From a virus (lineage: Duplodnaviria; Caudoviricetes), in the IMG/VR virus record IMGVR_UViG_3300033067_000444, positions 1-53,835 of that record: a stretch of 53,835 nt of DNA; one strand, given 5' to 3'. The notes below the pieces were generated by a model. It saw only the letters and a list, made by a program, of their open reading frames with translations. It had not been told where the DNA came from and did no database searches. Within the stretch, counting starts at the first letter, position 1. Each line of letters begins with the position of its first letter. The position numbers and the translations under genes were made by a program. Of this stretch, positions 1-53,835 are shown one piece after another.

Positions 1-3000
1 CACGGTGCGCTACTTCCCGGCTTAATCTTACCATTGCGATTGTCACGGATAACAGACCCGCCGCCCATGTCCATACCATCAGGATTGACCTTGGTAGTGG
101 GCAGTTCACCCAACGCCGCCTTAACCTTATCGCTTTGCTCGGATAACGGCTTATCCCACAGTAGATATTCGTCTTGTTCGGGAGCTAGTTCAACTTCGTA
201 GAGTCTGCCTTTTTCTTTTTTATATTCAAGAACAGGTCTATCGCCGTTATCTAAAAGCGACAATGCATCTCTAGCAACAGCCTTGATGCTCTTACTGCCG
301 CCGTAGTTGGCTACGTCAAGAAGGCTTTCTCTGGTATTTTCAACATTTCCTGATTCTTGATTTAATATGTAAGCGAGATAATGTTCTGGCACATCAGTAT
401 TAAGTAATTCGCCGTTTACATAATTCTCACCTGTTGTTAGTTTTTCTTTGTAGAATTCAGCAACATCCCTGCTCTCGGCAAAATAATGCCCGTAACCATA
501 AGCTTGTGCACCCTCGCCCGTACCGATCTTGCTGGTATCGAACTTATTGTGATCGTGCGGGGAACCGTGGAACGCTTTCTGGTCGAGCAACGAACCCCCA
601 GGCATTCCTACCTCGTTACCCGTGATACCGAACCACTCCAACGTTTTACGAAAATCGTCTTTGATCTGCTGCGGTGCCTCTGGCCTGGTGGCCATTTCGT
701 TCAATGCTTCAAGGTAGAAGTGACCGCCTTCATGGATCACGGAGGACAGATCGGAACCGTCGAGCAAGGTCATCGTGAACGTGTTTGGATTAAATCCAGC
801 ACGGTTGCCTTGGAACAACGGCAATCCCTGCATGATCTTGTCACGCATTTCTGGTGTGATATCGAGGGAGGGCTGCTCTCCGGCTTTGCTTGGGTCTGTA
901 GGCAGTTCATGCTGCGCGATCGCGTCTTGCGCCTCCGCGTAGGTATCGAAAGTAGCCGCTCTGTTCTCGCTAGAAGTCCATACCCCTGTGGTAGGATTCT
1001 TCAGATACATACCCGCGCTTTCTTGAAATACTCTGAGTTTTCCGTCTTCTCCTTCGACAGTTCGTAATATGTTCTTTGTTTCTCCTGTCATGTTCAAAGG
1101 GGTTACCTTGCCCCCTCCCAGTTTCTTCGAGACATCGTTCACGACTTGCGGAACAATACCGTCGTAGAAGGCTTTCATACCCTCACCGCCTACCTTCAGG
1201 TCGAGACCTTCCAACTTCACTGGGTAATCTCGTTCCCTGTTTATCCTCTCTAGCGCAGCTTGAACCGCCTCGTCCTCCGTTGCGTATCTGCCCGTGAAGG
1301 GTTTTCCGTGTAGTTGACCGGGAGGGATGACCGTAAAAGGTCTGTCCTTATCACTCTGCGGGTCTAAGGATATGTCATACCCATCAGGTAACGCGGTTAC
1401 CGGTTTGTCTTCAGTCTCGACTAGTTCGACTACCTTATTCGCTATTTCCTTGCCGATTACATCCGGTAATTTGTCCTTGGTGTAATTACCTGCCAATACT
1501 TTTTCTTCATTGTTGTCGAAGACTTGTATGTCGTAGGTGTCCCCTGTTCCGCGTCGCGCTTCTATGCTCTGTATTTGTTTACTCAAATCGTAACGCGCAG
1601 CCTGCTGCTCGCCTGTAGTCCACGCGATCTTGTCGAAACCGTTTTCGGCTGCGTAGCGCATGAGACGTTTTACGGCAAGGGCTGTCCATGATTTCGTGTT
1701 CTGCACGAAAGGGCCGGAAGGGGTGCTACCTCTGACTTTCTCCCTTAGTTCCGCACGGCGTTTGTTAACTGTCAGTAACTCTGCTTCGATAGTAGTTCTC
1801 TTGCTTACAGATACCGTGTATACCTTGTCGCCTAACTCTTTCGCTTTGCCGTCTAGTGCTCTAAGTTCCTCCTGTTCTTGCGGTGTCAGACTGGCGAACC
1901 CCTTATCCCGCCCTTGTTGCGCCCAGTCGGATTGTATCTCTTCGACGAATAGGACTTTCTGCCCGTTTGCCTTTCTTTCATTTACGCGAACATGTGCGAG
2001 GATATTGGGCTGGTTGAAATGTGATGAGCGAAACCTCACATCTGCGGTTACGGCTTGCGGTATTATCGCTGCTCTGGCCTCTTCCTCCGTCTTGTACGAC
2101 TGTATACGCTCACCGCCCGAGAACAGTCCCCATCTTCCGCTATCTAATTTCCTTACTTCCTGCGAAGCCGCAAACTTCTTGGCAGGCAACGTAAGCAGTA
2201 ACTCGCGGTAGTTCCCGCCGCCTGGTAGGACGTAGTTATCAAATTTTGTTTCACTGAATTGCGACGATCCACGGCTTACCCGTTCGAGAGCTTCTTGCAA
2301 AGTGTCGAAGGTTACCCGCCCGGTGAAGCCTGGTACGTTTATCTCGTACTGCCCATCTTCGATCTGTATTATCTCGCCCAATGAGCCATAGTTCTGCCCT
2401 TCAGGGTCATCGGATCTGTAGAGGGTGTAAATCTCTGGCTGGTCTTCGTATTCCTGCACCGCAATCGGTGTCGCCGTACCGCCTAACACTGTCTCGTCAA
2501 TCCGCACCCCGTTCTCACGAACAAAGTTCTCGATATCGGCAACGGGTACTTTGCCTTCCTGAGTGTCGAGCCAGTCCATCAAGCCGACTGCTTCAATTTC
2601 TTCCTTCTTGAATTTACCTTCTTTCTGCCGTGCTTCGATCCACGACTTAGCCTGTTCCGGTTTGATGTTTCCATCCTTACCGGCTACCTTCCGTAAGTTC
2701 GGTATCTCACGTTCGAGTGCTGAATAGAAAGCGGACTGTTTCAAGATATTCGGATCACTGGAAAAGTCGCCGTTGTTGCCTATCGCGGATTTGATTTGAT
2801 CGGGATCGAATGCTATCCAAGATTCCACATTTTCATCAGTGTCCGGGTCGCGCTCAACTATGACAGCCCCGTCATAGCCCAATTCTTTTAACTTGCTGAC
2901 GAAGAAACTGCCCTCGTCTTCTTCATCAAACATGCCCCATATCTGATCTGTGGATATGTTACGCATTAATCTAGGGTTGATTCCCTTCTCAGTTAATGCT

Positions 3001-6000
3001 TCTATAACAACGTCATCGATGAATCCTTTTGTAAGATCGATAACATTACGCATCTTCAGATACACCGGCATTACGTTAGCGTCTCGTGCAGAACCTCCTT
3101 GAACGCTAAAGCCTTCCGCGAATTTCTTATCTTGAGTAAAGAACATCCCCGCGCGGCGAGTATCCCAGGTGCCAAACTCGTTTGAATTAGCGCCAGGTGA
3201 TCCCACGACAAACTCGTTGAAGTCCCCTTTAGTGCCATGGTAAAAAACTAAGGGCGGTGCCATCTTTCTGTCACCACGGCTGCTCGTAGGCCACTGTCTC
3301 GATTCACTGTCTCCAAACCACTTCCAGAAATTACGAATTCCTTCTTCTGTTGGGTAGATTGGTCTGCCTTCACTGTTCAACGTGGTACGTTCTATCCCGT
3401 CAACGTTTAGGGTTTCGGGTAGTTTCGCTGTTTGAAAGAAGGTGTCGTAAGCCCTGCTATTGAATCTCTTAGACAAGGGTACTACATTTCCTTCATCGTC
3501 ATAGGTCACTGCGTCCAGTAATTTTCTATTGTTCTTTGTGTTCTTGTATGCGTACTCTTTGCCATCATCGTAACCGAGTTCGTTTATAGAATTGGCGTCC
3601 CACCATAAATCTTTCAGTTCTACCCGCTGCGCTATTATCCTGTAACCACCTGGGATACTTTCACCCTCCAGCTTCGCGTATTCTCTGGATGGGCTTACCC
3701 AATCACCGTTTCGTATGAAGTCATCTTTAACATTCTTAGGTACTGACCGGAATACCGCTATACTTCGCGCCTTTTTCTCGAGCGCTCTGTTTACGGTGTA
3801 AAAGGAATTTCGCTCAGTAACGTCGTTTTGGTAGTAATGCGGATGGGTCCAGTAGTCGTCAGGTACGATACCTGCATCCTTTATAGTAGCGAGGTTATAG
3901 TCCTCACGATTAGGAGCTTGATGCATCATCCGGTATTCGCTACCTGAGAGATACCCCTTGTCCTTGGCAGCCTCGTACACCATTTCTTGCGCTCGAACCA
4001 TGTCCCCGTCTGCTACTGCTTTCAAGTAATCTGCGTCAATCTTTTGGTTCTTCGCTGACTGCTCCAGCCCCCCGTCTTCGATCTGCATCTTCGAGAAATT
4101 CAGCGGCAGGCGTGTATATAATTCAGAAGGTAGTATCCCCTCCTTGGCAGCGTTGACCGCATAGAATTCACGAAACGGTACAGCGTAGACCGCATTTACA
4201 GCACGGTTGAAACGTTTTGCGGAGTTCATACCTGTAAGTATCTTGTCGTGAACTTCCTGAGCATCACGCGCGAAAGCCTCGACTTTGTTCTCGTGCGCTT
4301 TCAGGTACTCCGTGTAATCTTTACCGTCGTTCTGTGGCTTCGCTGCGAATTCTTCCCGTGTTAACACCGGTTGTGTCGTGTTGATAATCTCTTTCGCTTT
4401 CTCCGCAAAAATCTCTTTCTGCTGCTGGAAGAATGTTTGTGATTCTGAATATGTCATGCCTTCTGGATCGGTACGCAATTGGTTCAGGATCATCGGTTCC
4501 AGCTTGGAGCCTGCCAGGTATGTGGCATAGTCCTCTATCGGTATGCGAACTTCTCCGCCGGTTGCGAGTGCCGTCTGTAAGTCCCTTGCCACTACTGGCA
4601 TGTTCTTGATGAATTCTTCCGGTTTGATTCCAGATTGTTGCAGGGACTCTTCCAAGTGCTTCGCGTCAACGAACACCTCCTTGATTCCGCTGTGTTCGTC
4701 GGCCATCGTCTTGACAAACTCTTTGAATGCGGAAGGTGATTCCTTGCGGAGTTTATTGTTGACGATTTCCTCCGACCATTTCTGTAACGCGGCTTGTTGT
4801 TCTTCCGCACTGACTGCTTTGCCGATGTTGTTCAAGTGTGCGTCTGCTGCTTTTTTCAAAGCGTCGTCAGTAGAAGCGCCTTGCTTCCTTGCGGGTACGC
4901 CTGCCTGTACCGCTGCGCCCATCGTACCGCCGGTTACAATACTCAACGCCGCTGCTTCGGGTACTCCCTCATCCCAAGGTTTACCCAGTGCGATGTTCTG
5001 GAAGATTTGCTCAGTGACTCCTTGGGGTAGCTCTTCCACTATCCCCTCGGATACGAACCCTCCTGCCAATCTTGCAGCCAAGGAGAGCGGTACGTTTGAC
5101 TGTTGCATCTTACCGATAACTTTTTCTCTCAGTTTTCCTGTTGCAAGTAGTATGTCGGGGTCTTCTATCCCTATACGTTGCGCGAACTGTGCTCCGGCTG
5201 CGCTTATGAGCGTACCGATTACCCCTGTACCCCACGCCAACGCCGCTCCTTTTGCGTCGAGTTCCTTGTCGGGGGATTGTGTTCTTATCTGTTCTGCTGC
5301 GCTCCCTGCCATCGTTAAACCTTCGCCTATAGGCACAGCGACAGCGGCAGGTACGAAGGGCATCAAGGCGCGAGCGTACACGCTACCAAGGTACATGCTT
5401 GGAAGACTCACGCCTACTAATTCTACTACTGCCGCAGGGTTCTTAACGGCGGCCTCTATCGTCCCGAGAAAACCCTTCGCGTTCTCTACCTCCTTCAAGG
5501 CAGCTTGCATCTCGGGGGTGTACATGTCCGTCAGCGTCTTCGATATCTTGGGGAAATCTATACCGTTAGCTTCCAATGTTTTGCCTAAACCTCCCAAGTC
5601 GGCAGGATTCAGATCCGCTATACCTACCGCGCTCTGTGTAAGCATCGTCAGCCCCTTCGCCAACATGATGGGTGTGTCTTCTGTGGCGCTCCTGAAGAAC
5701 GTTTCAAGAGTCTTCAAGTGCCCAATGTCTTTACCAACCAGTTCGGAATTACCTTGTACCCCGAGGTACTTGGCCACTGCCGGGAAGTTTTTGATTAAAT
5801 CTTCGGGGTCATGTTCTTTGTAGAAAGCGGTATCTTCAACCTGGGGGGTGACAAGACCAGGGTTAACCCCTGTCTTCGCTGCTACGTCACGGCGGTGCGC
5901 TGCCAGTGCTGTGTCTGACTTGATACCTTTGCGAATGGCCAGACCTAGAACATCGGCTTCCACCTGCCTCGGTGTCGGGCCCGTGTCAACTGGTTGAAAT

Positions 6001-6191
6001 TCTGGTACGGGCTTGCCTTCCAATACCGCAAGAGACGCGGCTACGTCGTCGGGGATTCCAGTTTTCTGTTGCGTGATATCCTTACGGATTATCGGCGCAG
6101 CGGGTATTTTGTCCAAAGGCTTCGCGGTATTCGCACTTGATTCAAGAAACGACAACGACGCTGCAACGTCGTCGGGTATTGTTTTCGCCAT
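1..6191 (-). CDS. Giant ejected/internal virion polyvalent protein, 5' part (continues through the junction to 49929; ~3,365 aa total)
   Basis: Manual translation from ATG 6191 (MAKTIPDDVAASLSF...) stays open to position 1. Contains an ART-like module (FRSVP..GDWVSPSREYA), an ART-PolyVal-like module (YHGT 3242-3231, GMFFT, GYDGAV), an EEIQSDW domain (1943-1923), a HEGGH zincin motif (734-720) and a HGSPH ART-like module (569-555). Position after two internal virion genes matches T7 gp16/Bbp10-like genes. Confidence 0.9.
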   Translation of the reverse strand, partial: MAKTIPDDVAASLSFLESSANTAKPLDKIPAAPIIRKDITQQKTGIPDDVAASLAVLEGKPVPEFQPVDTGPTPRQVEADVLGLAIRKGIKSDTALAAHRRDVAAKTGVNPGLVTPQVEDTAFYKEHDPEDLIKNFPAVAKYLGVQGNSELVGKDIGHLKTLETFFRSATEDTPIMLAKGLTMLTQSAVGIADLNPADLGGLGKTLEANGIDFPKISKTLTDMYTPEMQAALKEVENAKGFLGTIEAAVKNPAAVVELVGVSLPSMYLGSVYARALMPFVPAAVAVPIGEGLTMAGSAAEQIRTQSPDKELDAKGAALAWGTGVIGTLISAAGAQFAQRIGIEDPDILLATGKLREKVIGKMQQSNVPLSLAARLAGGFVSEGIVEELPQGVTEQIFQNIALGKPWDEGVPEAAALSIVTGGTMGAAVQAGVPARKQGASTDDALKKAADAHLNNIGKAVSAEEQQAALQKWSEEIVNNKLRKESPSAFKEFVKTMADEHSGIKEVFVDAKHLEESLQQSGIKPEEFIKNMPVVARDLQTALATGGEVRIPIEDYATYLAGSKLEPMILNQLRTDPEGMTYSESQTFFQQQKEIFAEKAKEIINTTQPVLTREEFAAKPQNDGKDYTEYLKAHENKVEAFARDAQEVHDKILTGMNSAKRFNRAVNAVYAVPFREFYAVNAAKEGILPSELYTRLPLNFSKMQIEDGGLEQSAKNQKIDADYLKAVADGDMVRAQEMVYEAAKDKGYLSGSEYRMMHQAPNREDYNLATIKDAGIVPDDYWTHPHYYQNDVTERNSFYTVNRALEKKARSIAVFRSVPKNVKDDFIRNGDWVSPSREYAKLEGESIPGGYRIIAQRVELKDLWWDANSINELGYDDGKEYAYKNTKNNRKLLDAVTYDDEGNVVPLSKRFNSRAYDTFFQTAKLPETLNVDGIERTTLNSEGRPIYPTEEGIRNFWKWFGDSESRQWPTSSRGDRKMAPPLVFYHGTKGDFNEFVVGSPGANSNEFGTWDTRRAGMFFTQDKKFAEGFSVQGGSARDANVMPVYLKMRNVIDLTKGFIDDVVIEALTEKGINPRLMRNISTDQIWGMFDEEDEGSFFVSKLKELGYDGAVIVERDPDTDENVESWIAFDPDQIKSAIGNNGDFSSDPNILKQSAFYSALEREIPNLRKVAGKDGNIKPEQAKSWIEARQKEGKFKKEEIEAVGLMDWLDTQEGKVPVADIENFVRENGVRIDETVLGGTATPIAVQEYEDQPEIYTLYRSDDPEGQNYGSLGEIIQIEDGQYEINVPGFTGRVTFDTLQEALERVSRGSSQFSETKFDNYVLPGGGNYRELLLTLPAKKFAASQEVRKLDSGRWGLFSGGERIQSYKTEEEARAAIIPQAVTADVRFRSSHFNQPNILAHVRVNERKANGQKVLFVEEIQSDWAQQGRDKGFASLTPQEQEELRALDGKAKELGDKVYTVSVSKRTTIEAELLTVNKRRAELREKVRGSTPSGPFVQNTKSWTALAVKRLMRYAAENGFDKIAWTTGEQQAARYDLSKQIQSIEARRGTGDTYDIQVFDNNEEKVLAGNYTKDKLPDVIGKEIANKVVELVETEDKPVTALPDGYDISLDPQSDKDRPFTVIPPGQLHGKPFTGRYATEDEAVQAALERINRERDYPVKLEGLDLKVGGEGMKAFYDGIVPQVVNDVSKKLGGGKVTPLNMTGETKNILRTVEGEDGKLRVFQESAGMYLKNPTTGVWTSSENRAATFDTYAEAQDAIAQHELPTDPSKAGEQPSLDITPEMRDKIMQGLPLFQGNRAGFNPNTFTMTLLDGSDLSSVIHEGGHFYLEALNEMATRPEAPQQIKDDFRKTLEWFGITGNEVGMPGGSLLDQKAFHGSPHDHNKFDTSKIGTGEGAQAYGYGHYFAESRDVAEFYKEKLTTGENYVNGELLNTDVPEHYLAYILNQESGNVENTRESLLDVANYGGSKSIKAVARDALSLLDNGDRPVLEYKKEKGRLYEVELAPEQDEYLLWDKPLSEQSDKVKAALGELPTTKVNPDGMDMGGGSVIRDNRNGKIKPGSSAP

Positions 6192-6202
6192 ATCGTTAAG
6201 CC

Positions 6203-7930
6203 TTATTTAGGTTGTTTCTTGTTTATCGTTTCCCAGGCACGAATCAACTCTGCATCGGTATACGGCCTACTTCCTTTTGGAGCGTATTGCCGTATGCGTT
6301 GCGCGTGTGCGTATGCCGCAAGTATATCATCATTGTTGTACCCTTTCATCAATTGCCCAAATGTTTTTGGGTATGATCTGGTAGGGTCTGCGCGGTAGGC
6401 TTCCTTCGTAGAGTTGAAGATCTTAGAGTTGAAGATCGTACCGACCTGCACGTATTCTTCGTTGGCCTTGTTGACAATGTTCATCTTGTCTTCAAGGGTC
6501 ATAACCTTGCCGGGGTTTGCTGCCTTCCACTCGTCTTTGTTCTTCTCCACGGCACCCTTGAAGGCCATCTTCAGTTGTGGATCTTTCGCACTCTTTGGCA
6601 TACCCATGTTAATCAGGTCGGGGTCAATTGTCGCCTTGTCCGCAGCTTTGTCCTTAGAGGCGGACTTTTTCATCAAGGCATTGATCTGTTTCTCCGGTAG
6701 TATGCCCATGTAACTGGCGATCTCTTGTGGAGAAGGTGGTACTTCGCTGTCGTCAATCCGTTGGGATAATTCGGCATACAGTTGCATCCCGGCGTATGTC
6801 GTCGTTGTGCCCTTCTTACCGGCTTCTCCTTGCCCAAGTGCGACGAGTTGATTACGTATCTTTGTTGCCAGTACCGGATCGGTTGCGTCGAGGTTCTTCA
6901 ATGTATCAGACTTCAATGCATTCTCTACGCCTATGTTCCTAGAATCCAGTACCACAGAACCTTGTACCTCGCGTCGATCTTTCTCTCTTGCTCTGACTCG
7001 GTCGTCGTAGATAGCGTCCGCTACGCGCATAGTTTCGAGCGACTTGCCTTCTGTCGCCTTCAGTTTTTCGGTAAAGATATCGCTCTCGGACTTACCCGCT
7101 ACGTGCATCGCGAAGAGTTTCTCTGCGATGTCGCGCCCCTCTTTCGTAGCAATCTGTGGTCTTAGTGTATCCCTTGCATGTCCTACCGCTTTGGTGTCCA
7201 TCTCTCCTTCAACCGTTGTGAGGTATTCTTCAGCCGCCTTGGGTTGATCGTTCTGCATGTAGCCTTCGATCACTGCCTGGTGTGCCACCGTCCTCGCGTC
7301 AAGCAAGAGTTTTTGACGAAGTTGAGAATCAGTAATCCCGTTCTTCACCACATATTCGGCCACCGTTCTGTCGATGTTATTGAGTTCCCGGTTGACTGTA
7401 ACCGGGTTATTGTAATTGGCCCCGATCGTGTTGGCAGATACTTCGATGTTCGCCTTATATACTTGTCCTCTGTGCTTCAGATCCTCGTTCATCGCGTGAC
7501 TCAGGAACCCGGCTTCGTAGTCTACTTGCTGCCGTTTTGCCGCTTGTTCAAACTTACCACGAGCGAGAGGCCCGAGTTGTTGTCCAAGTTCACCAACTTT
7601 GGTCTTGAACTTGTCTTGGTATTTCTGCATAACACCTGGTTTAGTCGCGTCTCCGTTCTGGAGTTGTGCGTACCCGTCAGGGCCTACAGTCATTTCGTTC
7701 TGTGCTTGTTTGAGTTGTACGAGAGCATCCTGTGCATGTAACGCCGCTGTCTCGTGCGCCCACTGATCCACCCGGTAGGCGGTATTCTCTATAACCCTGC
7801 CCGACTGCTGCATCACTGCACCTAGGCGCTGTTCCGCTTCGCCTACTTGGTTAGGATCGTAAGTCGCTACCTGTGTACTCGGCTGTAGTCTGGCACGCCC
7901 GATATCGTTCGCGCTTGGCAGGATAGGCAT
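6203..7930 (-). CDS. Internal virion (ejection) protein, gp15-like position
   Basis: 575 aa, helical, Ala/Gln/Lys-rich; lies between the small internal protein and the giant protein. Confidence 0.7.
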   Translation of the reverse strand: MPILPSANDIGRARLQPSTQVATYDPNQVGEAEQRLGAVMQQSGRVIENTAYRVDQWAHETAALHAQDALVQLKQAQNEMTVGPDGYAQLQNGDATKPGVMQKYQDKFKTKVGELGQQLGPLARGKFEQAAKRQQVDYEAGFLSHAMNEDLKHRGQVYKANIEVSANTIGANYNNPVTVNRELNNIDRTVAEYVVKNGITDSQLRQKLLLDARTVAHQAVIEGYMQNDQPKAAEEYLTTVEGEMDTKAVGHARDTLRPQIATKEGRDIAEKLFAMHVAGKSESDIFTEKLKATEGKSLETMRVADAIYDDRVRAREKDRREVQGSVVLDSRNIGVENALKSDTLKNLDATDPVLATKIRNQLVALGQGEAGKKGTTTTYAGMQLYAELSQRIDDSEVPPSPQEIASYMGILPEKQINALMKKSASKDKAADKATIDPDLINMGMPKSAKDPQLKMAFKGAVEKNKDEWKAANPGKVMTLEDKMNIVNKANEEYVQVGTIFNSKIFNSTKEAYRADPTRSYPKTFGQLMKGYNNDDILAAYAHAQRIRQYAPKGSRPYTDAELIRAWETINKKQPK

Positions 7931-8523
7931 TAATTAAAACCCCCGCGATTTATACCCCGTTGAAAGTCGATAAACGATGGCGTGTTACCTGATACGCCAC
8001 GCGGGGTTGTCATACCAAAGTACGCCATGCTACCAGCGTCGGCAAGGCCGCTAAGTGCGGTTGAGAACGCTTGCATCTTGCTTGCTTTCGCTGCGACGTT
8101 ACCAGCTTTCAGTGCTTGGTAGCCTTCGTATCTTGTTGATGCTGCTTGCAGTCGCTCCGTACTGGCCTGTGATTCCGCGTTGTACGTCTCTGTCTGTGCG
8201 GCTCTTTCTCCTTCCACTGCAAGACCTGATATTACTTTAAGCACTGTGGGATCAAGCGTCCCGCCGCCTGATGCTCCTGCAATGGCCAATGCCCTCGACT
8301 GAAGTATCTCGGATTGTCTTTTTTGTTCGAGGGATGCGTATTGCCCTGCCGCTTGTGTCTGCGTCGCATTTTGCTCAAGCTGCGCCGCTTGGAACTTAGC
8401 AAGCTCATTTTGCGCCCTGGCTTGTTGCTTCTGCGCCTTGGCTTGTTTCAGCGATCCCATTACACTCAGCGCAGTTCCTCCTGCGCTCATCCCTGCCATT
8501 GCGAATGGTAGTGCTGCTCCCAT
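7930..8523 (-). CDS. Small internal virion (ejection) protein, gp14-like
   Basis: 197 aa; Gly/Ala-rich hydrophobic N-terminus followed by a Gln/Ala coiled coil, typical of podophage pilot proteins; synteny. Confidence 0.7.
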   Translation of the reverse strand: MGAALPFAMAGMSAGGTALSVMGSLKQAKAQKQQARAQNELAKFQAAQLEQNATQTQAAGQYASLEQKRQSEILQSRALAIAGASGGGTLDPTVLKVISGLAVEGERAAQTETYNAESQASTERLQAASTRYEGYQALKAGNVAAKASKMQAFSTALSGLADAGSMAYFGMTTPRGVSGNTPSFIDFQRGINRGGFN

Positions 8524-8525
8524 GA

Positions 8526-8879
8526 TTACCGCCTCATCTCAAATAAAGGGCTACCGTCGTATTCTACACCTTCTATCGGTTCAAAGCCAAGATGTTCAAG
8601 TAGTTTAGTTGCCCCTTCGGTACCACCATCGGCGAGTGCGTACCTGGGGTTAAGTTCTGCAACGATCTTTTTTGCGACACGAACCATTGTCTTCTTGAAG
8701 CTCTTACCTTCTGGTTTAATCTCACTGAACAGGACTTTCTTACCTTCATTCCAGTAAACGCCTCCGATTCCGATTACGTTACCCTCGTGTTCCACGACGA
8801 AACCCTTCATCGTTAACGGTGGCATTTTCCCGTAGAACGATTCTATATCCCTTTGCGTGGCTGCTCGTACCGTTGTCAT
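8526..8879 (-). CDS. GNAT-fold acetyltransferase-like protein (T7 gp13-like position)
   Basis: MTTVRAAT...VIGIGG...KLLEHLGF pattern; start moved to ATG 8879, which overlaps the upstream stop. Confidence 0.65.
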   Translation of the reverse strand: MTTVRAATQRDIESFYGKMPPLTMKGFVVEHEGNVIGIGGVYWNEGKKVLFSEIKPEGKSFKKTMVRVAKKIVAELNPRYALADGGTEGATKLLEHLGFEPIEGVEYDGSPLFEMRR

Positions 8880-11545
8880 TGCTTCTCTATCGTGATGACT
8901 GCTGCCATCACCGTACAAGGCATCGGCGCATCAGCGCGCAACACTAACCTTGTGTCGTTGCTGAAAGTGCCGTTGAAAGGCAATGGGTCGTTGTCGAAAC
9001 TATCCCACAGAGTACCGTCTGCAACTTCTGCCTCCGCCTCTATCGGCGGTAGGTTGTCTAGGTGATCCACGTCCGTGCCGTAGGTGAGACTCCCGTGGTC
9101 GGTATCCTTGAGTATTAACCCGGCTTTGAGTACCCGTGTTCGTTTCGATAGTGCCGCCTGCCCTGCTGTCAACAGTCCCAGTTTGCTGCTGATGAATCTG
9201 CCGTAGTAATGTAGCCCAACGATGCAATACGTTACTTCTTCGGTCAGTACGATGCGCCCCCCTGTTACCCCGTAGGTTCCAAGATTCTTGCCATTCCCCC
9301 ATACGGTAACTTCCTTACGCTCTAGGTGTTCTAACCCTGTTACTGTAATCGAGGATGCTTGCGTTACCTCTACGAAGGCATCTGCCATCTTGTTGATGGT
9401 TCCGCCGACCGTCTCGCTGGTCAACGCCCATTTCTCTAGGTAACGCACCACTGAACCGTTAACTACTCGCGATACCACGTAGTAGACAGCATCTTCTGTC
9501 GCACCAGGCAATACCGCCACGTCTTCAATTAGCCCTGTTGTTTCTACCGTGATGAAGCAATTAACCTGTTCTATTTTATCGAATATCAACATCACTACCG
9601 TGCCGTCACAACGGAGTAGGTGTATACGCATATCCGGTCGGCGCTGTACTGCTACTCTCTTGATGTTCGGTAAGCATAATTCGGGCGTGAGAAGTGACAA
9701 TTCGGTAATCTCTGCTGCATCATCCGCAGAAGTCAAACTCATGATCCTTGCGCCTGTACGATCCACGAAGATGGCGGTATCGTCCGCTCTCACCACTTCT
9801 ACGCTGGCACTGCCGTAGGTTCCCTCCTGCCTGATGTTGAAATTCGTGGGGGTAAGTGGTTCACCGAGAGTGCTTGACCTGCAAGAGTGTTCCGCGCCTT
9901 CACCTCCTGCGATCAATTGGCGTAAGGGACACAACCATTGAATTATGTCTACTGCGCCTATACCCATACTCCGGCTTATCGGCCCTGCATCGCCCACATA
10001 TTCAGGATCAAAATTGTAATAGTCATCAACTACACTGGCCCATACTTTGTCTTTGCCTGCCCACCATAGTCTACCTTGGAAGAACGCCACAGAGGTGGGA
10101 TACCCGCGCAAGCCAGACCACGCCCCTTCTGCCCAATCTTCCGTAGGGTCGAGACTTCCTAGTGTCTGAACAACCCTTGCGGTCACGACTGTCGGGCTTG
10201 TGTACCCGGTGATCTGTACCACTCCACTCTTCGATCCGTACTTCGTGCGTATCGAACACACGGCTGTACCTGTACCACCAGCTTCCTTACGAAAACGGTA
10301 GTATATGACTGCGTTATCTATGGCGTCATTCTGGTCTGTCAACGCGATGTTAGCTGCATACGTACCTAGTGTCGTCCATCTACCTGGTTCGGTGAGTGAT
10401 TTTTCTAGGAGAACGTTACCACTCCATGTGCCCGTGATTGTGAGGTCAGCATTGCGTACTGCGCCTACTCCACTGATTCTTATTGGTTCGGTGGCGGCAT
10501 CTGTAACACCCAACGATCTTGTAACGAGTTGACCGGAGGAATCCAGTTTCCACATGGCACCTACGTGCTCGGCCTTGAAAATCCCCTGCGAGGCTGTAAG
10601 TGTTATCGAATCGCCTGTTATCCCGCTAGGTGTTATCGTTATCGGTGTCGTGTTCGCTGCGAGGAAAGGCCCTCCCGACGTTTCATAGTTGACCACTGAC
10701 CAGCTTCTGGTGCCTCGCCGTTCTATCTTTACGGGTATGTACGTCCGCCCTAGTGTCAAGAAGATAGTGTCCCCTGATTGCGCGTACCTCACGTCGTCGA
10801 GTGTCTCTTCAAGCAGCAATTCTGCCGGAATGGATACTACCCCCGGAACAACAGTTGTAAGGCATGAACCAACCAGTGCCGTGACTTCCTTGTAATTGTA
10901 GAAGGTTATGTACACCGTTGTTATTGAGGCCCCAGGCGTAAATGATAGATAGTGCCTACCGGCTTCAAGTTGTGTGTCCGTTATTAGGTCGTCGTTCGTC
11001 GATGTCGTACCCACCCGCAGGCCGACCATGCCTTGCGTTACGTGTATCTCTAGTCCGTGCTCTATGCCTCTGTCGGCCAACGCGACACTCATCGACGACG
11101 ATCTTACTGCCCGGTGGGTATTGGTTCCGGTAAGGCTCATGTACCCGCCGGTGAGCCATGCGGAAGATGCTAGTCCCTGGTCACCGTTTGTCCACCCGGT
11201 TAGGTCGGTAGAAAAACTCCCGTTTGTTACTGTCGTTGCAACTGTCGGGCGTGATATAAGGGCATCATCCACCCATATCCGCATCTCTCGGTCGGTTACC
11301 TCTAAGAGTGCGGTGTCGCCATTGTTGAACACGAAGGGGATCAATTTTATCGCGTCTGCGACTTGTGCCACACTGCCCAGGTACTCCATACCCGGACGTA
11401 ACGACATCGGCCCCATCGTGCGGGGGATCATATTCATCTGCTCTTCAGCGGACATGCCAACACGTTTTACGTCCGCACGGGCATTTGCCAGAGGGCTGAT
11501 TACCCCTCTATTGAACGCCAGTGTGTAGTCTTCGCTAACTGCCAT
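8876..11545 (-). CDS. Tail tubular protein B / nozzle
   Basis: ~890 aa; FNRGVISP...N..P...G...RPG N-terminus, YAQSGD, GYP.SVAFFQGRL motifs; probable start ATG 11545. Confidence 0.85.
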   Translation of the reverse strand: MAVSEDYTLAFNRGVISPLANARADVKRVGMSAEEQMNMIPRTMGPMSLRPGMEYLGSVAQVADAIKLIPFVFNNGDTALLEVTDREMRIWVDDALISRPTVATTVTNGSFSTDLTGWTNGDQGLASSAWLTGGYMSLTGTNTHRAVRSSSMSVALADRGIEHGLEIHVTQGMVGLRVGTTSTNDDLITDTQLEAGRHYLSFTPGASITTVYITFYNYKEVTALVGSCLTTVVPGVVSIPAELLLEETLDDVRYAQSGDTIFLTLGRTYIPVKIERRGTRSWSVVNYETSGGPFLAANTTPITITPSGITGDSITLTASQGIFKAEHVGAMWKLDSSGQLVTRSLGVTDAATEPIRISGVGAVRNADLTITGTWSGNVLLEKSLTEPGRWTTLGTYAANIALTDQNDAIDNAVIYYRFRKEAGGTGTAVCSIRTKYGSKSGVVQITGYTSPTVVTARVVQTLGSLDPTEDWAEGAWSGLRGYPTSVAFFQGRLWWAGKDKVWASVVDDYYNFDPEYVGDAGPISRSMGIGAVDIIQWLCPLRQLIAGGEGAEHSCRSSTLGEPLTPTNFNIRQEGTYGSASVEVVRADDTAIFVDRTGARIMSLTSADDAAEITELSLLTPELCLPNIKRVAVQRRPDMRIHLLRCDGTVVMLIFDKIEQVNCFITVETTGLIEDVAVLPGATEDAVYYVVSRVVNGSVVRYLEKWALTSETVGGTINKMADAFVEVTQASSITVTGLEHLERKEVTVWGNGKNLGTYGVTGGRIVLTEEVTYCIVGLHYYGRFISSKLGLLTAGQAALSKRTRVLKAGLILKDTDHGSLTYGTDVDHLDNLPPIEAEAEVADGTLWDSFDNDPLPFNGTFSNDTRLVLRADAPMPCTVMAAVITIEKQ

Positions 11546-12182
11546 ACAGACTGCTCCTGCTGTTCCTTCCACTGTTGTTACGGCTTCTTGACGAAACCCA
11601 GTTACCTTGTTGTATAAATTGGATCGGTCCCGCTACCGCATCCTTCGCGAGTGCGTTGCGTTTTGCTTCCACGATACCGACATTACCCGGTGCGGTTATC
11701 ACCTCGTTCTTACGCTCAGGAGCTAGGCGTGGTACGGCTAGCGTGGCAAGGTACAAGGCAACATATAGGACAAAAGTCTCTGGCCAGAGGGACACGTCCA
11801 TACCGTAGTTCTCATCGTTCGACACGTAACGCAAGTAGATCGTATCCAGATCACAGTACCAGAACAGCCCCCGTTCGTGCACCTGGATTATAGGCATCTT
11901 GAAGAACTCGTCAGAACATAACGCATTCATCCGCACGTAGTCTGTGGGTTTGTCGAAAGCGTTGGCTAGACCCGTGGCAGGAACCTCGGTCAACGACGGG
12001 GTAAGAACCGCTTCGCGCTCTGCGAATTTCCAGTGCCCTTGCTCTAAGCAAAATTTGGACGCATGATCCCAAAACCCATTTATAGTTCTTGCCGGTTCTG
12101 TCGCATCAGTCGTCGCTGACAGGCTACGTTCACCGATGAAACCTAAAGCGAGATTGTAGATCCCTACCTGTGTCGTAGACAT
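11535..12182 (-). CDS. Tail tubular protein A / adaptor
   Basis: I.NLAL..IG, HWKFA and P.DY motifs; synteny upstream of tubular B. Confidence 0.8.
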   Translation of the reverse strand: MSTTQVGIYNLALGFIGERSLSATTDATEPARTINGFWDHASKFCLEQGHWKFAEREAVLTPSLTEVPATGLANAFDKPTDYVRMNALCSDEFFKMPIIQVHERGLFWYCDLDTIYLRYVSNDENYGMDVSLWPETFVLYVALYLATLAVPRLAPERKNEVITAPGNVGIVEAKRNALAKDAVAGPIQFIQQGNWVSSRSRNNSGRNSRSSLYGS

Positions 12183-12185
12183 GTA

Positions 12186-12641
12186 TTACTCCGTGAGTAA
12201 GCCTAGTTCTTTCTGTTCGATCCAGTCTTCCGCGTCCTTCTTAGAAGGGAAGCCGTCTTTGATTATCTCGTTGCTTGCAACAACGGTTACCGTGTGCTTG
12301 GCTTTTTCTCCTCGCCATACTACCTTGTAGGTTTCTGACTCTTTGGTAGGCGCTGTCTTCGTCGGGTCAAGGTTCAAGTCATGGTAGGTTAACAGTACAA
12401 TTCTGACCAGTGGGACTAATCCGCTTTTGTCTAAACTGGCAACATACACTTGCGCGAAATACGCACCGTCTTTAGGTCGTACCTCTATCCGTGTGCCTTG
12501 TACTAGCCTCCTGCTGATGTTTACCCAGTATTCCGGTTTTAATACTTCTTCTATCGCAGTGCCTGGTTCGGGCAGAATGTTGAACACGGGCCAATCATAT
12601 TCAGCCAACTTGAAAGAGTTTTCGGTCAATGCTTGTGTCAT
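12186..12641 (-). CDS. Hypothetical virion-module protein
   Basis: 151-aa ORF tiled within the structural operon. Confidence 0.6.
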   Translation of the reverse strand: MTQALTENSFKLAEYDWPVFNILPEPGTAIEEVLKPEYWVNISRRLVQGTRIEVRPKDGAYFAQVYVASLDKSGLVPLVRIVLLTYHDLNLDPTKTAPTKESETYKVVWRGEKAKHTVTVVASNEIIKDGFPSKKDAEDWIEQKELGLLTE

Positions 12642-12660
12642 TTCGGTAGATCCTTAGAGT

Positions 12661-12695
12661 GATAAAGGGGTGAGTTGTACGCTCGCCCCTTTATC
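12661..12695 (-). terminator. Hairpin, probable terminator after the capsid/decoration genes
   Basis: GATAAAGGGGTGAG-loop-CTCGCCCCTTTATC inverted repeat in intergenic space; weak U-tract. Confidence 0.55.
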
Positions 12696-12721
12696 TTACA
12701 TCATTATGCCGATGGGATCAA

Positions 12722-13018
12722 TTAGTCTGCGTTAGCCTTTTCACATATCGCAGTACCGTCGGACAGATCCACTGCACCGGGGTATGTGGAACTCACCGTG
12801 ATTACTCGGTGCATAGTCAGGTCACCGTCGGCCTGACTGTCCTGGTGCCAAACAAAGTCACCGACTCGTAGCCCTTTACTCCCACCGTCGGTAATGAACC
12901 CCGAGGTATTGGCCGCTGCTAGCGCGTCAGCCGACGTGTGATACCACAAGCGTGGGCCTGCTCCACCTATGGAAGCGTTTGTCATACAGACAAGCAAATC
13001 AGTTGTTGCGTAAGCCAT
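12722..13018 (-). CDS. Capsid decoration/cement-like protein
   Basis: 98 aa directly after the major capsid gene; G(L/M)RVGD motif common in small beta-rich decoration proteins. Confidence 0.6.
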   Translation of the reverse strand: MAYATTDLLVCMTNASIGGAGPRLWYHTSADALAAANTSGFITDGGSKGLRVGDFVWHQDSQADGDLTMHRVITVSSTYPGAVDLSDGTAICEKANAD

Positions 13019-13073
13019 GTTATTCTCCTAAAGATTTTTCAAGAAATCCCCTACACTGTAAGGGATTGTTCGA

Positions 13074-13916
13074 TTATGCCTGTGCAGCGAATGCGGAACC
13101 GTCGTGGTTAATCACAACAACACCCGAGTTCTGCATCAGTTTCGCGCCCATGTAAGCGGTACACAAAGCGAACGAGTAATCATGTTCTTCGTTGCGATCC
13201 ACTGTGTTTTTAATGCCTGCTGTGTCCATCGCGTGACCGATAGCCGACTTATGGAAGAGGTAGCATTTCTCAGCGTTGGTGCCTTTACCTGTCAGGTTAG
13301 GGTGAACGATGAAATTCACGCCTGCCCACTTGAACGCCTCGTACTCGTCGTCACTTCCTTCCGCGAACGGTTTGTTGTTCACGTAATCGACATTGGTGAA
13401 TTCCTTAGTCTTCATCAAGTAGGCATGAAATGCCGGTGTAATGAAGGAGAACAGATTACCTGTAGGTACTGCATTGTTACCAAGGATTGTCTTAGCCCAT
13501 ATCACCAGATCCAGGCTACCTTGCTGCGCGGCCCCTGTGGTTTGTGTTGCGTTAGCTAATTCGGCCAAGATGTCGGTATCGACCTTGCGATTGATAACAG
13601 CCATTGTTGACTGTTGCATGATCTGGCGTTGATCCCCTTGGGACGCGAAGATATTGAAACCGGTTTTTATAACCTTGTCATGCCATTCGACCAGGGTTGC
13701 GGTAACTTGAGTAAGGTCGTCTGCACGTCCTGGAATGAGACCGTTCAGTCCACGGGTTACTGCTGTTGCTCCGCCTGATCCTGCTACCAGGAACGTGGCT
13801 TGATTACCTTTGATTTGTGCGGTCGTCGTTACGGCTTGACGTGTTAGGGATTGCCGTTGTTCAAAACTGGCGATAAATTCTTGTTGATACTGTACCTGAA
13901 AGGCTGATTCGGCCAT
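13074..13916 (-). CDS. Major capsid protein
   Basis: 280 aa; QY..EF...FEQ..S.L N-terminus, AVINRKVD..I and C-terminal GAKL....GVV pattern; strong SD (AGGAG); follows the scaffold gene. Confidence 0.88.
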   Translation of the reverse strand: MAESAFQVQYQQEFIASFEQRQSLTRQAVTTTAQIKGNQATFLVAGSGGATAVTRGLNGLIPGRADDLTQVTATLVEWHDKVIKTGFNIFASQGDQRQIMQQSTMAVINRKVDTDILAELANATQTTGAAQQGSLDLVIWAKTILGNNAVPTGNLFSFITPAFHAYLMKTKEFTNVDYVNNKPFAEGSDDEYEAFKWAGVNFIVHPNLTGKGTNAEKCYLFHKSAIGHAMDTAGIKNTVDRNEEHDYSFALCTAYMGAKLMQNSGVVVINHDGSAFAAQA

Positions 13917-14049
13917 GATCGGCTCCTATTAATCGTTGTAAGAAAATATACAAGTATCAAGAGGTAGCTATCGTCTGGCTTCACAGGATTGCCCGATACA
14001 TTGGGGGCTGGATGCGTTGACTCTAGGGTCTTTTTAACTTTAAGTTTTG

Positions 14050-14078
14050 CTTATAAACTAAAAGTTAGAAAGTGTCAA
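14050..14078 (-). promoter_or_regulatory. Sigma70-like promoter upstream of the major capsid gene
   Basis: TTGACA-17 nt-TATAAG on the minus strand. Confidence 0.55.
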
Positions 14079-14090
14079 GCGTTTTTGTTA

Positions 14091-15056
14091 CTATTTTCCT
14101 CTGCGTGTCATCAAATCGCGTTTGGCGACAAGCTGACGGTATTCTTCTTGCAGCCCTGCGGCACTCGAACCTTTCCAGTAGTCAGACTTTTGGTCTCCCA
14201 TCATCTTCTCAAGAGTTGTTAAACGTCCTTGGATGCTCGTCACTGTGTTGTCCGTATTGCCTGGGGTCAGGGTCGCAGTTGGATTTAACTCTCGTGCTAC
14301 CGATGCGAGCCACTTCAAGGTAGGTGCATGGTTGCCGAGTAGTGTGCCATCCGCCAACCTCGCATTTTCGATAAGATCCTTGACCCCTTCTGGTGCCTGT
14401 TCGAGCATGTTGTTGATGAGGTTCTTATTGAGTTTCGCTTCGCTGCCCCATCCTGTCTCGGGGGAAAGAAGTTCTGCGGAGGTGGCTTCTCTCGCTGCCT
14501 CGTCTGCTGCTTCCTGCTCCTCGATCATGGCATTCTGTAGTTCCAGTTGTTTCGCTATGATTGCATTGGCTGCTGCGGGGGGTATGTTGTGTTCGTGTGC
14601 CACTTCGAGAAAGGCATCTACCAGCGGCTTGTCAACCTCACCCACTATCACCCCATCAGGCAGGTTGATTTCGTATCCGTCTGCCTTTTCTGGTATACCG
14701 TAAGCTTCACGGTACGCCTTGATTTCTTCCGGTGTTGAATCTTTCGTGATAGGCGTTACGGCTTTCTTAGCGCGTAATTGTTTCTGCGCTTCGACTCCGC
14801 CCTTTAATGCTTCTTCGAGCGTACCATAACGAGAAAGCATGTTCTCAATCGCTGTATCGCCATTAGCAATCTGCCTACGAACCGCTGCCCAGTCGGTTGT
14901 TTTAGGAGGAGTATTGTCGTCTGCCGGTGGTGTTCCGCCATCTGATGGGGGAGTATTGTCGTCTGCCGGTGGTGTTCCGCCATCTGATGGGGGAGTATTG
15001 TCGCCTGCCGGTGGTGTTCCGCCTTCCGGCGTTTCAGTTCCCAGTGCTGTAGCCAT
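14091..15056 (-). CDS. Capsid scaffolding/assembly protein
   Basis: Pro/Gly-rich N-terminus, G.PE..DGY motif, acidic coiled coil, WG..A motif; between portal and capsid genes. Confidence 0.8.
   Translation of the reverse strand: MATALGTETPEGGTPPAGDNTPPSDGGTPPADDNTPPSDGGTPPADDNTPPKTTDWAAVRRQIANGDTAIENMLSRYGTLEEALKGGVEAQKQLRAKKAVTPITKDSTPEEIKAYREAYGIPEKADGYEINLPDGVIVGEVDKPLVDAFLEVAHEHNIPPAAANAIIAKQLELQNAMIEEQEAADEAAREATSAELLSPETGWGSEAKLNKNLINNMLEQAPEGVKDLIENARLADGTLLGNHAPTLKWLASVARELNPTATLTPGNTDNTVTSIQGRLTTLEKMMGDQKSDYWKGSSAAGLQEEYRQLVAKRDLMTRRGK
14908..15023. repeat. 42-bp tandem repeat (~2.8 copies) encoding GGTPPADDNTPPSD
   Basis: GGAGTATTGTCG(T/C)CTGCCGGTGGTGTTCCGCC recurs at 14908, 14950 and 14992. 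Confidence 0.95.
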
Positions 15057-15060
15057 GTTA

Positions 15061-15318
15061 TTATCCTTCGGTTATTAAAACGTCAACAATTGCATTGAAC
15101 AATCTATCCTTGCGGTTCTGTGTCATCGCGTCATAGACTTCGGTGCGCCCGTCAAATTGGTTCGCGGCTCGGTCTTTTACGCCCTGCACATACCCGGCTT
15201 TATTCGCCGCCATAGCGTCACACCAGGCAGGCAGAGAATAGTTTAGTTTCTCTCGTTGGTAAGCCCGTTCTGCTTCGTAGGCTACTCGTGCTATCGTCTC
15301 GATGTCTGCTTCGTTCAA
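15061..15318 (-). CDS. Hypothetical protein resembling phage RyR-domain proteins
   Basis: IARVAYEAERAY...PAW..A...GV and KDRLF.AIV patterns. Confidence 0.5.
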   Translation of the reverse strand: MNEADIETIARVAYEAERAYQREKLNYSLPAWCDAMAANKAGYVQGVKDRAANQFDGRTEVYDAMTQNRKDRLFNAIVDVLITEG

Positions 15319-15575
15319 CGGAATGCTCCTTTATTTAGGGTGGTTAACTTGTAAACCTGCATGCCAACGTACCGCCTTCCACTCGCAAAGGCGTGATCCC
15401 TTCCGTCTGTGCGGTATTCAAGATCATGCATATTCGCAGCTTTGTACATGATCCAATCCATAGCACGCTTCTGTTGTTCCGGGGTTGCTGTCCCTTCGTG
15501 ACATGCCTGTATCGCTGCGATATCGGCCACGTCATACGTGGCCGGTAGGTAAGGTACTGGTGGTTCTTTAGCCAT
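15315..15575 (-). CDS. Bbp19-like small protein
   Basis: AF..GRR.VG motif; conserved position after the portal. Confidence 0.65.
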   Translation of the reverse strand: MAKEPPVPYLPATYDVADIAAIQACHEGTATPEQQKRAMDWIMYKAANMHDLEYRTDGRDHAFASGRRYVGMQVYKLTTLNKGAFR

Positions 15576-15576
15576 T

Positions 15577-17229
15577 TTACATCGCTTGTCCTGTGTTGGC
15601 TGTTCCCGATGGTGAAGGTGTTATGCCAATCGTCTTGGCTACATTCGCCCCCGTCTGCATCTGTTCAAGTACCTGTTGGATTTGTGCCTGTTCTGCCTGG
15701 GCTTTCACTATGTCTTCTACTTCGCCTTCCGTTCTGAGCCAAGCACTCGGTACGCCAGTACTCTGTAGCGCATCGCGTGCGCCTTTGCGTGCATCCATGA
15801 TGTGTATTACGCTCGGATCCACTGCCGCTGCGTTCGCTATCAACGATGTCGCTTCCAGGTACTTCTGTGCTTTTACCATTTCGATAGCATCATGTAGTGG
15901 AGATTCAAAGTTGAATTCTATACGCTGCCCCTGTAACCCTTCCGGTATTTCTTCTACCCTGCCGAATACCCCGTAGTCAAGTAAAATGTCGAACGTTGCT
16001 TCACAAAGGGGAGCATTGTACTCTGTTTCCATTGGCTCGAACAGTGGCAATGCTTGTCGTATATACTCTTGTACTCGCTGCCCTACTTCGTAAGCTGTCA
16101 TCTGCCCATCTTGTACGGGGGGCAAGTTCAGTTTGTTAAGGTAAAAGGCTTCATGCAGTTGTTCTGTAATATCCCGCGACATGTCGATACCAAGGGGGAT
16201 ACCTCTACTATCCGTTGTGAGTGGCCTCAGTACTTCGCCGAGTCTGGAGTCATACTCCATATCGACCCAAGTGATACCCGCTGCCATTACGTTTATATCT
16301 GAGCGTAGCGCCCCTTGAACTCCAAGCATAGGAGGTGTTACTGCCTTCTCCCCGGCTTCGAGTAGAGTTATGGTCATTTCCTGTAATGTTCGTGCGTCCG
16401 CCATCGCAACCACAACCGCTGGTGAGTACGCATACTGCGAACCGGATACCGTTGACCAACGGGGAATTGTGTATTCGTTGCGTTTCATGTTAACGACTTC
16501 AAGTATGTGATCATGTTTTGCGTCAACATGTAGCGACCAGTACGGGAGCTTTCTGCCTTTCTGCGCTTCGATGGGTTCGAACATGTCGAGCGGCAAGACT
16601 ACGTGCCATATTTCACACACTGCATAAGGGTCTTTCTTCGCGATTGTTCTCGTCTCAGCGTGTACTGTGTTCGGGAACATTCTTACCATATCAATGGCCG
16701 GTAGACTCCACTTGCGGTATACGCAGTCTATGTTTCCGCTTGAGTCTTCTGTCCAGGCTACGTCTCGTAGGTGCCAGCATCGGTACAATAAATTGTTGCC
16801 GTCGCGGTTAACGGTTGTCTGGATAACACACTGCCCGAAGGTTGCGAAGTCATTATCCCCTTCCTTCGTCGCCCGTGCGAAACCCGTACCTTTGTGGTAC
16901 ATGGCTCTGCGCTGCCTGTCTTCTGCCATCTCTAACCAGGTACGTCCTTCCGTGTCTACCTCATCCCAAGGATTCACCCGTGTGTGCATCCATTGTTTAT
17001 TGGTGGGGCGTAACATACCACCTATCGCGTTTGCCAAATCACGGCGCACCAGGACGGGCTTACCTGTCGCGAGACCTTTCGCTAGTTCGCTACCAACAGA
17101 TCGGGTCGTGATGAAATCCGCGCGTTCGGGGTAGAAGTTCTCTGCGACATCCTGCCACAGACTGAGCAACGACATGCGCGACTCGAACAGTTTGCTGCCT
17201 TTCTTAACTAATTCAGTTATGTCTGTCAT
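15577..17229 (-). CDS. Portal (head-tail connector) protein
   Basis: 550 aa; RW....G..Y..SP, MTA.EV..R..E and F.SPL motifs of T7/Bbp21-like portals. Confidence 0.92.
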   Translation of the reverse strand: MTDITELVKKGSKLFESRMSLLSLWQDVAENFYPERADFITTRSVGSELAKGLATGKPVLVRRDLANAIGGMLRPTNKQWMHTRVNPWDEVDTEGRTWLEMAEDRQRRAMYHKGTGFARATKEGDNDFATFGQCVIQTTVNRDGNNLLYRCWHLRDVAWTEDSSGNIDCVYRKWSLPAIDMVRMFPNTVHAETRTIAKKDPYAVCEIWHVVLPLDMFEPIEAQKGRKLPYWSLHVDAKHDHILEVVNMKRNEYTIPRWSTVSGSQYAYSPAVVVAMADARTLQEMTITLLEAGEKAVTPPMLGVQGALRSDINVMAAGITWVDMEYDSRLGEVLRPLTTDSRGIPLGIDMSRDITEQLHEAFYLNKLNLPPVQDGQMTAYEVGQRVQEYIRQALPLFEPMETEYNAPLCEATFDILLDYGVFGRVEEIPEGLQGQRIEFNFESPLHDAIEMVKAQKYLEATSLIANAAAVDPSVIHIMDARKGARDALQSTGVPSAWLRTEGEVEDIVKAQAEQAQIQQVLEQMQTGANVAKTIGITPSPSGTANTGQAM

Positions 17230-17244
17230 GTCGTCTCCGTATTA

Positions 17245-17469
17245 CTACAGCCCGCCGCCTAGTCTGTCCGAACTTCTGTCTGTCAGCACTGTAGAAGCCC
17301 GTCCTCTCGCTGCCGCCCTCTTCTTGAGTGCCATCTTCGAGGCATTCGCTAACGCTTCATCGTCCACCATCGTGGGTGGTTTCTCCACTACGGGTACAGG
17401 CGGGGGCGGTGCGGCTTCAACCGGTTTCTTCTTCTTGCCTATGCCTAAGATTTTGAGTACCTTACCCAT
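17245..17469 (-). CDS. Small virion assembly protein
   Basis: Pro-rich, ending in GR.STVLT, typical of the gene between terL and portal; SD AAGGAG before ATG 17469. Confidence 0.65.
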   Translation of the reverse strand: MGKVLKILGIGKKKKPVEAAPPPPVPVVEKPPTMVDDEALANASKMALKKRAAARGRASTVLTDRSSDRLGGGL

Positions 17470-17479
17470 ATCGTTCTCC

Positions 17480-19042
17480 TTAATGTGCGTATCGTTTACC
17501 ACGTTGTATCACAGGATTACCCCGTTGTCTATCCCATCCGCCCATAATGTTCGCTTGTTTGATCCCTTTGTAGTACGCCATGATAACTGCGTCCCCTTCA
17601 TCCGTGGATCTTCCTAGTCTACCGCAAACTTCTTCCTTACTCTCAGCAATCAATACCGCCCCGTCGCCGTGTCCTTTTACCTTGTATTTCGGTGCTGATA
17701 AGTCCGCTTTGAGGGTGACACTCGGAGGCAAAGCAACTGGTGACCCTCCGGGTTGTGAGGGATCGAGTGCTTCGCGAAACTTCCACAGGGCTTCGGTTCG
17801 TATGTTACTGAATCCGAATCGGTTTTCACGGGATCTAGCTCGTGTGGCCTTGACTCCCATATACCCCGCACATGTTATCTGGTTAGCTGCTAGTTGTGCG
17901 TAGCAGTCAGCGCCCCATCCGCCACCCACGTCAACAATCACCATCGCGTCATCACGTCGCATCGCTACGACTCTACCCGCTGCCTTCTTCGGATCGTCTA
18001 CTTCATTGCCTTTTATCTTCAGCAATGGCGCGAACCAGTGATCGTGCCTGCACGCTACGACAAAGTTATCCTTGGCAATCGCCACGTCAACCCCGATAGC
18101 GCACATAGGTATCCCGACAGGGGGTTGTGGTTTCCATCGTTGTTGCGCCTCGACAATCCACTCCGTAGGGATTATCTGGTAGGGATCATCCTGTAGTGTC
18201 GTGCCGAAGTTACCATCTCGGTACGCAGCACGTAATTCTGCGGGAAGTGCGTCGAGTGAAGCCCGGTAATTCGTGTCGCGTAAATCGGGATTGTCGTTTA
18301 ATTCTGCGGATATAAATGTGCGGGAGCGTGCCAGTACGGGCTTTCCGCCGAGGTTATGTGGTCCTCGCCCATCAACTTCCACCTCTTCACCGTCTGGTCC
18401 TGTCGTGTACCAACGCAATTCTCCAGGTTGTGCAGGGTTCGGGTGTTGTGGGTCAAGCCATGCCGCCCATCTTCTAAGTACCCACAAACCCTCAGGTCTT
18501 GTCGGTGGGTTACCCGCCGCGATTACCCGGCATCGTTGCCCGGGAATGACAGATCGGTTCCACCCGATAATGAATTCATATTGTGTTTGCGTAAAATCGG
18601 ATACTTCATCGAAGCCGTAGAAGTCTCTCGCATGTCCTTTATATCCTTGCTTGTCTTCCTCAGTCTGGCACCCACCAAAAACGATTGTCTTACCGACTTT
18701 GGGAAGTCGCCATATTCCTAGTTGTCCGTTAAGACCTGTTCTGTGCCCGAAGATGTCCGCAGCGCGATCTATCAACCCACTCACTTCCTTGTTCAGTCTA
18801 CGCAACAACAGCGAACTCTGGTGGTTGTTTTTAGCCACACCAATAAGCAGGTCACTTTTTCCACCACCTGCTTGTCCGCCGTAGAACAGTTCATCGGCTT
18901 CGCAATAATACGCTTCGGTCTGTGGACCAGGATTAGGCACCCAATCCAGATAGGCTAACTCAGGCAATGCGAGACCTTCTATCTCTGCCTGAGTCTCAGG
19001 GTCGGACTCCGCAAGTAGCGCGGTTAGTTCCGCCAGATCCAT
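17480..19042 (-). CDS. terL: Terminase large subunit
   Basis: Walker A GGQAGGGKS, Walker B YGFDE, motif III AGNP, nuclease IGVDVA and D..DA. Confidence 0.93.
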   Translation of the reverse strand: MDLAELTALLAESDPETQAEIEGLALPELAYLDWVPNPGPQTEAYYCEADELFYGGQAGGGKSDLLIGVAKNNHQSSLLLRRLNKEVSGLIDRAADIFGHRTGLNGQLGIWRLPKVGKTIVFGGCQTEEDKQGYKGHARDFYGFDEVSDFTQTQYEFIIGWNRSVIPGQRCRVIAAGNPPTRPEGLWVLRRWAAWLDPQHPNPAQPGELRWYTTGPDGEEVEVDGRGPHNLGGKPVLARSRTFISAELNDNPDLRDTNYRASLDALPAELRAAYRDGNFGTTLQDDPYQIIPTEWIVEAQQRWKPQPPVGIPMCAIGVDVAIAKDNFVVACRHDHWFAPLLKIKGNEVDDPKKAAGRVVAMRRDDAMVIVDVGGGWGADCYAQLAANQITCAGYMGVKATRARSRENRFGFSNIRTEALWKFREALDPSQPGGSPVALPPSVTLKADLSAPKYKVKGHGDGAVLIAESKEEVCGRLGRSTDEGDAVIMAYYKGIKQANIMGGWDRQRGNPVIQRGKRYAH

Positions 19043-19043
19043 T

Positions 19044-19337
19044 TTAGGTAAATGAGTATGTCAGTGATGCTCTATCGTCTGCTACATTGTCGTACGCGGT
19101 GTCGCCGTCTGCGTACTTAGTATACCCTGTCGCGTACTCGTAGCTCGAACAACGCCATCCTGCTGCGGATGTGGCTGTCCCGACTGGTGCCTCGCAGAAA
19201 TACGAATGTGTGTCGCTTGATTGGGTATCGTCAATATACTGGAACGGTGCTTCCTGTGTGTATGCGTCGGGCAGGTCAGTTAAGTCCGTACCTGCTACCG
19301 CCGATTTTCCTACGGGTACTCTAGCCATTGAATTCAC
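19044..19337 (-). CDS. Hypothetical protein (possibly virion-associated)
   Basis: EA..GTATSAA.W....A.GD..YDN..DDRASLTY pattern seen in small phage structural proteins; start may be ATG 19328. Confidence 0.55.
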   Translation of the reverse strand: MNSMARVPVGKSAVAGTDLTDLPDAYTQEAPFQYIDDTQSSDTHSYFCEAPVGTATSAAGWRCSSYEYATGYTKYADGDTAYDNVADDRASLTYSFT

Positions 19338-19584
19338 CTACTTGGTTTATTAGTTCGATTGCTTCGTCTACTGTCTTCGGCGGTGAGGCCACCCCTTGCT
19401 CTTCGAGTAGTTTACTGAATCGTGCTACCTGCTCTTCTCTACCCTCGTGTCCCTCTGGCAGGGTAAGCATGTCCCGAAGGTTTACCGCATACAGTTGCAT
19501 CTCTCTCGTTACTATCAATTTGCCTTCGGGTGGTGCCGGTGTTGGTATCGGCGGCGGTACTGGTGCTGCTTTCTTTCTGGCCAT
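19321..19584 (-). CDS. Hypothetical protein
   Basis: 87 aa; SD AGGAG; tiled in the operon. Confidence 0.6.
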   Translation of the reverse strand: MARKKAAPVPPPIPTPAPPEGKLIVTREMQLYAVNLRDMLTLPEGHEGREEQVARFSKLLEEQGVASPPKTVDEAIELINQVGEFNG

Positions 19585-19595
19585 GCTCTTCTCCT

Positions 19596-19637
19596 GAAAA
19601 ACCGTTATGTTGCCTTCAATGCATGGGCAACATAACG
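19596..19637 (-). terminator. Rho-independent terminator
   Basis: 12-bp stem CGTTATGTTGCC/GGCAACATAACG followed by GTTTTT on the minus strand, just downstream of 19654..20475. Confidence 0.7.
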
Positions 19638-19653
19638 TTATTCTTGTTTTAGA

Positions 19654-20475
19654 TTACGCTCTGTTCATCGCGCTCATTACGTAGTCTATGTCAAAGGTTT
19701 TCGCGGTGGTTCCTCCCACGTTAGACACGGTTATTACTGGGGTTAAGTAGGCGCTGGCGGTTAGCGCACCCGTCATAATCGTGCCCACTTTTGCCCCGTT
19801 GCGGTAGAAAGTAGCATTGCCGCGGGTATCCAGTGCGATACGCAGTATTTCGGTGGTGTCCGCCACGGGTGCGTACCCACTATTCTGGTGTGTAGCGGCT
19901 ACGGTAGCGGCGACCCCTGTCAGCCACCAGTTATCTGTAGACATGCGTGTGTCAAACATCCAACCCACGGCATCGTTAGCCGCGATAGTGAACGTGTCCG
20001 CCGAAGATGCTGACATGATCGGGGCTTCAAGAGCAGCGGCTACCGTATCAGTGAACCCGACAAAGATATATGCCTGTGTTATCGCAGATATCTTTATGCG
20101 TGTTTCGAAAGTTAAACCTCCGTTGCTTGCTTGGAGCATCCGCACGCGCTTGGTCATCTGCACGCTATCCGCTGCTAGTGTGCCGTCGTTGCCTGTTGTC
20201 ATCCGTAGTACGCCGCCCATTCCACCAGCTAACAGCGCCGCGGTCGGTGTTCCTGAATCATTACCTACCGTTACGAGCCAATTCGACGTGCTGTTGAAAT
20301 CTCGTAGGAAGTCTTCGAAATCCACTATATGTCTCGGCGAAGGAACCGGCATTTGCCCGTATACTGATCCTCCTTTTCCCCCACCTACGTGTAGACCCTG
20401 CCGCGCTATCACTGAACTGTCATGTGCCAATCCGATAGTGTTCGTATCGTATAGAGATGTTAATATTTGTTTCAT
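19654..20475 (-). CDS. Putative head decoration/fibre protein with lectin-like beta-sandwich
   Basis: Thr/Ala/Gly-rich, beta-rich; LRI.LD..GNATFY.NG..V pattern of ConA/LamG-like folds; has its own terminator. Confidence 0.55.
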   Translation of the reverse strand: MKQILTSLYDTNTIGLAHDSSVIARQGLHVGGGKGGSVYGQMPVPSPRHIVDFEDFLRDFNSTSNWLVTVGNDSGTPTAALLAGGMGGVLRMTTGNDGTLAADSVQMTKRVRMLQASNGGLTFETRIKISAITQAYIFVGFTDTVAAALEAPIMSASSADTFTIAANDAVGWMFDTRMSTDNWWLTGVAATVAATHQNSGYAPVADTTEILRIALDTRGNATFYRNGAKVGTIMTGALTASAYLTPVITVSNVGGTTAKTFDIDYVMSAMNRA

Positions 20476-20513
20476 GGTCTTGTTAATCCTCTAAAAGTTG
20501 TACATCAAAGATA

Positions 20514-21194
20514 CTACTTGCTGCCTTCCACGGCGGTGGAATTCTCCTGCTCCTTCTTGCGTAACGCTTCCTGCAAGAAGAACGCTATTCGTCGTGCCTT
20601 CTCGTTGCGGCTCATCTGCTTAACCTCGATGCTGCCTTCTACCTTAACACTGTCTTCGTACAACTTGAGACGTTTTGCCAGCACGTTCAGCGCGTTAAGT
20701 TTATCGTACATCTTAACTTTGTGCGTAGCGGTTTGCATTACGCCTTCACCATCGCCAATCGTCTGCACGTCTACGGAGGAGACCGCGGCGGCGGTATCGT
20801 CGTCCAGTTCATCGACAGGCACAAGGTGACCTTCGTCATCAAACACACAACGGATGTCTGCAAAAGCAATGCGTGCGTACTCTTTCAGTACACGTTCGGG
20901 AGTTATTTGTAGTTGTTCGCGGAGTGCGAGGATTCTGGCATGTAGTCGTTTACGAGTTTCGGGATTACGAAAAGGGCCTGCGCCCCTGGATTCCATGCCT
21001 AAGGCTTTATTGGCCTCTGACCGTGATCCTGTTCGCATGAGTTCGGCGATATAAGCATCTTCACGCAAGCCCCTTGCGGCTTCTTGCGCTTCACGTTTTA
21101 CGTTCGAGACTGTCTTGTGGAACTTGTCGGCCTTTGATAGCCGTACTGGTTCCACTTCAAACAGGTCTGCGAAATCGGGGTCTATGTGTTCCAT
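20514..21194 (-). CDS. terS: Terminase small subunit
   Basis: IT.ERVL.EY.RIAFADI...and K.KM.DKL.AL..L patterns; upstream of terL. Confidence 0.85.
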   Translation of the reverse strand: MEHIDPDFADLFEVEPVRLSKADKFHKTVSNVKREAQEAARGLREDAYIAELMRTGSRSEANKALGMESRGAGPFRNPETRKRLHARILALREQLQITPERVLKEYARIAFADIRCVFDDEGHLVPVDELDDDTAAAVSSVDVQTIGDGEGVMQTATHKVKMYDKLNALNVLAKRLKLYEDSVKVEGSIEVKQMSRNEKARRIAFFLQEALRKKEQENSTAVEGSK

Positions 21195-21200
21195 GCGCGG

Positions 21201-21230
21201 AAGCTAACACAGAAAGAGCGCGATTGTCAA
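21201..21230 (-). promoter_or_regulatory. Sigma70-like promoter of terS (leaderless configuration)
   Basis: TTGACA-18 nt-TAGCTT; ATG starts 7 nt after the -10 box; no SD. Confidence 0.55.
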
Positions 21231-21243
21231 TACTTCGATGTAT

Positions 21244-21543
21244 TCATGCGTCGAGCGAATATAGCTTCACTTCACCCGCGGCGGCTGCGTCCACTATCGC
21301 GATGTCTTTATCCGTCTCGATGGGTTTTAAAGCTTCGCCTGGTAGCATGTAATACCATCCGATTTGCGGTGTACCCTTGAGTACCTGGGTAAGTTTTAAT
21401 TCTTCAGGTTTAAGTACACTGACTTCCATAGTGTAGTAATCAACGCCCTCGAGCGTAGTCTGTAAGTCACTGATGGACAGTACCTCGTCGGCTATCTTAC
21501 CGTCGGGTAATTCGAGGACGTTGTTTACAATTTTCTTAGCCAT
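21244..21543 (-). CDS. Hypothetical protein
   Basis: 99-aa ORF, protein-like composition, tiled. Confidence 0.6.
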   Translation of the reverse strand: MAKKIVNNVLELPDGKIADEVLSISDLQTTLEGVDYYTMEVSVLKPEELKLTQVLKGTPQIGWYYMLPGEALKPIETDKDIAIVDAAAAGEVKLYSLDA

Positions 21544-21551
21544 GAATCGTG

Positions 21552-21860
21552 CTACCCAAAAAGTAATTTGTTAATCGTTATTTCTTCGAGCATGGTGTAC
21601 GCGGCTTGCCACAAGTCCGGTAGCTCGCTTAACCGTTCTTCGTCCGTGTTCTTCTCGAAGTCCTTACCGTTCCACAGCACCCAAAAACTTGTGTACTTCA
21701 CCCGTTGAGGGTCGTGGCAGGCGACGTTAAAAACTGTCGCATGGCGGTACTGGTGCAGTGGTTGATCCAACTCGAACAAGAAAAATTCGGTCTGGTCGTG
21801 GGTGCCCAAACTGCCGTGTGGTATCCATCTTCCATCCGTGAGGTAGTGCTCGTTCGTCAT
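21552..21860 (-). CDS. Hypothetical protein
   Basis: 102-aa ORF with GGAG SD. Confidence 0.6.
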   Translation of the reverse strand: MTNEHYLTDGRWIPHGSLGTHDQTEFFLFELDQPLHQYRHATVFNVACHDPQRVKYTSFWVLWNGKDFEKNTDEERLSELPDLWQAAYTMLEEITINKLLFG

Positions 21861-21897
21861 GCTCTTCTCCGTCTGTCGTTCGACGAAACCCTGGCCT

Positions 21898-22217
21898 TGG
21901 GTCTCGTGAATTCCGTGTTTATCCGTCTATCGTAACCCGTCAAGGTTAAGCCCAAAACGGTTGTGGTGCTCGTTTGTCCAGTTGACGCTGGCTTCCCTAG
22001 CTCCCGAAGTCGTGAACCCGTCAAGGTACGCCGTGCTTCGTTGTGGCCTTCGCTCTGCCAGTTGACGCTGGTTTCGCTTGTGCCCGGTGCGTATTGCCTG
22101 TTTTGCGAGACCCACCTCGACTTTTCTACACCGATGGATTGTTCGGTACGTGACCCCCGCCCTGCTTTGCTCAAACCAATTCTTTCCGAGACTTTTCCTT
22201 GTTGCTTCACAATCCAT
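21898..22217 (-). ncRNA. Candidate structured RNA with tandem kissing-loop modules
   Basis: Two 80-nt repeats, each with hairpins CCAG-CGUCAA-CUGG and ACC-UUGACG-GGU; 9-bp closing stems 21898-21906/22106-22114 and 22134-22142/22209-22217; starts at the predicted TSS of a consensus promoter. Confidence 0.6.
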
Positions 22218-22224
22218 GACCGAC

Positions 22225-22253
22225 ATCGTAGCGGAAAACTTTTTACGTGTCAA
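22225..22253 (-). promoter_or_regulatory. Strong sigma70-like promoter
   Basis: TTGACA-17 nt-TACGAT with an AT-rich upstream tract. Confidence 0.75.
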
Positions 22254-22366
22254 GCGGCGAATAAAAATAATTCTCCGATTGTGCTATCGAGAACTTAACA
22301 CGAATTAAATTCTACTTCACTCCAATCTCGAATCAAAATCGTCGAGGTTTGTCTGAGCATGCAAGG

Positions 22367-22380
22367 AGGGGGGCCCCCCT
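22367..22380. repeat. Perfect 14-bp palindrome AGGGGGGCCCCCCT; candidate packaging/terminus site
   Basis: GC-rich palindrome within a ~700-bp AT-rich non-coding gap between divergent operons, near terS. Confidence 0.45.
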
Positions 22381-22971
22381 AAAGGGGGTCCCACCCCTAG
22401 CACTGCACATACTTCACTTTACCTGTTTTTTCTTGCATCCAAACCCTTTACCCATAACGCTTTGCGCGAAATCACGCCTGTCAGTTTTTAACTCCCACAC
22501 ACCCTCGGATAAAATCCTACAAAAATTCGCAGTTATCCACAAGGCAAACAACGTATCCATGCCACTTTACACGAATTACGTGCTACTTTTTCCAACGAGA
22601 ATATAATTCTTGCTTCTTGTTATCCTACAAGAATGTGAATTCTACTTGGTCTTTTTCTCTTTATAATCTTCGACATGCACGGTGCATAAGTGCCCGTGCA
22701 TCCGTGCATAATTGAAACTCTCTTACATTTTACTTACAAGAATTCTGTACAGATTAATTTTTAATCAGAATATAAAAGCTAGTTGACTGCTATCTAATCA
22801 GAATAAAAATCACGTTGCTCAATAATTAATCAAAAGCGCCGTGCAAAACACGGAATTATCAATCATAGTTTTTATCATTAGATAATTAAAAGATAGTACA
22901 AACAAGATGTTGCGAATTGATTTCTGTGATACTATTGACACCAATTAAATTCTGTGCCTACGGGGTATGTA

Positions 22972-23733
22972 ATGAACTCTTCAATATTTAGACGTTTCCT
23001 GAACATGTGCGGGGTTCCAACCCTAGATAGTGCAACCAACACTCTGAAACTGAGAGGTTCCCCGGTAGTGGTAACCAACACGTTGTACTCAACGGTGCCA
23101 GCGCTACTGGCAGAGACACCAGCGGCGAACACGATAGCGCTGCTCGATACTGCGGCATTTACCGGAACGGGTAAGAGAACCAAACCACTCCCGATGATAT
23201 ACACCGGAAGTTTGTGGCGACCGTTTGAGGATTACGCGACGTTATTTAAGATACAGTTCGGAACGCAAGCCACACCAGCAATGAACCGTAGCACGACAGG
23301 GGTGTATGCTTTCCCCGAGCCAATTATCATCCCCGGGGAGCTACTGAATACCGACGGAGATGCGCTTTACACTATTACGCGGACACAAAAACACGGCACT
23401 GTCGGCACGGCAGCGGTACGGTGCCGACTGGGAACTGACGCGACAGATACTAACAATTCATTACTCTTTCAGATATCCCCCGCACAGACACCGGATCTTG
23501 GCGCACAGACACTAATATCGGAAGCCATCAGGACATCCAGCACAACGCTCTTTACGACAAGCAACGGCACGTTAAACGCAAACCACGCGGCTGGGTTCTG
23601 GGCAGATAAAAATACTCTTATAAACTTCAGTGCGGATCAACACATGGACTACTCACTAACCACGGTATCCGCGGGGGATTCGGTTGATCTGTTAAGTATT
23701 GAAGTAGTTCTAAAGACCGGAGTATACCTGTGA
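22972..23733 (+). CDS. Putative tail/receptor-binding or adaptor protein
   Basis: Thr/Ala-rich beta protein; N-terminus MNSSIFRRF shared with the tailspike at 24840; start taken at ATG 22972. Confidence 0.6.
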   Translation: MNSSIFRRFLNMCGVPTLDSATNTLKLRGSPVVVTNTLYSTVPALLAETPAANTIALLDTAAFTGTGKRTKPLPMIYTGSLWRPFEDYATLFKIQFGTQATPAMNRSTTGVYAFPEPIIIPGELLNTDGDALYTITRTQKHGTVGTAAVRCRLGTDATDTNNSLLFQISPAQTPDLGAQTLISEAIRTSSTTLFTTSNGTLNANHAAGFWADKNTLINFSADQHMDYSLTTVSAGDSVDLLSIEVVLKTGVYL

Positions 23734-24824
23734 CTTCCATAATACATAACGGCCTAGGATGTCTGACTCTCGACTCTAGTAGGGTTCAGGAGAATATCAG
23801 ATTCTACCCGGGACACTACATGGCCGCCCGTAAGCCCGAGAGTGGGAATACCGTAACCAGCCTGTCGACCATACTCGGTACAGACCTACCGGCTTGTCCT
23901 GCGTATCGGGGTATGCAGGAGAGGCTAAATTGGAAATACGTCGAAACTTCCGAGGGGCAATATAACTTTAGTTGGATACAAGATAGGTTGACCAGCCTTC
24001 AACTAAGTGGTACGGATATTAGAAAATTATGCCTGATGTTCGTACAACGGACGTTCTCAGACAACCATTGCGTACCTGACTATATGCTAACCGATCCGCT
24101 CTACGACGGCGGGGATACTATACATTCCGGGGTTGGCAATGGTTACATGATAAAGTGGCAGAACCATTACATAGTCGAAAAGTTCAGATTGATGATTAAC
24201 GCGATGGCCGAGTCGCTGAACGGGAGCAATCTTGCTTTACGGGATAATCCCCAGTTGGCCATGATAGCGATATCCGAGACGGCCACCGGGTCGGCGGTCA
24301 TCGACAAACCATTACACTACGCCGGTTTGGGACAGGTACAGGAGTATCTGGTACGAGCTTTCCCTAGGACCATGACCCGACAGATAACAAACTACCCTGG
24401 CCCGTTCCTCGATGATATCTTCGCAAATATTGCCGCGGGGGGCATAGTAGCGATAGGCGGGCCAGATACTTTTGATGATGAATCTGGCTTGGAGAATCAC
24501 CAGGGATACTCAGGACTTTACCCCAGGCTGAGAACCTTGAAGGATGACTACATAATAGTGATGGAAGTGCAGAACTCCAATTATGATTACTCCAACCTAG
24601 CAGGCACAGGCGGGTATGCACCGACGAAACAACAACTTCTCAATTTCAATAAAGACCCAGCTAATTGGTATGCTCACATTGTTCTGTGGGATCGAGATAC
24701 TACGACGAATGCGGTGACGGGTAACGCCAATTACCTTGATGTGCAGACCCTGCTCAACGAGAGTGCACAAACCGCAGACGCATTCGGCGGGTTGAACAAA
24801 ACAAGACCTTTGCGTGTCCGTTAA
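23730..24824 (+). CDS. TIM-barrel glycoside hydrolase-like protein (clan GH-A-like), candidate depolymerase
   Basis: W..VE..EG.YNFS.I motif; ISET (acid/base-like) and MEVQ (nucleophile-like) glutamates; GGPD motif. Confidence 0.65.
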   Translation: MTSIIHNGLGCLTLDSSRVQENIRFYPGHYMAARKPESGNTVTSLSTILGTDLPACPAYRGMQERLNWKYVETSEGQYNFSWIQDRLTSLQLSGTDIRKLCLMFVQRTFSDNHCVPDYMLTDPLYDGGDTIHSGVGNGYMIKWQNHYIVEKFRLMINAMAESLNGSNLALRDNPQLAMIAISETATGSAVIDKPLHYAGLGQVQEYLVRAFPRTMTRQITNYPGPFLDDIFANIAAGGIVAIGGPDTFDDESGLENHQGYSGLYPRLRTLKDDYIIVMEVQNSNYDYSNLAGTGGYAPTKQQLLNFNKDPANWYAHIVLWDRDTTTNAVTGNANYLDVQTLLNESAQTADAFGGLNKTRPLRVR

Positions 24825-24839
24825 TCTAAGAGGAATTAA

Positions 24840-27251
24840 ATGAACTCGTCAATATTTCGTAGATTCATGAATCGGATAGGCGGATTGACAATCAATCCGG
24901 TATCAAGAGAGTTACAGTTACGGGGACAACCATTTGAGCACCAGTTCCTGGGCTGGAAAGACGTGAGGGGATACGCAGGCGGAGCAGATAGATCGGGTGT
25001 CATAGACTGCAACGACTCTATTGTAGCAGCCTTGGCCGACGCGCCCAGGGCGGCAGCTTACAACGATCCACGAATCCCTGAAGGGGCGGTTATATACTTC
25101 CCCTCCGGTAAATACCGTAACGATGTTGGCACCATTGATCTAGGAAGCGGCGAGACGGCGAACCATTATTCGCAAGGAATCACGTTGCAAGGGGATACTA
25201 CCGGAGCGACAATCCTTTACACGAACAACCTGACGACTTTCTTCAGTGCAAGAACGGCGGTTGAAAAACTCAAGATAAGGGATATGACGATCATCTCTTA
25301 TGCGACGTACACGGGCCTCGGAACCATAGAGAATTTACTGGATTTTCTCGAATGTACTTATGTGCAATTAGAAAACGTTAAGTTGTATGTAAGATACCCT
25401 GGGGTTGGTAACACAGATGCGCGATGCTTGAGCATGATACGAAATTACTATTCCGGTACGAAGAACTGTCACACCTACATGCACTCTACGACATCATCCG
25501 AAAGGCACAACGTATCGTTCGCAGCAAATGCCACGAAATACGGCGGAACGCACATGTACACAGAGGACAACAATGCGCTGTGGATACGCGACCATCGGTG
25601 GGAGAATGCATTCCGTGGTATGCACATGGTAAACGAGGACGGTGCCCTTATCTCAGGTGGAGATATGGAGCAATTCGTGCAAGCCTTCAAACTGGACAAT
25701 TGCGAATTCTGCAATTTTAACCTACGCTTTGAGACTCACGCAGAAGACATCTACCAGTATGAAGGGGATGGCACGCAGTATGCCGTTCTGTGCGATGAGA
25801 CATCAGAATATAATAGATTCGAGGGTGCGGCTTGGATCACGCAGAGTAATTTCTCCGACTTTGGATACATTGACAAGAACGGTTCTAATGTGTTCGCGAT
25901 GCGCCAGTTGTTAGGTAAGGCGCCGAACCGGCCACTAACCCGTAACGGCAATTTTGCTCAAGGCGGCTATACCGATACGACCTTTAAGATACCCGGATGG
26001 GCGTTAGTTGGAGCGGCGACAGTGGTTACGAACGAGACCACTGACTTACCGCCAGAACCGGACATCACACGGGCAATGCGTATCACCAGTACAGCAAACG
26101 TCAACGGGATCAAGACGGCCACCTTCCTGCTCGATCCCGAGAAAATAGCCAAGCTGGCCTGGAAATTTTGGATGAAGAGAACCACAGGTGACCACTCACT
26201 GCGCCTGTTACTGAACAGTGCAAGCGCCGGGTATCTTGTCAGTAATTTTATTACTCAGTCCAGAGGTAGCACGGCACTCACAACCGGAGTCACGGGTATA
26301 CCGATATCGGGCATCCCGGTGTGGGCGGCAAATATACTCACCATAAACACCGCTGTCCCTAAATGCTTCGTGAAAGTTAACCAGAAGGTAACACTAGCTG
26401 GCTTCACTTCTACGACATCAATCAATGCCAGTTTCTTGGTGACTGAAGTAACCGACGACGACACTTTCAAACTAGCAGTGAACTACGATCCTGGTCCGAT
26501 AACGGTAGTTGGGACCTTTGCACGCACTGGCATAGACGATGCTGCGGATCTGTCAGAATGGCGAAAATTTGAAGGCATAGCCAAGCTGCGACGGTCGATA
26601 GTAGGCATTCGTACAGTAGGTGCGAACGTCGAGTTGACGCTCAATGGCGCATCCTGGACCCCCAACGTCGGTTCAACATTCAAAATTTGGGGAACGAACA
26701 ACCCGGCATACAACACAACACATGCGGTAGTAAGTTCTTCCGGCCCCACTGGTGTGATCGTCACGATAGCCGACCCAGGCGGCGCGTTGCCGACACACAA
26801 TGGTAGTGGTGACGCTGACCTAACCGGGGTAGACTGGTACGGTTTCGGCGGGTTCTACGGGGATGTTAACTTAGCGTTCGGCGCGGAATTCACCACGGGG
26901 GTCAACGTCTCAGCGACCCATTTGATTGGCGGGGTGGTATTTAAAGCGCTAAACGGCGAAGCGGTCATCGGTAACGACTACCGGCCTGCAACCGAAACGT
27001 TTGTAGGTGCCAAAACGTATAACTGGCCGAACTGCGCGGCGGGAGCATCGCTGACAACAACGGTATCGGTTCCAGGGGCATCCGTAGGGGATACGGCGGT
27101 GGCAGGTTTCTCGGTCAGTACAGCAGGCTTGCAGGTCAAGACAGAGATATCGGCTACGGACGAAGCGACGGTCGAGATATACAACACAACAGGGGTCGGG
27201 ATTGTCCTGGGATCTTGCTTGGTAACGGTAACCTCAACACATACTTACTAA
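24840..27251 (+). CDS. Tailspike with right-handed beta-helix (pectate-lyase-like) and accessory C-terminal domains
   Basis: DV..Y.GA...G..D...I..AL and VIYFPSG.Y entry motifs; Asn/Cys-ladder-like repeats; NGNF...PGW CBM-like segment; terminal TVSVPGA.VGD domain. Confidence 0.82.
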   Translation: MNSSIFRRFMNRIGGLTINPVSRELQLRGQPFEHQFLGWKDVRGYAGGADRSGVIDCNDSIVAALADAPRAAAYNDPRIPEGAVIYFPSGKYRNDVGTIDLGSGETANHYSQGITLQGDTTGATILYTNNLTTFFSARTAVEKLKIRDMTIISYATYTGLGTIENLLDFLECTYVQLENVKLYVRYPGVGNTDARCLSMIRNYYSGTKNCHTYMHSTTSSERHNVSFAANATKYGGTHMYTEDNNALWIRDHRWENAFRGMHMVNEDGALISGGDMEQFVQAFKLDNCEFCNFNLRFETHAEDIYQYEGDGTQYAVLCDETSEYNRFEGAAWITQSNFSDFGYIDKNGSNVFAMRQLLGKAPNRPLTRNGNFAQGGYTDTTFKIPGWALVGAATVVTNETTDLPPEPDITRAMRITSTANVNGIKTATFLLDPEKIAKLAWKFWMKRTTGDHSLRLLLNSASAGYLVSNFITQSRGSTALTTGVTGIPISGIPVWAANILTINTAVPKCFVKVNQKVTLAGFTSTTSINASFLVTEVTDDDTFKLAVNYDPGPITVVGTFARTGIDDAADLSEWRKFEGIAKLRRSIVGIRTVGANVELTLNGASWTPNVGSTFKIWGTNNPAYNTTHAVVSSSGPTGVIVTIADPGGALPTHNGSGDADLTGVDWYGFGGFYGDVNLAFGAEFTTGVNVSATHLIGGVVFKALNGEAVIGNDYRPATETFVGAKTYNWPNCAAGASLTTTVSVPGASVGDTAVAGFSVSTAGLQVKTEISATDEATVEIYNTTGVGIVLGSCLVTVTSTHTY

Positions 27252-27252
27252 A

Positions 27253-27288
27253 AACTAAGACAGCCCGATGAACTGGGCTGTTTTAGTT
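27253..27288. terminator. Bidirectional terminator between convergent operons
   Basis: AACTAAGACAGCCC-GATGAACT-GGGCTGTTTTAGTT between stops at 27251 and 27294. Confidence 0.8.
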
Positions 27289-27293
27289 ACGTC

Positions 27294-27572
27294 CTACTCC
27301 TCTGGATCTTCCGGTAATTCTTTGTAGTGGGTTGGTTTATGAAGAGCAGAATCCCAATTAACACGTCTACATATTACTCTTTGCCTTAAACCTTCTTCCA
27401 TAGTTGGGTAATATACTAGCAATGGTTTATTCCAGGGTGCATTCTCGATCGGCAGCCAGGGGTCGAGTTCTTTGCACATCCTAATAATTGTGTGCATAAA
27501 AAGTTTGCTAGTACCATCACGCCGCAATTCTTTAATCTCCACTAACTTCTCTTTACTAATCCCTTCCATCAT
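27294..27572 (-). CDS. DUF551-like hypothetical protein (paralogue of 31494..31775)
   Basis: W.PIE.AP...TH...LPE.P pattern; SD AGGAG. Confidence 0.65.
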   Translation of the reverse strand: MMEGISKEKLVEIKELRRDGTSKLFMHTIIRMCKELDPWLPIENAPWNKPLLVYYPTMEEGLRQRVICRRVNWDSALHKPTHYKELPEDPEE

Positions 27573-27672
27573 TTCTCCTTAATTTTATTGTAAACCGGGC
27601 AGTCTTGGCCGTCATCCGCGTACATCAGACGCGCTGAGAATCTATTAAAGCAACTCGCAAGTGCCGCAACTT

Positions 27673-27903
27673 TTAGTTGTCATGGTATTCAGGTAATTCC
27701 TCCTGCTTTTCTTCAAACATCACAAAGTCATAATTCTGCGATGGATCTTCATATTTATATGCTGGCTTGCAATTAGCAAAGCTTTCACCGCATGGTTGTA
27801 GGTCGCTTAAATCACACCCGCATTCAGCATCGTTACTCACAAGGCCATCAAAATCGTTATCTACTAAGTGCTGTTTAAGTATCTCAATTACTGATGTCAT
27901 CAT
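27673..27903 (-). CDS. Small Cys-rich hypothetical protein
   Basis: DGL....ECGC...DL.PC.....C.P.Y pattern; SD GAGG. Confidence 0.6.
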   Translation of the reverse strand: MMTSVIEILKQHLVDNDFDGLVSNDAECGCDLSDLQPCGESFANCKPAYKYEDPSQNYDFVMFEEKQEELPEYHDN

Positions 27904-28082
27904 TTAACCTCGCTCTGCAGTTCTTCCAGGTTATTTCAGTCATTTAACTAATTCTTTTAATAAATCTTCATCGTAAGATGATAATTGGTGCTTAAAACAA
28001 ACCTTAGTTAGTGCGGTATCGTTAGATTCACCATCATCAACTAATTTAAAATAACTATCAACCCACTCCTCTTGCTTGGTTC

Positions 28083-28463
28083 TCATATCCCCTCCTCAAA
28101 TGGTGTAAAACTATACTCAGCGTTTGGTATGTTCCAGTCTGGTGTGGTTGTTACGTATACTGAATAAGTGATGTGATAAAAGAATTTGTCAAACTTCATA
28201 CTTATAGGGGAAAACCCGCTAATCTTGATCCAAACCGGCTGACCTGTCCGTGCTTGCTGGCAGATCATGTCTGCGTATGGGTGAGGGTTGCATATTAAAT
28301 AGTGAGTAACAGTTCCATATGCTAAACGATCGTTGAAATCATCAACAAAGCAACTTGACCTAAGTAGTTCATATGAACTTTTGAATCTTATAATTACATC
28401 TCTGGATGCCTTCATCTCAGCAATCTGTTCCTTGCTGCCGATGTATTCTTTCCATTCACTCAT
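28083..28463 (-). CDS. Hypothetical protein
   Basis: 126 aa; tiled early gene; SD AGGAG. Confidence 0.6.
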   Translation of the reverse strand: MSEWKEYIGSKEQIAEMKASRDVIIRFKSSYELLRSSCFVDDFNDRLAYGTVTHYLICNPHPYADMICQQARTGQPVWIKISGFSPISMKFDKFFYHITYSVYVTTTPDWNIPNAEYSFTPFEEGI

Positions 28464-28636
28464 GATTTCTCCTTGTACGTTGGGCAGTCTTGGCCTTGAT
28501 CTTCATATACCATAGTTTTTGGTACGCAAATAGGTACTGGAAATTTACATTGAGCAATCTTGCGATCTATAAAATGAGGCGAATTCATAGCATTCTCTCT
28601 ATCCCAAAACTCACAATTGCCGCATTGCTTAATCAT
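28460..28636 (-). CDS. Small CxxC protein
   Basis: C.NC.FW...C....C pattern; probable start 28636. Confidence 0.55.
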   Translation of the reverse strand: MIKQCGNCEFWDRENAMNSPHFIDRKIAQCKFPVPICVPKTMVYEDQGQDCPTYKEKS

Positions 28637-28892
28637 GTTTATCGCCCCGAAGCGGAGATTCAATTAAATTATTTCTAATTAGGTAATCGACAGCATGATT
28701 TGCCAAAACATCGTCTGGGTTGATTAGTTTTATACGTCGCGATAACCTAGCAACTAAATATGTTAAATTATCTGTTATGTTTTCTAAGTTATTGTAGTCA
28801 ATGCGCGCTATCTTGCAAGCCTCGCAATCATAGTCAAATGGGTCAATTTCCATGTTTACACGCTCCGCAGTGTTTGCACTCATAATATTCAA
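28629..28892 (-). CDS. Hypothetical protein
   Basis: 87 aa, tiled; A.DYL.RN.L..SPLR ending. Confidence 0.55.
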   Translation of the reverse strand: MNIMSANTAERVNMEIDPFDYDCEACKIARIDYNNLENITDNLTYLVARLSRRIKLINPDDVLANHAVDYLIRNNLIESPLRGDKHD

Positions 28893-28964
28893 TTGAATAT
28901 CTCTCTTTGTTTTCCCAAGAATGCACTATTTCATGTCCCCACATCCAGCACAGCAATTTATTAA

Positions 28965-29381
28965 TCATGAGTTTTCCTTGATAAATTTCTCTATCTTTCT
29001 AACAACGAGAATATCTAAACGCTTGCATAATGCTTTGCACTCATCAACACTCAAACTTAACTTAGGCTCATCACTATTTAAAGTAATGTCGGTTTCCTTT
29101 ACTTCGCGCCATATTTTCTGCCCGATATCCGATCCCGAGGCATCTTCTATAAACTGGATAACCCCGTTAGAATACACTCTGTAGCCAGACCCTCTGAGAT
29201 GGAACACCTCACCGGTCTCAACAAACCTTACCTCACGTGGCTTGATTTTTTCGCAATAGACATTTATCTGGAATGCTGACTTTTCTGTCATATCCGTATG
29301 TGCGCATGGATAGTAAAACTTTTTGCTTACTATCCTCCATCCTTCCGGTAATCCTTCGACTTCGATCGTTTGCTTTGTCAT
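28965..29381 (-). CDS. Hypothetical protein
   Basis: Start moved to ATG 29381 (SD GGGGAG). Confidence 0.6.
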   Translation of the reverse strand: MTKQTIEVEGLPEGWRIVSKKFYYPCAHTDMTEKSAFQINVYCEKIKPREVRFVETGEVFHLRGSGYRVYSNGVIQFIEDASGSDIGQKIWREVKETDITLNSDEPKLSLSVDECKALCKRLDILVVRKIEKFIKENS

Positions 29382-29394
29382 AATGTTTACTCCC

Positions 29395-29970
29395 CTAAAC
29401 ATCCATATCTGCGTTAAGAATACCGAGAACTCGTTTATGTAAGAACTCGATATCACCATCGTTCGTGATTACTTGATCCTCACACCCAACAGCCAAACCC
29501 TGCTGGCTTACGTGGCTTTCAGGAGGCAAAGCGTAAGGATTACCAGGACGTCTCACGTGCCACACTACGCCGCCTTGAGACTCTAGCCAGTCCCTCTCGT
29601 TATAGAAACGCACATCACTGATTACAATACCTTTCACATTGTTATGTCCCAATGTAGCCTGGGCACGTAATTGATCCAATTTGAACGTAGCGGTTGTCAA
29701 CCAAATATCGTCAGCAACGCACATGCGACCCCACTCAGTACCGAGAGTGTTCATCGCTTCCCGTATACTCTTACCACCCAGTACGTTCAAGGGGAGGTGC
29801 TTTATGGCACGATCCTGAAGCATGTGCATCGGTATACCGAACATCGCCTGTAGACCACGGCGCAGAGGTTCTGCGAAACTGATCTTACGAAAGTCGTGGT
29901 GGTCTACCAAGTAATCCGCTATTGTGTCTTTACCGCTACCGGCAGCGCCGGTTAATCCTATTATTCTCAT
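29395..29970 (-). CDS. Deoxynucleoside monophosphate kinase
   Basis: IIGLTG.AGSGKDT P-loop, SFA.PL, LGTEWGR, ISDVRF.NE. Confidence 0.9.
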   Translation of the reverse strand: MRIIGLTGAAGSGKDTIADYLVDHHDFRKISFAEPLRRGLQAMFGIPMHMLQDRAIKHLPLNVLGGKSIREAMNTLGTEWGRMCVADDIWLTTATFKLDQLRAQATLGHNNVKGIVISDVRFYNERDWLESQGGVVWHVRRPGNPYALPPESHVSQQGLAVGCEDQVITNDGDIEFLHKRVLGILNADMDV

Positions 29971-29976
29971 GATCTT

Positions 29977-30306
29977 CTATTCCTTGTCAAGTCTTGCTAT
30001 CGCGTGTTCGTCTTTGTATACCAGATCGGGATAACGTTTTTCCAATTTAAGTCTATTAGCCGCAATCACCTGTTCGTCAGTAACTCCCAAATGGTTCAAC
30101 GCAGCTTGATAATAAAAACGTATATCACCCAATTCTTCTATTACATTTTCTACGTCAAGGGGTTTGCCGTAAACCCACTGTTTCTTGCAGGCATCTAGCA
30201 ATTCTCCTGTTTCGCCACTCAGCCCTACGGAAGCATGCATTAAGGTTGCAGCGGGAGTTTCCATCTTCTTGAACAATACCTCTACAAAATTTTGATAGTC
30301 TTTCAT
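29977..30306 (-). CDS. MazG-like NTP pyrophosphohydrolase
   Basis: GL.GE.GE..D..KK, EELGD..(F/W)Y, N..KL..RYP. Confidence 0.88.
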   Translation of the reverse strand: MKDYQNFVEVLFKKMETPAATLMHASVGLSGETGELLDACKKQWVYGKPLDVENVIEELGDIRFYYQAALNHLGVTDEQVIAANRLKLEKRYPDLVYKDEHAIARLDKE

Positions 30307-30794
30307 TTCTGTTCCTTATCCTCCGGTTCATGCCAACCTGCTTCCATCAGTTCCTTGATGACGTTGGTAGCCGGTAATTGTTTCGTAACTGGTGGCAGGT
30401 TCAGATGTTTCTCGAATTCCGGGTACGCTTCCAATAATTTCTTAACAGTTGTTATACTCTCAAGTGCGCCTGTCAAGTGGCTGCGTAACGTAGCATGTTT
30501 ACGACTCTGCTCGCTCTTTTTCTGCCGAAGATCGAGCATTACGGTATCCTTGTGTGCAGGCACCCAAGGAAATAGATATTTAGAGAAATTCATGTCCAGA
30601 AAGTAATCTGATTGGGATATGAAATTATCAGTCACATCTTTCCACGTAATATCCTTGAACACTTCCTGTTTCTTTAGGTATTCAAGTTGCAACGCCCTGA
30701 ACCGTTCCCGCATTTGCGTTTCGTAATCGACGTAGGGTAGTTCTGCCATTACGTTCGTTACGATCTTACGTTTCATTTCATTTGTTAATCGCAT
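30303..30794 (-). CDS. Nmad5-like (nucleotide-modification-associated domain 5) protein
   Basis: MRLT...K..I N-terminus and TTVKKLLE.(W/Y)PE C-terminal motif. Confidence 0.7.
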   Translation of the reverse strand: MRLTNEMKRKIVTNVMAELPYVDYETQMRERFRALQLEYLKKQEVFKDITWKDVTDNFISQSDYFLDMNFSKYLFPWVPAHKDTVMLDLRQKKSEQSRKHATLRSHLTGALESITTVKKLLEAYPEFEKHLNLPPVTKQLPATNVIKELMEAGWHEPEDKEQK

Positions 30795-30921
30795 TTCAGT
30801 ATCTCCTCTAATTGTTCTGGTGTTAAACAGTACATCCTGGCGATGACATCCTTCGATGTCGTGCCGCCCGCTACCATACGGCGTATTTCTTCTATCTTGT
30901 CTTGATCCACACTCGTCTCCT

Positions 30922-31188
30922 TTATTTAAATTTTGGTCTCAGATCGTCAAGTTTCTCGTATTCCAGCCGCAACTGCCTGCGTGCTTCAGTTACGATTGCC
31001 CACTTATCCAGTGACCCCCATTCGATACGTTTCGCAGTGGCCGCGATGTAACCTTCCAGGCACTTGATACGATTGTGAATCGTTGGTGAGTATAATCCCC
31101 TCCCCAGGCTGAACAGAAATTTAATCTCCGCTCTTAGAGCCATTCCGCTGTTACGTTCTACTTGTGCTGTAACACTATCTTTTCTCAT
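30922..31188 (-). CDS. Hypothetical protein
   Basis: 88 aa, SD GGAG, downstream of a predicted promoter. Confidence 0.6.
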   Translation of the reverse strand: MRKDSVTAQVERNSGMALRAEIKFLFSLGRGLYSPTIHNRIKCLEGYIAATAKRIEWGSLDKWAIVTEARRQLRLEYEKLDDLRPKFK

Positions 31189-31230
31189 TTTATTTATTTC
31201 TCCCTAACAGTTAATCGAAAACACAAGGCC

Positions 31231-31259
31231 AGAATATACGAGTGTTTATCACTTGTCAA
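31231..31259 (-). promoter_or_regulatory. Sigma70-like promoter
   Basis: TTGACA-17 nt-TATTCT. Confidence 0.65.
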
Positions 31260-31488
31260 CAACTATTTTGCATTCGCGTTCATATTTCTTTAGGTCGGCT
31301 ACTGACCATTGGAACTTGCTGACGGAGAAACCTACCGCTTTACAGGGAGGGGGTAAAAGCTTATTGGCTACTAAACAGCCGACTCCTGTAGCCTTCTCGT
31401 AACCGAATAGCGCCTTGACCTCTACCGCGTTCAGCTTCGCGTTATCCGGCAATTTCTTCACCCAATCGGGTAGTGTTATTTTTCGCAT
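31249..31488 (-). CDS. AlpA/excisionase-like HTH protein
   Basis: L...EV..LFG.....LPPP......W...DL pattern; start ATG 31488 (SD AGGAG). Confidence 0.55.
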   Translation of the reverse strand: MRKITLPDWVKKLPDNAKLNAVEVKALFGYEKATGVGCLVANKLLPPPCKAVGFSVSKFQWSVADLKKYERECKIVVDK

Positions 31489-31493
31489 GTCGT

Positions 31494-31775
31494 TTACTCC
31501 TTGGGGTCTTCTGTCACTTCGCGCCAGTGGGTGAAACACTTCCTGTCTTCTTCATGGAACAACTGGCTATCTAGTTGCCCCTCCTCCCGAGAGTACAGTC
31601 GTATCTCTTTCCGTAGGGGAGCGCTCTCAATCGGTAGCCAGGGGTCGAGTTCAGTGCATTCGATGGCTGCCAAGAGAGCTAAACAATTGTTGCCGCCCCT
31701 GACATACTCAGACGCAGGCAGCATTTTATTAGCTGCCAATAGTTCTTTTATTCTTTCTTTAGTAATTCCTTCCAT
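31494..31775 (-). CDS. DUF551-like hypothetical protein (paralogue of 27294..27572)
   Basis: ELDPWLPIESAP...THW pattern. Confidence 0.65.
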   Translation of the reverse strand: MEGITKERIKELLAANKMLPASEYVRGGNNCLALLAAIECTELDPWLPIESAPLRKEIRLYSREEGQLDSQLFHEEDRKCFTHWREVTEDPKE

Positions 31776-31776
31776 G

Positions 31777-32847
31777 TCAATCTCCTATTAATCCCGAAAA
31801 ATCATCCCTATCCCGTTCTGCGCCAAGGTATGCACTAATAAACGCCATTGCTGTCTGCGCTTGTATAGCGTTGCCGTAACCTTTTAACCTCATGACACGC
31901 GCTTCTTGCGTTGCATTGGCATTGATCGGTTCGCTTGTATCGCTGCTATACACCATTCCTCTGGCAATCCCATCAACCAGCGGCTTAATGCCGGATTCAA
32001 TTGGCCGGTATTTATTGTCTCGGCAGTAGATCCAGTCAACCATACCGTTCTGCCCAACAAGCAATTTATCGGCACTCTCTGTTCGCTCCCGTCCTTGTAA
32101 TCCCGTGACGTTGCTGTCGGCCATCCCGCTAACGCAACCTGCTGAGATAACGGGACTCCTGTATCGTGCGGTCTCGGCGGCTTCGATCCCCTGCTGTGAT
32201 CTTGGCTCATTGGCGTACACCATCCCGCGTACATCTGAACTTGTTCCGCTAAATTTCCCGGACTGAGAGATGTTCGGCCTGTCGCTAATCTCGCCGCCGT
32301 GCGCTTCTCCATTGATTCTTCTGATCGCTCGTTTATCACCGTCACCGATGGAGTTAGCCACCCAGTACAGTCGCTGTCTGATGTGCGCTGCGCCGATGCT
32401 GTGTGCGCCCAATACACAGTGCCCAACGGCGTAGCCTTCTGCTTCCATGTTTGTCTGTAAATCATCGAGCCATCCATGCTTAATTGCTCCTTCAACTTGT
32501 TCACCAAAGATCGCGTTAGGCTTGCACTGTCTGACCAATTCAAGGAAGTGCGGCAGAAGGTGGCGTTCGTCTGATTTTCCAAGACCTTTACCGGCTGTGC
32601 TGAATGGCTGGCATGGTAGGCTTGCTGTCCAGATTGGCCTATCTCCCCATCCTGCTCGGTTAAGACAATAGTCCCAAGTTCCGATGCCGCTAAAGAAATG
32701 CACTCTGCCGAATCCCCTGAGGTCGTTTGGCGTAACTTCCGTAATTGATCGTTCATCTACTTCCCCTTGTGTGATGTTTCCATTTTTAATTAACTGTCTT
32801 AACCATGCCGCTGCTTTTGGGTCAAATTCGTTATAGTAGGCTTTCAT
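31777..32847 (-). CDS. C5 cytosine DNA methyltransferase, alpha chain
   Basis: Motif I FFSGIG, IV PCQPFS, VI EQV, VIII R.RLYW, X RL.GYGNAI; motif IX absent from this frame. Confidence 0.9.
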   Translation of the reverse strand: MKAYYNEFDPKAAAWLRQLIKNGNITQGEVDERSITEVTPNDLRGFGRVHFFSGIGTWDYCLNRAGWGDRPIWTASLPCQPFSTAGKGLGKSDERHLLPHFLELVRQCKPNAIFGEQVEGAIKHGWLDDLQTNMEAEGYAVGHCVLGAHSIGAAHIRQRLYWVANSIGDGDKRAIRRINGEAHGGEISDRPNISQSGKFSGTSSDVRGMVYANEPRSQQGIEAAETARYRSPVISAGCVSGMADSNVTGLQGRERTESADKLLVGQNGMVDWIYCRDNKYRPIESGIKPLVDGIARGMVYSSDTSEPINANATQEARVMRLKGYGNAIQAQTAMAFISAYLGAERDRDDFSGLIGD

Positions 32848-32870
32848 GCTATTAATCCTGAAAAATCATC
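31785..32870. repeat. 22-bp direct repeat (1 mismatch) bracketing the methyltransferase gene
   Basis: CTATTAATCC(C/T)GAAAAATCATC at 31785-31806 and 32849-32870. Confidence 0.85.
31890..32756 (-). CDS. Overprinted C5 methyltransferase beta chain (M.EcoHK31I-beta-like); true start uncertain
   Basis: Alternative frame inside alpha with three GW.T(P/A) repeats and motif IX-like GQLNPALSRWLMGLP. Confidence 0.75.
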   Translation of the reverse strand: MNDQLRKLRQTTSGDSAECISLAASELGTIVLTEQDGEIGQSGQQAYHASHSAQPVKVLENQTNATFCRTSLNWSDSASLTRSLVNKLKEQLSMDGSMIYRQTWKQKATPLGTVYWAHTASAQRTSDSDCTGWLTPSVTVINERSEESMEKRTAARLATGRTSLSPGNLAEQVQMYAGWCTPMSQDHSRGSKPPRPHDTGVPLSQQVALAGWPTATSRDYKDGSEQRVPINCLLGRTVWLTGSTAETINTGQLNPALSRWLMGLPEEWCIAAIQANRSMPMQRKKRVS

Positions 32871-34895
32871 TTCGTCAACGTCTGCCGAGTGGAACGTGAC
32901 AATGTCCCCCGTAAGGCGTAACACCATTTTGTCAACCATTTTACGTATCGAACGTTTAAGGTCTGCTTTCGCATGCCCCGTGTTACCGTTCACGTAAGCA
33001 ATCAAGGCATCAATCGAAGGCCACACCTCATTGTCGTTGTAGTAATCACTCAAGCCATCGTACAGAGCAACTTCTCTCACGCCTGCGGGTTTACCATCAG
33101 GCCCTTGCGGTTTCTCGTCTGTGTGCTCTATTACGCACGACGTGATAGGTTCCAGATCGTCATCGAGTTCAAGTTCAATCTCCTCAAGTTTGAAGTGGTA
33201 CTCGAATCCGTCCTTGCCATCTTTCTGTTTTTGGTTCAAAAACGTGTGCAGGTTGCCCGTCTTCGTAACCAGATACTCAAATTCAACACCAGCACGTAAG
33301 GACGAATTGCCCCTCGCCCCCCGGGAGATATCTTTGCCTGAGTGATGTACCAGAACCACTGTCGTGTCCAATGCAGACTTAATCACATTGCACGAGTTCA
33401 ACACTTTGGTTACGTCCTGCGCTGAATTCTCGTCACCTGTCATGCAAGAAGCGTAGGTGTCTATTATCACAGCAGCAACGGGCACATCTAATGCAGCACA
33501 CGCAGCAATCAAATCCGCTACGTCCTGCGCTTTCAACAGATCCGGTCTGCCGTCGAGAACAACAATGTCCAGCTTGTCAAGCTTGTTCTTAACCAGGTAC
33601 GCCCGGATACGATTACGGAAAAAGTAAGCACCCTCCGCGCAAATATAGACGACAAGACCTTGCTTGGTCTTATGTCCACGCCACGGGATACCGCGTGCTA
33701 TGGCGCACGCGATATCAAAAGTTAGGAAAGTTTTCCCGCCACCCGAGGGGCCGTAAATATACCCGATAGCAGACATCGGTATCAGTTCTTTCATCAACCA
33801 AAGGGGTTTGCCGCCCGACGTTGCGAAGGGGACCGCTGGTTGCAGTAGATACCGTAGCGGATTTCCTTTCTTTTCCTTTTTAGCCGGTTTAGTAGGTGGC
33901 TCAAATACCTCGCCTGAGATATCATCGAAGTCGTCGAGCACTGAAATTCCCAGTACCTCCTTAAAATCTTCCGTCGTTCTTCCCGCGCAGTGGGCATGTA
34001 AACACTTAAGTGATGCATGTGCATACCCCCCTGTGTGAGGTGGCCAGTAAACGGTCGCTGAATCAGCAGACTCAGTCGTGTGTTCTCCAGCGAACGGACA
34101 GATAACATTGTATTCACCGTTTCTTCCCTCCGAAATGATTAAATCTTTTTCCGTTAACGCCTTCAGTATCGGCTCTTCCGTGTCAACCGTTATCGTCTTG
34201 CGTGCCTTCGAGGTAATGGCTGGTGCTACGCCAAATTCTGCTTGCAGGGCGTTCCATAGCTGATCGAACTGAGCAAGAGATAACTCATCGGGGTAGCAAC
34301 ACAGAGAGTGCGGCCATCGCCATTCGTACCTACTGCCACTCTCGTGAGTACCGGCTACAAGGAATTGCTGCCTGTCGCCCAGGAACTCTATGATCCCGTG
34401 TTCTGTCGTGATGACTCTTTTTGTTACAAACTCGGGACAGGCGAAAGCCACAAGGAATTTGGGCGAGCCTTCCCGCCGACGTAGGGGCAACACAACATCG
34501 AAGTTCACATACAAAAAACGGCGGATGAAAGTGTGTACCTCCGGTGACAATTCCGTATCTGTGATATCACAATCAATCGCCTTGATGTTCCTACCTATCA
34601 GGCAAATACCGTAATCTGATGTCTTCTTCCACGCCGCGACGTTACGCTCTGTAGCCCTGTGGTTCGTCCAATCACCGAAACCGGTGGCTTGACCGAAGCC
34701 GTTGTAGAAGGAAGGTGTCTTACCCACTTTCTTCATCTTCGACAAAGGTGATATCACAGCAGCGGGGTTGCATACCGCAGGGAGTAAGTCTTCCGTCAGT
34801 CCTAACTTATCCGAGAACAGATCCCAGTCTTCGGGATTTGCCCCCCATCGTTTATCCTTGGCCGTTGTCATCGGCTGCGTCCTGGCTTCGTACAT
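32844..34895 (-). CDS. Primase-helicase (prim-pol-like N-terminus, Zn-binding segment, RepA/AAA_25 helicase)
   Basis: AIDCD and AGTH.SG..Y.W primase motifs; CPF..H...C.H.HC; Walker A GPSGGGKT; Walker B VIIDT; LVHHSGK; RG.S.L. Start may be 34871. Confidence 0.88.
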   Translation of the reverse strand: MYEARTQPMTTAKDKRWGANPEDWDLFSDKLGLTEDLLPAVCNPAAVISPLSKMKKVGKTPSFYNGFGQATGFGDWTNHRATERNVAAWKKTSDYGICLIGRNIKAIDCDITDTELSPEVHTFIRRFLYVNFDVVLPLRRREGSPKFLVAFACPEFVTKRVITTEHGIIEFLGDRQQFLVAGTHESGSRYEWRWPHSLCCYPDELSLAQFDQLWNALQAEFGVAPAITSKARKTITVDTEEPILKALTEKDLIISEGRNGEYNVICPFAGEHTTESADSATVYWPPHTGGYAHASLKCLHAHCAGRTTEDFKEVLGISVLDDFDDISGEVFEPPTKPAKKEKKGNPLRYLLQPAVPFATSGGKPLWLMKELIPMSAIGYIYGPSGGGKTFLTFDIACAIARGIPWRGHKTKQGLVVYICAEGAYFFRNRIRAYLVKNKLDKLDIVVLDGRPDLLKAQDVADLIAACAALDVPVAAVIIDTYASCMTGDENSAQDVTKVLNSCNVIKSALDTTVVLVHHSGKDISRGARGNSSLRAGVEFEYLVTKTGNLHTFLNQKQKDGKDGFEYHFKLEEIELELDDDLEPITSCVIEHTDEKPQGPDGKPAGVREVALYDGLSDYYNDNEVWPSIDALIAYVNGNTGHAKADLKRSIRKMVDKMVLRLTGDIVTFHSADVDEDDFSGLIA

Positions 34896-35184
34896 TGGCT
34901 ATGTCTTCGAGGGTAAGAAGTGGAGGGATTATCGCACTGTTCAAGTCAGCTTCACCTTGGACACTTGACAGGATTAGCGCGTCAAATATTTTCGCTCGTA
35001 TCCTGTTAGCCGCTCCAACAATCGCCATCGCTAGACGCACACGGGGATTCTCTCTGTGCCCACCAGCCAACACGTACAGGTAGTTCAACGAACAGCCAGA
35101 ACGCTTGGCCAGTTCTTCTTTCATAGCTTTATCTGATACACTTAACCACTGCGCTAGTTTAACAATCGGTCGTTTTCCTTTCAC
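34852..35184 (-). CDS. Cro-like HTH transcription regulator
   Basis: ELA..SGCS..YL..LA.G.R pattern; first gene of the divergent leftward operon; SD GGAGG. Confidence 0.65.
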   Translation of the reverse strand: MKGKRPIVKLAQWLSVSDKAMKEELAKRSGCSLNYLYVLAGGHRENPRVRLAMAIVGAANRIRAKIFDALILSSVQGEADLNSAIIPPLLTLEDIANVRSQDAADDNGQG

Positions 35185-35278
35185 GTCAATACCTCCTAGA
35201 ATTTATTAGTGCAAACAAGATACCACAACTAATGCACAAAGAAAACTATCACTTGTAAAAAATAATTTCACAAATGTG

Positions 35279-35307
35279 TTGACATGTGTTTTCGATGGGA
35301 GTAAATT
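35279..35307 (+). promoter_or_regulatory. Sigma70-like early promoter of the rightward replication operon
   Basis: TTGACA-17 nt-TAAATT with an upstream A-tract in the divergent control region. Confidence 0.7.
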
Positions 35308-35355
35308 TCGTTTCGTGGTTCAGAAATTCTTTTTAACTTTTAACGTAACGGAGAT

Positions 35356-35637
35356 TTGAAAATGAGAATTAAATTATTTGGATTTGAAATAGTTATACGT
35401 AGACCGATACCAAGAAACACGGCGCAAGTGAACGCCGCATTGTGGAATCGTTCGCCTCACGTAGCAACGCAGTTAGGCGAACTTAACGAAGCGCAGTTAC
35501 GTAACGAGCTATACGTGATCCAGCACAACCTTAGCATTGGTTTGTGCGCCATAATGACTCAAGACGCGCACCGCTCGATATTGTTTCACCCAAGAAGCAC
35601 GTCACCGACGGTATTAACCGGAAGAATAATAGATTGA
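35356..35637 (+). CDS. Hypothetical protein
   Basis: First ORF after the promoter; SD GGAG. Confidence 0.5.
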   Translation: MKMRIKLFGFEIVIRRPIPRNTAQVNAALWNRSPHVATQLGELNEAQLRNELYVIQHNLSIGLCAIMTQDAHRSILFHPRSTSPTVLTGRIID

Positions 35638-35677
35638 TTTTCAGTGTTATAATATAAATTTACCAGGAGAAATTACC

Positions 35678-36082
35678 ATGCACGGACTTGTAACCTTAAA
35701 CAAATTGAATGTACTTGCAGCACAGAACGCACCAGGTGCGGCAGAAGCAGCACTGGCAGAGGCAGACGCTTCACGAGAAGGGAAACCTTCTAACCTTGAG
35801 GTAGCACAGGCACACTTCCAGGCTGAACGTAGAGCTGAACGTAGAGCAAAACGTGAAGCAGTAATCGCTGACCCCACAGCGAAAAGCTGCGAAGAACTTA
35901 TCAGCTTGTCTCGTGGTTGCGGAGTAGAATGCACACCGCTTGAAGCAGCACTGGCGAACAAACTGGAACAGACTATCGAGCCACAAGATATTTGGGAAGG
36001 TTCTGCCGCAGAAGCGGGTGGTGGAGGAGGGGCACTAGAAAGCGGTTTCGCGAAACCAAAACGCTACGCTTTGCCTATATAG
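35678..36082 (+). CDS. Hypothetical protein
   Basis: 134 aa, SD AGGAG, Ala/Glu-rich. Confidence 0.65.
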   Translation: MHGLVTLNKLNVLAAQNAPGAAEAALAEADASREGKPSNLEVAQAHFQAERRAERRAKREAVIADPTAKSCEELISLSRGCGVECTPLEAALANKLEQTIEPQDIWEGSAAEAGGGGGALESGFAKPKRYALPI

Positions 36083-36104
36083 ATAGAAGGTAAGCAAGCG
36101 CAAC

Positions 36105-36131
36105 GAAGCACTCCTAACCGGGTGCTTCTTT
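36105..36131 (+). terminator. Rho-independent terminator
   Basis: GAAGCACTC-CTAACC-GGGTGCTTC-TTT. Confidence 0.6.
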
Positions 36132-36164
36132 AACGGAATTTTATCAACCAAGAAGGAGAAACAC

Positions 36165-36641
36165 ATGTTAGAAAAGTTATTAGAAACACTTGTACGAATC
36201 GCGGTAGCGTTGGAAATTATCGCGAACAAGGAACCAGCCGCCACGATCACCGAAACGTATAAACATCAGAATGCCTCGACCGATAAACTGTCCGACCAGG
36301 AACTTGAGAAGCAGTTGAAATCCCGTACAAATCTTGTCAAAAAAGAAGAGGCCAAACCTGAAGCCAAGAAACCCGAAACGAAGAAGGCTGAAACCAAGAA
36401 GGCTGCTGAAGACGAAGTAACCTTCGATCAATGCAAGGCATCCTTCCTGACGCTGGCCAAGGGGTTACGTGACGTTCACGGTGTCGAGAAAATGAAGAAG
36501 ATAACCCTCGGCATACTGAACGACTTCACTGGCGGACAGCCCCTCTCTACCGCCTCGTTACTTGAAGACAAGTATCTGGATTTCTACAAAGCGGTAGAAG
36601 ATAGCTTGTCTAACCTGAACGCAGCGAACACGGAAGAGTAA
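36165..36641 (+). CDS. Hypothetical protein preceding DUF2800
   Basis: RIA.ALE N-terminus, Lys/Glu/Pro linker, helical C-terminus; typical synteny. Confidence 0.7.
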   Translation: MLEKLLETLVRIAVALEIIANKEPAATITETYKHQNASTDKLSDQELEKQLKSRTNLVKKEEAKPEAKKPETKKAETKKAAEDEVTFDQCKASFLTLAKGLRDVHGVEKMKKITLGILNDFTGGQPLSTASLLEDKYLDFYKAVEDSLSNLNAANTEE

Positions 36642-36643
36642 TC

Positions 36644-37897
36644 ATGGCCAAGCACGCAATACTTTCAGCATCAGGGGCAGAGAAATGGAGCAATTGCGCT
36701 GCTGCCCCAAGAATGGAGATGCTGGCTCCGAAAGAAGATAATTCCTTCTACTCGGCGCAAGGCACGGCAGCGCACTACCTGGCTTCTGAGACGTTGAACG
36801 AAGGACATTTCAGGGTAGGGGAGGCGCTTCTAGGTTGGACGATCCACGTCACGCCTGAAGGGGATTGCTGTCTTGACCCCGACGGGAAAGACGCGAAGCT
36901 TGCCAACGCTGAATTCAGTTTCGAGATCGACGATGAAATGATTGGGCACGTTAACACGTACCTCGCTGCGATCAAAGACTTCAAGGGGGACGACGGTACA
37001 CTGTTCGTCGAACAAAGGGTCAGCCTTAAATGTATAACAGACGAGGAGGACGAAGAAGGGGAAGACGCGGAAGGAACAGCCGATACTATAATCATCCGTG
37101 GTACAGAACTTCAGGTACACGACTTAAAGTATGGGATGCTGTTTGTCCCTGTGGGGAAACAGTTAATAATGTATGCCAAAGCGGTGTACGAAGAATATTC
37201 CCTGATCTTCGATATCGACAGAATCCTGTTAGGTATTCACCAGCCACGAATAGGTAGTATGCCTATACTTTCGATGTCAGTTGATGAGTTGAACGAAGAA
37301 GCAGGAAAACTCAGCAAAGCGGCGGTTCTGGCCACACAGCTACTCTCTGCGGAAAGCGTGACCGATGTCGAGCCGTACCTTGTAGTTGGTGAACATTGCC
37401 GTAAGAACTATTGCAAGGCGCGTACCTTCTGCCCAGCGTATCGGGCTGAAATGAACAAGGTTCGACTCGTTGATTTGACGAGTATCGAGTCCTTGGTCGA
37501 GGCAGCGCAACACTTGGAAGCAGCGGAGGATTGCTGTAAACAGATTCGTGCCCGTATCATCACCGAGGTTCTGAACGGTGTAGAAGTACCAGGTTACAAA
37601 GCGGTGATGGGCAAGGAAGGCAATCGTAAGTGGGAAGATGAGAAAGCAGCGGAAGAGATGCTCGCGTCGTCGATGAAACTGAAGCACGAAATCATCTACG
37701 ACAAGTCGCTAAAGTCTCCGACTGCTATTGAAAAAGCTGCGAAGAAAGGTGACGTAGGACCGAAGCAGTGGAAGCGTATCCAAGAAATCATTGTACGGGA
37801 CGAAGCGAAGGTAACCGTAGTACCGGAATCAGACAAACGACCAGCGGTCAAGATAGAGGGCAGCGACCCGCTAGACGACTTCGATCTGGTTGAATAA
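36644..37897 (+). CDS. DUF2800 Cas4-like PD-(D/E)xK nuclease
   Basis: HA.LSAS.A..W..C, GT.AH, GTAD, DLKYG, QL..YA, IHQPR, C..YC....C. Confidence 0.88.
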   Translation: MAKHAILSASGAEKWSNCAAAPRMEMLAPKEDNSFYSAQGTAAHYLASETLNEGHFRVGEALLGWTIHVTPEGDCCLDPDGKDAKLANAEFSFEIDDEMIGHVNTYLAAIKDFKGDDGTLFVEQRVSLKCITDEEDEEGEDAEGTADTIIIRGTELQVHDLKYGMLFVPVGKQLIMYAKAVYEEYSLIFDIDRILLGIHQPRIGSMPILSMSVDELNEEAGKLSKAAVLATQLLSAESVTDVEPYLVVGEHCRKNYCKARTFCPAYRAEMNKVRLVDLTSIESLVEAAQHLEAAEDCCKQIRARIITEVLNGVEVPGYKAVMGKEGNRKWEDEKAAEEMLASSMKLKHEIIYDKSLKSPTAIEKAAKKGDVGPKQWKRIQEIIVRDEAKVTVVPESDKRPAVKIEGSDPLDDFDLVE

Positions 37898-37926
37898 CTA
37901 ATTTTAAAACGTAAGGAGTAATAACC

Positions 37927-38502
37927 ATGAGTCAAAGAGTAATTTTAAAAAATGTAAGACTGTCTTTCCCGAAACTGTTCGAGGCCGCACAGTTTCAACA
38001 AGGGCAAGGCAAAGCGCGATATGATGCAACTTTCCTGGTAGTGCCTGGATCGGACAATGAGAAGGCGATCTTGGCAGCTATTAGGGAAGAATGCAAGACC
38101 GCCTTTGGTGCCAAAGCCGATGCGAAACTGAAAGCGCTACAGAACGATTCCGGTAAGTTCTGTTACCAAGACGGCAACACGAAGGAGTACGACGGGTATG
38201 AAGATCACTTCTTCCTGTCTGCACACCGTAACGAAGAACAAGGGCCGCCAACGGTTGTCGATAGAGACAAGACGCCACTGACCCCCGCGAACGGTAAACC
38301 ATACGCAGGTTGTTACGTTAACGCCTCTGTCGATATTTGGGCGCAGGCTGGCCAGTACCCCGGTATTCGTTGTACATTGATAGCTGTACAGTTCTGCGCT
38401 GATGGTGATGCGTTTGCGGGTGCGCCTGCTACCGATGAAGACTTCGACGATATCTCTGATCCAGAAGACGGTGACGATGATATGGGTGATTTAGTAGGCT
38501 AA
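37927..38502 (+). CDS. DUF2815 single-stranded DNA-binding protein
   Basis: NVRLSFP.LF, YAGCYVNA, VQF..DG..F and an acidic tail. Confidence 0.88.
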   Translation: MSQRVILKNVRLSFPKLFEAAQFQQGQGKARYDATFLVVPGSDNEKAILAAIREECKTAFGAKADAKLKALQNDSGKFCYQDGNTKEYDGYEDHFFLSAHRNEEQGPPTVVDRDKTPLTPANGKPYAGCYVNASVDIWAQAGQYPGIRCTLIAVQFCADGDAFAGAPATDEDFDDISDPEDGDDDMGDLVG

Positions 38503-38589
38503 AAGAATTCTGTTGTAGCAGAATCGTGAGCATGTAACACGTAAAAACATGCAAAACCTTTTTAACATTTAACTTTTTGAGGAATTAAC

Positions 38590-38898
38590 ATGCGAAACTT
38601 ATTTACGCAGATTAAACAAAGTATTACCTTTTTCTTCCTGATGGTGCTAATTACCTTCACCGGCGTGGCGAATGCTACCGTTGAAACCTGGATAGCTTCC
38701 GGTGTTCGGCAAGTACAACTAGGTTCTTCAGCCCCTACCTTCTTACAACTGAGCGAAGACAACTTCGGGTCTGAAGCCTTGTGCAACGCATACATAGGTA
38801 CGCAAAATAATCTGACACTTGGCAACACTCCGGGGTCTAGTCAGAATGTCAAGCAAAGGGTTGATGCTGCCTGTAGCAAAGCAAGACCAGCAGAGTAA
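38590..38898 (+). CDS. Small exported protein with Sec-type signal peptide
   Basis: Basic N-region, hydrophobic core, A-N-A cleavage motif; two Cys; SD GAGG. Confidence 0.65.
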   Translation: MRNLFTQIKQSITFFFLMVLITFTGVANATVETWIASGVRQVQLGSSAPTFLQLSEDNFGSEALCNAYIGTQNNLTLGNTPGSSQNVKQRVDAACSKARPAE

Positions 38899-38907
38899 CA
38901 CGTAATA

Positions 38908-39110
38908 GGTAATACGTGGTCGATTTGAAAGTAGTACACAGATCGACCAGGCATTGCAGGGAGGGGCACTCCACATAGTGTACTAACTTCCGACCGTTCG
39001 AGCGGTGTACCTAGATCGACTACTATGCGCTACCCAGGGGTTGACCCTAAGTTACCAATCACAACCTCTGGCCTGCATAAAACTCAGTCCCTTTAAAAAT
39101 AAGATGAGTC
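38908..39110 (+). ncRNA. Candidate structured RNA (multi-stem, pseudoknot, alternative pairing)
   Basis: Stems 38917-27/38939-49, 38955-60/39072-77, 38974-79/39022-27; loop 38932-38 complementary to 38979-85. Confidence 0.5.
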
Positions 39111-39135
39111 AATAGTGGTAAACGGAAGAACAAGG

Positions 39136-39165
39136 GAGGGTGTCCAGGGATGGGCACCTTCTTTT
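39136..39165 (+). terminator. Rho-independent terminator
   Basis: GAGGGTGTCCA-GGGA-TGGGCACCTTC-TTTT. Confidence 0.7.
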
Positions 39166-39189
39166 AACGAGATAATAGGAGATTGGAAA

Positions 39190-39579
39190 ATGTTAATGTG
39201 GAGAAAAGAAGGAATTTTCACTGTAGGCGCAACGGAAGGGTACGCACACGCTGTCGTTCTCAGTGATATTGACAAAGAGCCAGTGCATGTGACCAACAGG
39301 TTAACCCCTGAAGAGTTCAGGCAGGTAGCGGATAAGTTGGAAGAGATACAGGGGAAGAAAGAAGAAAACGGAAAGGTGTTGTTACGCCTGGAGAAGCGGC
39401 TACGTGGCGAGGAAGTAATACACGTCGTGTACGACCAGGAAGGCGAGCGCATTGGTCTTTTCGCTCCTGATAACCTTATCGGTAGGGATGTGTTCACAAA
39501 GACAGCAGTGAGAGAACTTTCACCCGCAGAGGCGGCAAGGATAGCGGACTTCGCCAAACAATTAAATTTCAGATTATGA
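39190..39579 (+). CDS. Hypothetical protein
   Basis: Start moved to ATG 39190 (SD AGGAG), downstream of the terminator; stop overlaps the polymerase start. Confidence 0.6.
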   Translation: MLMWRKEGIFTVGATEGYAHAVVLSDIDKEPVHVTNRLTPEEFRQVADKLEEIQGKKEENGKVLLRLEKRLRGEEVIHVVYDQEGERIGLFAPDNLIGRDVFTKTAVRELSPAEAARIADFAKQLNFRL

Positions 39580-41654
39580 TTAAAAAACTCTGGCTTGACA
39601 CTGAAACGTACTGCGAAAAACCTATCAAGTGGGGGACGTACCAGTACGCCGAAGCGTGTGAGGTGATGATCGTAACGTATGCCTTTGATGACGGTGCAGT
39701 ACAGGAATGGGACGTAACAAGTGGCGAACCCGTACCAGACGATCTTGAGCAAGCGATCAACGAAGCTGAAGAGTTGTGGGCGCACAACACGCCGTTTGAC
39801 CGTAACGTGCTGCGTTTCAACTTCCCCGAGTTCAATTGGACACGCGAGCGTTGGCGTGACACGATGGTGCAGGCATACGAACACTCGCTGCCTGGTGCAT
39901 TAGGTAAGGTAGCCGAGGCGTTGAAACTACCCACCGACCAGGTGAAAGACAAACGCGGCAAGACGCACATTCACCTGTTCTGCAAACCCCGCCCGAAGAC
40001 CTCTAAGATCCGCAGGGCAACACGTGAGACACACCCGGCAGAGTGGGCTGAATTCTTGGAGTACGCGAAGCAAGATATCGTCACGATGCGTGCCGCCCAT
40101 CACAAAATGCCGAAATGGAACTATCCGAATAACCCGAACGAACTGGCGTACTGGCATCTCGACCAGAAGATAAACGACCGGGGGTTTAAGGTCGACATGG
40201 AACTGGTCGAAGCCGCTATCGAGACCGTGCGAATTGAGAAGCTCGACCTAAAGAAGCAAACAGTAGAAGCAACCAACGGTGTGCTCTCGAGTACGACCAA
40301 GAGCGTAAAATTGTTGGAGCATATCCTCGAGTACCACGGTGTTGGCCTGCCCGACTTACAGAAGGCCACGATTCAGCGAAGACTCGACGATCCCGAACTA
40401 CCTGACGGTGTGAGAGAACTGCTCGCTATCCGGTTACAAGACGCATCGGCGAGTACGAGCAAGTATGTCGCCTTACAACGTGCTACGAGTTCCGATGGAC
40501 GTTGTAAAGGTACGATTCAGTTCTGTGGCGCAAAGCGAACAGGACGTGGGGCAGGGCGCACGTTTCAACCACAAAACTTACCGAGTAGAGGTATCTTGGA
40601 AGGCGACGAACTCGACATCGGTATCGAGTTTATCAAGTTGCTGTGTGCGGGTAAGGTGTTCCCGAATTTGATGAAGCTTCTATCCTCCGCCGTGAGGGGT
40701 TGCTTAATCGCGGAAGAGGATAAGAAGTTAGTTGTAGCCGATTTGTCCAATATCGAAGGCCGACTTGCCGCCTGGTTCGCAGGTGAAGAGTGGAAGCTTG
40801 AAGCCTTCCGCGAGTTCGATGCAGGCGAAGGCCACGACTTGTACAACCTGGCGTATTCCAAGGCGTTCCGCATTGACGTTGGCGATGTTACTAAGCCACA
40901 ACGCGCTATAGGTAAGGTCATGGAATTGTTCCTGGGCTACGCAGGAGGTGTCGGGGCTTTCGTAACAGGAGCCGCCGGTTACGGGTTCGATATCGAAGAA
41001 CTGGCTGAAGACAACTACGACACCTTACCAACGGAACAACTGCAACAAGCGGAAGACTTCTACGACTGGATGATTAAGAAAAACAAATCTACTTTCGGAT
41101 TGTCCCGTCAGGGGTTCGTGACGTGCGACGTATTCAAAAGATTGTGGCGCGAATCGAACAGCGCAATTGCTGCGTACTGGAAGATACTCGAAAATTGCGC
41201 GAAGAAGGCCATCAAAAAACGCGGCCAATGGTTCGATGCGGGTCCGCACATTAAAATGCGCTGTGATGGTGGCTGGCTGCGTGTGCGCCTGCCTTCTGGT
41301 AGGTTCCTGTGCTACCCGTCTCCGCGTCTCGAAGGGTCTGACGAATCTATTACTTACATGGGCGACAATCCTTACACACGGCAATGGACTCGACTGAAGA
41401 CTTACGGCGGCAAGTTGTTGGAAAATATCTGTCAGGCAACGGGCAGGGAGATACTGTACGCCGGTATGTTGGAAGCTGAAGCACACGGCTATGAAACCCT
41501 TATCAGTGTTCACGATGAACTCGTTACAGAAACATTAGATAAAAAAGAGTTGACAGTCGATAAACTCTCTGCAATAATGAGCCGTGATTTGAGTTGGACT
41601 AGAGGGTTGCCGCTCGCAGCGGCAGGATTTGAGAGTTACCGTTACAGGAAATAG
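39576..41654 (+). CDS. polA: Family A DNA polymerase with 3'-5' exonuclease
   Basis: ExoI LDTET, ExoII AHN..FD, ExoIII Y..QD, RTGR, motif A DLSNIEGR, motif B R...K...L..GY, motif C VHDE. Confidence 0.93.
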   Translation: MIKKLWLDTETYCEKPIKWGTYQYAEACEVMIVTYAFDDGAVQEWDVTSGEPVPDDLEQAINEAEELWAHNTPFDRNVLRFNFPEFNWTRERWRDTMVQAYEHSLPGALGKVAEALKLPTDQVKDKRGKTHIHLFCKPRPKTSKIRRATRETHPAEWAEFLEYAKQDIVTMRAAHHKMPKWNYPNNPNELAYWHLDQKINDRGFKVDMELVEAAIETVRIEKLDLKKQTVEATNGVLSSTTKSVKLLEHILEYHGVGLPDLQKATIQRRLDDPELPDGVRELLAIRLQDASASTSKYVALQRATSSDGRCKGTIQFCGAKRTGRGAGRTFQPQNLPSRGILEGDELDIGIEFIKLLCAGKVFPNLMKLLSSAVRGCLIAEEDKKLVVADLSNIEGRLAAWFAGEEWKLEAFREFDAGEGHDLYNLAYSKAFRIDVGDVTKPQRAIGKVMELFLGYAGGVGAFVTGAAGYGFDIEELAEDNYDTLPTEQLQQAEDFYDWMIKKNKSTFGLSRQGFVTCDVFKRLWRESNSAIAAYWKILENCAKKAIKKRGQWFDAGPHIKMRCDGGWLRVRLPSGRFLCYPSPRLEGSDESITYMGDNPYTRQWTRLKTYGGKLLENICQATGREILYAGMLEAEAHGYETLISVHDELVTETLDKKELTVDKLSAIMSRDLSWTRGLPLAAAGFESYRYRK

Positions 41655-41663
41655 GGAGTTGAC

Positions 41664-41864
41664 ATGCAAAAATTCGAGAAGAGAAAAATAGAGATTGAGA
41701 TAAATGTGCCCGTAGGGTTTGAGGTATTTAAGGTCATGGCTACACAGTATTGCCTGAGTGACACGAACATATTGATAGGCCAGACTGGTGTGGTGCAAGG
41801 CTGCGAACACATCGGGGAACAAGTTAATGTGAAGATTGCATTCGTTAAGGAGAAACAATCATGA
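41664..41864 (+). CDS. Hypothetical protein
   Basis: 66 aa, SD GGGAG. Confidence 0.55.
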   Translation: MQKFEKRKIEIEINVPVGFEVFKVMATQYCLSDTNILIGQTGVVQGCEHIGEQVNVKIAFVKEKQS

Positions 41865-41999
41865 GGGATTATCACCGGCACGACTACAACAAAGGATACA
41901 AGTCATCACCAGAGATTGTACTGGTAGCCGTGATCTTCGGCTACCTGGTCGTTGATTTGTCTTGGGATCACGTTTTTAATTACTTTGGATTTTAATATC

Positions 42000-42185
42000 A
42001 TGGAAGCTGAAAAGAGATGTGAGGAGATGTACGGCAGGGTCGCTGCCCTGCAAAAAGAAGGTATGGCATTGGGGGTGGCGCAAGGCACAATTGTGATAGG
42101 TTACGTCGCCTATCTCTTTGCCAAGGTTGAAGAACTAGAAACCAGATTAACCGTGCTCGAAGAGAATGAAAGAAAAGGTAGTTGA
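42000..42185 (+). CDS. Hypothetical protein
   Basis: Tiled small ORF; start uncertain (41952 or 42000). Confidence 0.45.
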   Translation: MEAEKRCEEMYGRVAALQKEGMALGVAQGTIVIGYVAYLFAKVEELETRLTVLEENERKGS

Positions 42186-42459
42186 AACCTACCTGAAAGA
42201 GCAGGTCGAGAAGTACAGGGGAGAAGTGCGTAAACTCAAATGGATCAACCGCCACGGTGCGCCCGACAGACTCGTGTTGTTGAACGGTGTTTATTTCGTG
42301 GAGTTGAAACGCCCTGGCGAGAAGTTGGAACTGCACCAGGAAAGAGAAGCAAAGCGTTTGCGGAAGCACGGAGCGGATGTACGGATGATTGATACCCTCG
42401 AAGGGGTAGATAATTTTATAAAGGAGATTACAGGAAATGAGTTACAGCGAAGAAGTTAA
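42166..42459 (+). CDS. VRR-NUC domain nuclease
   Basis: E..VE..L, G.PDR, FVELK.P......Q. Confidence 0.9.
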   Translation: MKEKVVETYLKEQVEKYRGEVRKLKWINRHGAPDRLVLLNGVYFVELKRPGEKLELHQEREAKRLRKHGADVRMIDTLEGVDNFIKEITGNELQRRS

Positions 42460-43180
42460 ACAACTGGCGTACAAGATGGATGAAGAATGTTGGGTGAGCT
42501 ATTCAGGTCAACCAGCCGGATACAAGAGAGCGATGGATAAACGCCGCGTATTCTCGCTCGATATTGCGTCCCACATTCTGCGGGAAAGAGCTAAGATGCG
42601 AGTAGTACACGCACCAGAGAAGGAGAACACCGAACTGAGTGATCGAGAAAAGTTACTCAAACACTACAACGAAGTAATCATACCGATGTGCAAGGGAACA
42701 ATGGTTAAGCCTTGGGAGTGCGTTCGACTGGACGGTGACTCCTCGTTTATAGGGAATCCAGGTTTCAGGGCAGAGCCGCGTGGTCGCTACGAGTTCGCCA
42801 TTACCGTGCACCTGAACCGTCCTGTGTGGGTGGGTTCTGTGCTGTATAACACCAACACGGCGGACAAGATAACGATACGAGGGATAAACGAAGAAGGAAG
42901 GCTACTGGCCTACTTCATGAGCTGCAAGATACTCCTCACCTCTGATTGGCGTGAGTGGGCTGTGTGGGACGAACCAGTGAAACAGGGGGCACCTACGAGG
43001 GTGTATGTAGGCCGACCAGCCTGTAACGGGTCCGTATCTGTTCCCGAAGAACTTCGTGTTGCAGGCCCTACCGTGGTGTTGACCTTCGGCAACAGTAAGG
43101 ACGCAGTTGAATTCTACGAGGTGTTCGGTAAGGTGTCCGATGAGAAAGAAATACGACTGTCGGGGAGATATTGGAAATGA
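42437..43180 (+). CDS. Hypothetical protein
   Basis: 247 aa, SD AAGGAG, tiled. Confidence 0.65.
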   Translation: MSYSEEVKQLAYKMDEECWVSYSGQPAGYKRAMDKRRVFSLDIASHILRERAKMRVVHAPEKENTELSDREKLLKHYNEVIIPMCKGTMVKPWECVRLDGDSSFIGNPGFRAEPRGRYEFAITVHLNRPVWVGSVLYNTNTADKITIRGINEEGRLLAYFMSCKILLTSDWREWAVWDEPVKQGAPTRVYVGRPACNGSVSVPEELRVAGPTVVLTFGNSKDAVEFYEVFGKVSDEKEIRLSGRYWK

Positions 43181-43299
43181 GAAGAAAATTAGTAAACTGG
43201 GATGCGGTTGCCGCATTGGTAGTGTTAACGGTAGCAGGCACGGCGGTGTTCTTCGTCGTGTTTGACTTGATACTAGCAACACTCAGTCGGGCAGGGTAG
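43177..43299 (+). CDS. Small membrane peptide (40 aa)
   Basis: ATGA overlap with the upstream stop; MRRKLVNWDAVAALVVLTVAGTAVFFVVF...; fills the gap before the helicase. Confidence 0.5.
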   Translation: MRRKLVNWDAVAALVVLTVAGTAVFFVVFDLILATLSRAG

Positions 43300-43305
43300 G
43301 GTAGG

Positions 43306-44715
43306 ATGGCACGTATTGAGTTCACCGCCAAGGAGTACCAAGACACGATAATCGACTATATTGAGAACACCGACAGGGGTGCGATATGGGCGGGGATGGG
43401 CATGGGCAAAACCTCGTCAACACTCACCGCTCTCGACCGTCGCTTTCTACAGGGCTACGACCGCCCTGTTTTGGTACTTGCCCCGAAGATGGTGGCAGAG
43501 ACTACATGGCCGGAAGAAGCCAGAAAGTGGAAGCACTTACGCCATACGCGAGTCGTGCCGATTATCGGGGATGAGGCAGCACGTCGCAGGGCTTTGAGCG
43601 TTGATGCTTCGATCTACACCACGAATTACGAGCAAGTGCCCTGGCTCGTCGAACACTTTGGTGAACGTTGGCCTTTTCAACATATCATCGCGGACGAGAG
43701 CACACGGCTGAAGAACTTCAGGCTCAGGCAGGGGGGAGTGCGTGCCAAAGCTTTGGGTTCGATTGCACACTCTAAGGTCAAGCAGTTCCACGAGTTGACG
43801 GGTACGCCTGCACCGAATGGGTTGCTTGACCTTTGGGGGCAGATATGGATGCTTGACGCAGGCATGCGTTTGGGCAGATCGTACACAGCCTTCCGTGATC
43901 GTTGGTTCGGTTCTGGTTATGATGGTTCGTGGAAACCTTTTGAACACAGCGAAGCGCAGATACACGCGGCCATCAAGGACTTATGCCTGACGATTAACCC
44001 GGCTGACTACTTCGATCTTGAAGAGCCGATAGTAGTGAACAAGTTCATCGACCTGCCACCGAGGGCGAGAGCGTTGTACGACGAAATGGAAAAGAAGTTT
44101 TTCATTGAAATCGAAGGGCATGAAGTAGAAGCATTCCACTCAGCGGCACGCAGTCAGAAATTGTTACAACTTGCTAATGGTGCGATCTACGTCGACCCTT
44201 TGGTAGAGACGGACGAAGATCCCCGCAGTCTTGAATTCAAGGGCGTGCACGACACGAAGATCGAAGCACTTGAAAGTATCGTGAACGAAGCGAACGGTAT
44301 GCCGGTGTTGGTGGCATTCAACTTCAGATCAGATTTAACAAGACTGAAGAAGGCGTTCCCGAAAGGCGTGCACCTGAAGAGCAAAGGCAACACCGCGATA
44401 CAAAGGGATTGGAACGAAGGCAAGATTCCGGTTATGTTCGGATATCCGGGCAGCATCGGCCATGGCTTGAACTTACAAGACGGAGGGAATATACTTGTTT
44501 TCTTCGGACACAATTGGAACCTGGAACACCGCTTACAGATACTCGAACGGATAGGACCAATGAGGCAGCTACAGGCGGGCAACAACCGACCTGTTTTTAT
44601 TTACAATATCATCGCAAGAGATACCATCGACGAGCTAGTAATGGCTCGCGTAGAAACCAAGAAATCAGTACAAGATATCTTGCTCGAAGCGATGAGTTCA
44701 CGGAAAAGGAAATGA
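43306..44715 (+). CDS. SNF2-family helicase
   Basis: MGMGKT, DES, LTGTP, G.GLNLQ, RI...RQ. Confidence 0.92.
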   Translation: MARIEFTAKEYQDTIIDYIENTDRGAIWAGMGMGKTSSTLTALDRRFLQGYDRPVLVLAPKMVAETTWPEEARKWKHLRHTRVVPIIGDEAARRRALSVDASIYTTNYEQVPWLVEHFGERWPFQHIIADESTRLKNFRLRQGGVRAKALGSIAHSKVKQFHELTGTPAPNGLLDLWGQIWMLDAGMRLGRSYTAFRDRWFGSGYDGSWKPFEHSEAQIHAAIKDLCLTINPADYFDLEEPIVVNKFIDLPPRARALYDEMEKKFFIEIEGHEVEAFHSAARSQKLLQLANGAIYVDPLVETDEDPRSLEFKGVHDTKIEALESIVNEANGMPVLVAFNFRSDLTRLKKAFPKGVHLKSKGNTAIQRDWNEGKIPVMFGYPGSIGHGLNLQDGGNILVFFGHNWNLEHRLQILERIGPMRQLQAGNNRPVFIYNIIARDTIDELVMARVETKKSVQDILLEAMSSRKRK

Positions 44716-44927
44716 CCATGCAATTCATAAATGTCAAGACAAGTACAACAAAGGATGTTGAGATAACGGAGGATGGCGTAACAGTATTCGAGGGCAGTGT
44801 AACCGATAATGGTTCGGAACAAGCTTGGCACGATTTTATCGGGGGAGTGTACGCCGCAGGTATTAGGGTGGGCGTAACTAAGGCTTTATCCTCGAAAGAT
44901 TCGACAATCAATGACCGACCAAGCTAA
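44712..44927 (+). CDS. Hypothetical protein
   Basis: Start at ATGA overlap 44712 rather than 44409. Confidence 0.55.
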   Translation: MTMQFINVKTSTTKDVEITEDGVTVFEGSVTDNGSEQAWHDFIGGVYAAGIRVGVTKALSSKDSTINDRPS

Positions 44928-45129
44928 AGAATTCGGGGAGTGTGAAGTCTCCACCACGGACGAAGTACCGTGGCGGTACTACGCACCCCCGAACAAGGAA
45001 GCGAAGAGCCTGTTACTCACAACGGGCAAGGTGGCGATTGTCGGACGATGGGGTAGCGGGCAGGGCGTGATAGCTTGGTGCCCGTTACCGAAACGTAACA
45101 AGGAACTGGAAGAGGAGCTAGGGGTATGA
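44911..45129 (+). CDS. Hypothetical protein (DUF551-like AW.PLP motif)
   Basis: K.LLLT..G.A..G.W.......AW.PLP. Confidence 0.6.
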   Translation: MTDQAKEFGECEVSTTDEVPWRYYAPPNKEAKSLLLTTGKVAIVGRWGSGQGVIAWCPLPKRNKELEEELGV

Positions 45130-45353
45130 ACTTCTGCCAAACACTAGATACCGCTCTCGATGCGTTGACTCCCGATGAGAGGAGGGCGCTGCGGTACATC
45201 ACTCTCCCAGGATGGGCGTATGAAGAGCTAGTAGAGCGATCCAGCCCGAAGTTATCCACCGGTGAGACGTTCTTACGGTACGATACTATCCCGTTGATAG
45301 TTTCTTCTCGGGCGGAGAAGTGTACCTTTACTTTTGAGGAGTTAGGGGTATGA
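45126..45353 (+). CDS. Hypothetical protein
   Basis: Tiled with ATGA overlaps. Confidence 0.55.
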   Translation: MNFCQTLDTALDALTPDERRALRYITLPGWAYEELVERSSPKLSTGETFLRYDTIPLIVSSRAEKCTFTFEELGV

Positions 45354-45601
45354 CAATCAGTCATGAAATTGTACGTGAGATATACCGCCTCGTGCGTGAA
45401 GAGGGGTACGCTCCTGACCTGAGCGGGATACAGGAGATGTGTTTTTCTCCTGCTGGCTACAACGAGCTTAGAACGCAATCTGATGCGCTTCGCTATTTAG
45501 AGCTAGCGAAAGAAGGGGATAAATTCTACGGAATACCCGTCAAAATTAATCGTAGACAAGAGGATAGATTCAGAGTAATATGTAAACCCACTGACGATTA
45601 G
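45350..45601 (+). CDS. Hypothetical protein
   Basis: Tiled with ATGA overlap. Confidence 0.55.
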   Translation: MTISHEIVREIYRLVREEGYAPDLSGIQEMCFSPAGYNELRTQSDALRYLELAKEGDKFYGIPVKINRRQEDRFRVICKPTDD

Positions 45602-45608
45602 TCAGTAC

Positions 45609-45690
45609 CAACAACTGAGAGCATTCAACGTGTTCTGGCACGTTGAATGAGTAGGCTACAAACTACCAGAGTTAGTGCTGTCAGTTGTTG
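45609..45690 (+). ncRNA. Candidate small structured RNA with pseudoknot
   Basis: 10-bp outer stem, 11-bp inner hairpin, loop TTCTGG complementary to CCAGAG (45666-71). Confidence 0.45.
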
Positions 45691-45749
45691 ATTAGGTTGG
45701 GGGACTCCTGGTCTTAGCGCAACCAACACGTCATCCCCACACACGGGGA

Positions 45750-45835
45750 ACCAACAAGACAAGAATCTATTGCTATTAAGAATAGGTTATGGGAATCTCC
45801 GAGGTTTGGTGATTTTAGATTCTTGTCTTGTTGGT
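45750..45835. repeat. Perfect 20-bp inverted repeat with 46-nt spacer
   Basis: ACCAACAAGACAAGAATCTA (45750-69) / TAGATTCTTGTCTTGTTGGT (45816-35). Confidence 0.95.
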
Positions 45836-46004
45836 GCATAGCGCAGTGATGATGCGAACAGGTAGCGGTCAGTGAGTGACTGTTATTCCAGCAGTGGCCT
45901 TGAGATTTGCCAGTGCAGATCAATCGAATCCCGCGATACTTGAGAAATGGAATTTACCTCATTAAACACTCACAAGCAGGTTCATCACCTGCCACCAACA
46001 CCCA
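45829..46004 (+). ncRNA. tRNA-like RNA (8-bp acceptor, 5-bp T arm, CCA) with expanded anticodon-arm region
   Basis: TGTTGGTG/CACCAACA, T arm GCAGG-TTCATCA-CCTGC, GTGAGTG/CACTCAC helix, ends C-CCA 5 nt before tRNA-Pro. Confidence 0.55.
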
Positions 46005-46009
46005 GTAAT

Positions 46010-46088
46010 CTGTGCGTAGGCTAGTCAGGTCTAAGTCACTTGGTTTGGAACCAGGATATCGTAAGTTCGAATCTTACCGCACAGACCA
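46010..46088 (+). tRNA. tRNA-Pro (anticodon UGG)
   Basis: Cloverleaf: acceptor CTGTGCG/CGCACAG, anticodon arm CTTGG-TTTGGAA-CCAGG, T arm GTAAG-TTCGAAT-CTTAC, A73, encoded CCA. Confidence 0.92.
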
Positions 46089-46110
46089 AATAATTTGACA
46101 GGAGTATCAC

Positions 46111-46416
46111 ATGAAATTATCAAACTGGCTCGAAGGGGAACAACTAATCGTCGCAGAAAACCTTGGCATACCAGGGCTATTGTTATCTCTCATACCTGGT
46201 AAACGAGCTTATGAATTGTGTGCTCTATCCTGGGAGATACACATGGCGAATCGCGATATAGAATTTTGGGAAGAGGCCGAAGCGGATAACCCTATTCGTG
46301 CGCGATATACCTCAATTGAAAAGTCAGCGGAGGAGTTCAAGGTGTGGAGATTTACCGAACTGTACAATACTAGAAAGTATTTCTGGCTACCACGTTGGTC
46401 GAAGAAAGGCGAGTAA
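46111..46416 (+). CDS. Hypothetical protein
   Basis: 101 aa, SD AGGAG. Confidence 0.6.
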   Translation: MKLSNWLEGEQLIVAENLGIPGLLLSLIPGKRAYELCALSWEIHMANRDIEFWEEAEADNPIRARYTSIEKSAEEFKVWRFTELYNTRKYFWLPRWSKKGE

Positions 46417-46420
46417 CACG

Positions 46421-46621
46421 ATGGACGAAGCAGATATTGTAGTAGCAAATTCGCTGAAAGAAGACGAATACCGTAAGAAGGAATTCGCGTTACGTGTTGC
46501 GCGGATGGATAAAGGCGAACCAGGCGAGTGTGCTGAATGCGGGAAAACCTTCAACCGATTGGTTAAAGGTTACTGTGGAGCATGCCGGGATTGGTTAACT
46601 AAAATGAAAGTACCGTTTTAG
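46421..46621 (+). CDS. TraR/DksA C4-type zinc-finger protein
   Basis: MDEAD N-terminus and C..CG......C..C; start moved to ATG 46421. Confidence 0.75.
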   Translation: MDEADIVVANSLKEDEYRKKEFALRVARMDKGEPGECAECGKTFNRLVKGYCGACRDWLTKMKVPF

Positions 46622-46632
46622 TAGGAAATAGT

Positions 46633-46761
46633 ATGCCAAGTGTCCATACACTGATTAAGATAACGAGGAACAGTAGTCGCCTGCTGGTAGCGATATACAT
46701 GTTCCTTGATATAGCAATCTTTCTCGGTACTGCTCTGCTGTACAAGATGATAGTTGATTAA
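46633..46761 (+). CDS. Possible small membrane peptide (42 aa)
   Basis: MPSVHTLIKITRNSSRLLVAIYMFLDIAIFLGTALLYKMIVD; SD AGGA; fills the gap to the convergent gene. Confidence 0.35.
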   Translation: MPSVHTLIKITRNSSRLLVAIYMFLDIAIFLGTALLYKMIVD

Positions 46762-46955
46762 TCAAACCACAACGGAACAGAAGCACCGATACCCAGTAAG
46801 AGGATAATCGCAACAAGGAATATTACGGATGTGTATTTACTGGCTGCGGCTTTCGTGGCCACTGCATCAGCCATCTGTTCTGCCTTCTGATTTGCCTTCT
46901 GATTTGCCTCTTTGAATCTAGCTACCTGCTCTTCCGTCGGGTGTAAGTTTCCCAT
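46758..46955 (-). CDS. Small membrane protein at the end of the lysis cassette
   Basis: 65 aa with one C-terminal hydrophobic helix; SD AGGAG. Confidence 0.6.
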   Translation of the reverse strand: MGNLHPTEEQVARFKEANQKANQKAEQMADAVATKAAASKYTSVIFLVAIILLLGIGASVPLWFD

Positions 46956-46964
46956 GATTTTCTC

Positions 46965-47480
46965 CTAATCAATAATTTCAACATATTCGGCCAGTTTGGC
47001 ACGACATTCTTTTAATTGTATCACACCTTGAGTTTGTGCGTCTTCTACTAAGGAGATAAGATCCTCTTCAACCTGCCGGGGAAGTCTTTCTCTGTCGGCT
47101 CGGCCAGCAACGACCGTGATACCTTCTCCTTTGGTGGGCACTTTTCCACTATCGTTTCCGGTGCGGTTTTTAGGGACGTACAGCCCAGTGTTACGGACAT
47201 CACGAACAGAAGCGTCGCGATGCTTAATGCCTTCTTGTTTATCATCTTCGATCCTCACTAATCGTACTTCGTGTTCCGCTTTGCGTAATTCGTTCTCGTT
47301 ACGCAAAGCGGTTATTTCCTTCTGCATTGCAACCGCCTTGGAGTCAGCTTCAGCCACACACACGGCACGTTCCTCGTCCCTGCCGGTGTGTTTTATCTTC
47401 AAGTACAACCCACCGATTAAACCAGCAACCAGCAAACCTGGCAGGACGTACTTTATAAAAATCTCAATTATCGCGTTCAA
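46965..47480 (-). CDS. i-spanin (Rz-like)
   Basis: N-terminal TM helix, periplasmic coiled coil, C-terminal L..C motif. Confidence 0.82.
   Translation of the reverse strand: MNAIIEIFIKYVLPGLLVAGLIGGLYLKIKHTGRDEERAVCVAEADSKAVAMQKEITALRNENELRKAEHEVRLVRIEDDKQEGIKHRDASVRDVRNTGLYVPKNRTGNDSGKVPTKGEGITVVAGRADRERLPRQVEEDLISLVEDAQTQGVIQLKECRAKLAEYVEIID
47048..47245 (-). CDS. o-spanin (Rz1-like) lipoprotein embedded in Rz
   Basis: Signal peptide with lipobox TLG-C; Pro-rich mature part; fully embedded in another frame. Confidence 0.8.
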   Translation of the reverse strand: MINKKALSIATLLFVMSVTLGCTSLKTAPETIVEKCPPKEKVSRSLLAEPTEKDFPGRLKRILSP

Positions 47481-47730
47481 CGGCCTTGCTCCTTTCTTCC
47501 GAGTACAACTTGAATGAGTACAGGAATATCGCAGTAATCGGGGCTTGCAATACCGTTGTTACTCCCGCTATCTCGGCACCTCCGACGTTCAACGTCGTAG
47601 CGTGCATGATGTAACTGTATGATAGGTATGTGACCCACAAACCTGCAAAGAATTCAAATAAGAGCATACCACGTCGGAAGAGGTAATACTTCTCGAATGC
47701 TTCTGTGATACTGCCCACTTCAACCGCCAA
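47464..47730 (-). CDS. Holin-like membrane protein (2 TM)
   Basis: 88 aa, two hydrophobic segments, charged C-tail, directly upstream of the spanins. Confidence 0.55.
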   Translation of the reverse strand: MAVEVGSITEAFEKYYLFRRGMLLFEFFAGLWVTYLSYSYIMHATTLNVGGAEIAGVTTVLQAPITAIFLYSFKLYSEERSKAVERDN

Positions 47731-48115
47731 ATAGATGTTTAACCGACAGGACTACACCAAGTAATAGTGCAACCCACGGGATACCTTCTTTGCGTATCCA
47801 ATCACGTATAGTGTACTCCTTCGTTGCCCGTTCTATGATAGGAAGTATCTTCTTTACTGTGTCGTTCACTTCACTGAGGGAACTTGATAGCGATAACATC
47901 GAGTCTGTATGCTTCTTCATTACCTCGTTATTCTTTTCCTGGTACTCTCTGTGATGCTCGTCCCTTTCTTTCCAGAAAGAATGCTGCGCGTCGCACTTAT
48001 CATCGTGGTCCTGTAATCCTTTTATCTGTGTTTGCATAAAATTCATTTTATTCCACAGTTCTGTGGTGTCAGGAGGGTTGTCGGCGGATCCCGGTATCTC
48101 AGCACTATCGGTCAT
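47720..48115 (-). CDS. Coiled-coil protein with C-terminal TM (lysis-associated)
   Basis: 131 aa; coiled coil plus a single C-terminal hydrophobic helix. Confidence 0.55.
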   Translation of the reverse strand: MTDSAEIPGSADNPPDTTELWNKMNFMQTQIKGLQDHDDKCDAQHSFWKERDEHHREYQEKNNEVMKKHTDSMLSLSSSLSEVNDTVKKILPIIERATKEYTIRDWIRKEGIPWVALLLGVVLSVKHLFGG

Positions 48116-48156
48116 AATATTCCTTCTTCGTATTTTTGTCTGTGACTTTTACCACA

Positions 48157-49479
48157 CTACACGATAACTACAGCGAATAGCTTTATCTTGTAAGATCCAC
48201 CCGAACGGTAGGTATAACCGCCTATCAAGTAATTCTCGTGTTCGAGAGACGCAATATCTGGTGGGTACAGGAAATCCACGCCTGACGCATCAATCTCATA
48301 ACTGTTCGACTTAGCCGGGGTAGTGGTTCCTGAGTACGACACCAGGTTGATACTCATTGGAACCTTCTCCTGGACCGCTACTATTGCCACCATTTTACTG
48401 CTGTGCGATACGCAATTCGCGAGAGAGAATCTGTTTGGTACACCGGAATATGTTACGGATGTCTCGTCGATGTACGCCGTGGTAGATGTCGTTACTCCTG
48501 CCGCGTCGGTGATGTCGAAGGCAGCGAAACCCATGTCTTTGTCTGAAGCCGAACGATAAATGTAACCGCCGCCGAAAACCATCGCTTTCGCAGTCGTCAT
48601 CGTGGCGATTCCCCACAGGTGAAAACGCCGGTTGTTGTCCGGGTCCGTGGTTATGTTGTACTGGGAGTCATTGAAATACCGCGAAGCTGTGTTAAAAGTT
48701 ATCGCCTGCCCGGATATTGCGAATGACCCCACGGTGGATTGGTAGCCGCCTGCCGCGCCGTTGGCATAATCGGCCACTGCGAGAAAGCCAAGTGATGTAG
48801 TCGATACCGATACTTTAGGGCAAGCCACTCCGGTTAAGGAGGGAATAGCTGGTGTTCCGTAAGTAATGGCATCTGCCACACCAATCGTTACGACTTGGCA
48901 CTGTACAGTGTAAGCCACATCTGCCGTTGGTGAGCTTATGATTACGTTGCTCGAATCTATTTTCTGTACATCAAGGAAAGAACGTTCAAAGTCGGGGAAG
49001 TGTGTCGTACCTATCGAAACAGGATCGGTGAAGGTAACCGTCGGGGCGGTGACATTTGCCACTCGTACCCAAAGATCGTCGGACGTACTCAGTTTGTAGG
49101 CTAACAAGACCTTGTTATCTGTAAGACCTATACACCCTACGGAGATAACGTTAACGTCGAGGGTATCCAGTAGTGCTACTTCCGCCTCTTGCGATAGGAT
49201 TGGCGATACCAACGTAACCAGCTTATAGTAGAGTTTCGTCGCGTCAACTATGTTGCGGTAAAAGACTAGAACAGAAGTATTATCTACCCTGGCGATGTGA
49301 GGATCTATGCGGTCTAAACCGGGAGTGACTACCATCGGGGTAGTAAAGTTTGAAGGGAGCTGTACGTCTTCACCTCCTACCCCTGCACCCACGACACCGC
49401 TACATCTATTAGTCGCACGGGTATCTAGGAGTGTTTCTGTCCTGCCTAGATAGTTGAGTACGGGCTTGAGTTTAAACAT
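48157..49479 (-). CDS. Beta-propeller-like putative tail/receptor-binding protein
   Basis: 440 aa, Thr/Ser/Val-rich, repeated four-strand blade-like segments (e.g. IT(Y/F)GT). Confidence 0.5.
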   Translation of the reverse strand: MFKLKPVLNYLGRTETLLDTRATNRCSGVVGAGVGGEDVQLPSNFTTPMVVTPGLDRIDPHIARVDNTSVLVFYRNIVDATKLYYKLVTLVSPILSQEAEVALLDTLDVNVISVGCIGLTDNKVLLAYKLSTSDDLWVRVANVTAPTVTFTDPVSIGTTHFPDFERSFLDVQKIDSSNVIISSPTADVAYTVQCQVVTIGVADAITYGTPAIPSLTGVACPKVSVSTTSLGFLAVADYANGAAGGYQSTVGSFAISGQAITFNTASRYFNDSQYNITTDPDNNRRFHLWGIATMTTAKAMVFGGGYIYRSASDKDMGFAAFDITDAAGVTTSTTAYIDETSVTYSGVPNRFSLANCVSHSSKMVAIVAVQEKVPMSINLVSYSGTTTPAKSNSYEIDASGVDFLYPPDIASLEHENYLIGGYTYRSGGSYKIKLFAVVIV

Positions 49480-49927
49480 CGTAATTACCAGGAGGTATAT
49501 TTATCGGGTAAGTCCGTATCGTGCCCCCAGTATTAGCGTCTCGTTTCATCGTAGCGAGTACCGCGTCCTTGGCTGACATGCCGGTATCCATGAACGCGAG
49601 AGCGAAGTCTCTACCGCTGCCTAACGCTATGCAATTCGTCAACCGAACGGGAGCCTTCCAGAATTCTTTATCATGTACAGCGCATGTAAAAAGTCTACAG
49701 TCATCTAGTACAAGCAATGTCGCCTCTACCTTTTCACCCTTACCCACATATTTACCCGCGAGGTAACTCTGTATAAGTATCTCAAAGTCTGAGGTGGCTC
49801 CCGCGCAGAAGAAACCTACGTCATTGCGGACGATTAGTTTATCTGCGTCGTCATCAATAATAACGTTATCTTGCGTGCGTCGCGAATCGTAAGCCACTAT
49901 CCCATTCTTGTAAGCGATTGTCGTCAT
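49472..49927 (-). CDS. Ntn-hydrolase (HslV/proteasome beta-like) protease
   Basis: MTTIAY...A.DSR, K33-like Lys, AG, GSG..FA, D.NTGG; N-terminal Thr nucleophile. Confidence 0.82.
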   Translation of the reverse strand: MTTIAYKNGIVAYDSRRTQDNVIIDDDADKLIVRNDVGFFCAGATSDFEILIQSYLAGKYVGKGEKVEATLLVLDDCRLFTCAVHDKEFWKAPVRLTNCIALGSGRDFALAFMDTGMSAKDAVLATMKRDANTGGTIRTYPINIPPGNYDV

Positions 49928-49928
49928 G

Positions 49929-52900
49929 TTAATCCTTTGGTGGCCCGAATAACAAAGCCGGTAATATTGAAGCGCCTTCTACGTCGCCGTTTTCTACCGC
50001 CATGATACCCTCGACGGTGTTATTGATTTGTCCCGCTGGATAGTGTAGCACAGCACCGGCCACGTTGTTAAGGCTTTTGAACATTGGGAGATCGGCTTCG
50101 CCTTGGTTAACCTGTACGCCTGCCTTATACAGATCACCAAAGAAACGCAACCCGGCAGGGCCTTGGTAGCCGTACTGGTCTCCGCCAGTTGCCACGCCTA
50201 CCGCTGCGCCTATCTCACGCAACAAGATCATTTGCCCAAGCATGTAACTTATTTGTTCATTGGCTAGTTTCTTCGCCCAACATTCAAGGTCGTCTCCGCA
50301 ATTGCCTTTAATCGATTCCTTCAAAGCCACCGCGAACAAGACAGGGATCACGTTCAACACGATGAGGTTATTTGCCATCAACATAACTTCGGCAGGCTTC
50401 ATGAAATTCGTCTTGCGTACCGTCTCGATGTTCAAGTTGTACGTAGCGCTAAAATACGAATAGAAGTTCGTGAGTATCTTGTTCAGTGGTGAACCGCGTT
50501 GCACTCTGGCCAGATCTTTGGTCATACCGCTTGACTGCGAATCGATCACGGCCTGGTCTGCAAGGCGTACCGCGTGCTCCTCCATCGTTTTGCGTTGTGT
50601 TTCATCCACCGCGTTCTCGTAACCGACTTCTGCCAGTCCCTTATTGTACGCGCCAATCCACGTAGGAATGTCCACAGTGCGTTGCATCTTGCCGATTAAC
50701 CAGAAGTAACTAGCGGTGAGATTCGACACACCCTCGCCCGTTCTGAGTGTATTCAGGACTTCGTTAATCTCCCGGTTCATTGTCGTTGCACGATTCTTCA
50801 TGAACGTCGAGCGGCTATCGGCAAATTCTGCGGAGTCGTTTGGGCTGGTCAGGAATTGCAGAATACCCTGAGATACCCACTTCGGCCCGACGCGAACGTA
50901 TGATTGCGCCAAACCGGAAGGTTGCAGTAAAGCCGTCGTAACCCGCCAGCCCATACCGACAATCGTGGAACCCATACGCAACCGGTTGATAGCGGCCTCT
51001 GTTGCGTTCTTCGCAGGTGCGTCGCCCGTTGCAATGTCCATAACAGTGTCACGCATTTCTCGTAAAATCTCTGTACCGTAGTGCTCTCGTATCGGACTGT
51101 CAAGATGTCGCAGAACACGGTTAGCGTCTGTGAGCCAAGGCTGCCATGACAGGCGATGTATCACCTCGTTGATGTGCTGTGGGATCACGTTGAACGACAG
51201 TAACAGCGGCCTGCCGATAACTTGCTTCGAGCGTTCCTGCGTGTAACCGTTACGGGTAGCCGCCGCGCCGAATGCGCCTTTCATGCCCATCCGCAAATCG
51301 GTTACAGCTTCCAGTGACTCGCTGCGAGTAGAAAGTTCCGCGTCGTACTTGGCAGGGAAGTACCCGCCAGGGTACACACCAAACTTTGTTGTAACGGTAG
51401 CTGGTTCGATCCACAAAGGTTCTACCCCCGTCATCTTGCGTTCAAGAGCGGCAATTTGTTCCTTGTAAGTACCGACGTAATACCATGTGGCTTGCACGAA
51501 GTCCCACTCGGGTTTCGTCAGAGTGTCGAGGATGCTCTGTGCTTGAGTGATCGACAACGCTCGTCGTCCCGTAATCCCGCCGTCTAGTAGTCTTTGCCGG
51601 TTACCCTCGTTGCCCCAGTTCATCGCGAACATGATTCTCTGTTCATGCGTCATACTGATATCTGTACCAGGAACTAGACGCTTCTTGGCCGACAGGTTCA
51701 TGAAACCTTGATCGAGTTTTATCATTTTGAACAGAGAAGCAACTTTCTCCGCTGCTTGCTGCCGCATTTCGGTTTCCATGTCACCCGCTTCGTTCATCGC
51801 ACGAGCTAGCAAATTCCACATTGTTCCATTATCTTTGCCGCCATCCATCTCGCGGATGATCGAACTAAACTTGCGGTGCCCTGCGGTCATCTGCCGGAAC
51901 CACTGACCCGTCTTGCCGAGGGTGTCGGTCGGTGTCGCACGCTCTTCTACGGTACGGTTCGCGTTCTCATGTATCGAATACTCCGCTTCGGCTATGCGTT
52001 CGTTGAATTCTTTACGATCTTTGGCCGTGAGCAGTTTGTCCTTGTACCGGCCAAGGTGTTCGATTTGTTTGATCGTGTCCTTGAGTCCGCGCAATTCTTC
52101 AAGGGTCATATCCTTGTAGTTCTTGAGTTTCGATTTTTCGATTGTGTCCACGTCGATAGCAGGCTGGAACCCGTTTGCTTCTTGCTCTTCTATCCAGGCG
52201 GTCAAGGATTTGTTCTTGTCGACTTCCCGCAGGGGTAGATTCTTAAACTCGAAAGGCTTGAGTAAGTCAACGATTTGTTCTAAGTAATCGTGGTGGATCA
52301 CCTTGCCCAGTTTTCGATTGTCGAATTTGCGAACGTATTTCAGAATGCTGTCAACTTCGTTCTTCGCGTCACGTGCCACGGAGTACAGTTTGTTGTTAAG
52401 CAGTGCGGCTCTCTGTGCTTCGGCTGCACCAGCACGGTCTTTCGGCGCACGTTTCAATGCTTCCTTGTTCGCCTTTGTCTCAGCCCGTGCATACTGCCCT
52501 GGTCTGATATCGCGGATTGCTTTGCCTGCGATGGCCTGTTCCGCTGCTTGCCTGGCGGCTTTAACCAACTGCGAGGACGTGGCTGAGGTCTTGAGTAACA
52601 TCTTCAAACCGGTGGCCATGAATCGCGCTCTGGCCTCGTTGTGTACGGCTTCGTCTGCTGCTGCGCTTAATGCGTTGTCGTCAACCAGATCCCCGTATTG
52701 TTCAAGCATTCGTTTATCGACTTCAGCGGCTACCTTGTCGCGTGTTGGTTCGCTGTCGTTCAGTGCATTGATTAACGCTTCGCCGCTTGAGAATCCGGTT
52801 AACTGTGCGGCAAGATCGAGCGCGATACCATCTTCCGAAGTCATACCTCTCAATTTCTTCATATCGACGTTCGGCATCAGTTCCAAGACTTCGGCCTTGT

Positions 52901-53835
52901 TCAGTTTCGCCTTGACTTCTGCCTCGATCACTTGACCATCTTCGTTGACGTATTCACCTTTCGCGAAGTACGACTTGGCGCGTTCTACGGGTTCCTGTGC
53001 GATATCTTGTTCGACTTCAGTACGCAACATCTTGCGCTTGGTGCGTGCTTCGTTCTGTAAAGACTTGAGTGCTTTCGTCCGTGCGCCCGTCAACCATTTC
53101 ATGTCGCGGACACTTCGGGCATCCAGTTCGCTTGTCGCTTCATCGGCTGACCGTCTGCCTTCGTCAACGTATTCTTGAAACTGCTTATCGGTAACGCCTG
53201 CTTCTTCCGACGTGGCGAATAGAGGTGCGTAACTTCTCGCCTTCTGCGCTTCGGCTATCGCTTCATCCGAGGCGATCAAACGGTCGAACACTGCACGGAT
53301 ATCGTCGTTCAGTTTCCCCGCGAGTGGATTGTTCCGCAGGAATTCTTTCATCGACTTGTAAATGTTCAACATCCACGCACGGAAGCGCGCGAATACTGGC
53401 TGCATTTCAAGTGTCGGTGCCTTGCCCTCGAGTGCGTAACGCTCCCATGACTGCGCCCACTGTTCATGGTAAGGGCGTTTCTGGTCGAGGGTCATGTTGT
53501 TCCAGATTTCTTCTGGTGTTCTACCCGGTGGAAGTTGTCCTGGTTGTGGTGTTTCGCCGCCTTGGTAATACCTATCGGTGATTGTAATATCTTCATCAGA
53601 AAATATCACATAGTTGTAAGCACCCTCACCCTTGGCTCTGCTGGAACCGTCGAGGTATTTGATACCGCGAATGCCTAGCGAGTGAAGGTATTCGGAGGCG
53701 GCTCTTTGCGAGCCTTTGGTTGAAGTAAGTCTCGAATAGACATTCTCACCAGTGCTGTCCGTACCAAGATCCTTCGTCATACGATCAACGTCTTTCTGCG
53801 TCAGATCGAACCTTGAATCACCTGATACAAGTATC
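49929..53835 (-). CDS. Giant ejected polyvalent protein, 3' part (continuation of 6191..1)
   Basis: Frame is open from 53835 to the track's 53780 start. Contains the end of the HGSP module (GI.GIKYLD...NYVIF), the peptidase C-half (HEQWA..WE.Y..EGKAP) and a long helical C-terminus. Confidence 0.9.
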   Translation of the reverse strand, partial: ILVSGDSRFDLTQKDVDRMTKDLGTDSTGENVYSRLTSTKGSQRAASEYLHSLGIRGIKYLDGSSRAKGEGAYNYVIFSDEDITITDRYYQGGETPQPGQLPPGRTPEEIWNNMTLDQKRPYHEQWAQSWERYALEGKAPTLEMQPVFARFRAWMLNIYKSMKEFLRNNPLAGKLNDDIRAVFDRLIASDEAIAEAQKARSYAPLFATSEEAGVTDKQFQEYVDEGRRSADEATSELDARSVRDMKWLTGARTKALKSLQNEARTKRKMLRTEVEQDIAQEPVERAKSYFAKGEYVNEDGQVIEAEVKAKLNKAEVLELMPNVDMKKLRGMTSEDGIALDLAAQLTGFSSGEALINALNDSEPTRDKVAAEVDKRMLEQYGDLVDDNALSAAADEAVHNEARARFMATGLKMLLKTSATSSQLVKAARQAAEQAIAGKAIRDIRPGQYARAETKANKEALKRAPKDRAGAAEAQRAALLNNKLYSVARDAKNEVDSILKYVRKFDNRKLGKVIHHDYLEQIVDLLKPFEFKNLPLREVDKNKSLTAWIEEQEANGFQPAIDVDTIEKSKLKNYKDMTLEELRGLKDTIKQIEHLGRYKDKLLTAKDRKEFNERIAEAEYSIHENANRTVEERATPTDTLGKTGQWFRQMTAGHRKFSSIIREMDGGKDNGTMWNLLARAMNEAGDMETEMRQQAAEKVASLFKMIKLDQGFMNLSAKKRLVPGTDISMTHEQRIMFAMNWGNEGNRQRLLDGGITGRRALSITQAQSILDTLTKPEWDFVQATWYYVGTYKEQIAALERKMTGVEPLWIEPATVTTKFGVYPGGYFPAKYDAELSTRSESLEAVTDLRMGMKGAFGAAATRNGYTQERSKQVIGRPLLLSFNVIPQHINEVIHRLSWQPWLTDANRVLRHLDSPIREHYGTEILREMRDTVMDIATGDAPAKNATEAAINRLRMGSTIVGMGWRVTTALLQPSGLAQSYVRVGPKWVSQGILQFLTSPNDSAEFADSRSTFMKNRATTMNREINEVLNTLRTGEGVSNLTASYFWLIGKMQRTVDIPTWIGAYNKGLAEVGYENAVDETQRKTMEEHAVRLADQAVIDSQSSGMTKDLARVQRGSPLNKILTNFYSYFSATYNLNIETVRKTNFMKPAEVMLMANNLIVLNVIPVLFAVALKESIKGNCGDDLECWAKKLANEQISYMLGQMILLREIGAAVGVATGGDQYGYQGPAGLRFFGDLYKAGVQVNQGEADLPMFKSLNNVAGAVLHYPAGQINNTVEGIMAVENGDVEGASILPALLFGPPKD

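Follow-up and report, generated by a model that had tools for sequence, protein, structure and literature searches.

The window analysed here, a stretch of 53,835 nucleotides, carries the gene of a giant phage protein in which short glutamine-containing peptides lie between modules, raising the question of whether the chain is cut at these peptides and, if so, by which enzyme. The source virus record is 53835 bases long with a completeness rating of 100%, and translation combined with a read-through script gives a single minus-strand open reading frame of 3365 residues, continuous through the window ends. Its first part (1..6191; ORF 3..6191, minus strand, open at the 3' end) holds codons 1-2063 and two bases of codon 2064; its second part (49929..53835; ORF 49929..53834, minus strand, open at the 5' end) begins with the remaining base of that codon and continues through codons 2065-3365 to the stop, and with codon 2064 made up of two bases plus one across the window ends the frame closes exactly. 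The gene follows homologues of gp14 and gp15, the position of T7 gp16, which it shares with the genes of BPP-1 Bbp10, gp039c of the Caulobacter phage Jess A and PhiXacm4-11 gp35. From this position and from homology, the product is identified as a putative large internal virion protein, of the ejected kind, in a BPP-1-like podophage, and it is probably packaged in the head and injected. The accessible text of a PhiXacm4-11 preprint treats a 2300-residue homologue as a gp16 analogue, and no junction tags or processing were found reported in the accessible literature on the BPP-1, Jess A and PhiXacm4-11 homologues. Four cargo modules make the window protein exceed these homologues in length by about 1300 residues; recognised cargo modules number none in BPP-1 and one in Jess A.

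Judged by sequence comparison, the backbone of the giant protein is used as a chassis for the four inserted modules, three of them between the N-terminal backbone and an HExxH (zincin-like) unit and the fourth nested between the two lobes of that unit. The N-terminal backbone (residues 1-711; 4059..6191, on the minus strand like all parts of the gene), common to BPP-1 Bbp10 and Jess A gp039c, ends in GGLEQ711 and matches PHROG 9880, 30335 and 2206 and, weakly, LPD22; by blastp, window residues 479-717 correspond to Jess A 380-593 and residues 469-707 to BPP-1 399-603. Cargo module 1 (residues 712-920; 3432..4058), which contains GDWVSPSREYA and is 53% identical to residues 1168-1441 of MW202426, had been labelled ADP-ribosyltransferase (ART)-like in an earlier note on this DNA; this label was not confirmed, as a Pfam search returned no match, the Atlas lead to ART-PolyVal reached only 0.77, and the module matches PHROG 2579 'ParB C-terminal domain' (E 9e-23). 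Two other labels stood: cargo module 2 (residues 921-1152; 2736..3431) consists of an N-terminal lead-in and an ART-PolyVal ADP-ribosyltransferase-like domain (PF18760, E 8.9e-28, residues 980-1143; 5592 library proteins at E<=1e-3), and the N-lobe of the zincin-like unit (residues 1795-1871; 579..809) has HEGGH at residues 1820-1824 (window 720-734). Cargo module 3 (residues 1153-1794, 642 residues; 810..2735), which contains EEIQSDW, is predicted with pLDDT mostly of 70-90 and matches PHROG 7348 (E 5e-10), with no match in Pfam, PDB sequences or Foldseek. For cargo module 4 (the HGSP module; first part, residues 1872-2064, 1..578; second part, residues 2064-2155, 53562..53835), the label ART-like is carried by weak matches to PF18760 (E 2.6e-4, below Pfam's cut-off) and to the Jess A ART module (blastp, E 7e-4); this module occupies other positions in relatives L005, L007, L008 and others. 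The C-lobe of the zincin-like unit, at about residues 2175-2290 (W..MTLDQKRPYHEQWAQSWERY...; 53157..53504), forms part of the C-terminal backbone (residues 2156-3365; 49932..53561), which matches PHROG 9880 at E 5e-297 and shares 38% identity with its Jess A and BPP-1 counterparts along about 1190 residues.

The earlier note had placed six Gln motifs at the module boundaries, and translation and read-through bear out all six within the one gene: L709-E-Q711/S (tag 1, 4059..4067; read LEQ/S, motif span 4067-4056), F918-F-Q920/T (tag 2, 3432..3440; FFQ/T, 3440-3429), L1150-K-Q1152/S (tag 3, 2736..2744; ILKQ/S, 2747-2733), L1792-F-Q1794/G directly ahead of the zincin (tag 4, 810..818; LFQ/G, 818-807), L1869-D-Q1871/K (tag 5, 579..587; LLDQ/K, 590-576) and Y2153-Y-Q2155/G at the end of cargo module 4 (tag 6, 53562..53570; YYQ/G, 53570-53559). 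Structure prediction places tags 3, 4 and 5 in segments of pLDDT <50 (residues 1789-1798 around tag 4) between confident domains, the confident fold of cargo module 3 starting at residue 1157. Within the window protein alone the motif is little informative: there are 29 [LFY]xQ among 148 Gln, 23 of them off joints, and non-joint examples (Q519, Q2584, Q2845, Q3035, Q3041) are conserved within the backbone. TFFQQ (Q589-591) and IFQN (Q398), which the note had entered as a caveat, are indeed present, and a scoring matrix over the 148 Gln ranks the six tag sites 1st, 2nd, 5th, 6th, 15th and 19th.

Relatives are more informative. Modules are shuffled among 58 related giant proteins, and [L/F/Y]-x-Q stands at nearly every joint irrespective of the neighbours, the joints of 15 IMG/VR relatives with shuffled modules reading NILNQ/G, ELAQ/G, TLAQ/S, DLGQ/S, LLFQ/K, VYGQ/S and similar. 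In the alignment column of tag 1, 15/20 relatives have Q, preceded two positions earlier by L or F, and Jess A has SLTQ/G there; at tag 2 relatives read LFFQ/K, VYGQ/S and SLTQ/K, each before a shared LPETLNVDG lead-in; [LFY]xQ/S precedes all 20 unique FYSALEREI starts of module 3; and tag 4 is kept in the distant lineages AF, Carin1, Usme, CP2, BPP-1, Jess A and others, persisting ahead of the zincin at only 26-38% identity. When unique contexts in 59 proteins were counted for [LFY]xQ within 12 residues upstream of a module start, the tag was found at 14/14 HGSP starts (one residue upstream; background 0.088), 34/34 zincin starts (0.083) and 20/20 module-3 starts (0.082), 68/68 when pooled against a background of about 0.08, as well as at 10/11 PF18814 starts (0.18) and 20/24 ART-PolyVal lead-ins (0.32). 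The C-terminal backbone joint shows Phi-x-Q/G(G/K) in 10/13 contexts with an insert versus 0/15 direct fusions. There are exceptions: two further zincin starts, which the pattern missed, read K, with PLFK/G in P0007 and P0020; P0016 has ELKR/G; the C-backbone joint of L008 and the surroundings of the PRTase-like insert of P0013, P0017 and P0038 have no tag; and no clear tag lies ahead of the zincin in 5/21 representatives and MW202640.

Boundaries were also taken from the ends of BLAST HSPs against 23 relatives, the motif not being used. In the window protein these ends pile up at ~700-717, 910-955, 1140-1157, 1770-1800, 1850-1876 and 2140-2185, and under an unbiased cluster rule [LFY]xQ lies within 5 of 10 clusters; Q920 is 11 residues outside its cluster, and the clusters at ~400, 444-489, 1904-1933 and ~2390 contain none. 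In total, 92 of 183 HSP-end clusters hold a tag, where 2000 null draws gave on average 56.5 (sd 6.2) and at most 77. Conservation or enrichment at the boundaries of homologues was the test by which the earlier note proposed that its idea could be refuted, and the idea came through it strongly, on anchor counts and HSP clusters alike. Its formula, hydrophobic-x-Q/(S,G,T), needs widening on one side: among 91 unique sites the Gln and the hydrophobic residue two before it are constant (L73, F11, Y7), while P1' includes K10, E7 and Q6 beside S39 and G15. At tag sites CAA and CAG are both in use for Gln and six different codons for Leu, and this synonymous variation indicates selection on the peptide rather than DNA microhomology. 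The tag marks joints, is conserved whatever modules adjoin and is under selection at the protein level.

The tag also co-occurs with the HExxH unit. In a sample of 150 diverse ART-PolyVal proteins, representatives of clusters at 50% identity of which 22 carry the unit, a terminal Q is found on 41/46 ART-PolyVal tails with the unit versus 4/344 without it; a looser rule gives 42/46 versus 30/345 (p 3.5e-32 by Fisher's test, kinship not corrected for). On a tree of the ART core, tails excluded, 13 independent pairs divide into about 11 in which the tail follows the zincin, 0.1 against and 2 without difference (median p 0.001). The association spans at least three backbones, Q tails being found in 13/14 cases where the C-terminus is BPP-1-like and in 29/31 where neither known backbone is present. 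Proteins without the unit have homologous modules with other tail residues (DIRFS, SILED and others); MW202426, for example, has cargo 41-53% identical and a C-terminal backbone of the same class as P0011, yet it lacks the HExxH unit and its joints read LMFSR, DIRRS and DIRKS instead of Q tags. An exception is P0038, which has the unit but a DIRFS tail. The co-variation is as predicted for a cognate protease and its site; all zincin-bearing proteins could also share some other lineage factor.

In the HExxH unit itself, the two His and the Glu of the motif, E1828 (E+4) and the downstream D1846 do not vary in any of the 26 rows of alignment A2. The model of a relative shows a beta hairpin and the HExxH helix, residues 50-130 being at pLDDT >=90, with the N-lobe and C-lobe packed together at high confidence, and in 21/22 representatives the HMM of the C-lobe is found together with the N-lobe, which it adjoins in most. 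The unit matches no Pfam family, polyvalent MPTase models included, and no PDB sequence; a fold search gave no significant match, the best zincin being anthrax lethal factor (E 2.2). The long C-terminal helix took up the VIA list of that search. Polyvalent proteins of phages and conjugative elements with a zincin-like MPTase hub were described by Iyer, Burroughs, Anand, de Souza and Aravind (2017; PMC5512222), who predicted their self-processing in general terms and likened them to RNA-virus polyproteins. According to the accessible text, those proteins and the window protein are alike as giant phage chains of disparate conflict domains (ART-PolyVal, LPD22) and in their embedded HExxH unit, whereas that text names no cleavage or junction motif ('linker' occurs 0 times); the window unit differs from the polyvalent MPTase in lying outside the Pfam models, in being bipartite, with cargo nestable between its lobes, and in the co-variation of the tag with it.

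Because the tags mark joints and travel with a zinc-protease-like unit, they are probable cut sites. We infer both the cutting and the identity of the protease, and consider the chances evenly balanced that the [L/F/Y]-x-Q tags are cleavage sites of the embedded zincin unit, which would recognise and cut [Leu/Phe/Tyr]-x-Gln either in the head or after injection. Zincins usually read P1' and not P1, and the thermolysin-like ones typically cut before a hydrophobic residue. A cut after the Gln would resemble those of 3C and TEV proteases; a cut before the hydrophobic residue would take the position used by thermolysin-like zincins. Picornavirus 3C and potyvirus NIa (TEV) proteases, chymotrypsin-fold cysteine proteases of eukaryotic RNA viruses, have the sites LFQ/G and YFQ/G or YFQ/S, which PLFQ/G and RYYQ/G of the window protein resemble in the Gln, the often small residue after it and the hydrophobic residue two to three before it. 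The resemblance is by analogy only, no 3C/TEV-type protease domain having been found in the window.

That the tags are not cut at all is rather unlikely; they would then be a conserved linker element that might serve as a short docking strand for the HExxH unit (perhaps dead), as a packaging or ejection signal, or as a seam for cassette exchange. Shuffling break points coincide with the tags, as for cassette seams, but a pure seam needs no invariant Gln and hydrophobic residue around one free position and would not change residues to DIRFS or SILED in unit-less proteins with homologous modules, and the synonymous codon variation disfavours a seam at the DNA level. Invariance of HExxH, its Glu included, in all 26 rows is unexpected for a dead enzyme. 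In favour of uncut tags, no third zinc ligand is assigned in the unit, no report of fragments or processing was found in the accessible literature on this protein family, and N4 virion RNA polymerase, ArdC and TraC1, for all their MPTase domains, are reported to be transferred without being cut (PMC5512222, accessible text).

Cleavage of the tags by another protease, whether of the host, hidden in the backbone or encoded downstream, is a distinctly improbable alternative. In its favour, specificity for P1-Gln with a hydrophobic residue two earlier is what serine, cysteine or threonine proteases, rather than zincins, typically show; the zincin fold has no placement among known peptidases; and directly downstream of the giant gene lies an HslV/proteasome-like gene (49472-49927; 151 residues, starting MTTIAYKNG) with a Pfam Proteasome match (E 2.2e-4) and homologues annotated as HslV family in 102 phage records. 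This gene, however, is absent from 5/5 complete relatives that keep the tags (with a positive control run) and from all 22 other-phage loci (L001, L003-L027 less the L010/L016 duplicates), and in phiAH14a it is far from any giant gene. With a host protease, it is left unexplained why the tags should go together with the HExxH unit in proteins of three backbone classes. Searches of 30 window ORFs turned up no further protease family: no prohead protease was found among 10 structural ORFs, and among 20 others no protease except the HslV-like gene. In T4 the prohead protease gp21, an assemblin-like serine protease that is a protein of its own, acts on the capsid protein and also on internal proteins, the Alt ADP-ribosyltransferase among them, which it cuts at (L/I)-x-E. 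The two systems are alike in head-packed, injected proteins with an ART among them and in a site of three residues, aliphatic two positions before the cut and of the Glu/Gln type at the cut itself; they differ in that no prohead protease gene was found among the window's 10 structural ORFs searched. BPP-1 capsid proteins are reported to be uncut (PMC3863775, accessible text). Chance proximity of a three-residue motif with one free position to some boundaries, to which the 29 occurrences, the uneven ranks of the tag sites and the 17.7% of family Gln with L, F or Y two positions earlier might point, is scarcely credible and is refuted by the start counts (68/68) and the HSP-cluster permutations (92, above all 2000 draws), as well as by retention of the tag ahead of the zincin at such low identity.

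If the embedded zincin unit cuts the tags, the protein would be a true polyprotein: four cargo proteins, of which two or three are ART-like, would be set free, and the backbone would be left in two parts alongside a peptidase made of two chains. Cutting at tags 4, 5 and 6 would make the peptidase N-lobe a free piece of 77 residues that would need to stay bound to the C-lobe. The general idea of self-processing is already published (Iyer et al. 2017); the motif and its candidate cognate unit are the new detail, and a zincin with Gln at P1 would be unusual.

The giant gene lies on the minus strand: from its start at 6191 it extends past the low end of the window and resumes in frame from 53835 to 49929, and a scripted read-through of the window ends yields 3365 residues with one stop codon, at the end. 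The record ends fall inside this gene, its frame closes exactly, and the source class is 'linear'; because the frame closes across the ends of a complete virus record (53835 bases, rated 100% complete), the sequence is taken to be a circularly permuted assembly without a terminal repeat. Upstream of the giant gene are encoded a lysin-like protein (6203-7930), a PHROG 'internal virion protein' (7930-8523), tail-tube proteins, a capsid protein, a portal and a terminase. The gene follows gp14-like and gp15-like genes and precedes the tail-fibre genes, as a gp16-like gene does, and a homologous gene occupies the same place, behind gp14-like and gp15-like genes, in Bordetella phage BPP-1 and Caulobacter phage Jess A. 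The final ~1190 residues are 38% identical to BPP-1 Bbp10 and Jess A gp039c, and the accessible text of a preprint on Xanthomonas phage PhiXacm4-11 regards a homologue of 2300 residues as analogous to T7 gp16. From this homology and gene order we infer that the product is the large internal protein ejected by podophages, its presence in the virion and its ejection being predictions from sequence. No prohead protease was found among the structural genes of the window. Elsewhere on the minus strand is a close group of genes (29395-29970, 30303-30794 and 31777-32847) for a dNMP kinase (PF21448), an Nmad5 nucleotide-modification domain (PF18757) and a C-5 cytosine methylase, a hint that the phage may carry out base modification of DNA.

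The window protein differs from its Jess A and BPP-1 homologues by extra segments at residues 712-920, 921-1152, 1153-1794 and 1872-2155. The first of these cargo modules has no assigned function and no Pfam match; the second is an ART-PolyVal domain (PF18760, E 8.9e-28, 98.3 bits against a Pfam gathering cut-off of 31.2); the third folds confidently and has no known relative; and the fourth is weakly ART-PolyVal-like (22.2 bits, below the same cut-off of 31.2). Between the third and the fourth lies a 77-residue piece containing the motif HEGGH. With a weak LPD22 match in addition to PF18760, the 3365-residue reading frame combines at least two unrelated conflict-type domains in one phage polypeptide, which defines a polyvalent protein in phages and plasmids in the sense of Iyer et al. 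2017; the giant proteins of relatives carry PF18814, PF11697, RadC, GNAT, PF18838 and PF18857. Pfam searches with modules 1 and 3 and the isolated HExxH unit at E<=10 gave nothing meaningful, PDB sequence searches with both halves gave 0 matches, and the Atlas offered a weak lead only for module 1 and none for module 3. Module 3 (810-2735, minus strand) is widespread among these giant proteins and always starts Q/S-x-F-Y-S-A-L-E (the slash marks the joint); its pLDDT is mostly 70-90. Pfam and the PDB sequences contain no match for it, and Foldseek with a model of window residues 695-1890 found none either.

The earlier note had described glutamine-terminated linkers at the module boundaries of this protein, resembling viral polyprotein cleavage sites. 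The read-through translation places all six where they had been reported (Q711/S, Q920/T, Q1152/S, Q1794/G, Q1871/K and Q2155/G), and the association of the motif, [L/F/Y]-x-Q, with domain boundaries is borne out both at 6/6 window joints and in homologues. The window protein alone gives a weak signal: it contains 29 [LFY]xQ among 148 Gln, and a position matrix built from 79 junction sites ranks the six tags 1st, 2nd, 5th, 6th, 15th and 19th, not separated from other Gln. Conserved [LFY]xQ also occurs inside the folded backbone (Q519, Q2584, Q2845, Q3035 and Q3041), and the TFFQ at 589, to which the earlier note had drawn attention, is conserved too. The tag is informative only in the context of an exposed linker, and the decisive sequence evidence for it comes from relatives rather than from the window protein.

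These relatives, 15 IMG/VR loci and 34 further proteins, have the modules arranged differently; in one locus (L008) the HGSP module, the fourth of the window protein, comes at the head and the C-terminal backbone has a new module in front of it. When relatives are aligned to the window protein by BLAST, the break points pile up at the six sites, and the junction peptides of relatives include NILNQ/G, NILNQ/S, ELAQ/G, TLAQ/S, DLGQ/S, VLNQ/S, EFMQ/G, LLFQ/K and VYGQ/S. Across 24 proteins, 92 of 183 clusters of HSP ends coincide with [LFY]xQ (null mean 56.5, sd 6.2, maximum 77 in 2000 draws), many of the clusters without a tag being alignment breaks within backbones. When module starts were anchored in 59 proteins and only unique upstream contexts were counted, the tag was found within 12 residues ahead of 14/14 HGSP modules (background 0.088), 34/34 zincin units (0.083; the start pattern missed two proteins, P0007 and P0020) and 20/20 copies of module 3 (0.082), within 25 residues ahead of 10/11 PF18814 modules (0.18), and within 45 residues ahead of 20/24 ART-PolyVal lead-ins (0.32). 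In the 91 unique sites, the position two ahead of Gln is taken by Leu in 73, Phe in 11 and Tyr in 7, and Gln is directly followed by Ser (39), Gly (15), Lys (10), Glu (7) or Gln (6), among others. Of 13 contexts with a module inserted ahead of the C-terminal backbone, 10 have the tag at that joint; of 15 in which the zincin leads directly into the backbone, none does.

The zincin-side tag is retained in lineages with backbone identity of only 26-38%: LLNQ/N in Pseudomonas phage AF, AYNQ/G in Cobetia phage Carin1, ALNQ/G in Xylella phage Usme, TLNQ/G in Xanthomonas phage CP2, LLRQ/E in a Vibrio phage, EFFQ/R in an Octadecabacter virus and PLFQ/G in a Nostoc phage, as well as in BPP-1 and Jess A. 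Exceptions were also found. The tag ahead of the zincin is replaced by EAAQ/R in MW202640, and 5/21 representatives from the ART-PolyVal search have no clear tag at this position; the C-terminal backbone joint of L008 lacks a tag, and the protein P0033 also has an untagged joint. P0007 and P0020 have Lys for Gln ahead of the zincin (PLFK/GERGSF), and P0016 has Arg at an otherwise conserved tag (ELKR/GGKIP); these natural variants could be informative on specificity. In P0013, P0017 and P0038, a phosphoribosyltransferase-like insert (GRKYVLVDDVTT.GST) lies between the zincin lobes with no clear [LFY]xQ on either side. These exceptions aside, the family displays the conserved motif at junctions that would be expected of a self-processing polyprotein.

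The piece with HEGGH forms the N-lobe of a conserved bipartite unit whose C-lobe, the block W..MTLDQKRPYHEQWAQSFERY..., opens the C-terminal backbone; the two lobe profiles co-occur, and the lobes are contiguous in most proteins. Cargo is nested between the lobes in the window (579-809 and 53157-53504, minus strand) and in P0038, P0064, P0126, P0130 and P0152, and in the window and P0130 a tag stands at either end of it. Residues H1820, E1821, H1824, E1828 (the Glu at +4) and the downstream D1846 are invariant in 26/26 aligned rows, and HExxH is kept in BPP-1, Jess A, AF, CP2, Carin1, OctBD1 and NspJY18. E1828 and D1846 are candidate third metal ligands, both invariant in the close family; E1828 varies in distant lineages. 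The model of the unit, made from a relative (L009) in which the lobes are contiguous, places HExxH on a helix (model residues 45-64), as expected of a zincin metallopeptidase. The model is confident, with pLDDT >=90 for residues 50-130; its elements are a beta hairpin, the helix that carries HExxH and a C-lobe built of helices, and the tag lies in a poorly ordered lead-in. The unit has no significant match to a Pfam family, a PDB sequence or a solved fold: Pfam metallopeptidase models found nothing in it at E<=10, no PDB structure matched its model in Foldseek at E<=1e-3, with anthrax lethal factor scoring E 2.2, and in a wide fold search with VIA most of the list consisted of coiled-coil matches to the long helix 196-259. 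A complex prediction of the unit with Zn and a 45-residue tag linker (score 0.02, mark 0.32) speaks neither for nor against binding.

In the model of window residues 695-1890 (1196 residues), confident module 3 starts at 1157, just past Q1152, and residues 1789-1798 around Q1794, in the stretch that leads from module 3 to the zincin hairpin, have pLDDT <50. Everything beyond the WFGI helix, Q1871 included, is likewise below 50, as are modules 1 and 2, which are poorly modelled because the shuffled relatives align poorly.

The tag also follows the unit from protein to protein. The ART-PolyVal module of the window was searched against 1.84 billion cluster representatives, giving 5592 matches, of which the best 150 were examined. 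These modules end ~15 residues past an IKSA motif in a tail x-I-[L/R]-x-Z, and the tails are the same within one protein and different among lineages, including DIRFS(R), PSILxS, DITRR, SILED, NIRKxN..GRFAS, RIDFSG and SLTDA/LCDA (as in the proteins P0039-P0062), which suggests that each polyvalent-protein lineage has its own junction code. Within these best 150 of 5592 matches, Z is Gln by a strict rule in 41/46 tails of proteins with the unit versus 4/344 without it, two further unit-bearing tails (ILNQ, IVRQ) having been mis-parsed; by majority tail per protein the counts are 19/21 versus 3/124, and by a looser rule 42/46 versus 30/345 (Fisher p 3.5e-32, uncorrected for kinship). On a FastTree phylogeny built from 248 ART cores after removal of the tails, 13 phylogenetically independent pairs differ in the unit; the tail agrees with the unit in ~11 and opposes it in 0.1, and 2 pairs show no tail difference (sign test, median p 0.001). 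The motif therefore co-varies with the resident candidate protease. P0038 has the unit yet ends its module in a DIRFS tail. The 22 unit-bearing proteins represent at least three kinds of chassis (12 with a BPP-1-like C-terminus, 1 MW202426-like, 9 neither), with Q tails in 13/14, 0/1 and 29/31 cases, respectively, and the association of tag and unit extends over the three classes. MW202426, which shares modules 1-2 with the window (41-53% identity) and its C-terminal backbone with P0011, lacks both lobes and has the joints LMFSR, DIRRS and DIRKS, whereas P0011 has both the unit and Q tags; the two amount to a natural swap that illustrates the link between tag and unit.

The tags are most simply read as cleavage signals cut by the embedded unit, a predicted peptidase. 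Another candidate enzyme is encoded directly downstream of the giant gene by an HslV/proteasome-beta-type gene (49472-49927, minus strand; 151 residues, starting MTTIAYKNG), which matches Pfam PF00227 (Proteasome) at E 2.2e-4, just under the cut-off; its product looks like an N-terminal-threonine peptidase and has homologues in 102 phage records, many of them annotated as HslV family. This peptidase might act in this phage; as a conserved reader of the tag it is ruled out, because its gene is missing from 5/5 complete relatives that keep the tags (with a positive control run). An origin of the tags in DNA microhomology or a DNA seam is excluded by codon variation, since Gln at the tags is encoded by both CAA and CAG and Leu by six codons, so that what is conserved is the peptide.

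If the embedded HExxH unit is the cognate peptidase, cutting at the tags would free four cargo proteins, split the chassis into N-terminal and C-terminal parts, and leave the peptidase as two chains held non-covalently. The scissile bond may lie after Gln or before the hydrophobic residue; zincins usually read specificity at the residue after the scissile bond, which would be the hydrophobic residue if the cut falls before it. The unit would then play in a bacterial virus the part that the 3C and TEV proteases play elsewhere, but on a zincin scaffold. It is a real, if tentative, possibility that the unit is a sequence-specific [L/F/Y]-x-Gln endopeptidase and that polyvalent proteins are programmable polyproteins whose lineage junction codes co-evolve with the peptidase. 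The code would take the form x-I-[L/R]-x-Z, in which Z is Q in this lineage and S, D, R or another residue in others, and cargo cassettes moving between lineages would have to be re-tagged.

The concept of self-processing is already in print: the available text of Iyer et al. 2017 (PMC5512222) proposes it for polyvalent proteins and likens them to RNA-virus polyproteins, leaving the sites unnamed. The literature searched contains no description of a junction motif or of processing for this protein family, and 'bbp10' goes unmentioned in the papers matched; within that literature, what appears to be new is the tag, its occurrence at nearly all joints, the division of the HExxH unit into two lobes between which cargo can be nested, and the way tag and unit co-vary. 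The accessible part of a study of BPP-1 (PMC3863775) reports uncut capsid proteins and does not discuss Bbp10, and the main texts on PhiXacm4-11 gp35, phi24B gp47 and phage A4 report no processing or fragment data. Self-processing has been predicted since 2017 with no known cut sites, and the tags now give exact candidate bonds in cultured phages, KFYQ/GGG ahead of the zincin in BPP-1 Bbp10 and LLAQ/G ahead of the zincin, with SLTQ/G at another site, in Jess A, together with one named candidate enzyme, the embedded HExxH unit. If the reading is true, the tags and the unit would provide the toolbox with a compact Gln-directed protease and tag pair, and giant phage ORFs could be divided automatically into functional units during annotation. 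It would also explain the exchange of cargo cassettes between phages, and would make clear what parts of an injected 370-kDa protein function as free effectors.

What the first reader, a model, noticed from the sequence alone, without database searches (positions are those of the whole stretch)
21898..22253. Tandem kissing-loop RNA candidate upstream of the terminase genes (pRNA-like)
Seen: a consensus promoter (TTGACA-17-TACGAT, 22253-22225) whose predicted TSS (~22217) coincides with the first base of a 9-bp stem (22217-09/22142-34). A second 9-bp stem (22114-06/21906-898) encloses two modules with an 80-81 nt period. Each module keeps hairpin CCAG-CGUCAA-CUGG (22071-58, 21991-78), a CCACAAC box (22046-40, 21966-60) and hairpin ACC-UUGACG-GGU (22027-16, 21946-35), while the linkers have diverged. 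The two 6-nt loops are exact complements. Established: loop-loop pairing builds the phi29 pRNA ring and oligomers of large phage-associated ncRNAs; I know of no pRNA for TerS/TerL phages. Inference: an undescribed RNA able to kiss within a module, between modules or between molecules, possibly linked to packaging or to control of the late operon. Alternative: four inverted TTGACG DNA boxes bound by TerS. G-U extension of the outer stem works better on the plus strand, so the strand is not settled.
Basis: partly seen in the sequence, partly recalled or inferred. Interest (0 to 1): 0.88.

Follow-up and report, generated by a model that had tools for sequence, protein, structure and literature searches.

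The report
Folded leader RNA before phage late genes
An uncultured tailed phage starts its long packaging-and-structure operon with a conserved, non-coding, folded RNA leader of about 357 bases that holds two copies of a two-hairpin unit whose loop tips are exact complements, a design found in no RNA catalogue and likely to control expression of the late genes.

Summary
The sequence features are real: a sigma-70-type promoter, two adjacent ~80-nt modules, four small hairpins, and hexaloops CGUCAA/UUGACG that are exact complements. One full-length relative was found (L173, a 50-kb contig of a metagenome-assembled genome). Against it the promoter (32 of 36) and leader (291 of 353) are far better kept than near-neutral sites (third codon positions 57 of 102; upstream spacer 60 of 101 plus 34 gap columns). 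No reading frame is kept. Stems change by compensatory or G-U steps that fit only the minus, late-gene sense strand. The consensus fold beats shuffles on minus (z -2.5, 4 of 200) but not on plus (z +0.5). This settles the strand and favours RNA over DNA boxes. The 9-bp outer stem fails; a local hairpin fits better. All four loops are invariant, so kissing is plausible but untested. It is not pRNA: no Rfam match, and the phage has TerS and TerL. My reading is a new cis-acting structured leader of the late operon, put-like in layout, with mechanism unproven. This scan's unchecked notes report kissing two-hairpin leaders in other phages.

The parts
22225..22253 (-). Sigma-70-type promoter TTGACA-17-TACGAT of the late operon
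   Evidence: 10 of 12 consensus matches; 32 of 36 bases of 22218-22253 are identical in L173, while the 101 aligned bases just upstream are 59% identical with 34 gap columns; in a third lineage (run X6) similarity stops at 22257, 4 nt above the -35 hexamer.
22134..22217 (-). 5'-terminal stem-loop of the predicted transcript (9-bp stem 22217-09 / 22142-34). The predicted start is the A at 22217.
   Evidence: I3, 100% complementary; 7 of 9 pairs are kept in L173, one through a U-A to G-C double change, and 2 are broken. The start site is inferred from promoter spacing and was not measured.
22085..22133 (-). Hairpin H0 (closing stem CGGUGU / GCACCG)
   Evidence: consensus fold columns 93-141, with one U-G to U-A change; 44 of 49 bases identical in L173.
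22005..22084 (-). Module A. It consists of extended hairpin H1a (tip CCAG-CGUCAA-CUGG at 22071-22058), the linker ACAA, and extended hairpin H2a (tip ACC-UUGACG-GGU at 22027-22016).
   Evidence: 75 of 80 bases identical in L173. H1a changes C-G to U-A, H2a changes A-U to G-U, and both loops are unchanged.
21923..22004 (-). Module B, a diverged tandem copy of module A. H1b tip lies at 21991-21978 and H2b tip at 21947-21934.
   Evidence: The basal stem of H2 differs from module A at 3 of 4 pairs, and all 3 changes are compensatory. H1b changes C-G to U-A in L173; a U-G intermediate plus a new C-G pair occurs in run X6.
21883..21907 (-). Local 3' hairpin H5 (ACGAGACCC / GGGUUUCGU).
   Evidence: 9 of 9 pairs are kept in L173, through 1 double change and 3 single changes that all give or resolve G-U on the minus strand. 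Against: one search shows 21862-21920 replaced by 139 other letters in the X6 relative.
21858..21870 (-). Shine-Dalgarno GGAG (21870-21867) and the ATG (21860-21858) of the first late gene
21552..21860 (-). First gene of the operon (p102, 102 aa, function unknown). It was used as the handle to find relatives.
   Evidence: relatives at 85% and 80% identity. (cluster of 11 members). (L173). No Pfam or PHROG family. Model at pLDDT 72 with no convincing solved fold.
22345..22446 (-). Second conserved structured element, a long GC-rich hairpin, upstream of the promoter. Whether it belongs to the same system is unknown.
   Evidence: 28 predicted pairs, of which 3 are kept through double changes (G-C to A-U).

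Best explanation
The element is the ~357-nt untranslated 5' leader of the phage's late mRNA. The late operon encodes p102, p99, TerS, TerL, portal, capsid and at least 15 kb more. The leader is transcribed on the minus strand by host RNA polymerase from a conserved sigma-70-type promoter. It folds into a row of hairpins: a 5'-terminal stem-loop, hairpin H0, two adjacent ~80-nt modules, and a hairpin just before the ribosome-binding site. Each module consists of two bulged hairpin arms of similar length (about 15-17 nt per strand) joined by a 4-nt linker. The hexaloops of the two arms, CGUCAA and UUGACG, are exact complements.

Inferred: the two loops of a module, or of neighbouring modules, kiss and lock the leader into a compact fold. 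Inferred further: this fold acts in cis on expression of the long operon. The most likely routes are making RNA polymerase resistant to pausing and termination, as the two-stem put RNA of phage HK022 does, or shielding the long untranslated leader from Rho and RNases.

My odds for each step are as follows. Functional structured RNA on the minus strand: about 0.75. Loop-loop kissing: about 0.45. Antitermination specifically: about 0.2.
For: Selection (window against L173). Promoter 32 of 36 identical. Leader 291 of 353 (module A 75 of 80, H0 44 of 49, module B 67 of 81). For comparison, third codon positions of the next gene are 57 of 102 identical, and the spacer upstream of -35 is 60 of 101 with 34 gap columns.

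Not coding. The two hairpin-1 copies lie 80 nt apart, so they fall in different frames. Indels of 1 and 2 nt interrupt the leader. The sense-strand ORF that starts at the same TTG stops after 60 codons in L173, against 108 in the window. The 117-aa ORF has no homologue, with 0 of 10 candidates scoring. None of 9 ORF translations from the region is among about 15 billion proteins.

Structure. All 14 pairs of the four hairpins, defined from the window alone, are kept in L173. They carry 5 changed bases: two C-G to U-A double changes and one A-U to G-U change. H5 keeps 9 of 9 pairs and the 5' stem 7 of 9, each with one double change. Across the four module copies, 97.7% of 88 cells pair, against 17-40% when partners are slid. 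Four pairs change on both sides, three of them in the basal stem of hairpin 2.

Strand. The G-U states in H2a and H5 and the U-G intermediate in H1b of run X6 would be A-C mismatches on the plus strand. Consensus energy is -80.2 kcal/mol on minus and -62.3 on plus. The z-score against column shuffles is -2.52 on minus (4 of 200 as good) and +0.49 on plus (134 of 200).

Loops. None of 24 loop bases changed, while 62 of 353 leader bases did; this gives P about 0.01 under a uniform rate. Complementary hexaloop pairs arise in 4 of 5000 shuffles.

Spread. Near-identical pieces covering parts of the element occur in contigs of two further studies: X2, 21817-22053, 3 differences; X5, 21937-22196, 2 differences.

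Layout. HK022 put RNAs are about 70 nt, consist of two bulged stem-loops in a V shape, lie downstream of sigma-70 promoters and act over 10 kb or more (PMC9378689, passages read).
Against: Only two full-length sequences and fragments of a third lineage were available, so covariation rests on few events. The two hairpin-1 changes may be one event spread by gene conversion. The structures tested were partly derived from the same sequences.

The loops never vary, so nothing shows that they pair with each other. Invariant loops would fit a protein or RNA polymerase contact equally well. The folding model closes hairpin 2 with an extra U-G pair, which leaves a 4-nt loop; mean unpaired probability of the UUGACG loops is 0.30-0.58, against 0.76-0.92 for CGUCAA.

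Single-sequence stability is ordinary. No transcript evidence exists, and the start site is predicted only. H5 and the region before the start codon are replaced in the X6 relative.

More distant relatives lack the element. Of 38 loci with TerL at 37-65% identity, 0 match by blastn and 0 match the covariance model at E below 0.01. One of them, L126, instead carries DNA-type iterated boxes with a 79-nt period at the same place.

The module model does not detect put in HK022: best hit 10 bits, E 0.42. No excess of intrinsic terminators was seen in the operon: 22 found against 21 expected.
Confidence: 0.5

Rival explanations
1. The four TTGACG boxes are double-stranded DNA sites for a phage protein, either TerS at a pac or cos-type site or a transcription regulator. 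They would be arranged as alternating inverted boxes 37-44 bp apart, and the small palindromic flanks would be half-sites.
For: The 6-bp core is invariant while the flanks vary. The same palindromic change, CCAG/CTGG to CTAG/CTAG, occurs in both copies, as expected for a dimer site. The element lies upstream of terS. A more distant relative, L126, has clear DNA-type repeats with a 79-nt period in the equivalent gap: AGCTGGCTCACTTGG twice, inverted copies, and a 9-mer three times. From my own knowledge, lambda cosB and the P1 and SPP1 pac sites consist of repeated boxes near the small terminase gene.
Against: Conservation and covariation extend well beyond the boxes. Basal stems 36-38 nt apart change at 3 of 4 pairs and stay complementary. 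One-sided changes give G-U on minus and A-C on plus. The consensus-fold signal is strand-specific. The element starts exactly at a conserved promoter and runs to the ribosome-binding site. It lies 730-890 bp and two genes away from terS, and three genes away in L173.
Confidence: 0.15
2. The hairpins are RNA operators for a phage-encoded RNA-binding regulator, for example the product of the first downstream gene. The regulator would bind the displayed loops to repress or time late-gene translation or to antiterminate in the manner of N and boxB. Loop complementarity would then be incidental.
For: There are four displayed, invariant loops on covarying stems. Two small genes of unknown function follow at once. 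The top, non-significant Foldseek rows for the p102 model are RNA-hairpin-binding coat proteins of PP7 and Qbeta: E 0.19-0.48, TM 0.22-0.26.
Against: One protein would be expected to read one loop sequence, not a sequence and its complement. The coat-protein resemblance is noise: no Foldseek match has E at or below 0.001, and by VIA-align the best hit is Aha1 at Z 6.2 with levivirus coats at Z 4.4-4.7 among unrelated folds. p102 is not arginine-rich.
Confidence: 0.12
3. It is a trans-acting or self-assembling RNA. Either the leader or a piece processed from it oligomerises through intermolecular loop-loop pairing, as a pRNA-like packaging RNA or as ROOL/GOLLD-type assemblies do. Or it acts as an antisense-type regulator on other copies of the same leader, like P4 CI RNA or P1 c4.
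For: Two CGUCAA and two UUGACG loops per molecule allow head-to-tail or crosswise pairing between molecules (sequence). It sits at the head of the packaging genes. pRNA rings are built by intermolecular pairing of two loops (PMC5066667, passages read).
Against: There is no Rfam match to pRNA, ROOL, GOLLD or any other family. No terminator or evident processing site delimits a small RNA; the element runs straight into the ribosome-binding site. The phage has TerS and TerL. According to that review, pRNA is known only from phi29-like phages of about 20 kb with terminal protein. The equal arm lengths with a 4-nt hinge favour pairing within a module; this last point is inference.
Confidence: 0.08
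4. It is a recent tandem duplication with no function of its own, so the hairpins and complementary loops are chance.
For: Single-sequence folding energy is ordinary. The element is absent from more distant relatives.
Against: Leader identity is 82%, and 94% in module A, against 56-59% at near-neutral sites. All substitutions in the four hairpins preserve pairing. The two modules have diverged to 74% identity over the 47-nt repeat, yet keep the 14-mers exactly or with 1 mismatch.
Confidence: 0.05

Closest known systems
HK022 put RNAs (putL, putR), cis-acting RNA antiterminators
   Same: Each unit is about 70-80 nt. Each consists of two bulged stem-loops joined at their bases. Both lie in the transcribed leader downstream of a sigma-70 promoter at the head of a long phage operon, with two units per genome (PMC9378689, passages).
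   Different: The two units are tandem in one leader here, not at two separate promoters. The loops are complementary hexaloops, a feature not described for put in the passages I read. There is no detectable sequence or structure homology: model R1 on HK022 gives at best 10 bits, E 0.42. The activity is untested.
phi29 prohead RNA (pRNA, Rfam RF00044 as recalled)
   Same: It is a phage non-coding RNA with two loops that are Watson-Crick complementary and could link molecules, and it lies near packaging functions.
   Different: No Rfam hit. The phage has TerS and TerL and is 53.8 kb, not a ~20-kb protein-primed phage. The fold is a row of hairpins rather than a three-way junction. The element is an mRNA leader, not a free 120-174-nt RNA.
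Two-hairpin riboswitches that work by loop-loop kissing (guanidine-II / mini-ykkC)
   Same: Two small hairpins on one strand are separated by a variable linker, with conserved loops proposed to kiss in cis (abstracts of PMC5558903 and PMC7544219, listing).
   Different: Those loops are identical ACGR tetraloops and the motif controls guanidine genes. Here the loops are two different, mutually complementary hexaloops, the unit is duplicated, and the context is phage late genes. There is no Rfam hit.
Lambda PR'-tR' late leader (6S RNA) with Q antitermination
   Same: A strong host-type promoter is followed by a leader of a few hundred nt ahead of a >20-kb late operon (my own knowledge; compare the scan note e1-2912252).
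   Different: No intrinsic terminator closes the leader here, and no Q-like gene was identified in the proteins I scanned.
cosB / pac repeated TerS-binding boxes (lambda R sites, P1 and SPP1 pac)
   Same: Short boxes are repeated in alternating orientation upstream of the small terminase gene (my own knowledge).
   Different: The covariation is strand-specific and RNA-type, and the element is co-extensive with a promoter-to-RBS leader. It lies more than 700 bp from terS.

Membership tests
phi29-type pRNA | Matches the Rfam pRNA covariance model | tested here: not met
   whole window at gathering thresholds: only tRNA., 21800-22460 at E up to 10: 5 weak hits, none to pRNA and none inside 21861-22253.
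phi29-type pRNA | Phage of the phi29 type: ~20-kb protein-primed genome, with a packaging motor that lacks a small terminase | tested here: not met
   53,835-bp record. TerS PF03592 and a TerL PHROG are present. The definition comes from PMC5066667 passages.
phi29-type pRNA | Two loops complementary to each other that pair between molecules | tested here: inconclusive
   Complementarity is present at 6 of 6 bases in two copies each. Whether the pairing is intra- or intermolecular cannot be told from sequence.
phi29-type pRNA | Three-way junction with helix A bearing the ATPase-binding bulge | tested here: not met
   The consensus fold is a linear series of hairpins.
HK022 put RNA | About 70-nt unit of two bulged stem-loops | tested here: met
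   The modules are 80 and 82 nt, and each has two imperfect hairpins with covarying stems.
HK022 put RNA | Located in the transcript just downstream of a host-type promoter of a long operon | tested here: met
   Promoter found and conserved. The modules begin 133 nt after the predicted start. The operon runs to at least 6203.
HK022 put RNA | Sequence or structure homology to putL/putR | tested here: not met
   Model R1 searched over the HK022 genome with filters off: best 10 bits, E 0.42, with nothing significant. The test runs one way only, because no put model was available.
HK022 put RNA | Protein-independent antitermination through the RNA polymerase beta' zinc-binding domain | not testable with these tools
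   Needs in vitro transcription or reporter assays.
Guanidine-II (mini-ykkC) riboswitch | Two hairpins capped by identical ACGR tetraloops | tested here: not met
   The loops are CGUCAA and UUGACG. No Rfam hit. The definition comes from the abstract of PMC5558903.
TerS-binding pac/cos DNA boxes | Conservation confined to double-stranded boxes, symmetric between strands, with no requirement for distant complementarity | tested here: not met
   Distant stems covary. The wobble changes are strand-specific. The consensus-fold z-score is significant on the minus strand only.
TerS-binding pac/cos DNA boxes | Binding by TerS, or packaging ends at the site | not testable with these tools
   The contig is an arbitrary permutation, because a gene runs across its ends. 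There are no read-end data.

The most novel reading that the evidence does not exclude
The tandem modules are self-kissing RNA clamps that, without any protein, ride on host RNA polymerase and make it termination-resistant over more than 20 kb of late genes. That would be a second, unrelated class of put-type RNA antiterminator, one whose active fold is set by loop-loop pairing. An even bolder variant is that the same loops link leaders of different molecules into an assembly that couples late transcription to packaging in a TerS/TerL phage.
Probability: 0.12. Interest if true: 0.85.

Novelty: new variant of a known kind. Interest (0 to 1): 0.55.

Why it matters
Protein-free RNA control of transcription elongation is known from very few systems, put of HK022-like phages among them. 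Cis-kissing two-hairpin switches are known mainly from small riboswitches. Here a conserved, uncatalogued leader combines a consensus host promoter, a duplicated two-arm module with complementary loops, and a late operon of more than 20 kb, in a phage that shows no RNA polymerase of its own among the proteins I scanned.

If the fold controls elongation, stability or timing of late genes, it gives a compact and testable model: four 6-nt loops to mutate and compensate. It would show how phages that depend on host polymerase gate their structural genes. It would also add a new RNA family to annotate in wastewater and freshwater phage genomes.

If the reading is wrong and the boxes act as DNA, the site would mark the packaging or regulatory origin of an uncultured phage group.

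Tried and rejected
No known RNA family matches. Rfam at gathering thresholds finds only a tRNA. At E up to 10 over 21800-22460, the 5 hits are all below their thresholds and none lies inside 21861-22253.

Searches for homologues that found nothing:
- blastn of 21500-22950 against 50,697 phage records: no match.
- TerS protein against IMG/VR: 0 relatives.
- p102 alignments against IMG/VR: 0 relatives.
- p102 alignment against JGI metagenomes: 0 relatives.
- Exact 14-mer scan of IMG/VR: 118 or more single-copy hits, of which 80 loci were listed. None had two copies, so I treated them as chance and did not examine them further.
- Two-hairpin patterns in IMG/VR: 0 hits.
- The same pattern in JGI metagenomes: 15 loci. 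All are chance, and none aligns with the window beyond 14-18 nt.
- tblastn of P0007 against the phage records: no match.
- Earlier-findings look-up by sequence: nothing.

More distant relatives lack the element. In the 38 TerL-relative loci, blastn gave one 22-nt chance match at E 0.16. Covariance model R1 gave no hit below E 0.01; the best was 16.6 bits, E 0.071.

R1 on HK022 found nothing significant.

The ORFs over the element have no homologues and are not in the protein collection.

The p102 model has no Foldseek match at E of 0.001 or below. The best VIA-align hit is Aha1 at Z 6.2, within the range the tool itself calls common. The weak coat-protein rows were rejected as noise.

Terminator scan of the operon gave 22 sites against 21 expected, so it says nothing.

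RNA evidence: no RNA holder is listed for the stretch. All four runs laid were DNA-type contigs, so expression could not be addressed. Parts of the stretch without cover in those runs say nothing.

The read-laying output left 60 differences unshown. The states of hairpins 1a and 2a in the most divergent X6 contig therefore remain unknown. Supplementary files of the papers were not opened.

I considered and rejected three other readings:
- N4-type single-stranded DNA hairpin promoters. The giant end-spanning gene is a polyvalent protein with an ART domain, not an RNA polymerase.
- -35 decoys. Neither TTGACG on the late-gene (minus) strand has a suitably spaced -10 hexamer downstream (read).
- A leaderless ORF starting at 22217. 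Its first ~22 codons are in a different frame in L173, and it stops at codon 48 there.
Full report
Setting. The window is a complete-looking 53,835-bp virus record. Its minus strand carries a long late block: a 102-aa gene (p102, 21552-21860), a 99-aa gene, TerS (PF03592, 20514-21194), TerL (17480-19042), a T7-type portal (PF12236), a major head protein and more. A three-gene block starts at 22954 on the plus strand. The finding lies in the 1.1-kb gene-free gap between these divergent blocks. The nearest cultured relatives by TerL are phages of Proteobacteria: Acidovorax AP1 at 41% and Bordetella BPP-1 at 38%. Seventeen of the 29 genes I checked have a Shine-Dalgarno motif. A host with sigma-70-type promoters is therefore plausible.

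The observation.
- the promoter;
- the two perfect 9-bp inverted repeats and the 80- and 81-nt periods;
- the duplicated hairpin 14-mers, which are unique to this locus in the window;
- the complementary hexaloops.

Complementary hexaloop hairpin pairs arise in 4 of 5000 shuffles of the leader, and four such pairs arise in none. Two things did not hold up. Folding energy of the single sequence is ordinary on both strands, and the outer stem fails the comparative test described below.

Finding relatives. DNA and protein searches of phage records, IMG/VR and JGI metagenomes found no copy. Thirty-eight loci with TerL at 37-65% identity lack the element by blastn and by a covariance model of the module. 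The first downstream gene gave the handle. p102 has close relatives at 80-85% identity, in a cluster of 11 members. One of them lies on a 50,038-bp contig in the species-representative genome collection (L173). L173 is syntenic from p102 to TerL, whose protein is 92% identical, and it aligns with the window through the whole gap region. Contigs of public runs add fragments. Near-identical pieces occur in two other studies (X2, X5), and a more divergent lineage occurs in a third (X6).

Selection without coding. Against L173 the identities are as follows:
- promoter: 32 of 36;
- leader: 291 of 353;
- module A: 75 of 80;
- third codon positions of p102: 57 of 102;
- spacer just above the -35 hexamer: 60 of 101, plus 34 gap columns.

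In X6, similarity also stops 4 nt above the -35 hexamer. No reading frame survives. The hairpin-1 copies are 80 nt apart. Small indels shift every frame. The ORFs differ between the two genomes. The ORF translations have no relatives and are absent from the protein collection.

RNA, and on which strand. I first tested only the helices defined from the window alone. All 14 pairs of the four small hairpins survive in L173. Both copies of hairpin 1 changed C-G to U-A, and hairpin 2a changed A-U to G-U. In X6, hairpin 1b shows the U-G intermediate plus a new C-G pair at its base. The 5' stem keeps 7 of 9 pairs with one double change. The outer stem also keeps 7 of 9 pairs, but 2 are broken. Three of the four changes in its 3' arm are instead accommodated by a local hairpin (21907-21883), which keeps 9 of 9 pairs through one double change and three wobble-type changes.

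Comparing the four module copies, 97.7% of 88 cells pair, against 17-40% for slid partners. The basal stem of hairpin 2 differs between modules at 3 of 4 pairs, and all 3 changes are compensatory. That structure was drawn from these same sequences, which flatters it. Every G-U state listed is an A-C mismatch on the plus strand. The consensus fold is -80.2 kcal/mol on minus and -62.3 on plus. Its z-score against column shuffles is -2.5 on minus (4 of 200) and +0.5 on plus (134 of 200). I conclude, with about 0.75 confidence, that this is a structured RNA on the late-gene sense strand. It spans the region from the predicted start at 22217 to the ribosome-binding site at 21870.

Anatomy. The order is: a 5'-terminal stem-loop (22217-22134), hairpin H0 (22133-22085), module A (22084-22005), module B (22004-21923), a short linker, hairpin H5 (21907-21883), then GGAG and ATG. 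Each module is two bulged arms of 15-17 nt per strand joined by ACAA, or GAAA in one copy. The CCACAAC box is this joint. It is not strictly conserved.

The loops. None of the 24 loop bases differs between the window and L173, while 17.6% of leader bases do. The module-B loops are also unchanged in X6 where it is covered. So the loops are functional, but kissing cannot be tested by covariation with the data at hand. In favour of kissing are the exact 6-of-6 complementarity, the mismatched bases flanking the complementary hexamers, and the similar arm lengths hinged by 4 nt; these last points are my inference from the sequence. Against it, the thermodynamic model closes hairpin 2 with a U-G pair, which leaves only four loop bases free. 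I put kissing at about 0.45.

Function. The element matches no Rfam family. It fails three of four pRNA criteria. It resembles HK022 put RNA in size, two-arm architecture and position after a host-type promoter at the head of a long operon. However, the module model finds nothing in HK022, so this is an analogy, not membership. There is no terminator at the leader's end and no excess of terminators in the operon. My best guess is a cis-acting leader that conditions transcription elongation or protects the long untranslated 5' region. I put antitermination itself at about 0.2. The DNA-box rival keeps about 0.15, partly because a distant relative (L126) has plainly DNA-type repeats with a 79-nt period at the same place. 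An RNA-operator reading keeps about 0.12. The p102 model gave no usable fold match.

Context from this scan. Unchecked notes report promoter-plus-folded-leader designs before late blocks, and kissing two-hairpin leaders before nuclease genes, in other phages. I did not test these. They suggest that the kind is recurrent, so I class this as a new variant rather than a new category.

Verdict. The RNA reading is supported and the strand is settled. The pRNA analogy and the outer stem are rejected. Kissing and mechanism remain open. Interest is 0.55.

Noticed in passing
window 22345-22446 (minus strand): A second conserved structured element lies upstream of the late promoter. It is a long GC-rich hairpin with an outer stem: 28 predicted pairs, of which 3 are kept through G-C to A-U double changes against L173. 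The block at 22415-22446 is almost invariant but is not in a conserved frame. It may be a terminator or insulator, or part of a longer RNA.
   Followed up: partly
window 3-6191 and 49929-53834 (minus strand): One giant gene runs across the ends of the record (2063 + 1301 codons open at both ends). The contig is therefore an arbitrary cut of a circular or permuted assembly. The protein carries ART-PolyVal and LPD22 polyvalent-protein domains.
   Followed up: partly
L126 3330-3610: A relative with TerL 64% and TerS 36% identical has a different repeat set at the equivalent position upstream of its late genes: a 9-mer three times in tandem, an 18-mer twice at 79-nt spacing, and inverted copies of GGCTCACTT. 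These look like DNA-type iterated boxes.
   Followed up: no
L173 (whole locus): The only full-length relative sits in a genome bin labelled as a Bacteroidota genus. However, the phage uses Shine-Dalgarno sites in 17 of 29 genes and a TTGACA/TACGAT promoter, and its nearest cultured TerL relatives infect Proteobacteria. The contig is probably mis-binned.
   Followed up: partly
L173 4306-4725: About 420 bases lie between the p102 and p99 homologues in L173. They have no counterpart in the window, where the two genes are 8 nt apart.
   Followed up: no
window 21862-21920 and 22258-22369: In the divergent lineage of run X6, the 59 bases before the start codon are replaced by 139 other letters, and 112 bases between the upstream hairpin and the -35 hexamer are skipped. 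The variable parts of the region are thus exactly those outside the promoter and the modules.
   Followed up: no
window 46010-46088: A tRNA-Pro (UGG) gene is the only Rfam or ARAGORN hit in the window. A first-reader note describes a tRNA-like RNA just upstream of it; I did not examine that.
   Followed up: no
window 13048-13065 (minus strand): A weak terminator-like hairpin lies directly after the major head protein gene. This is a common phage arrangement. It is not above chance in this scan.
   Followed up: no
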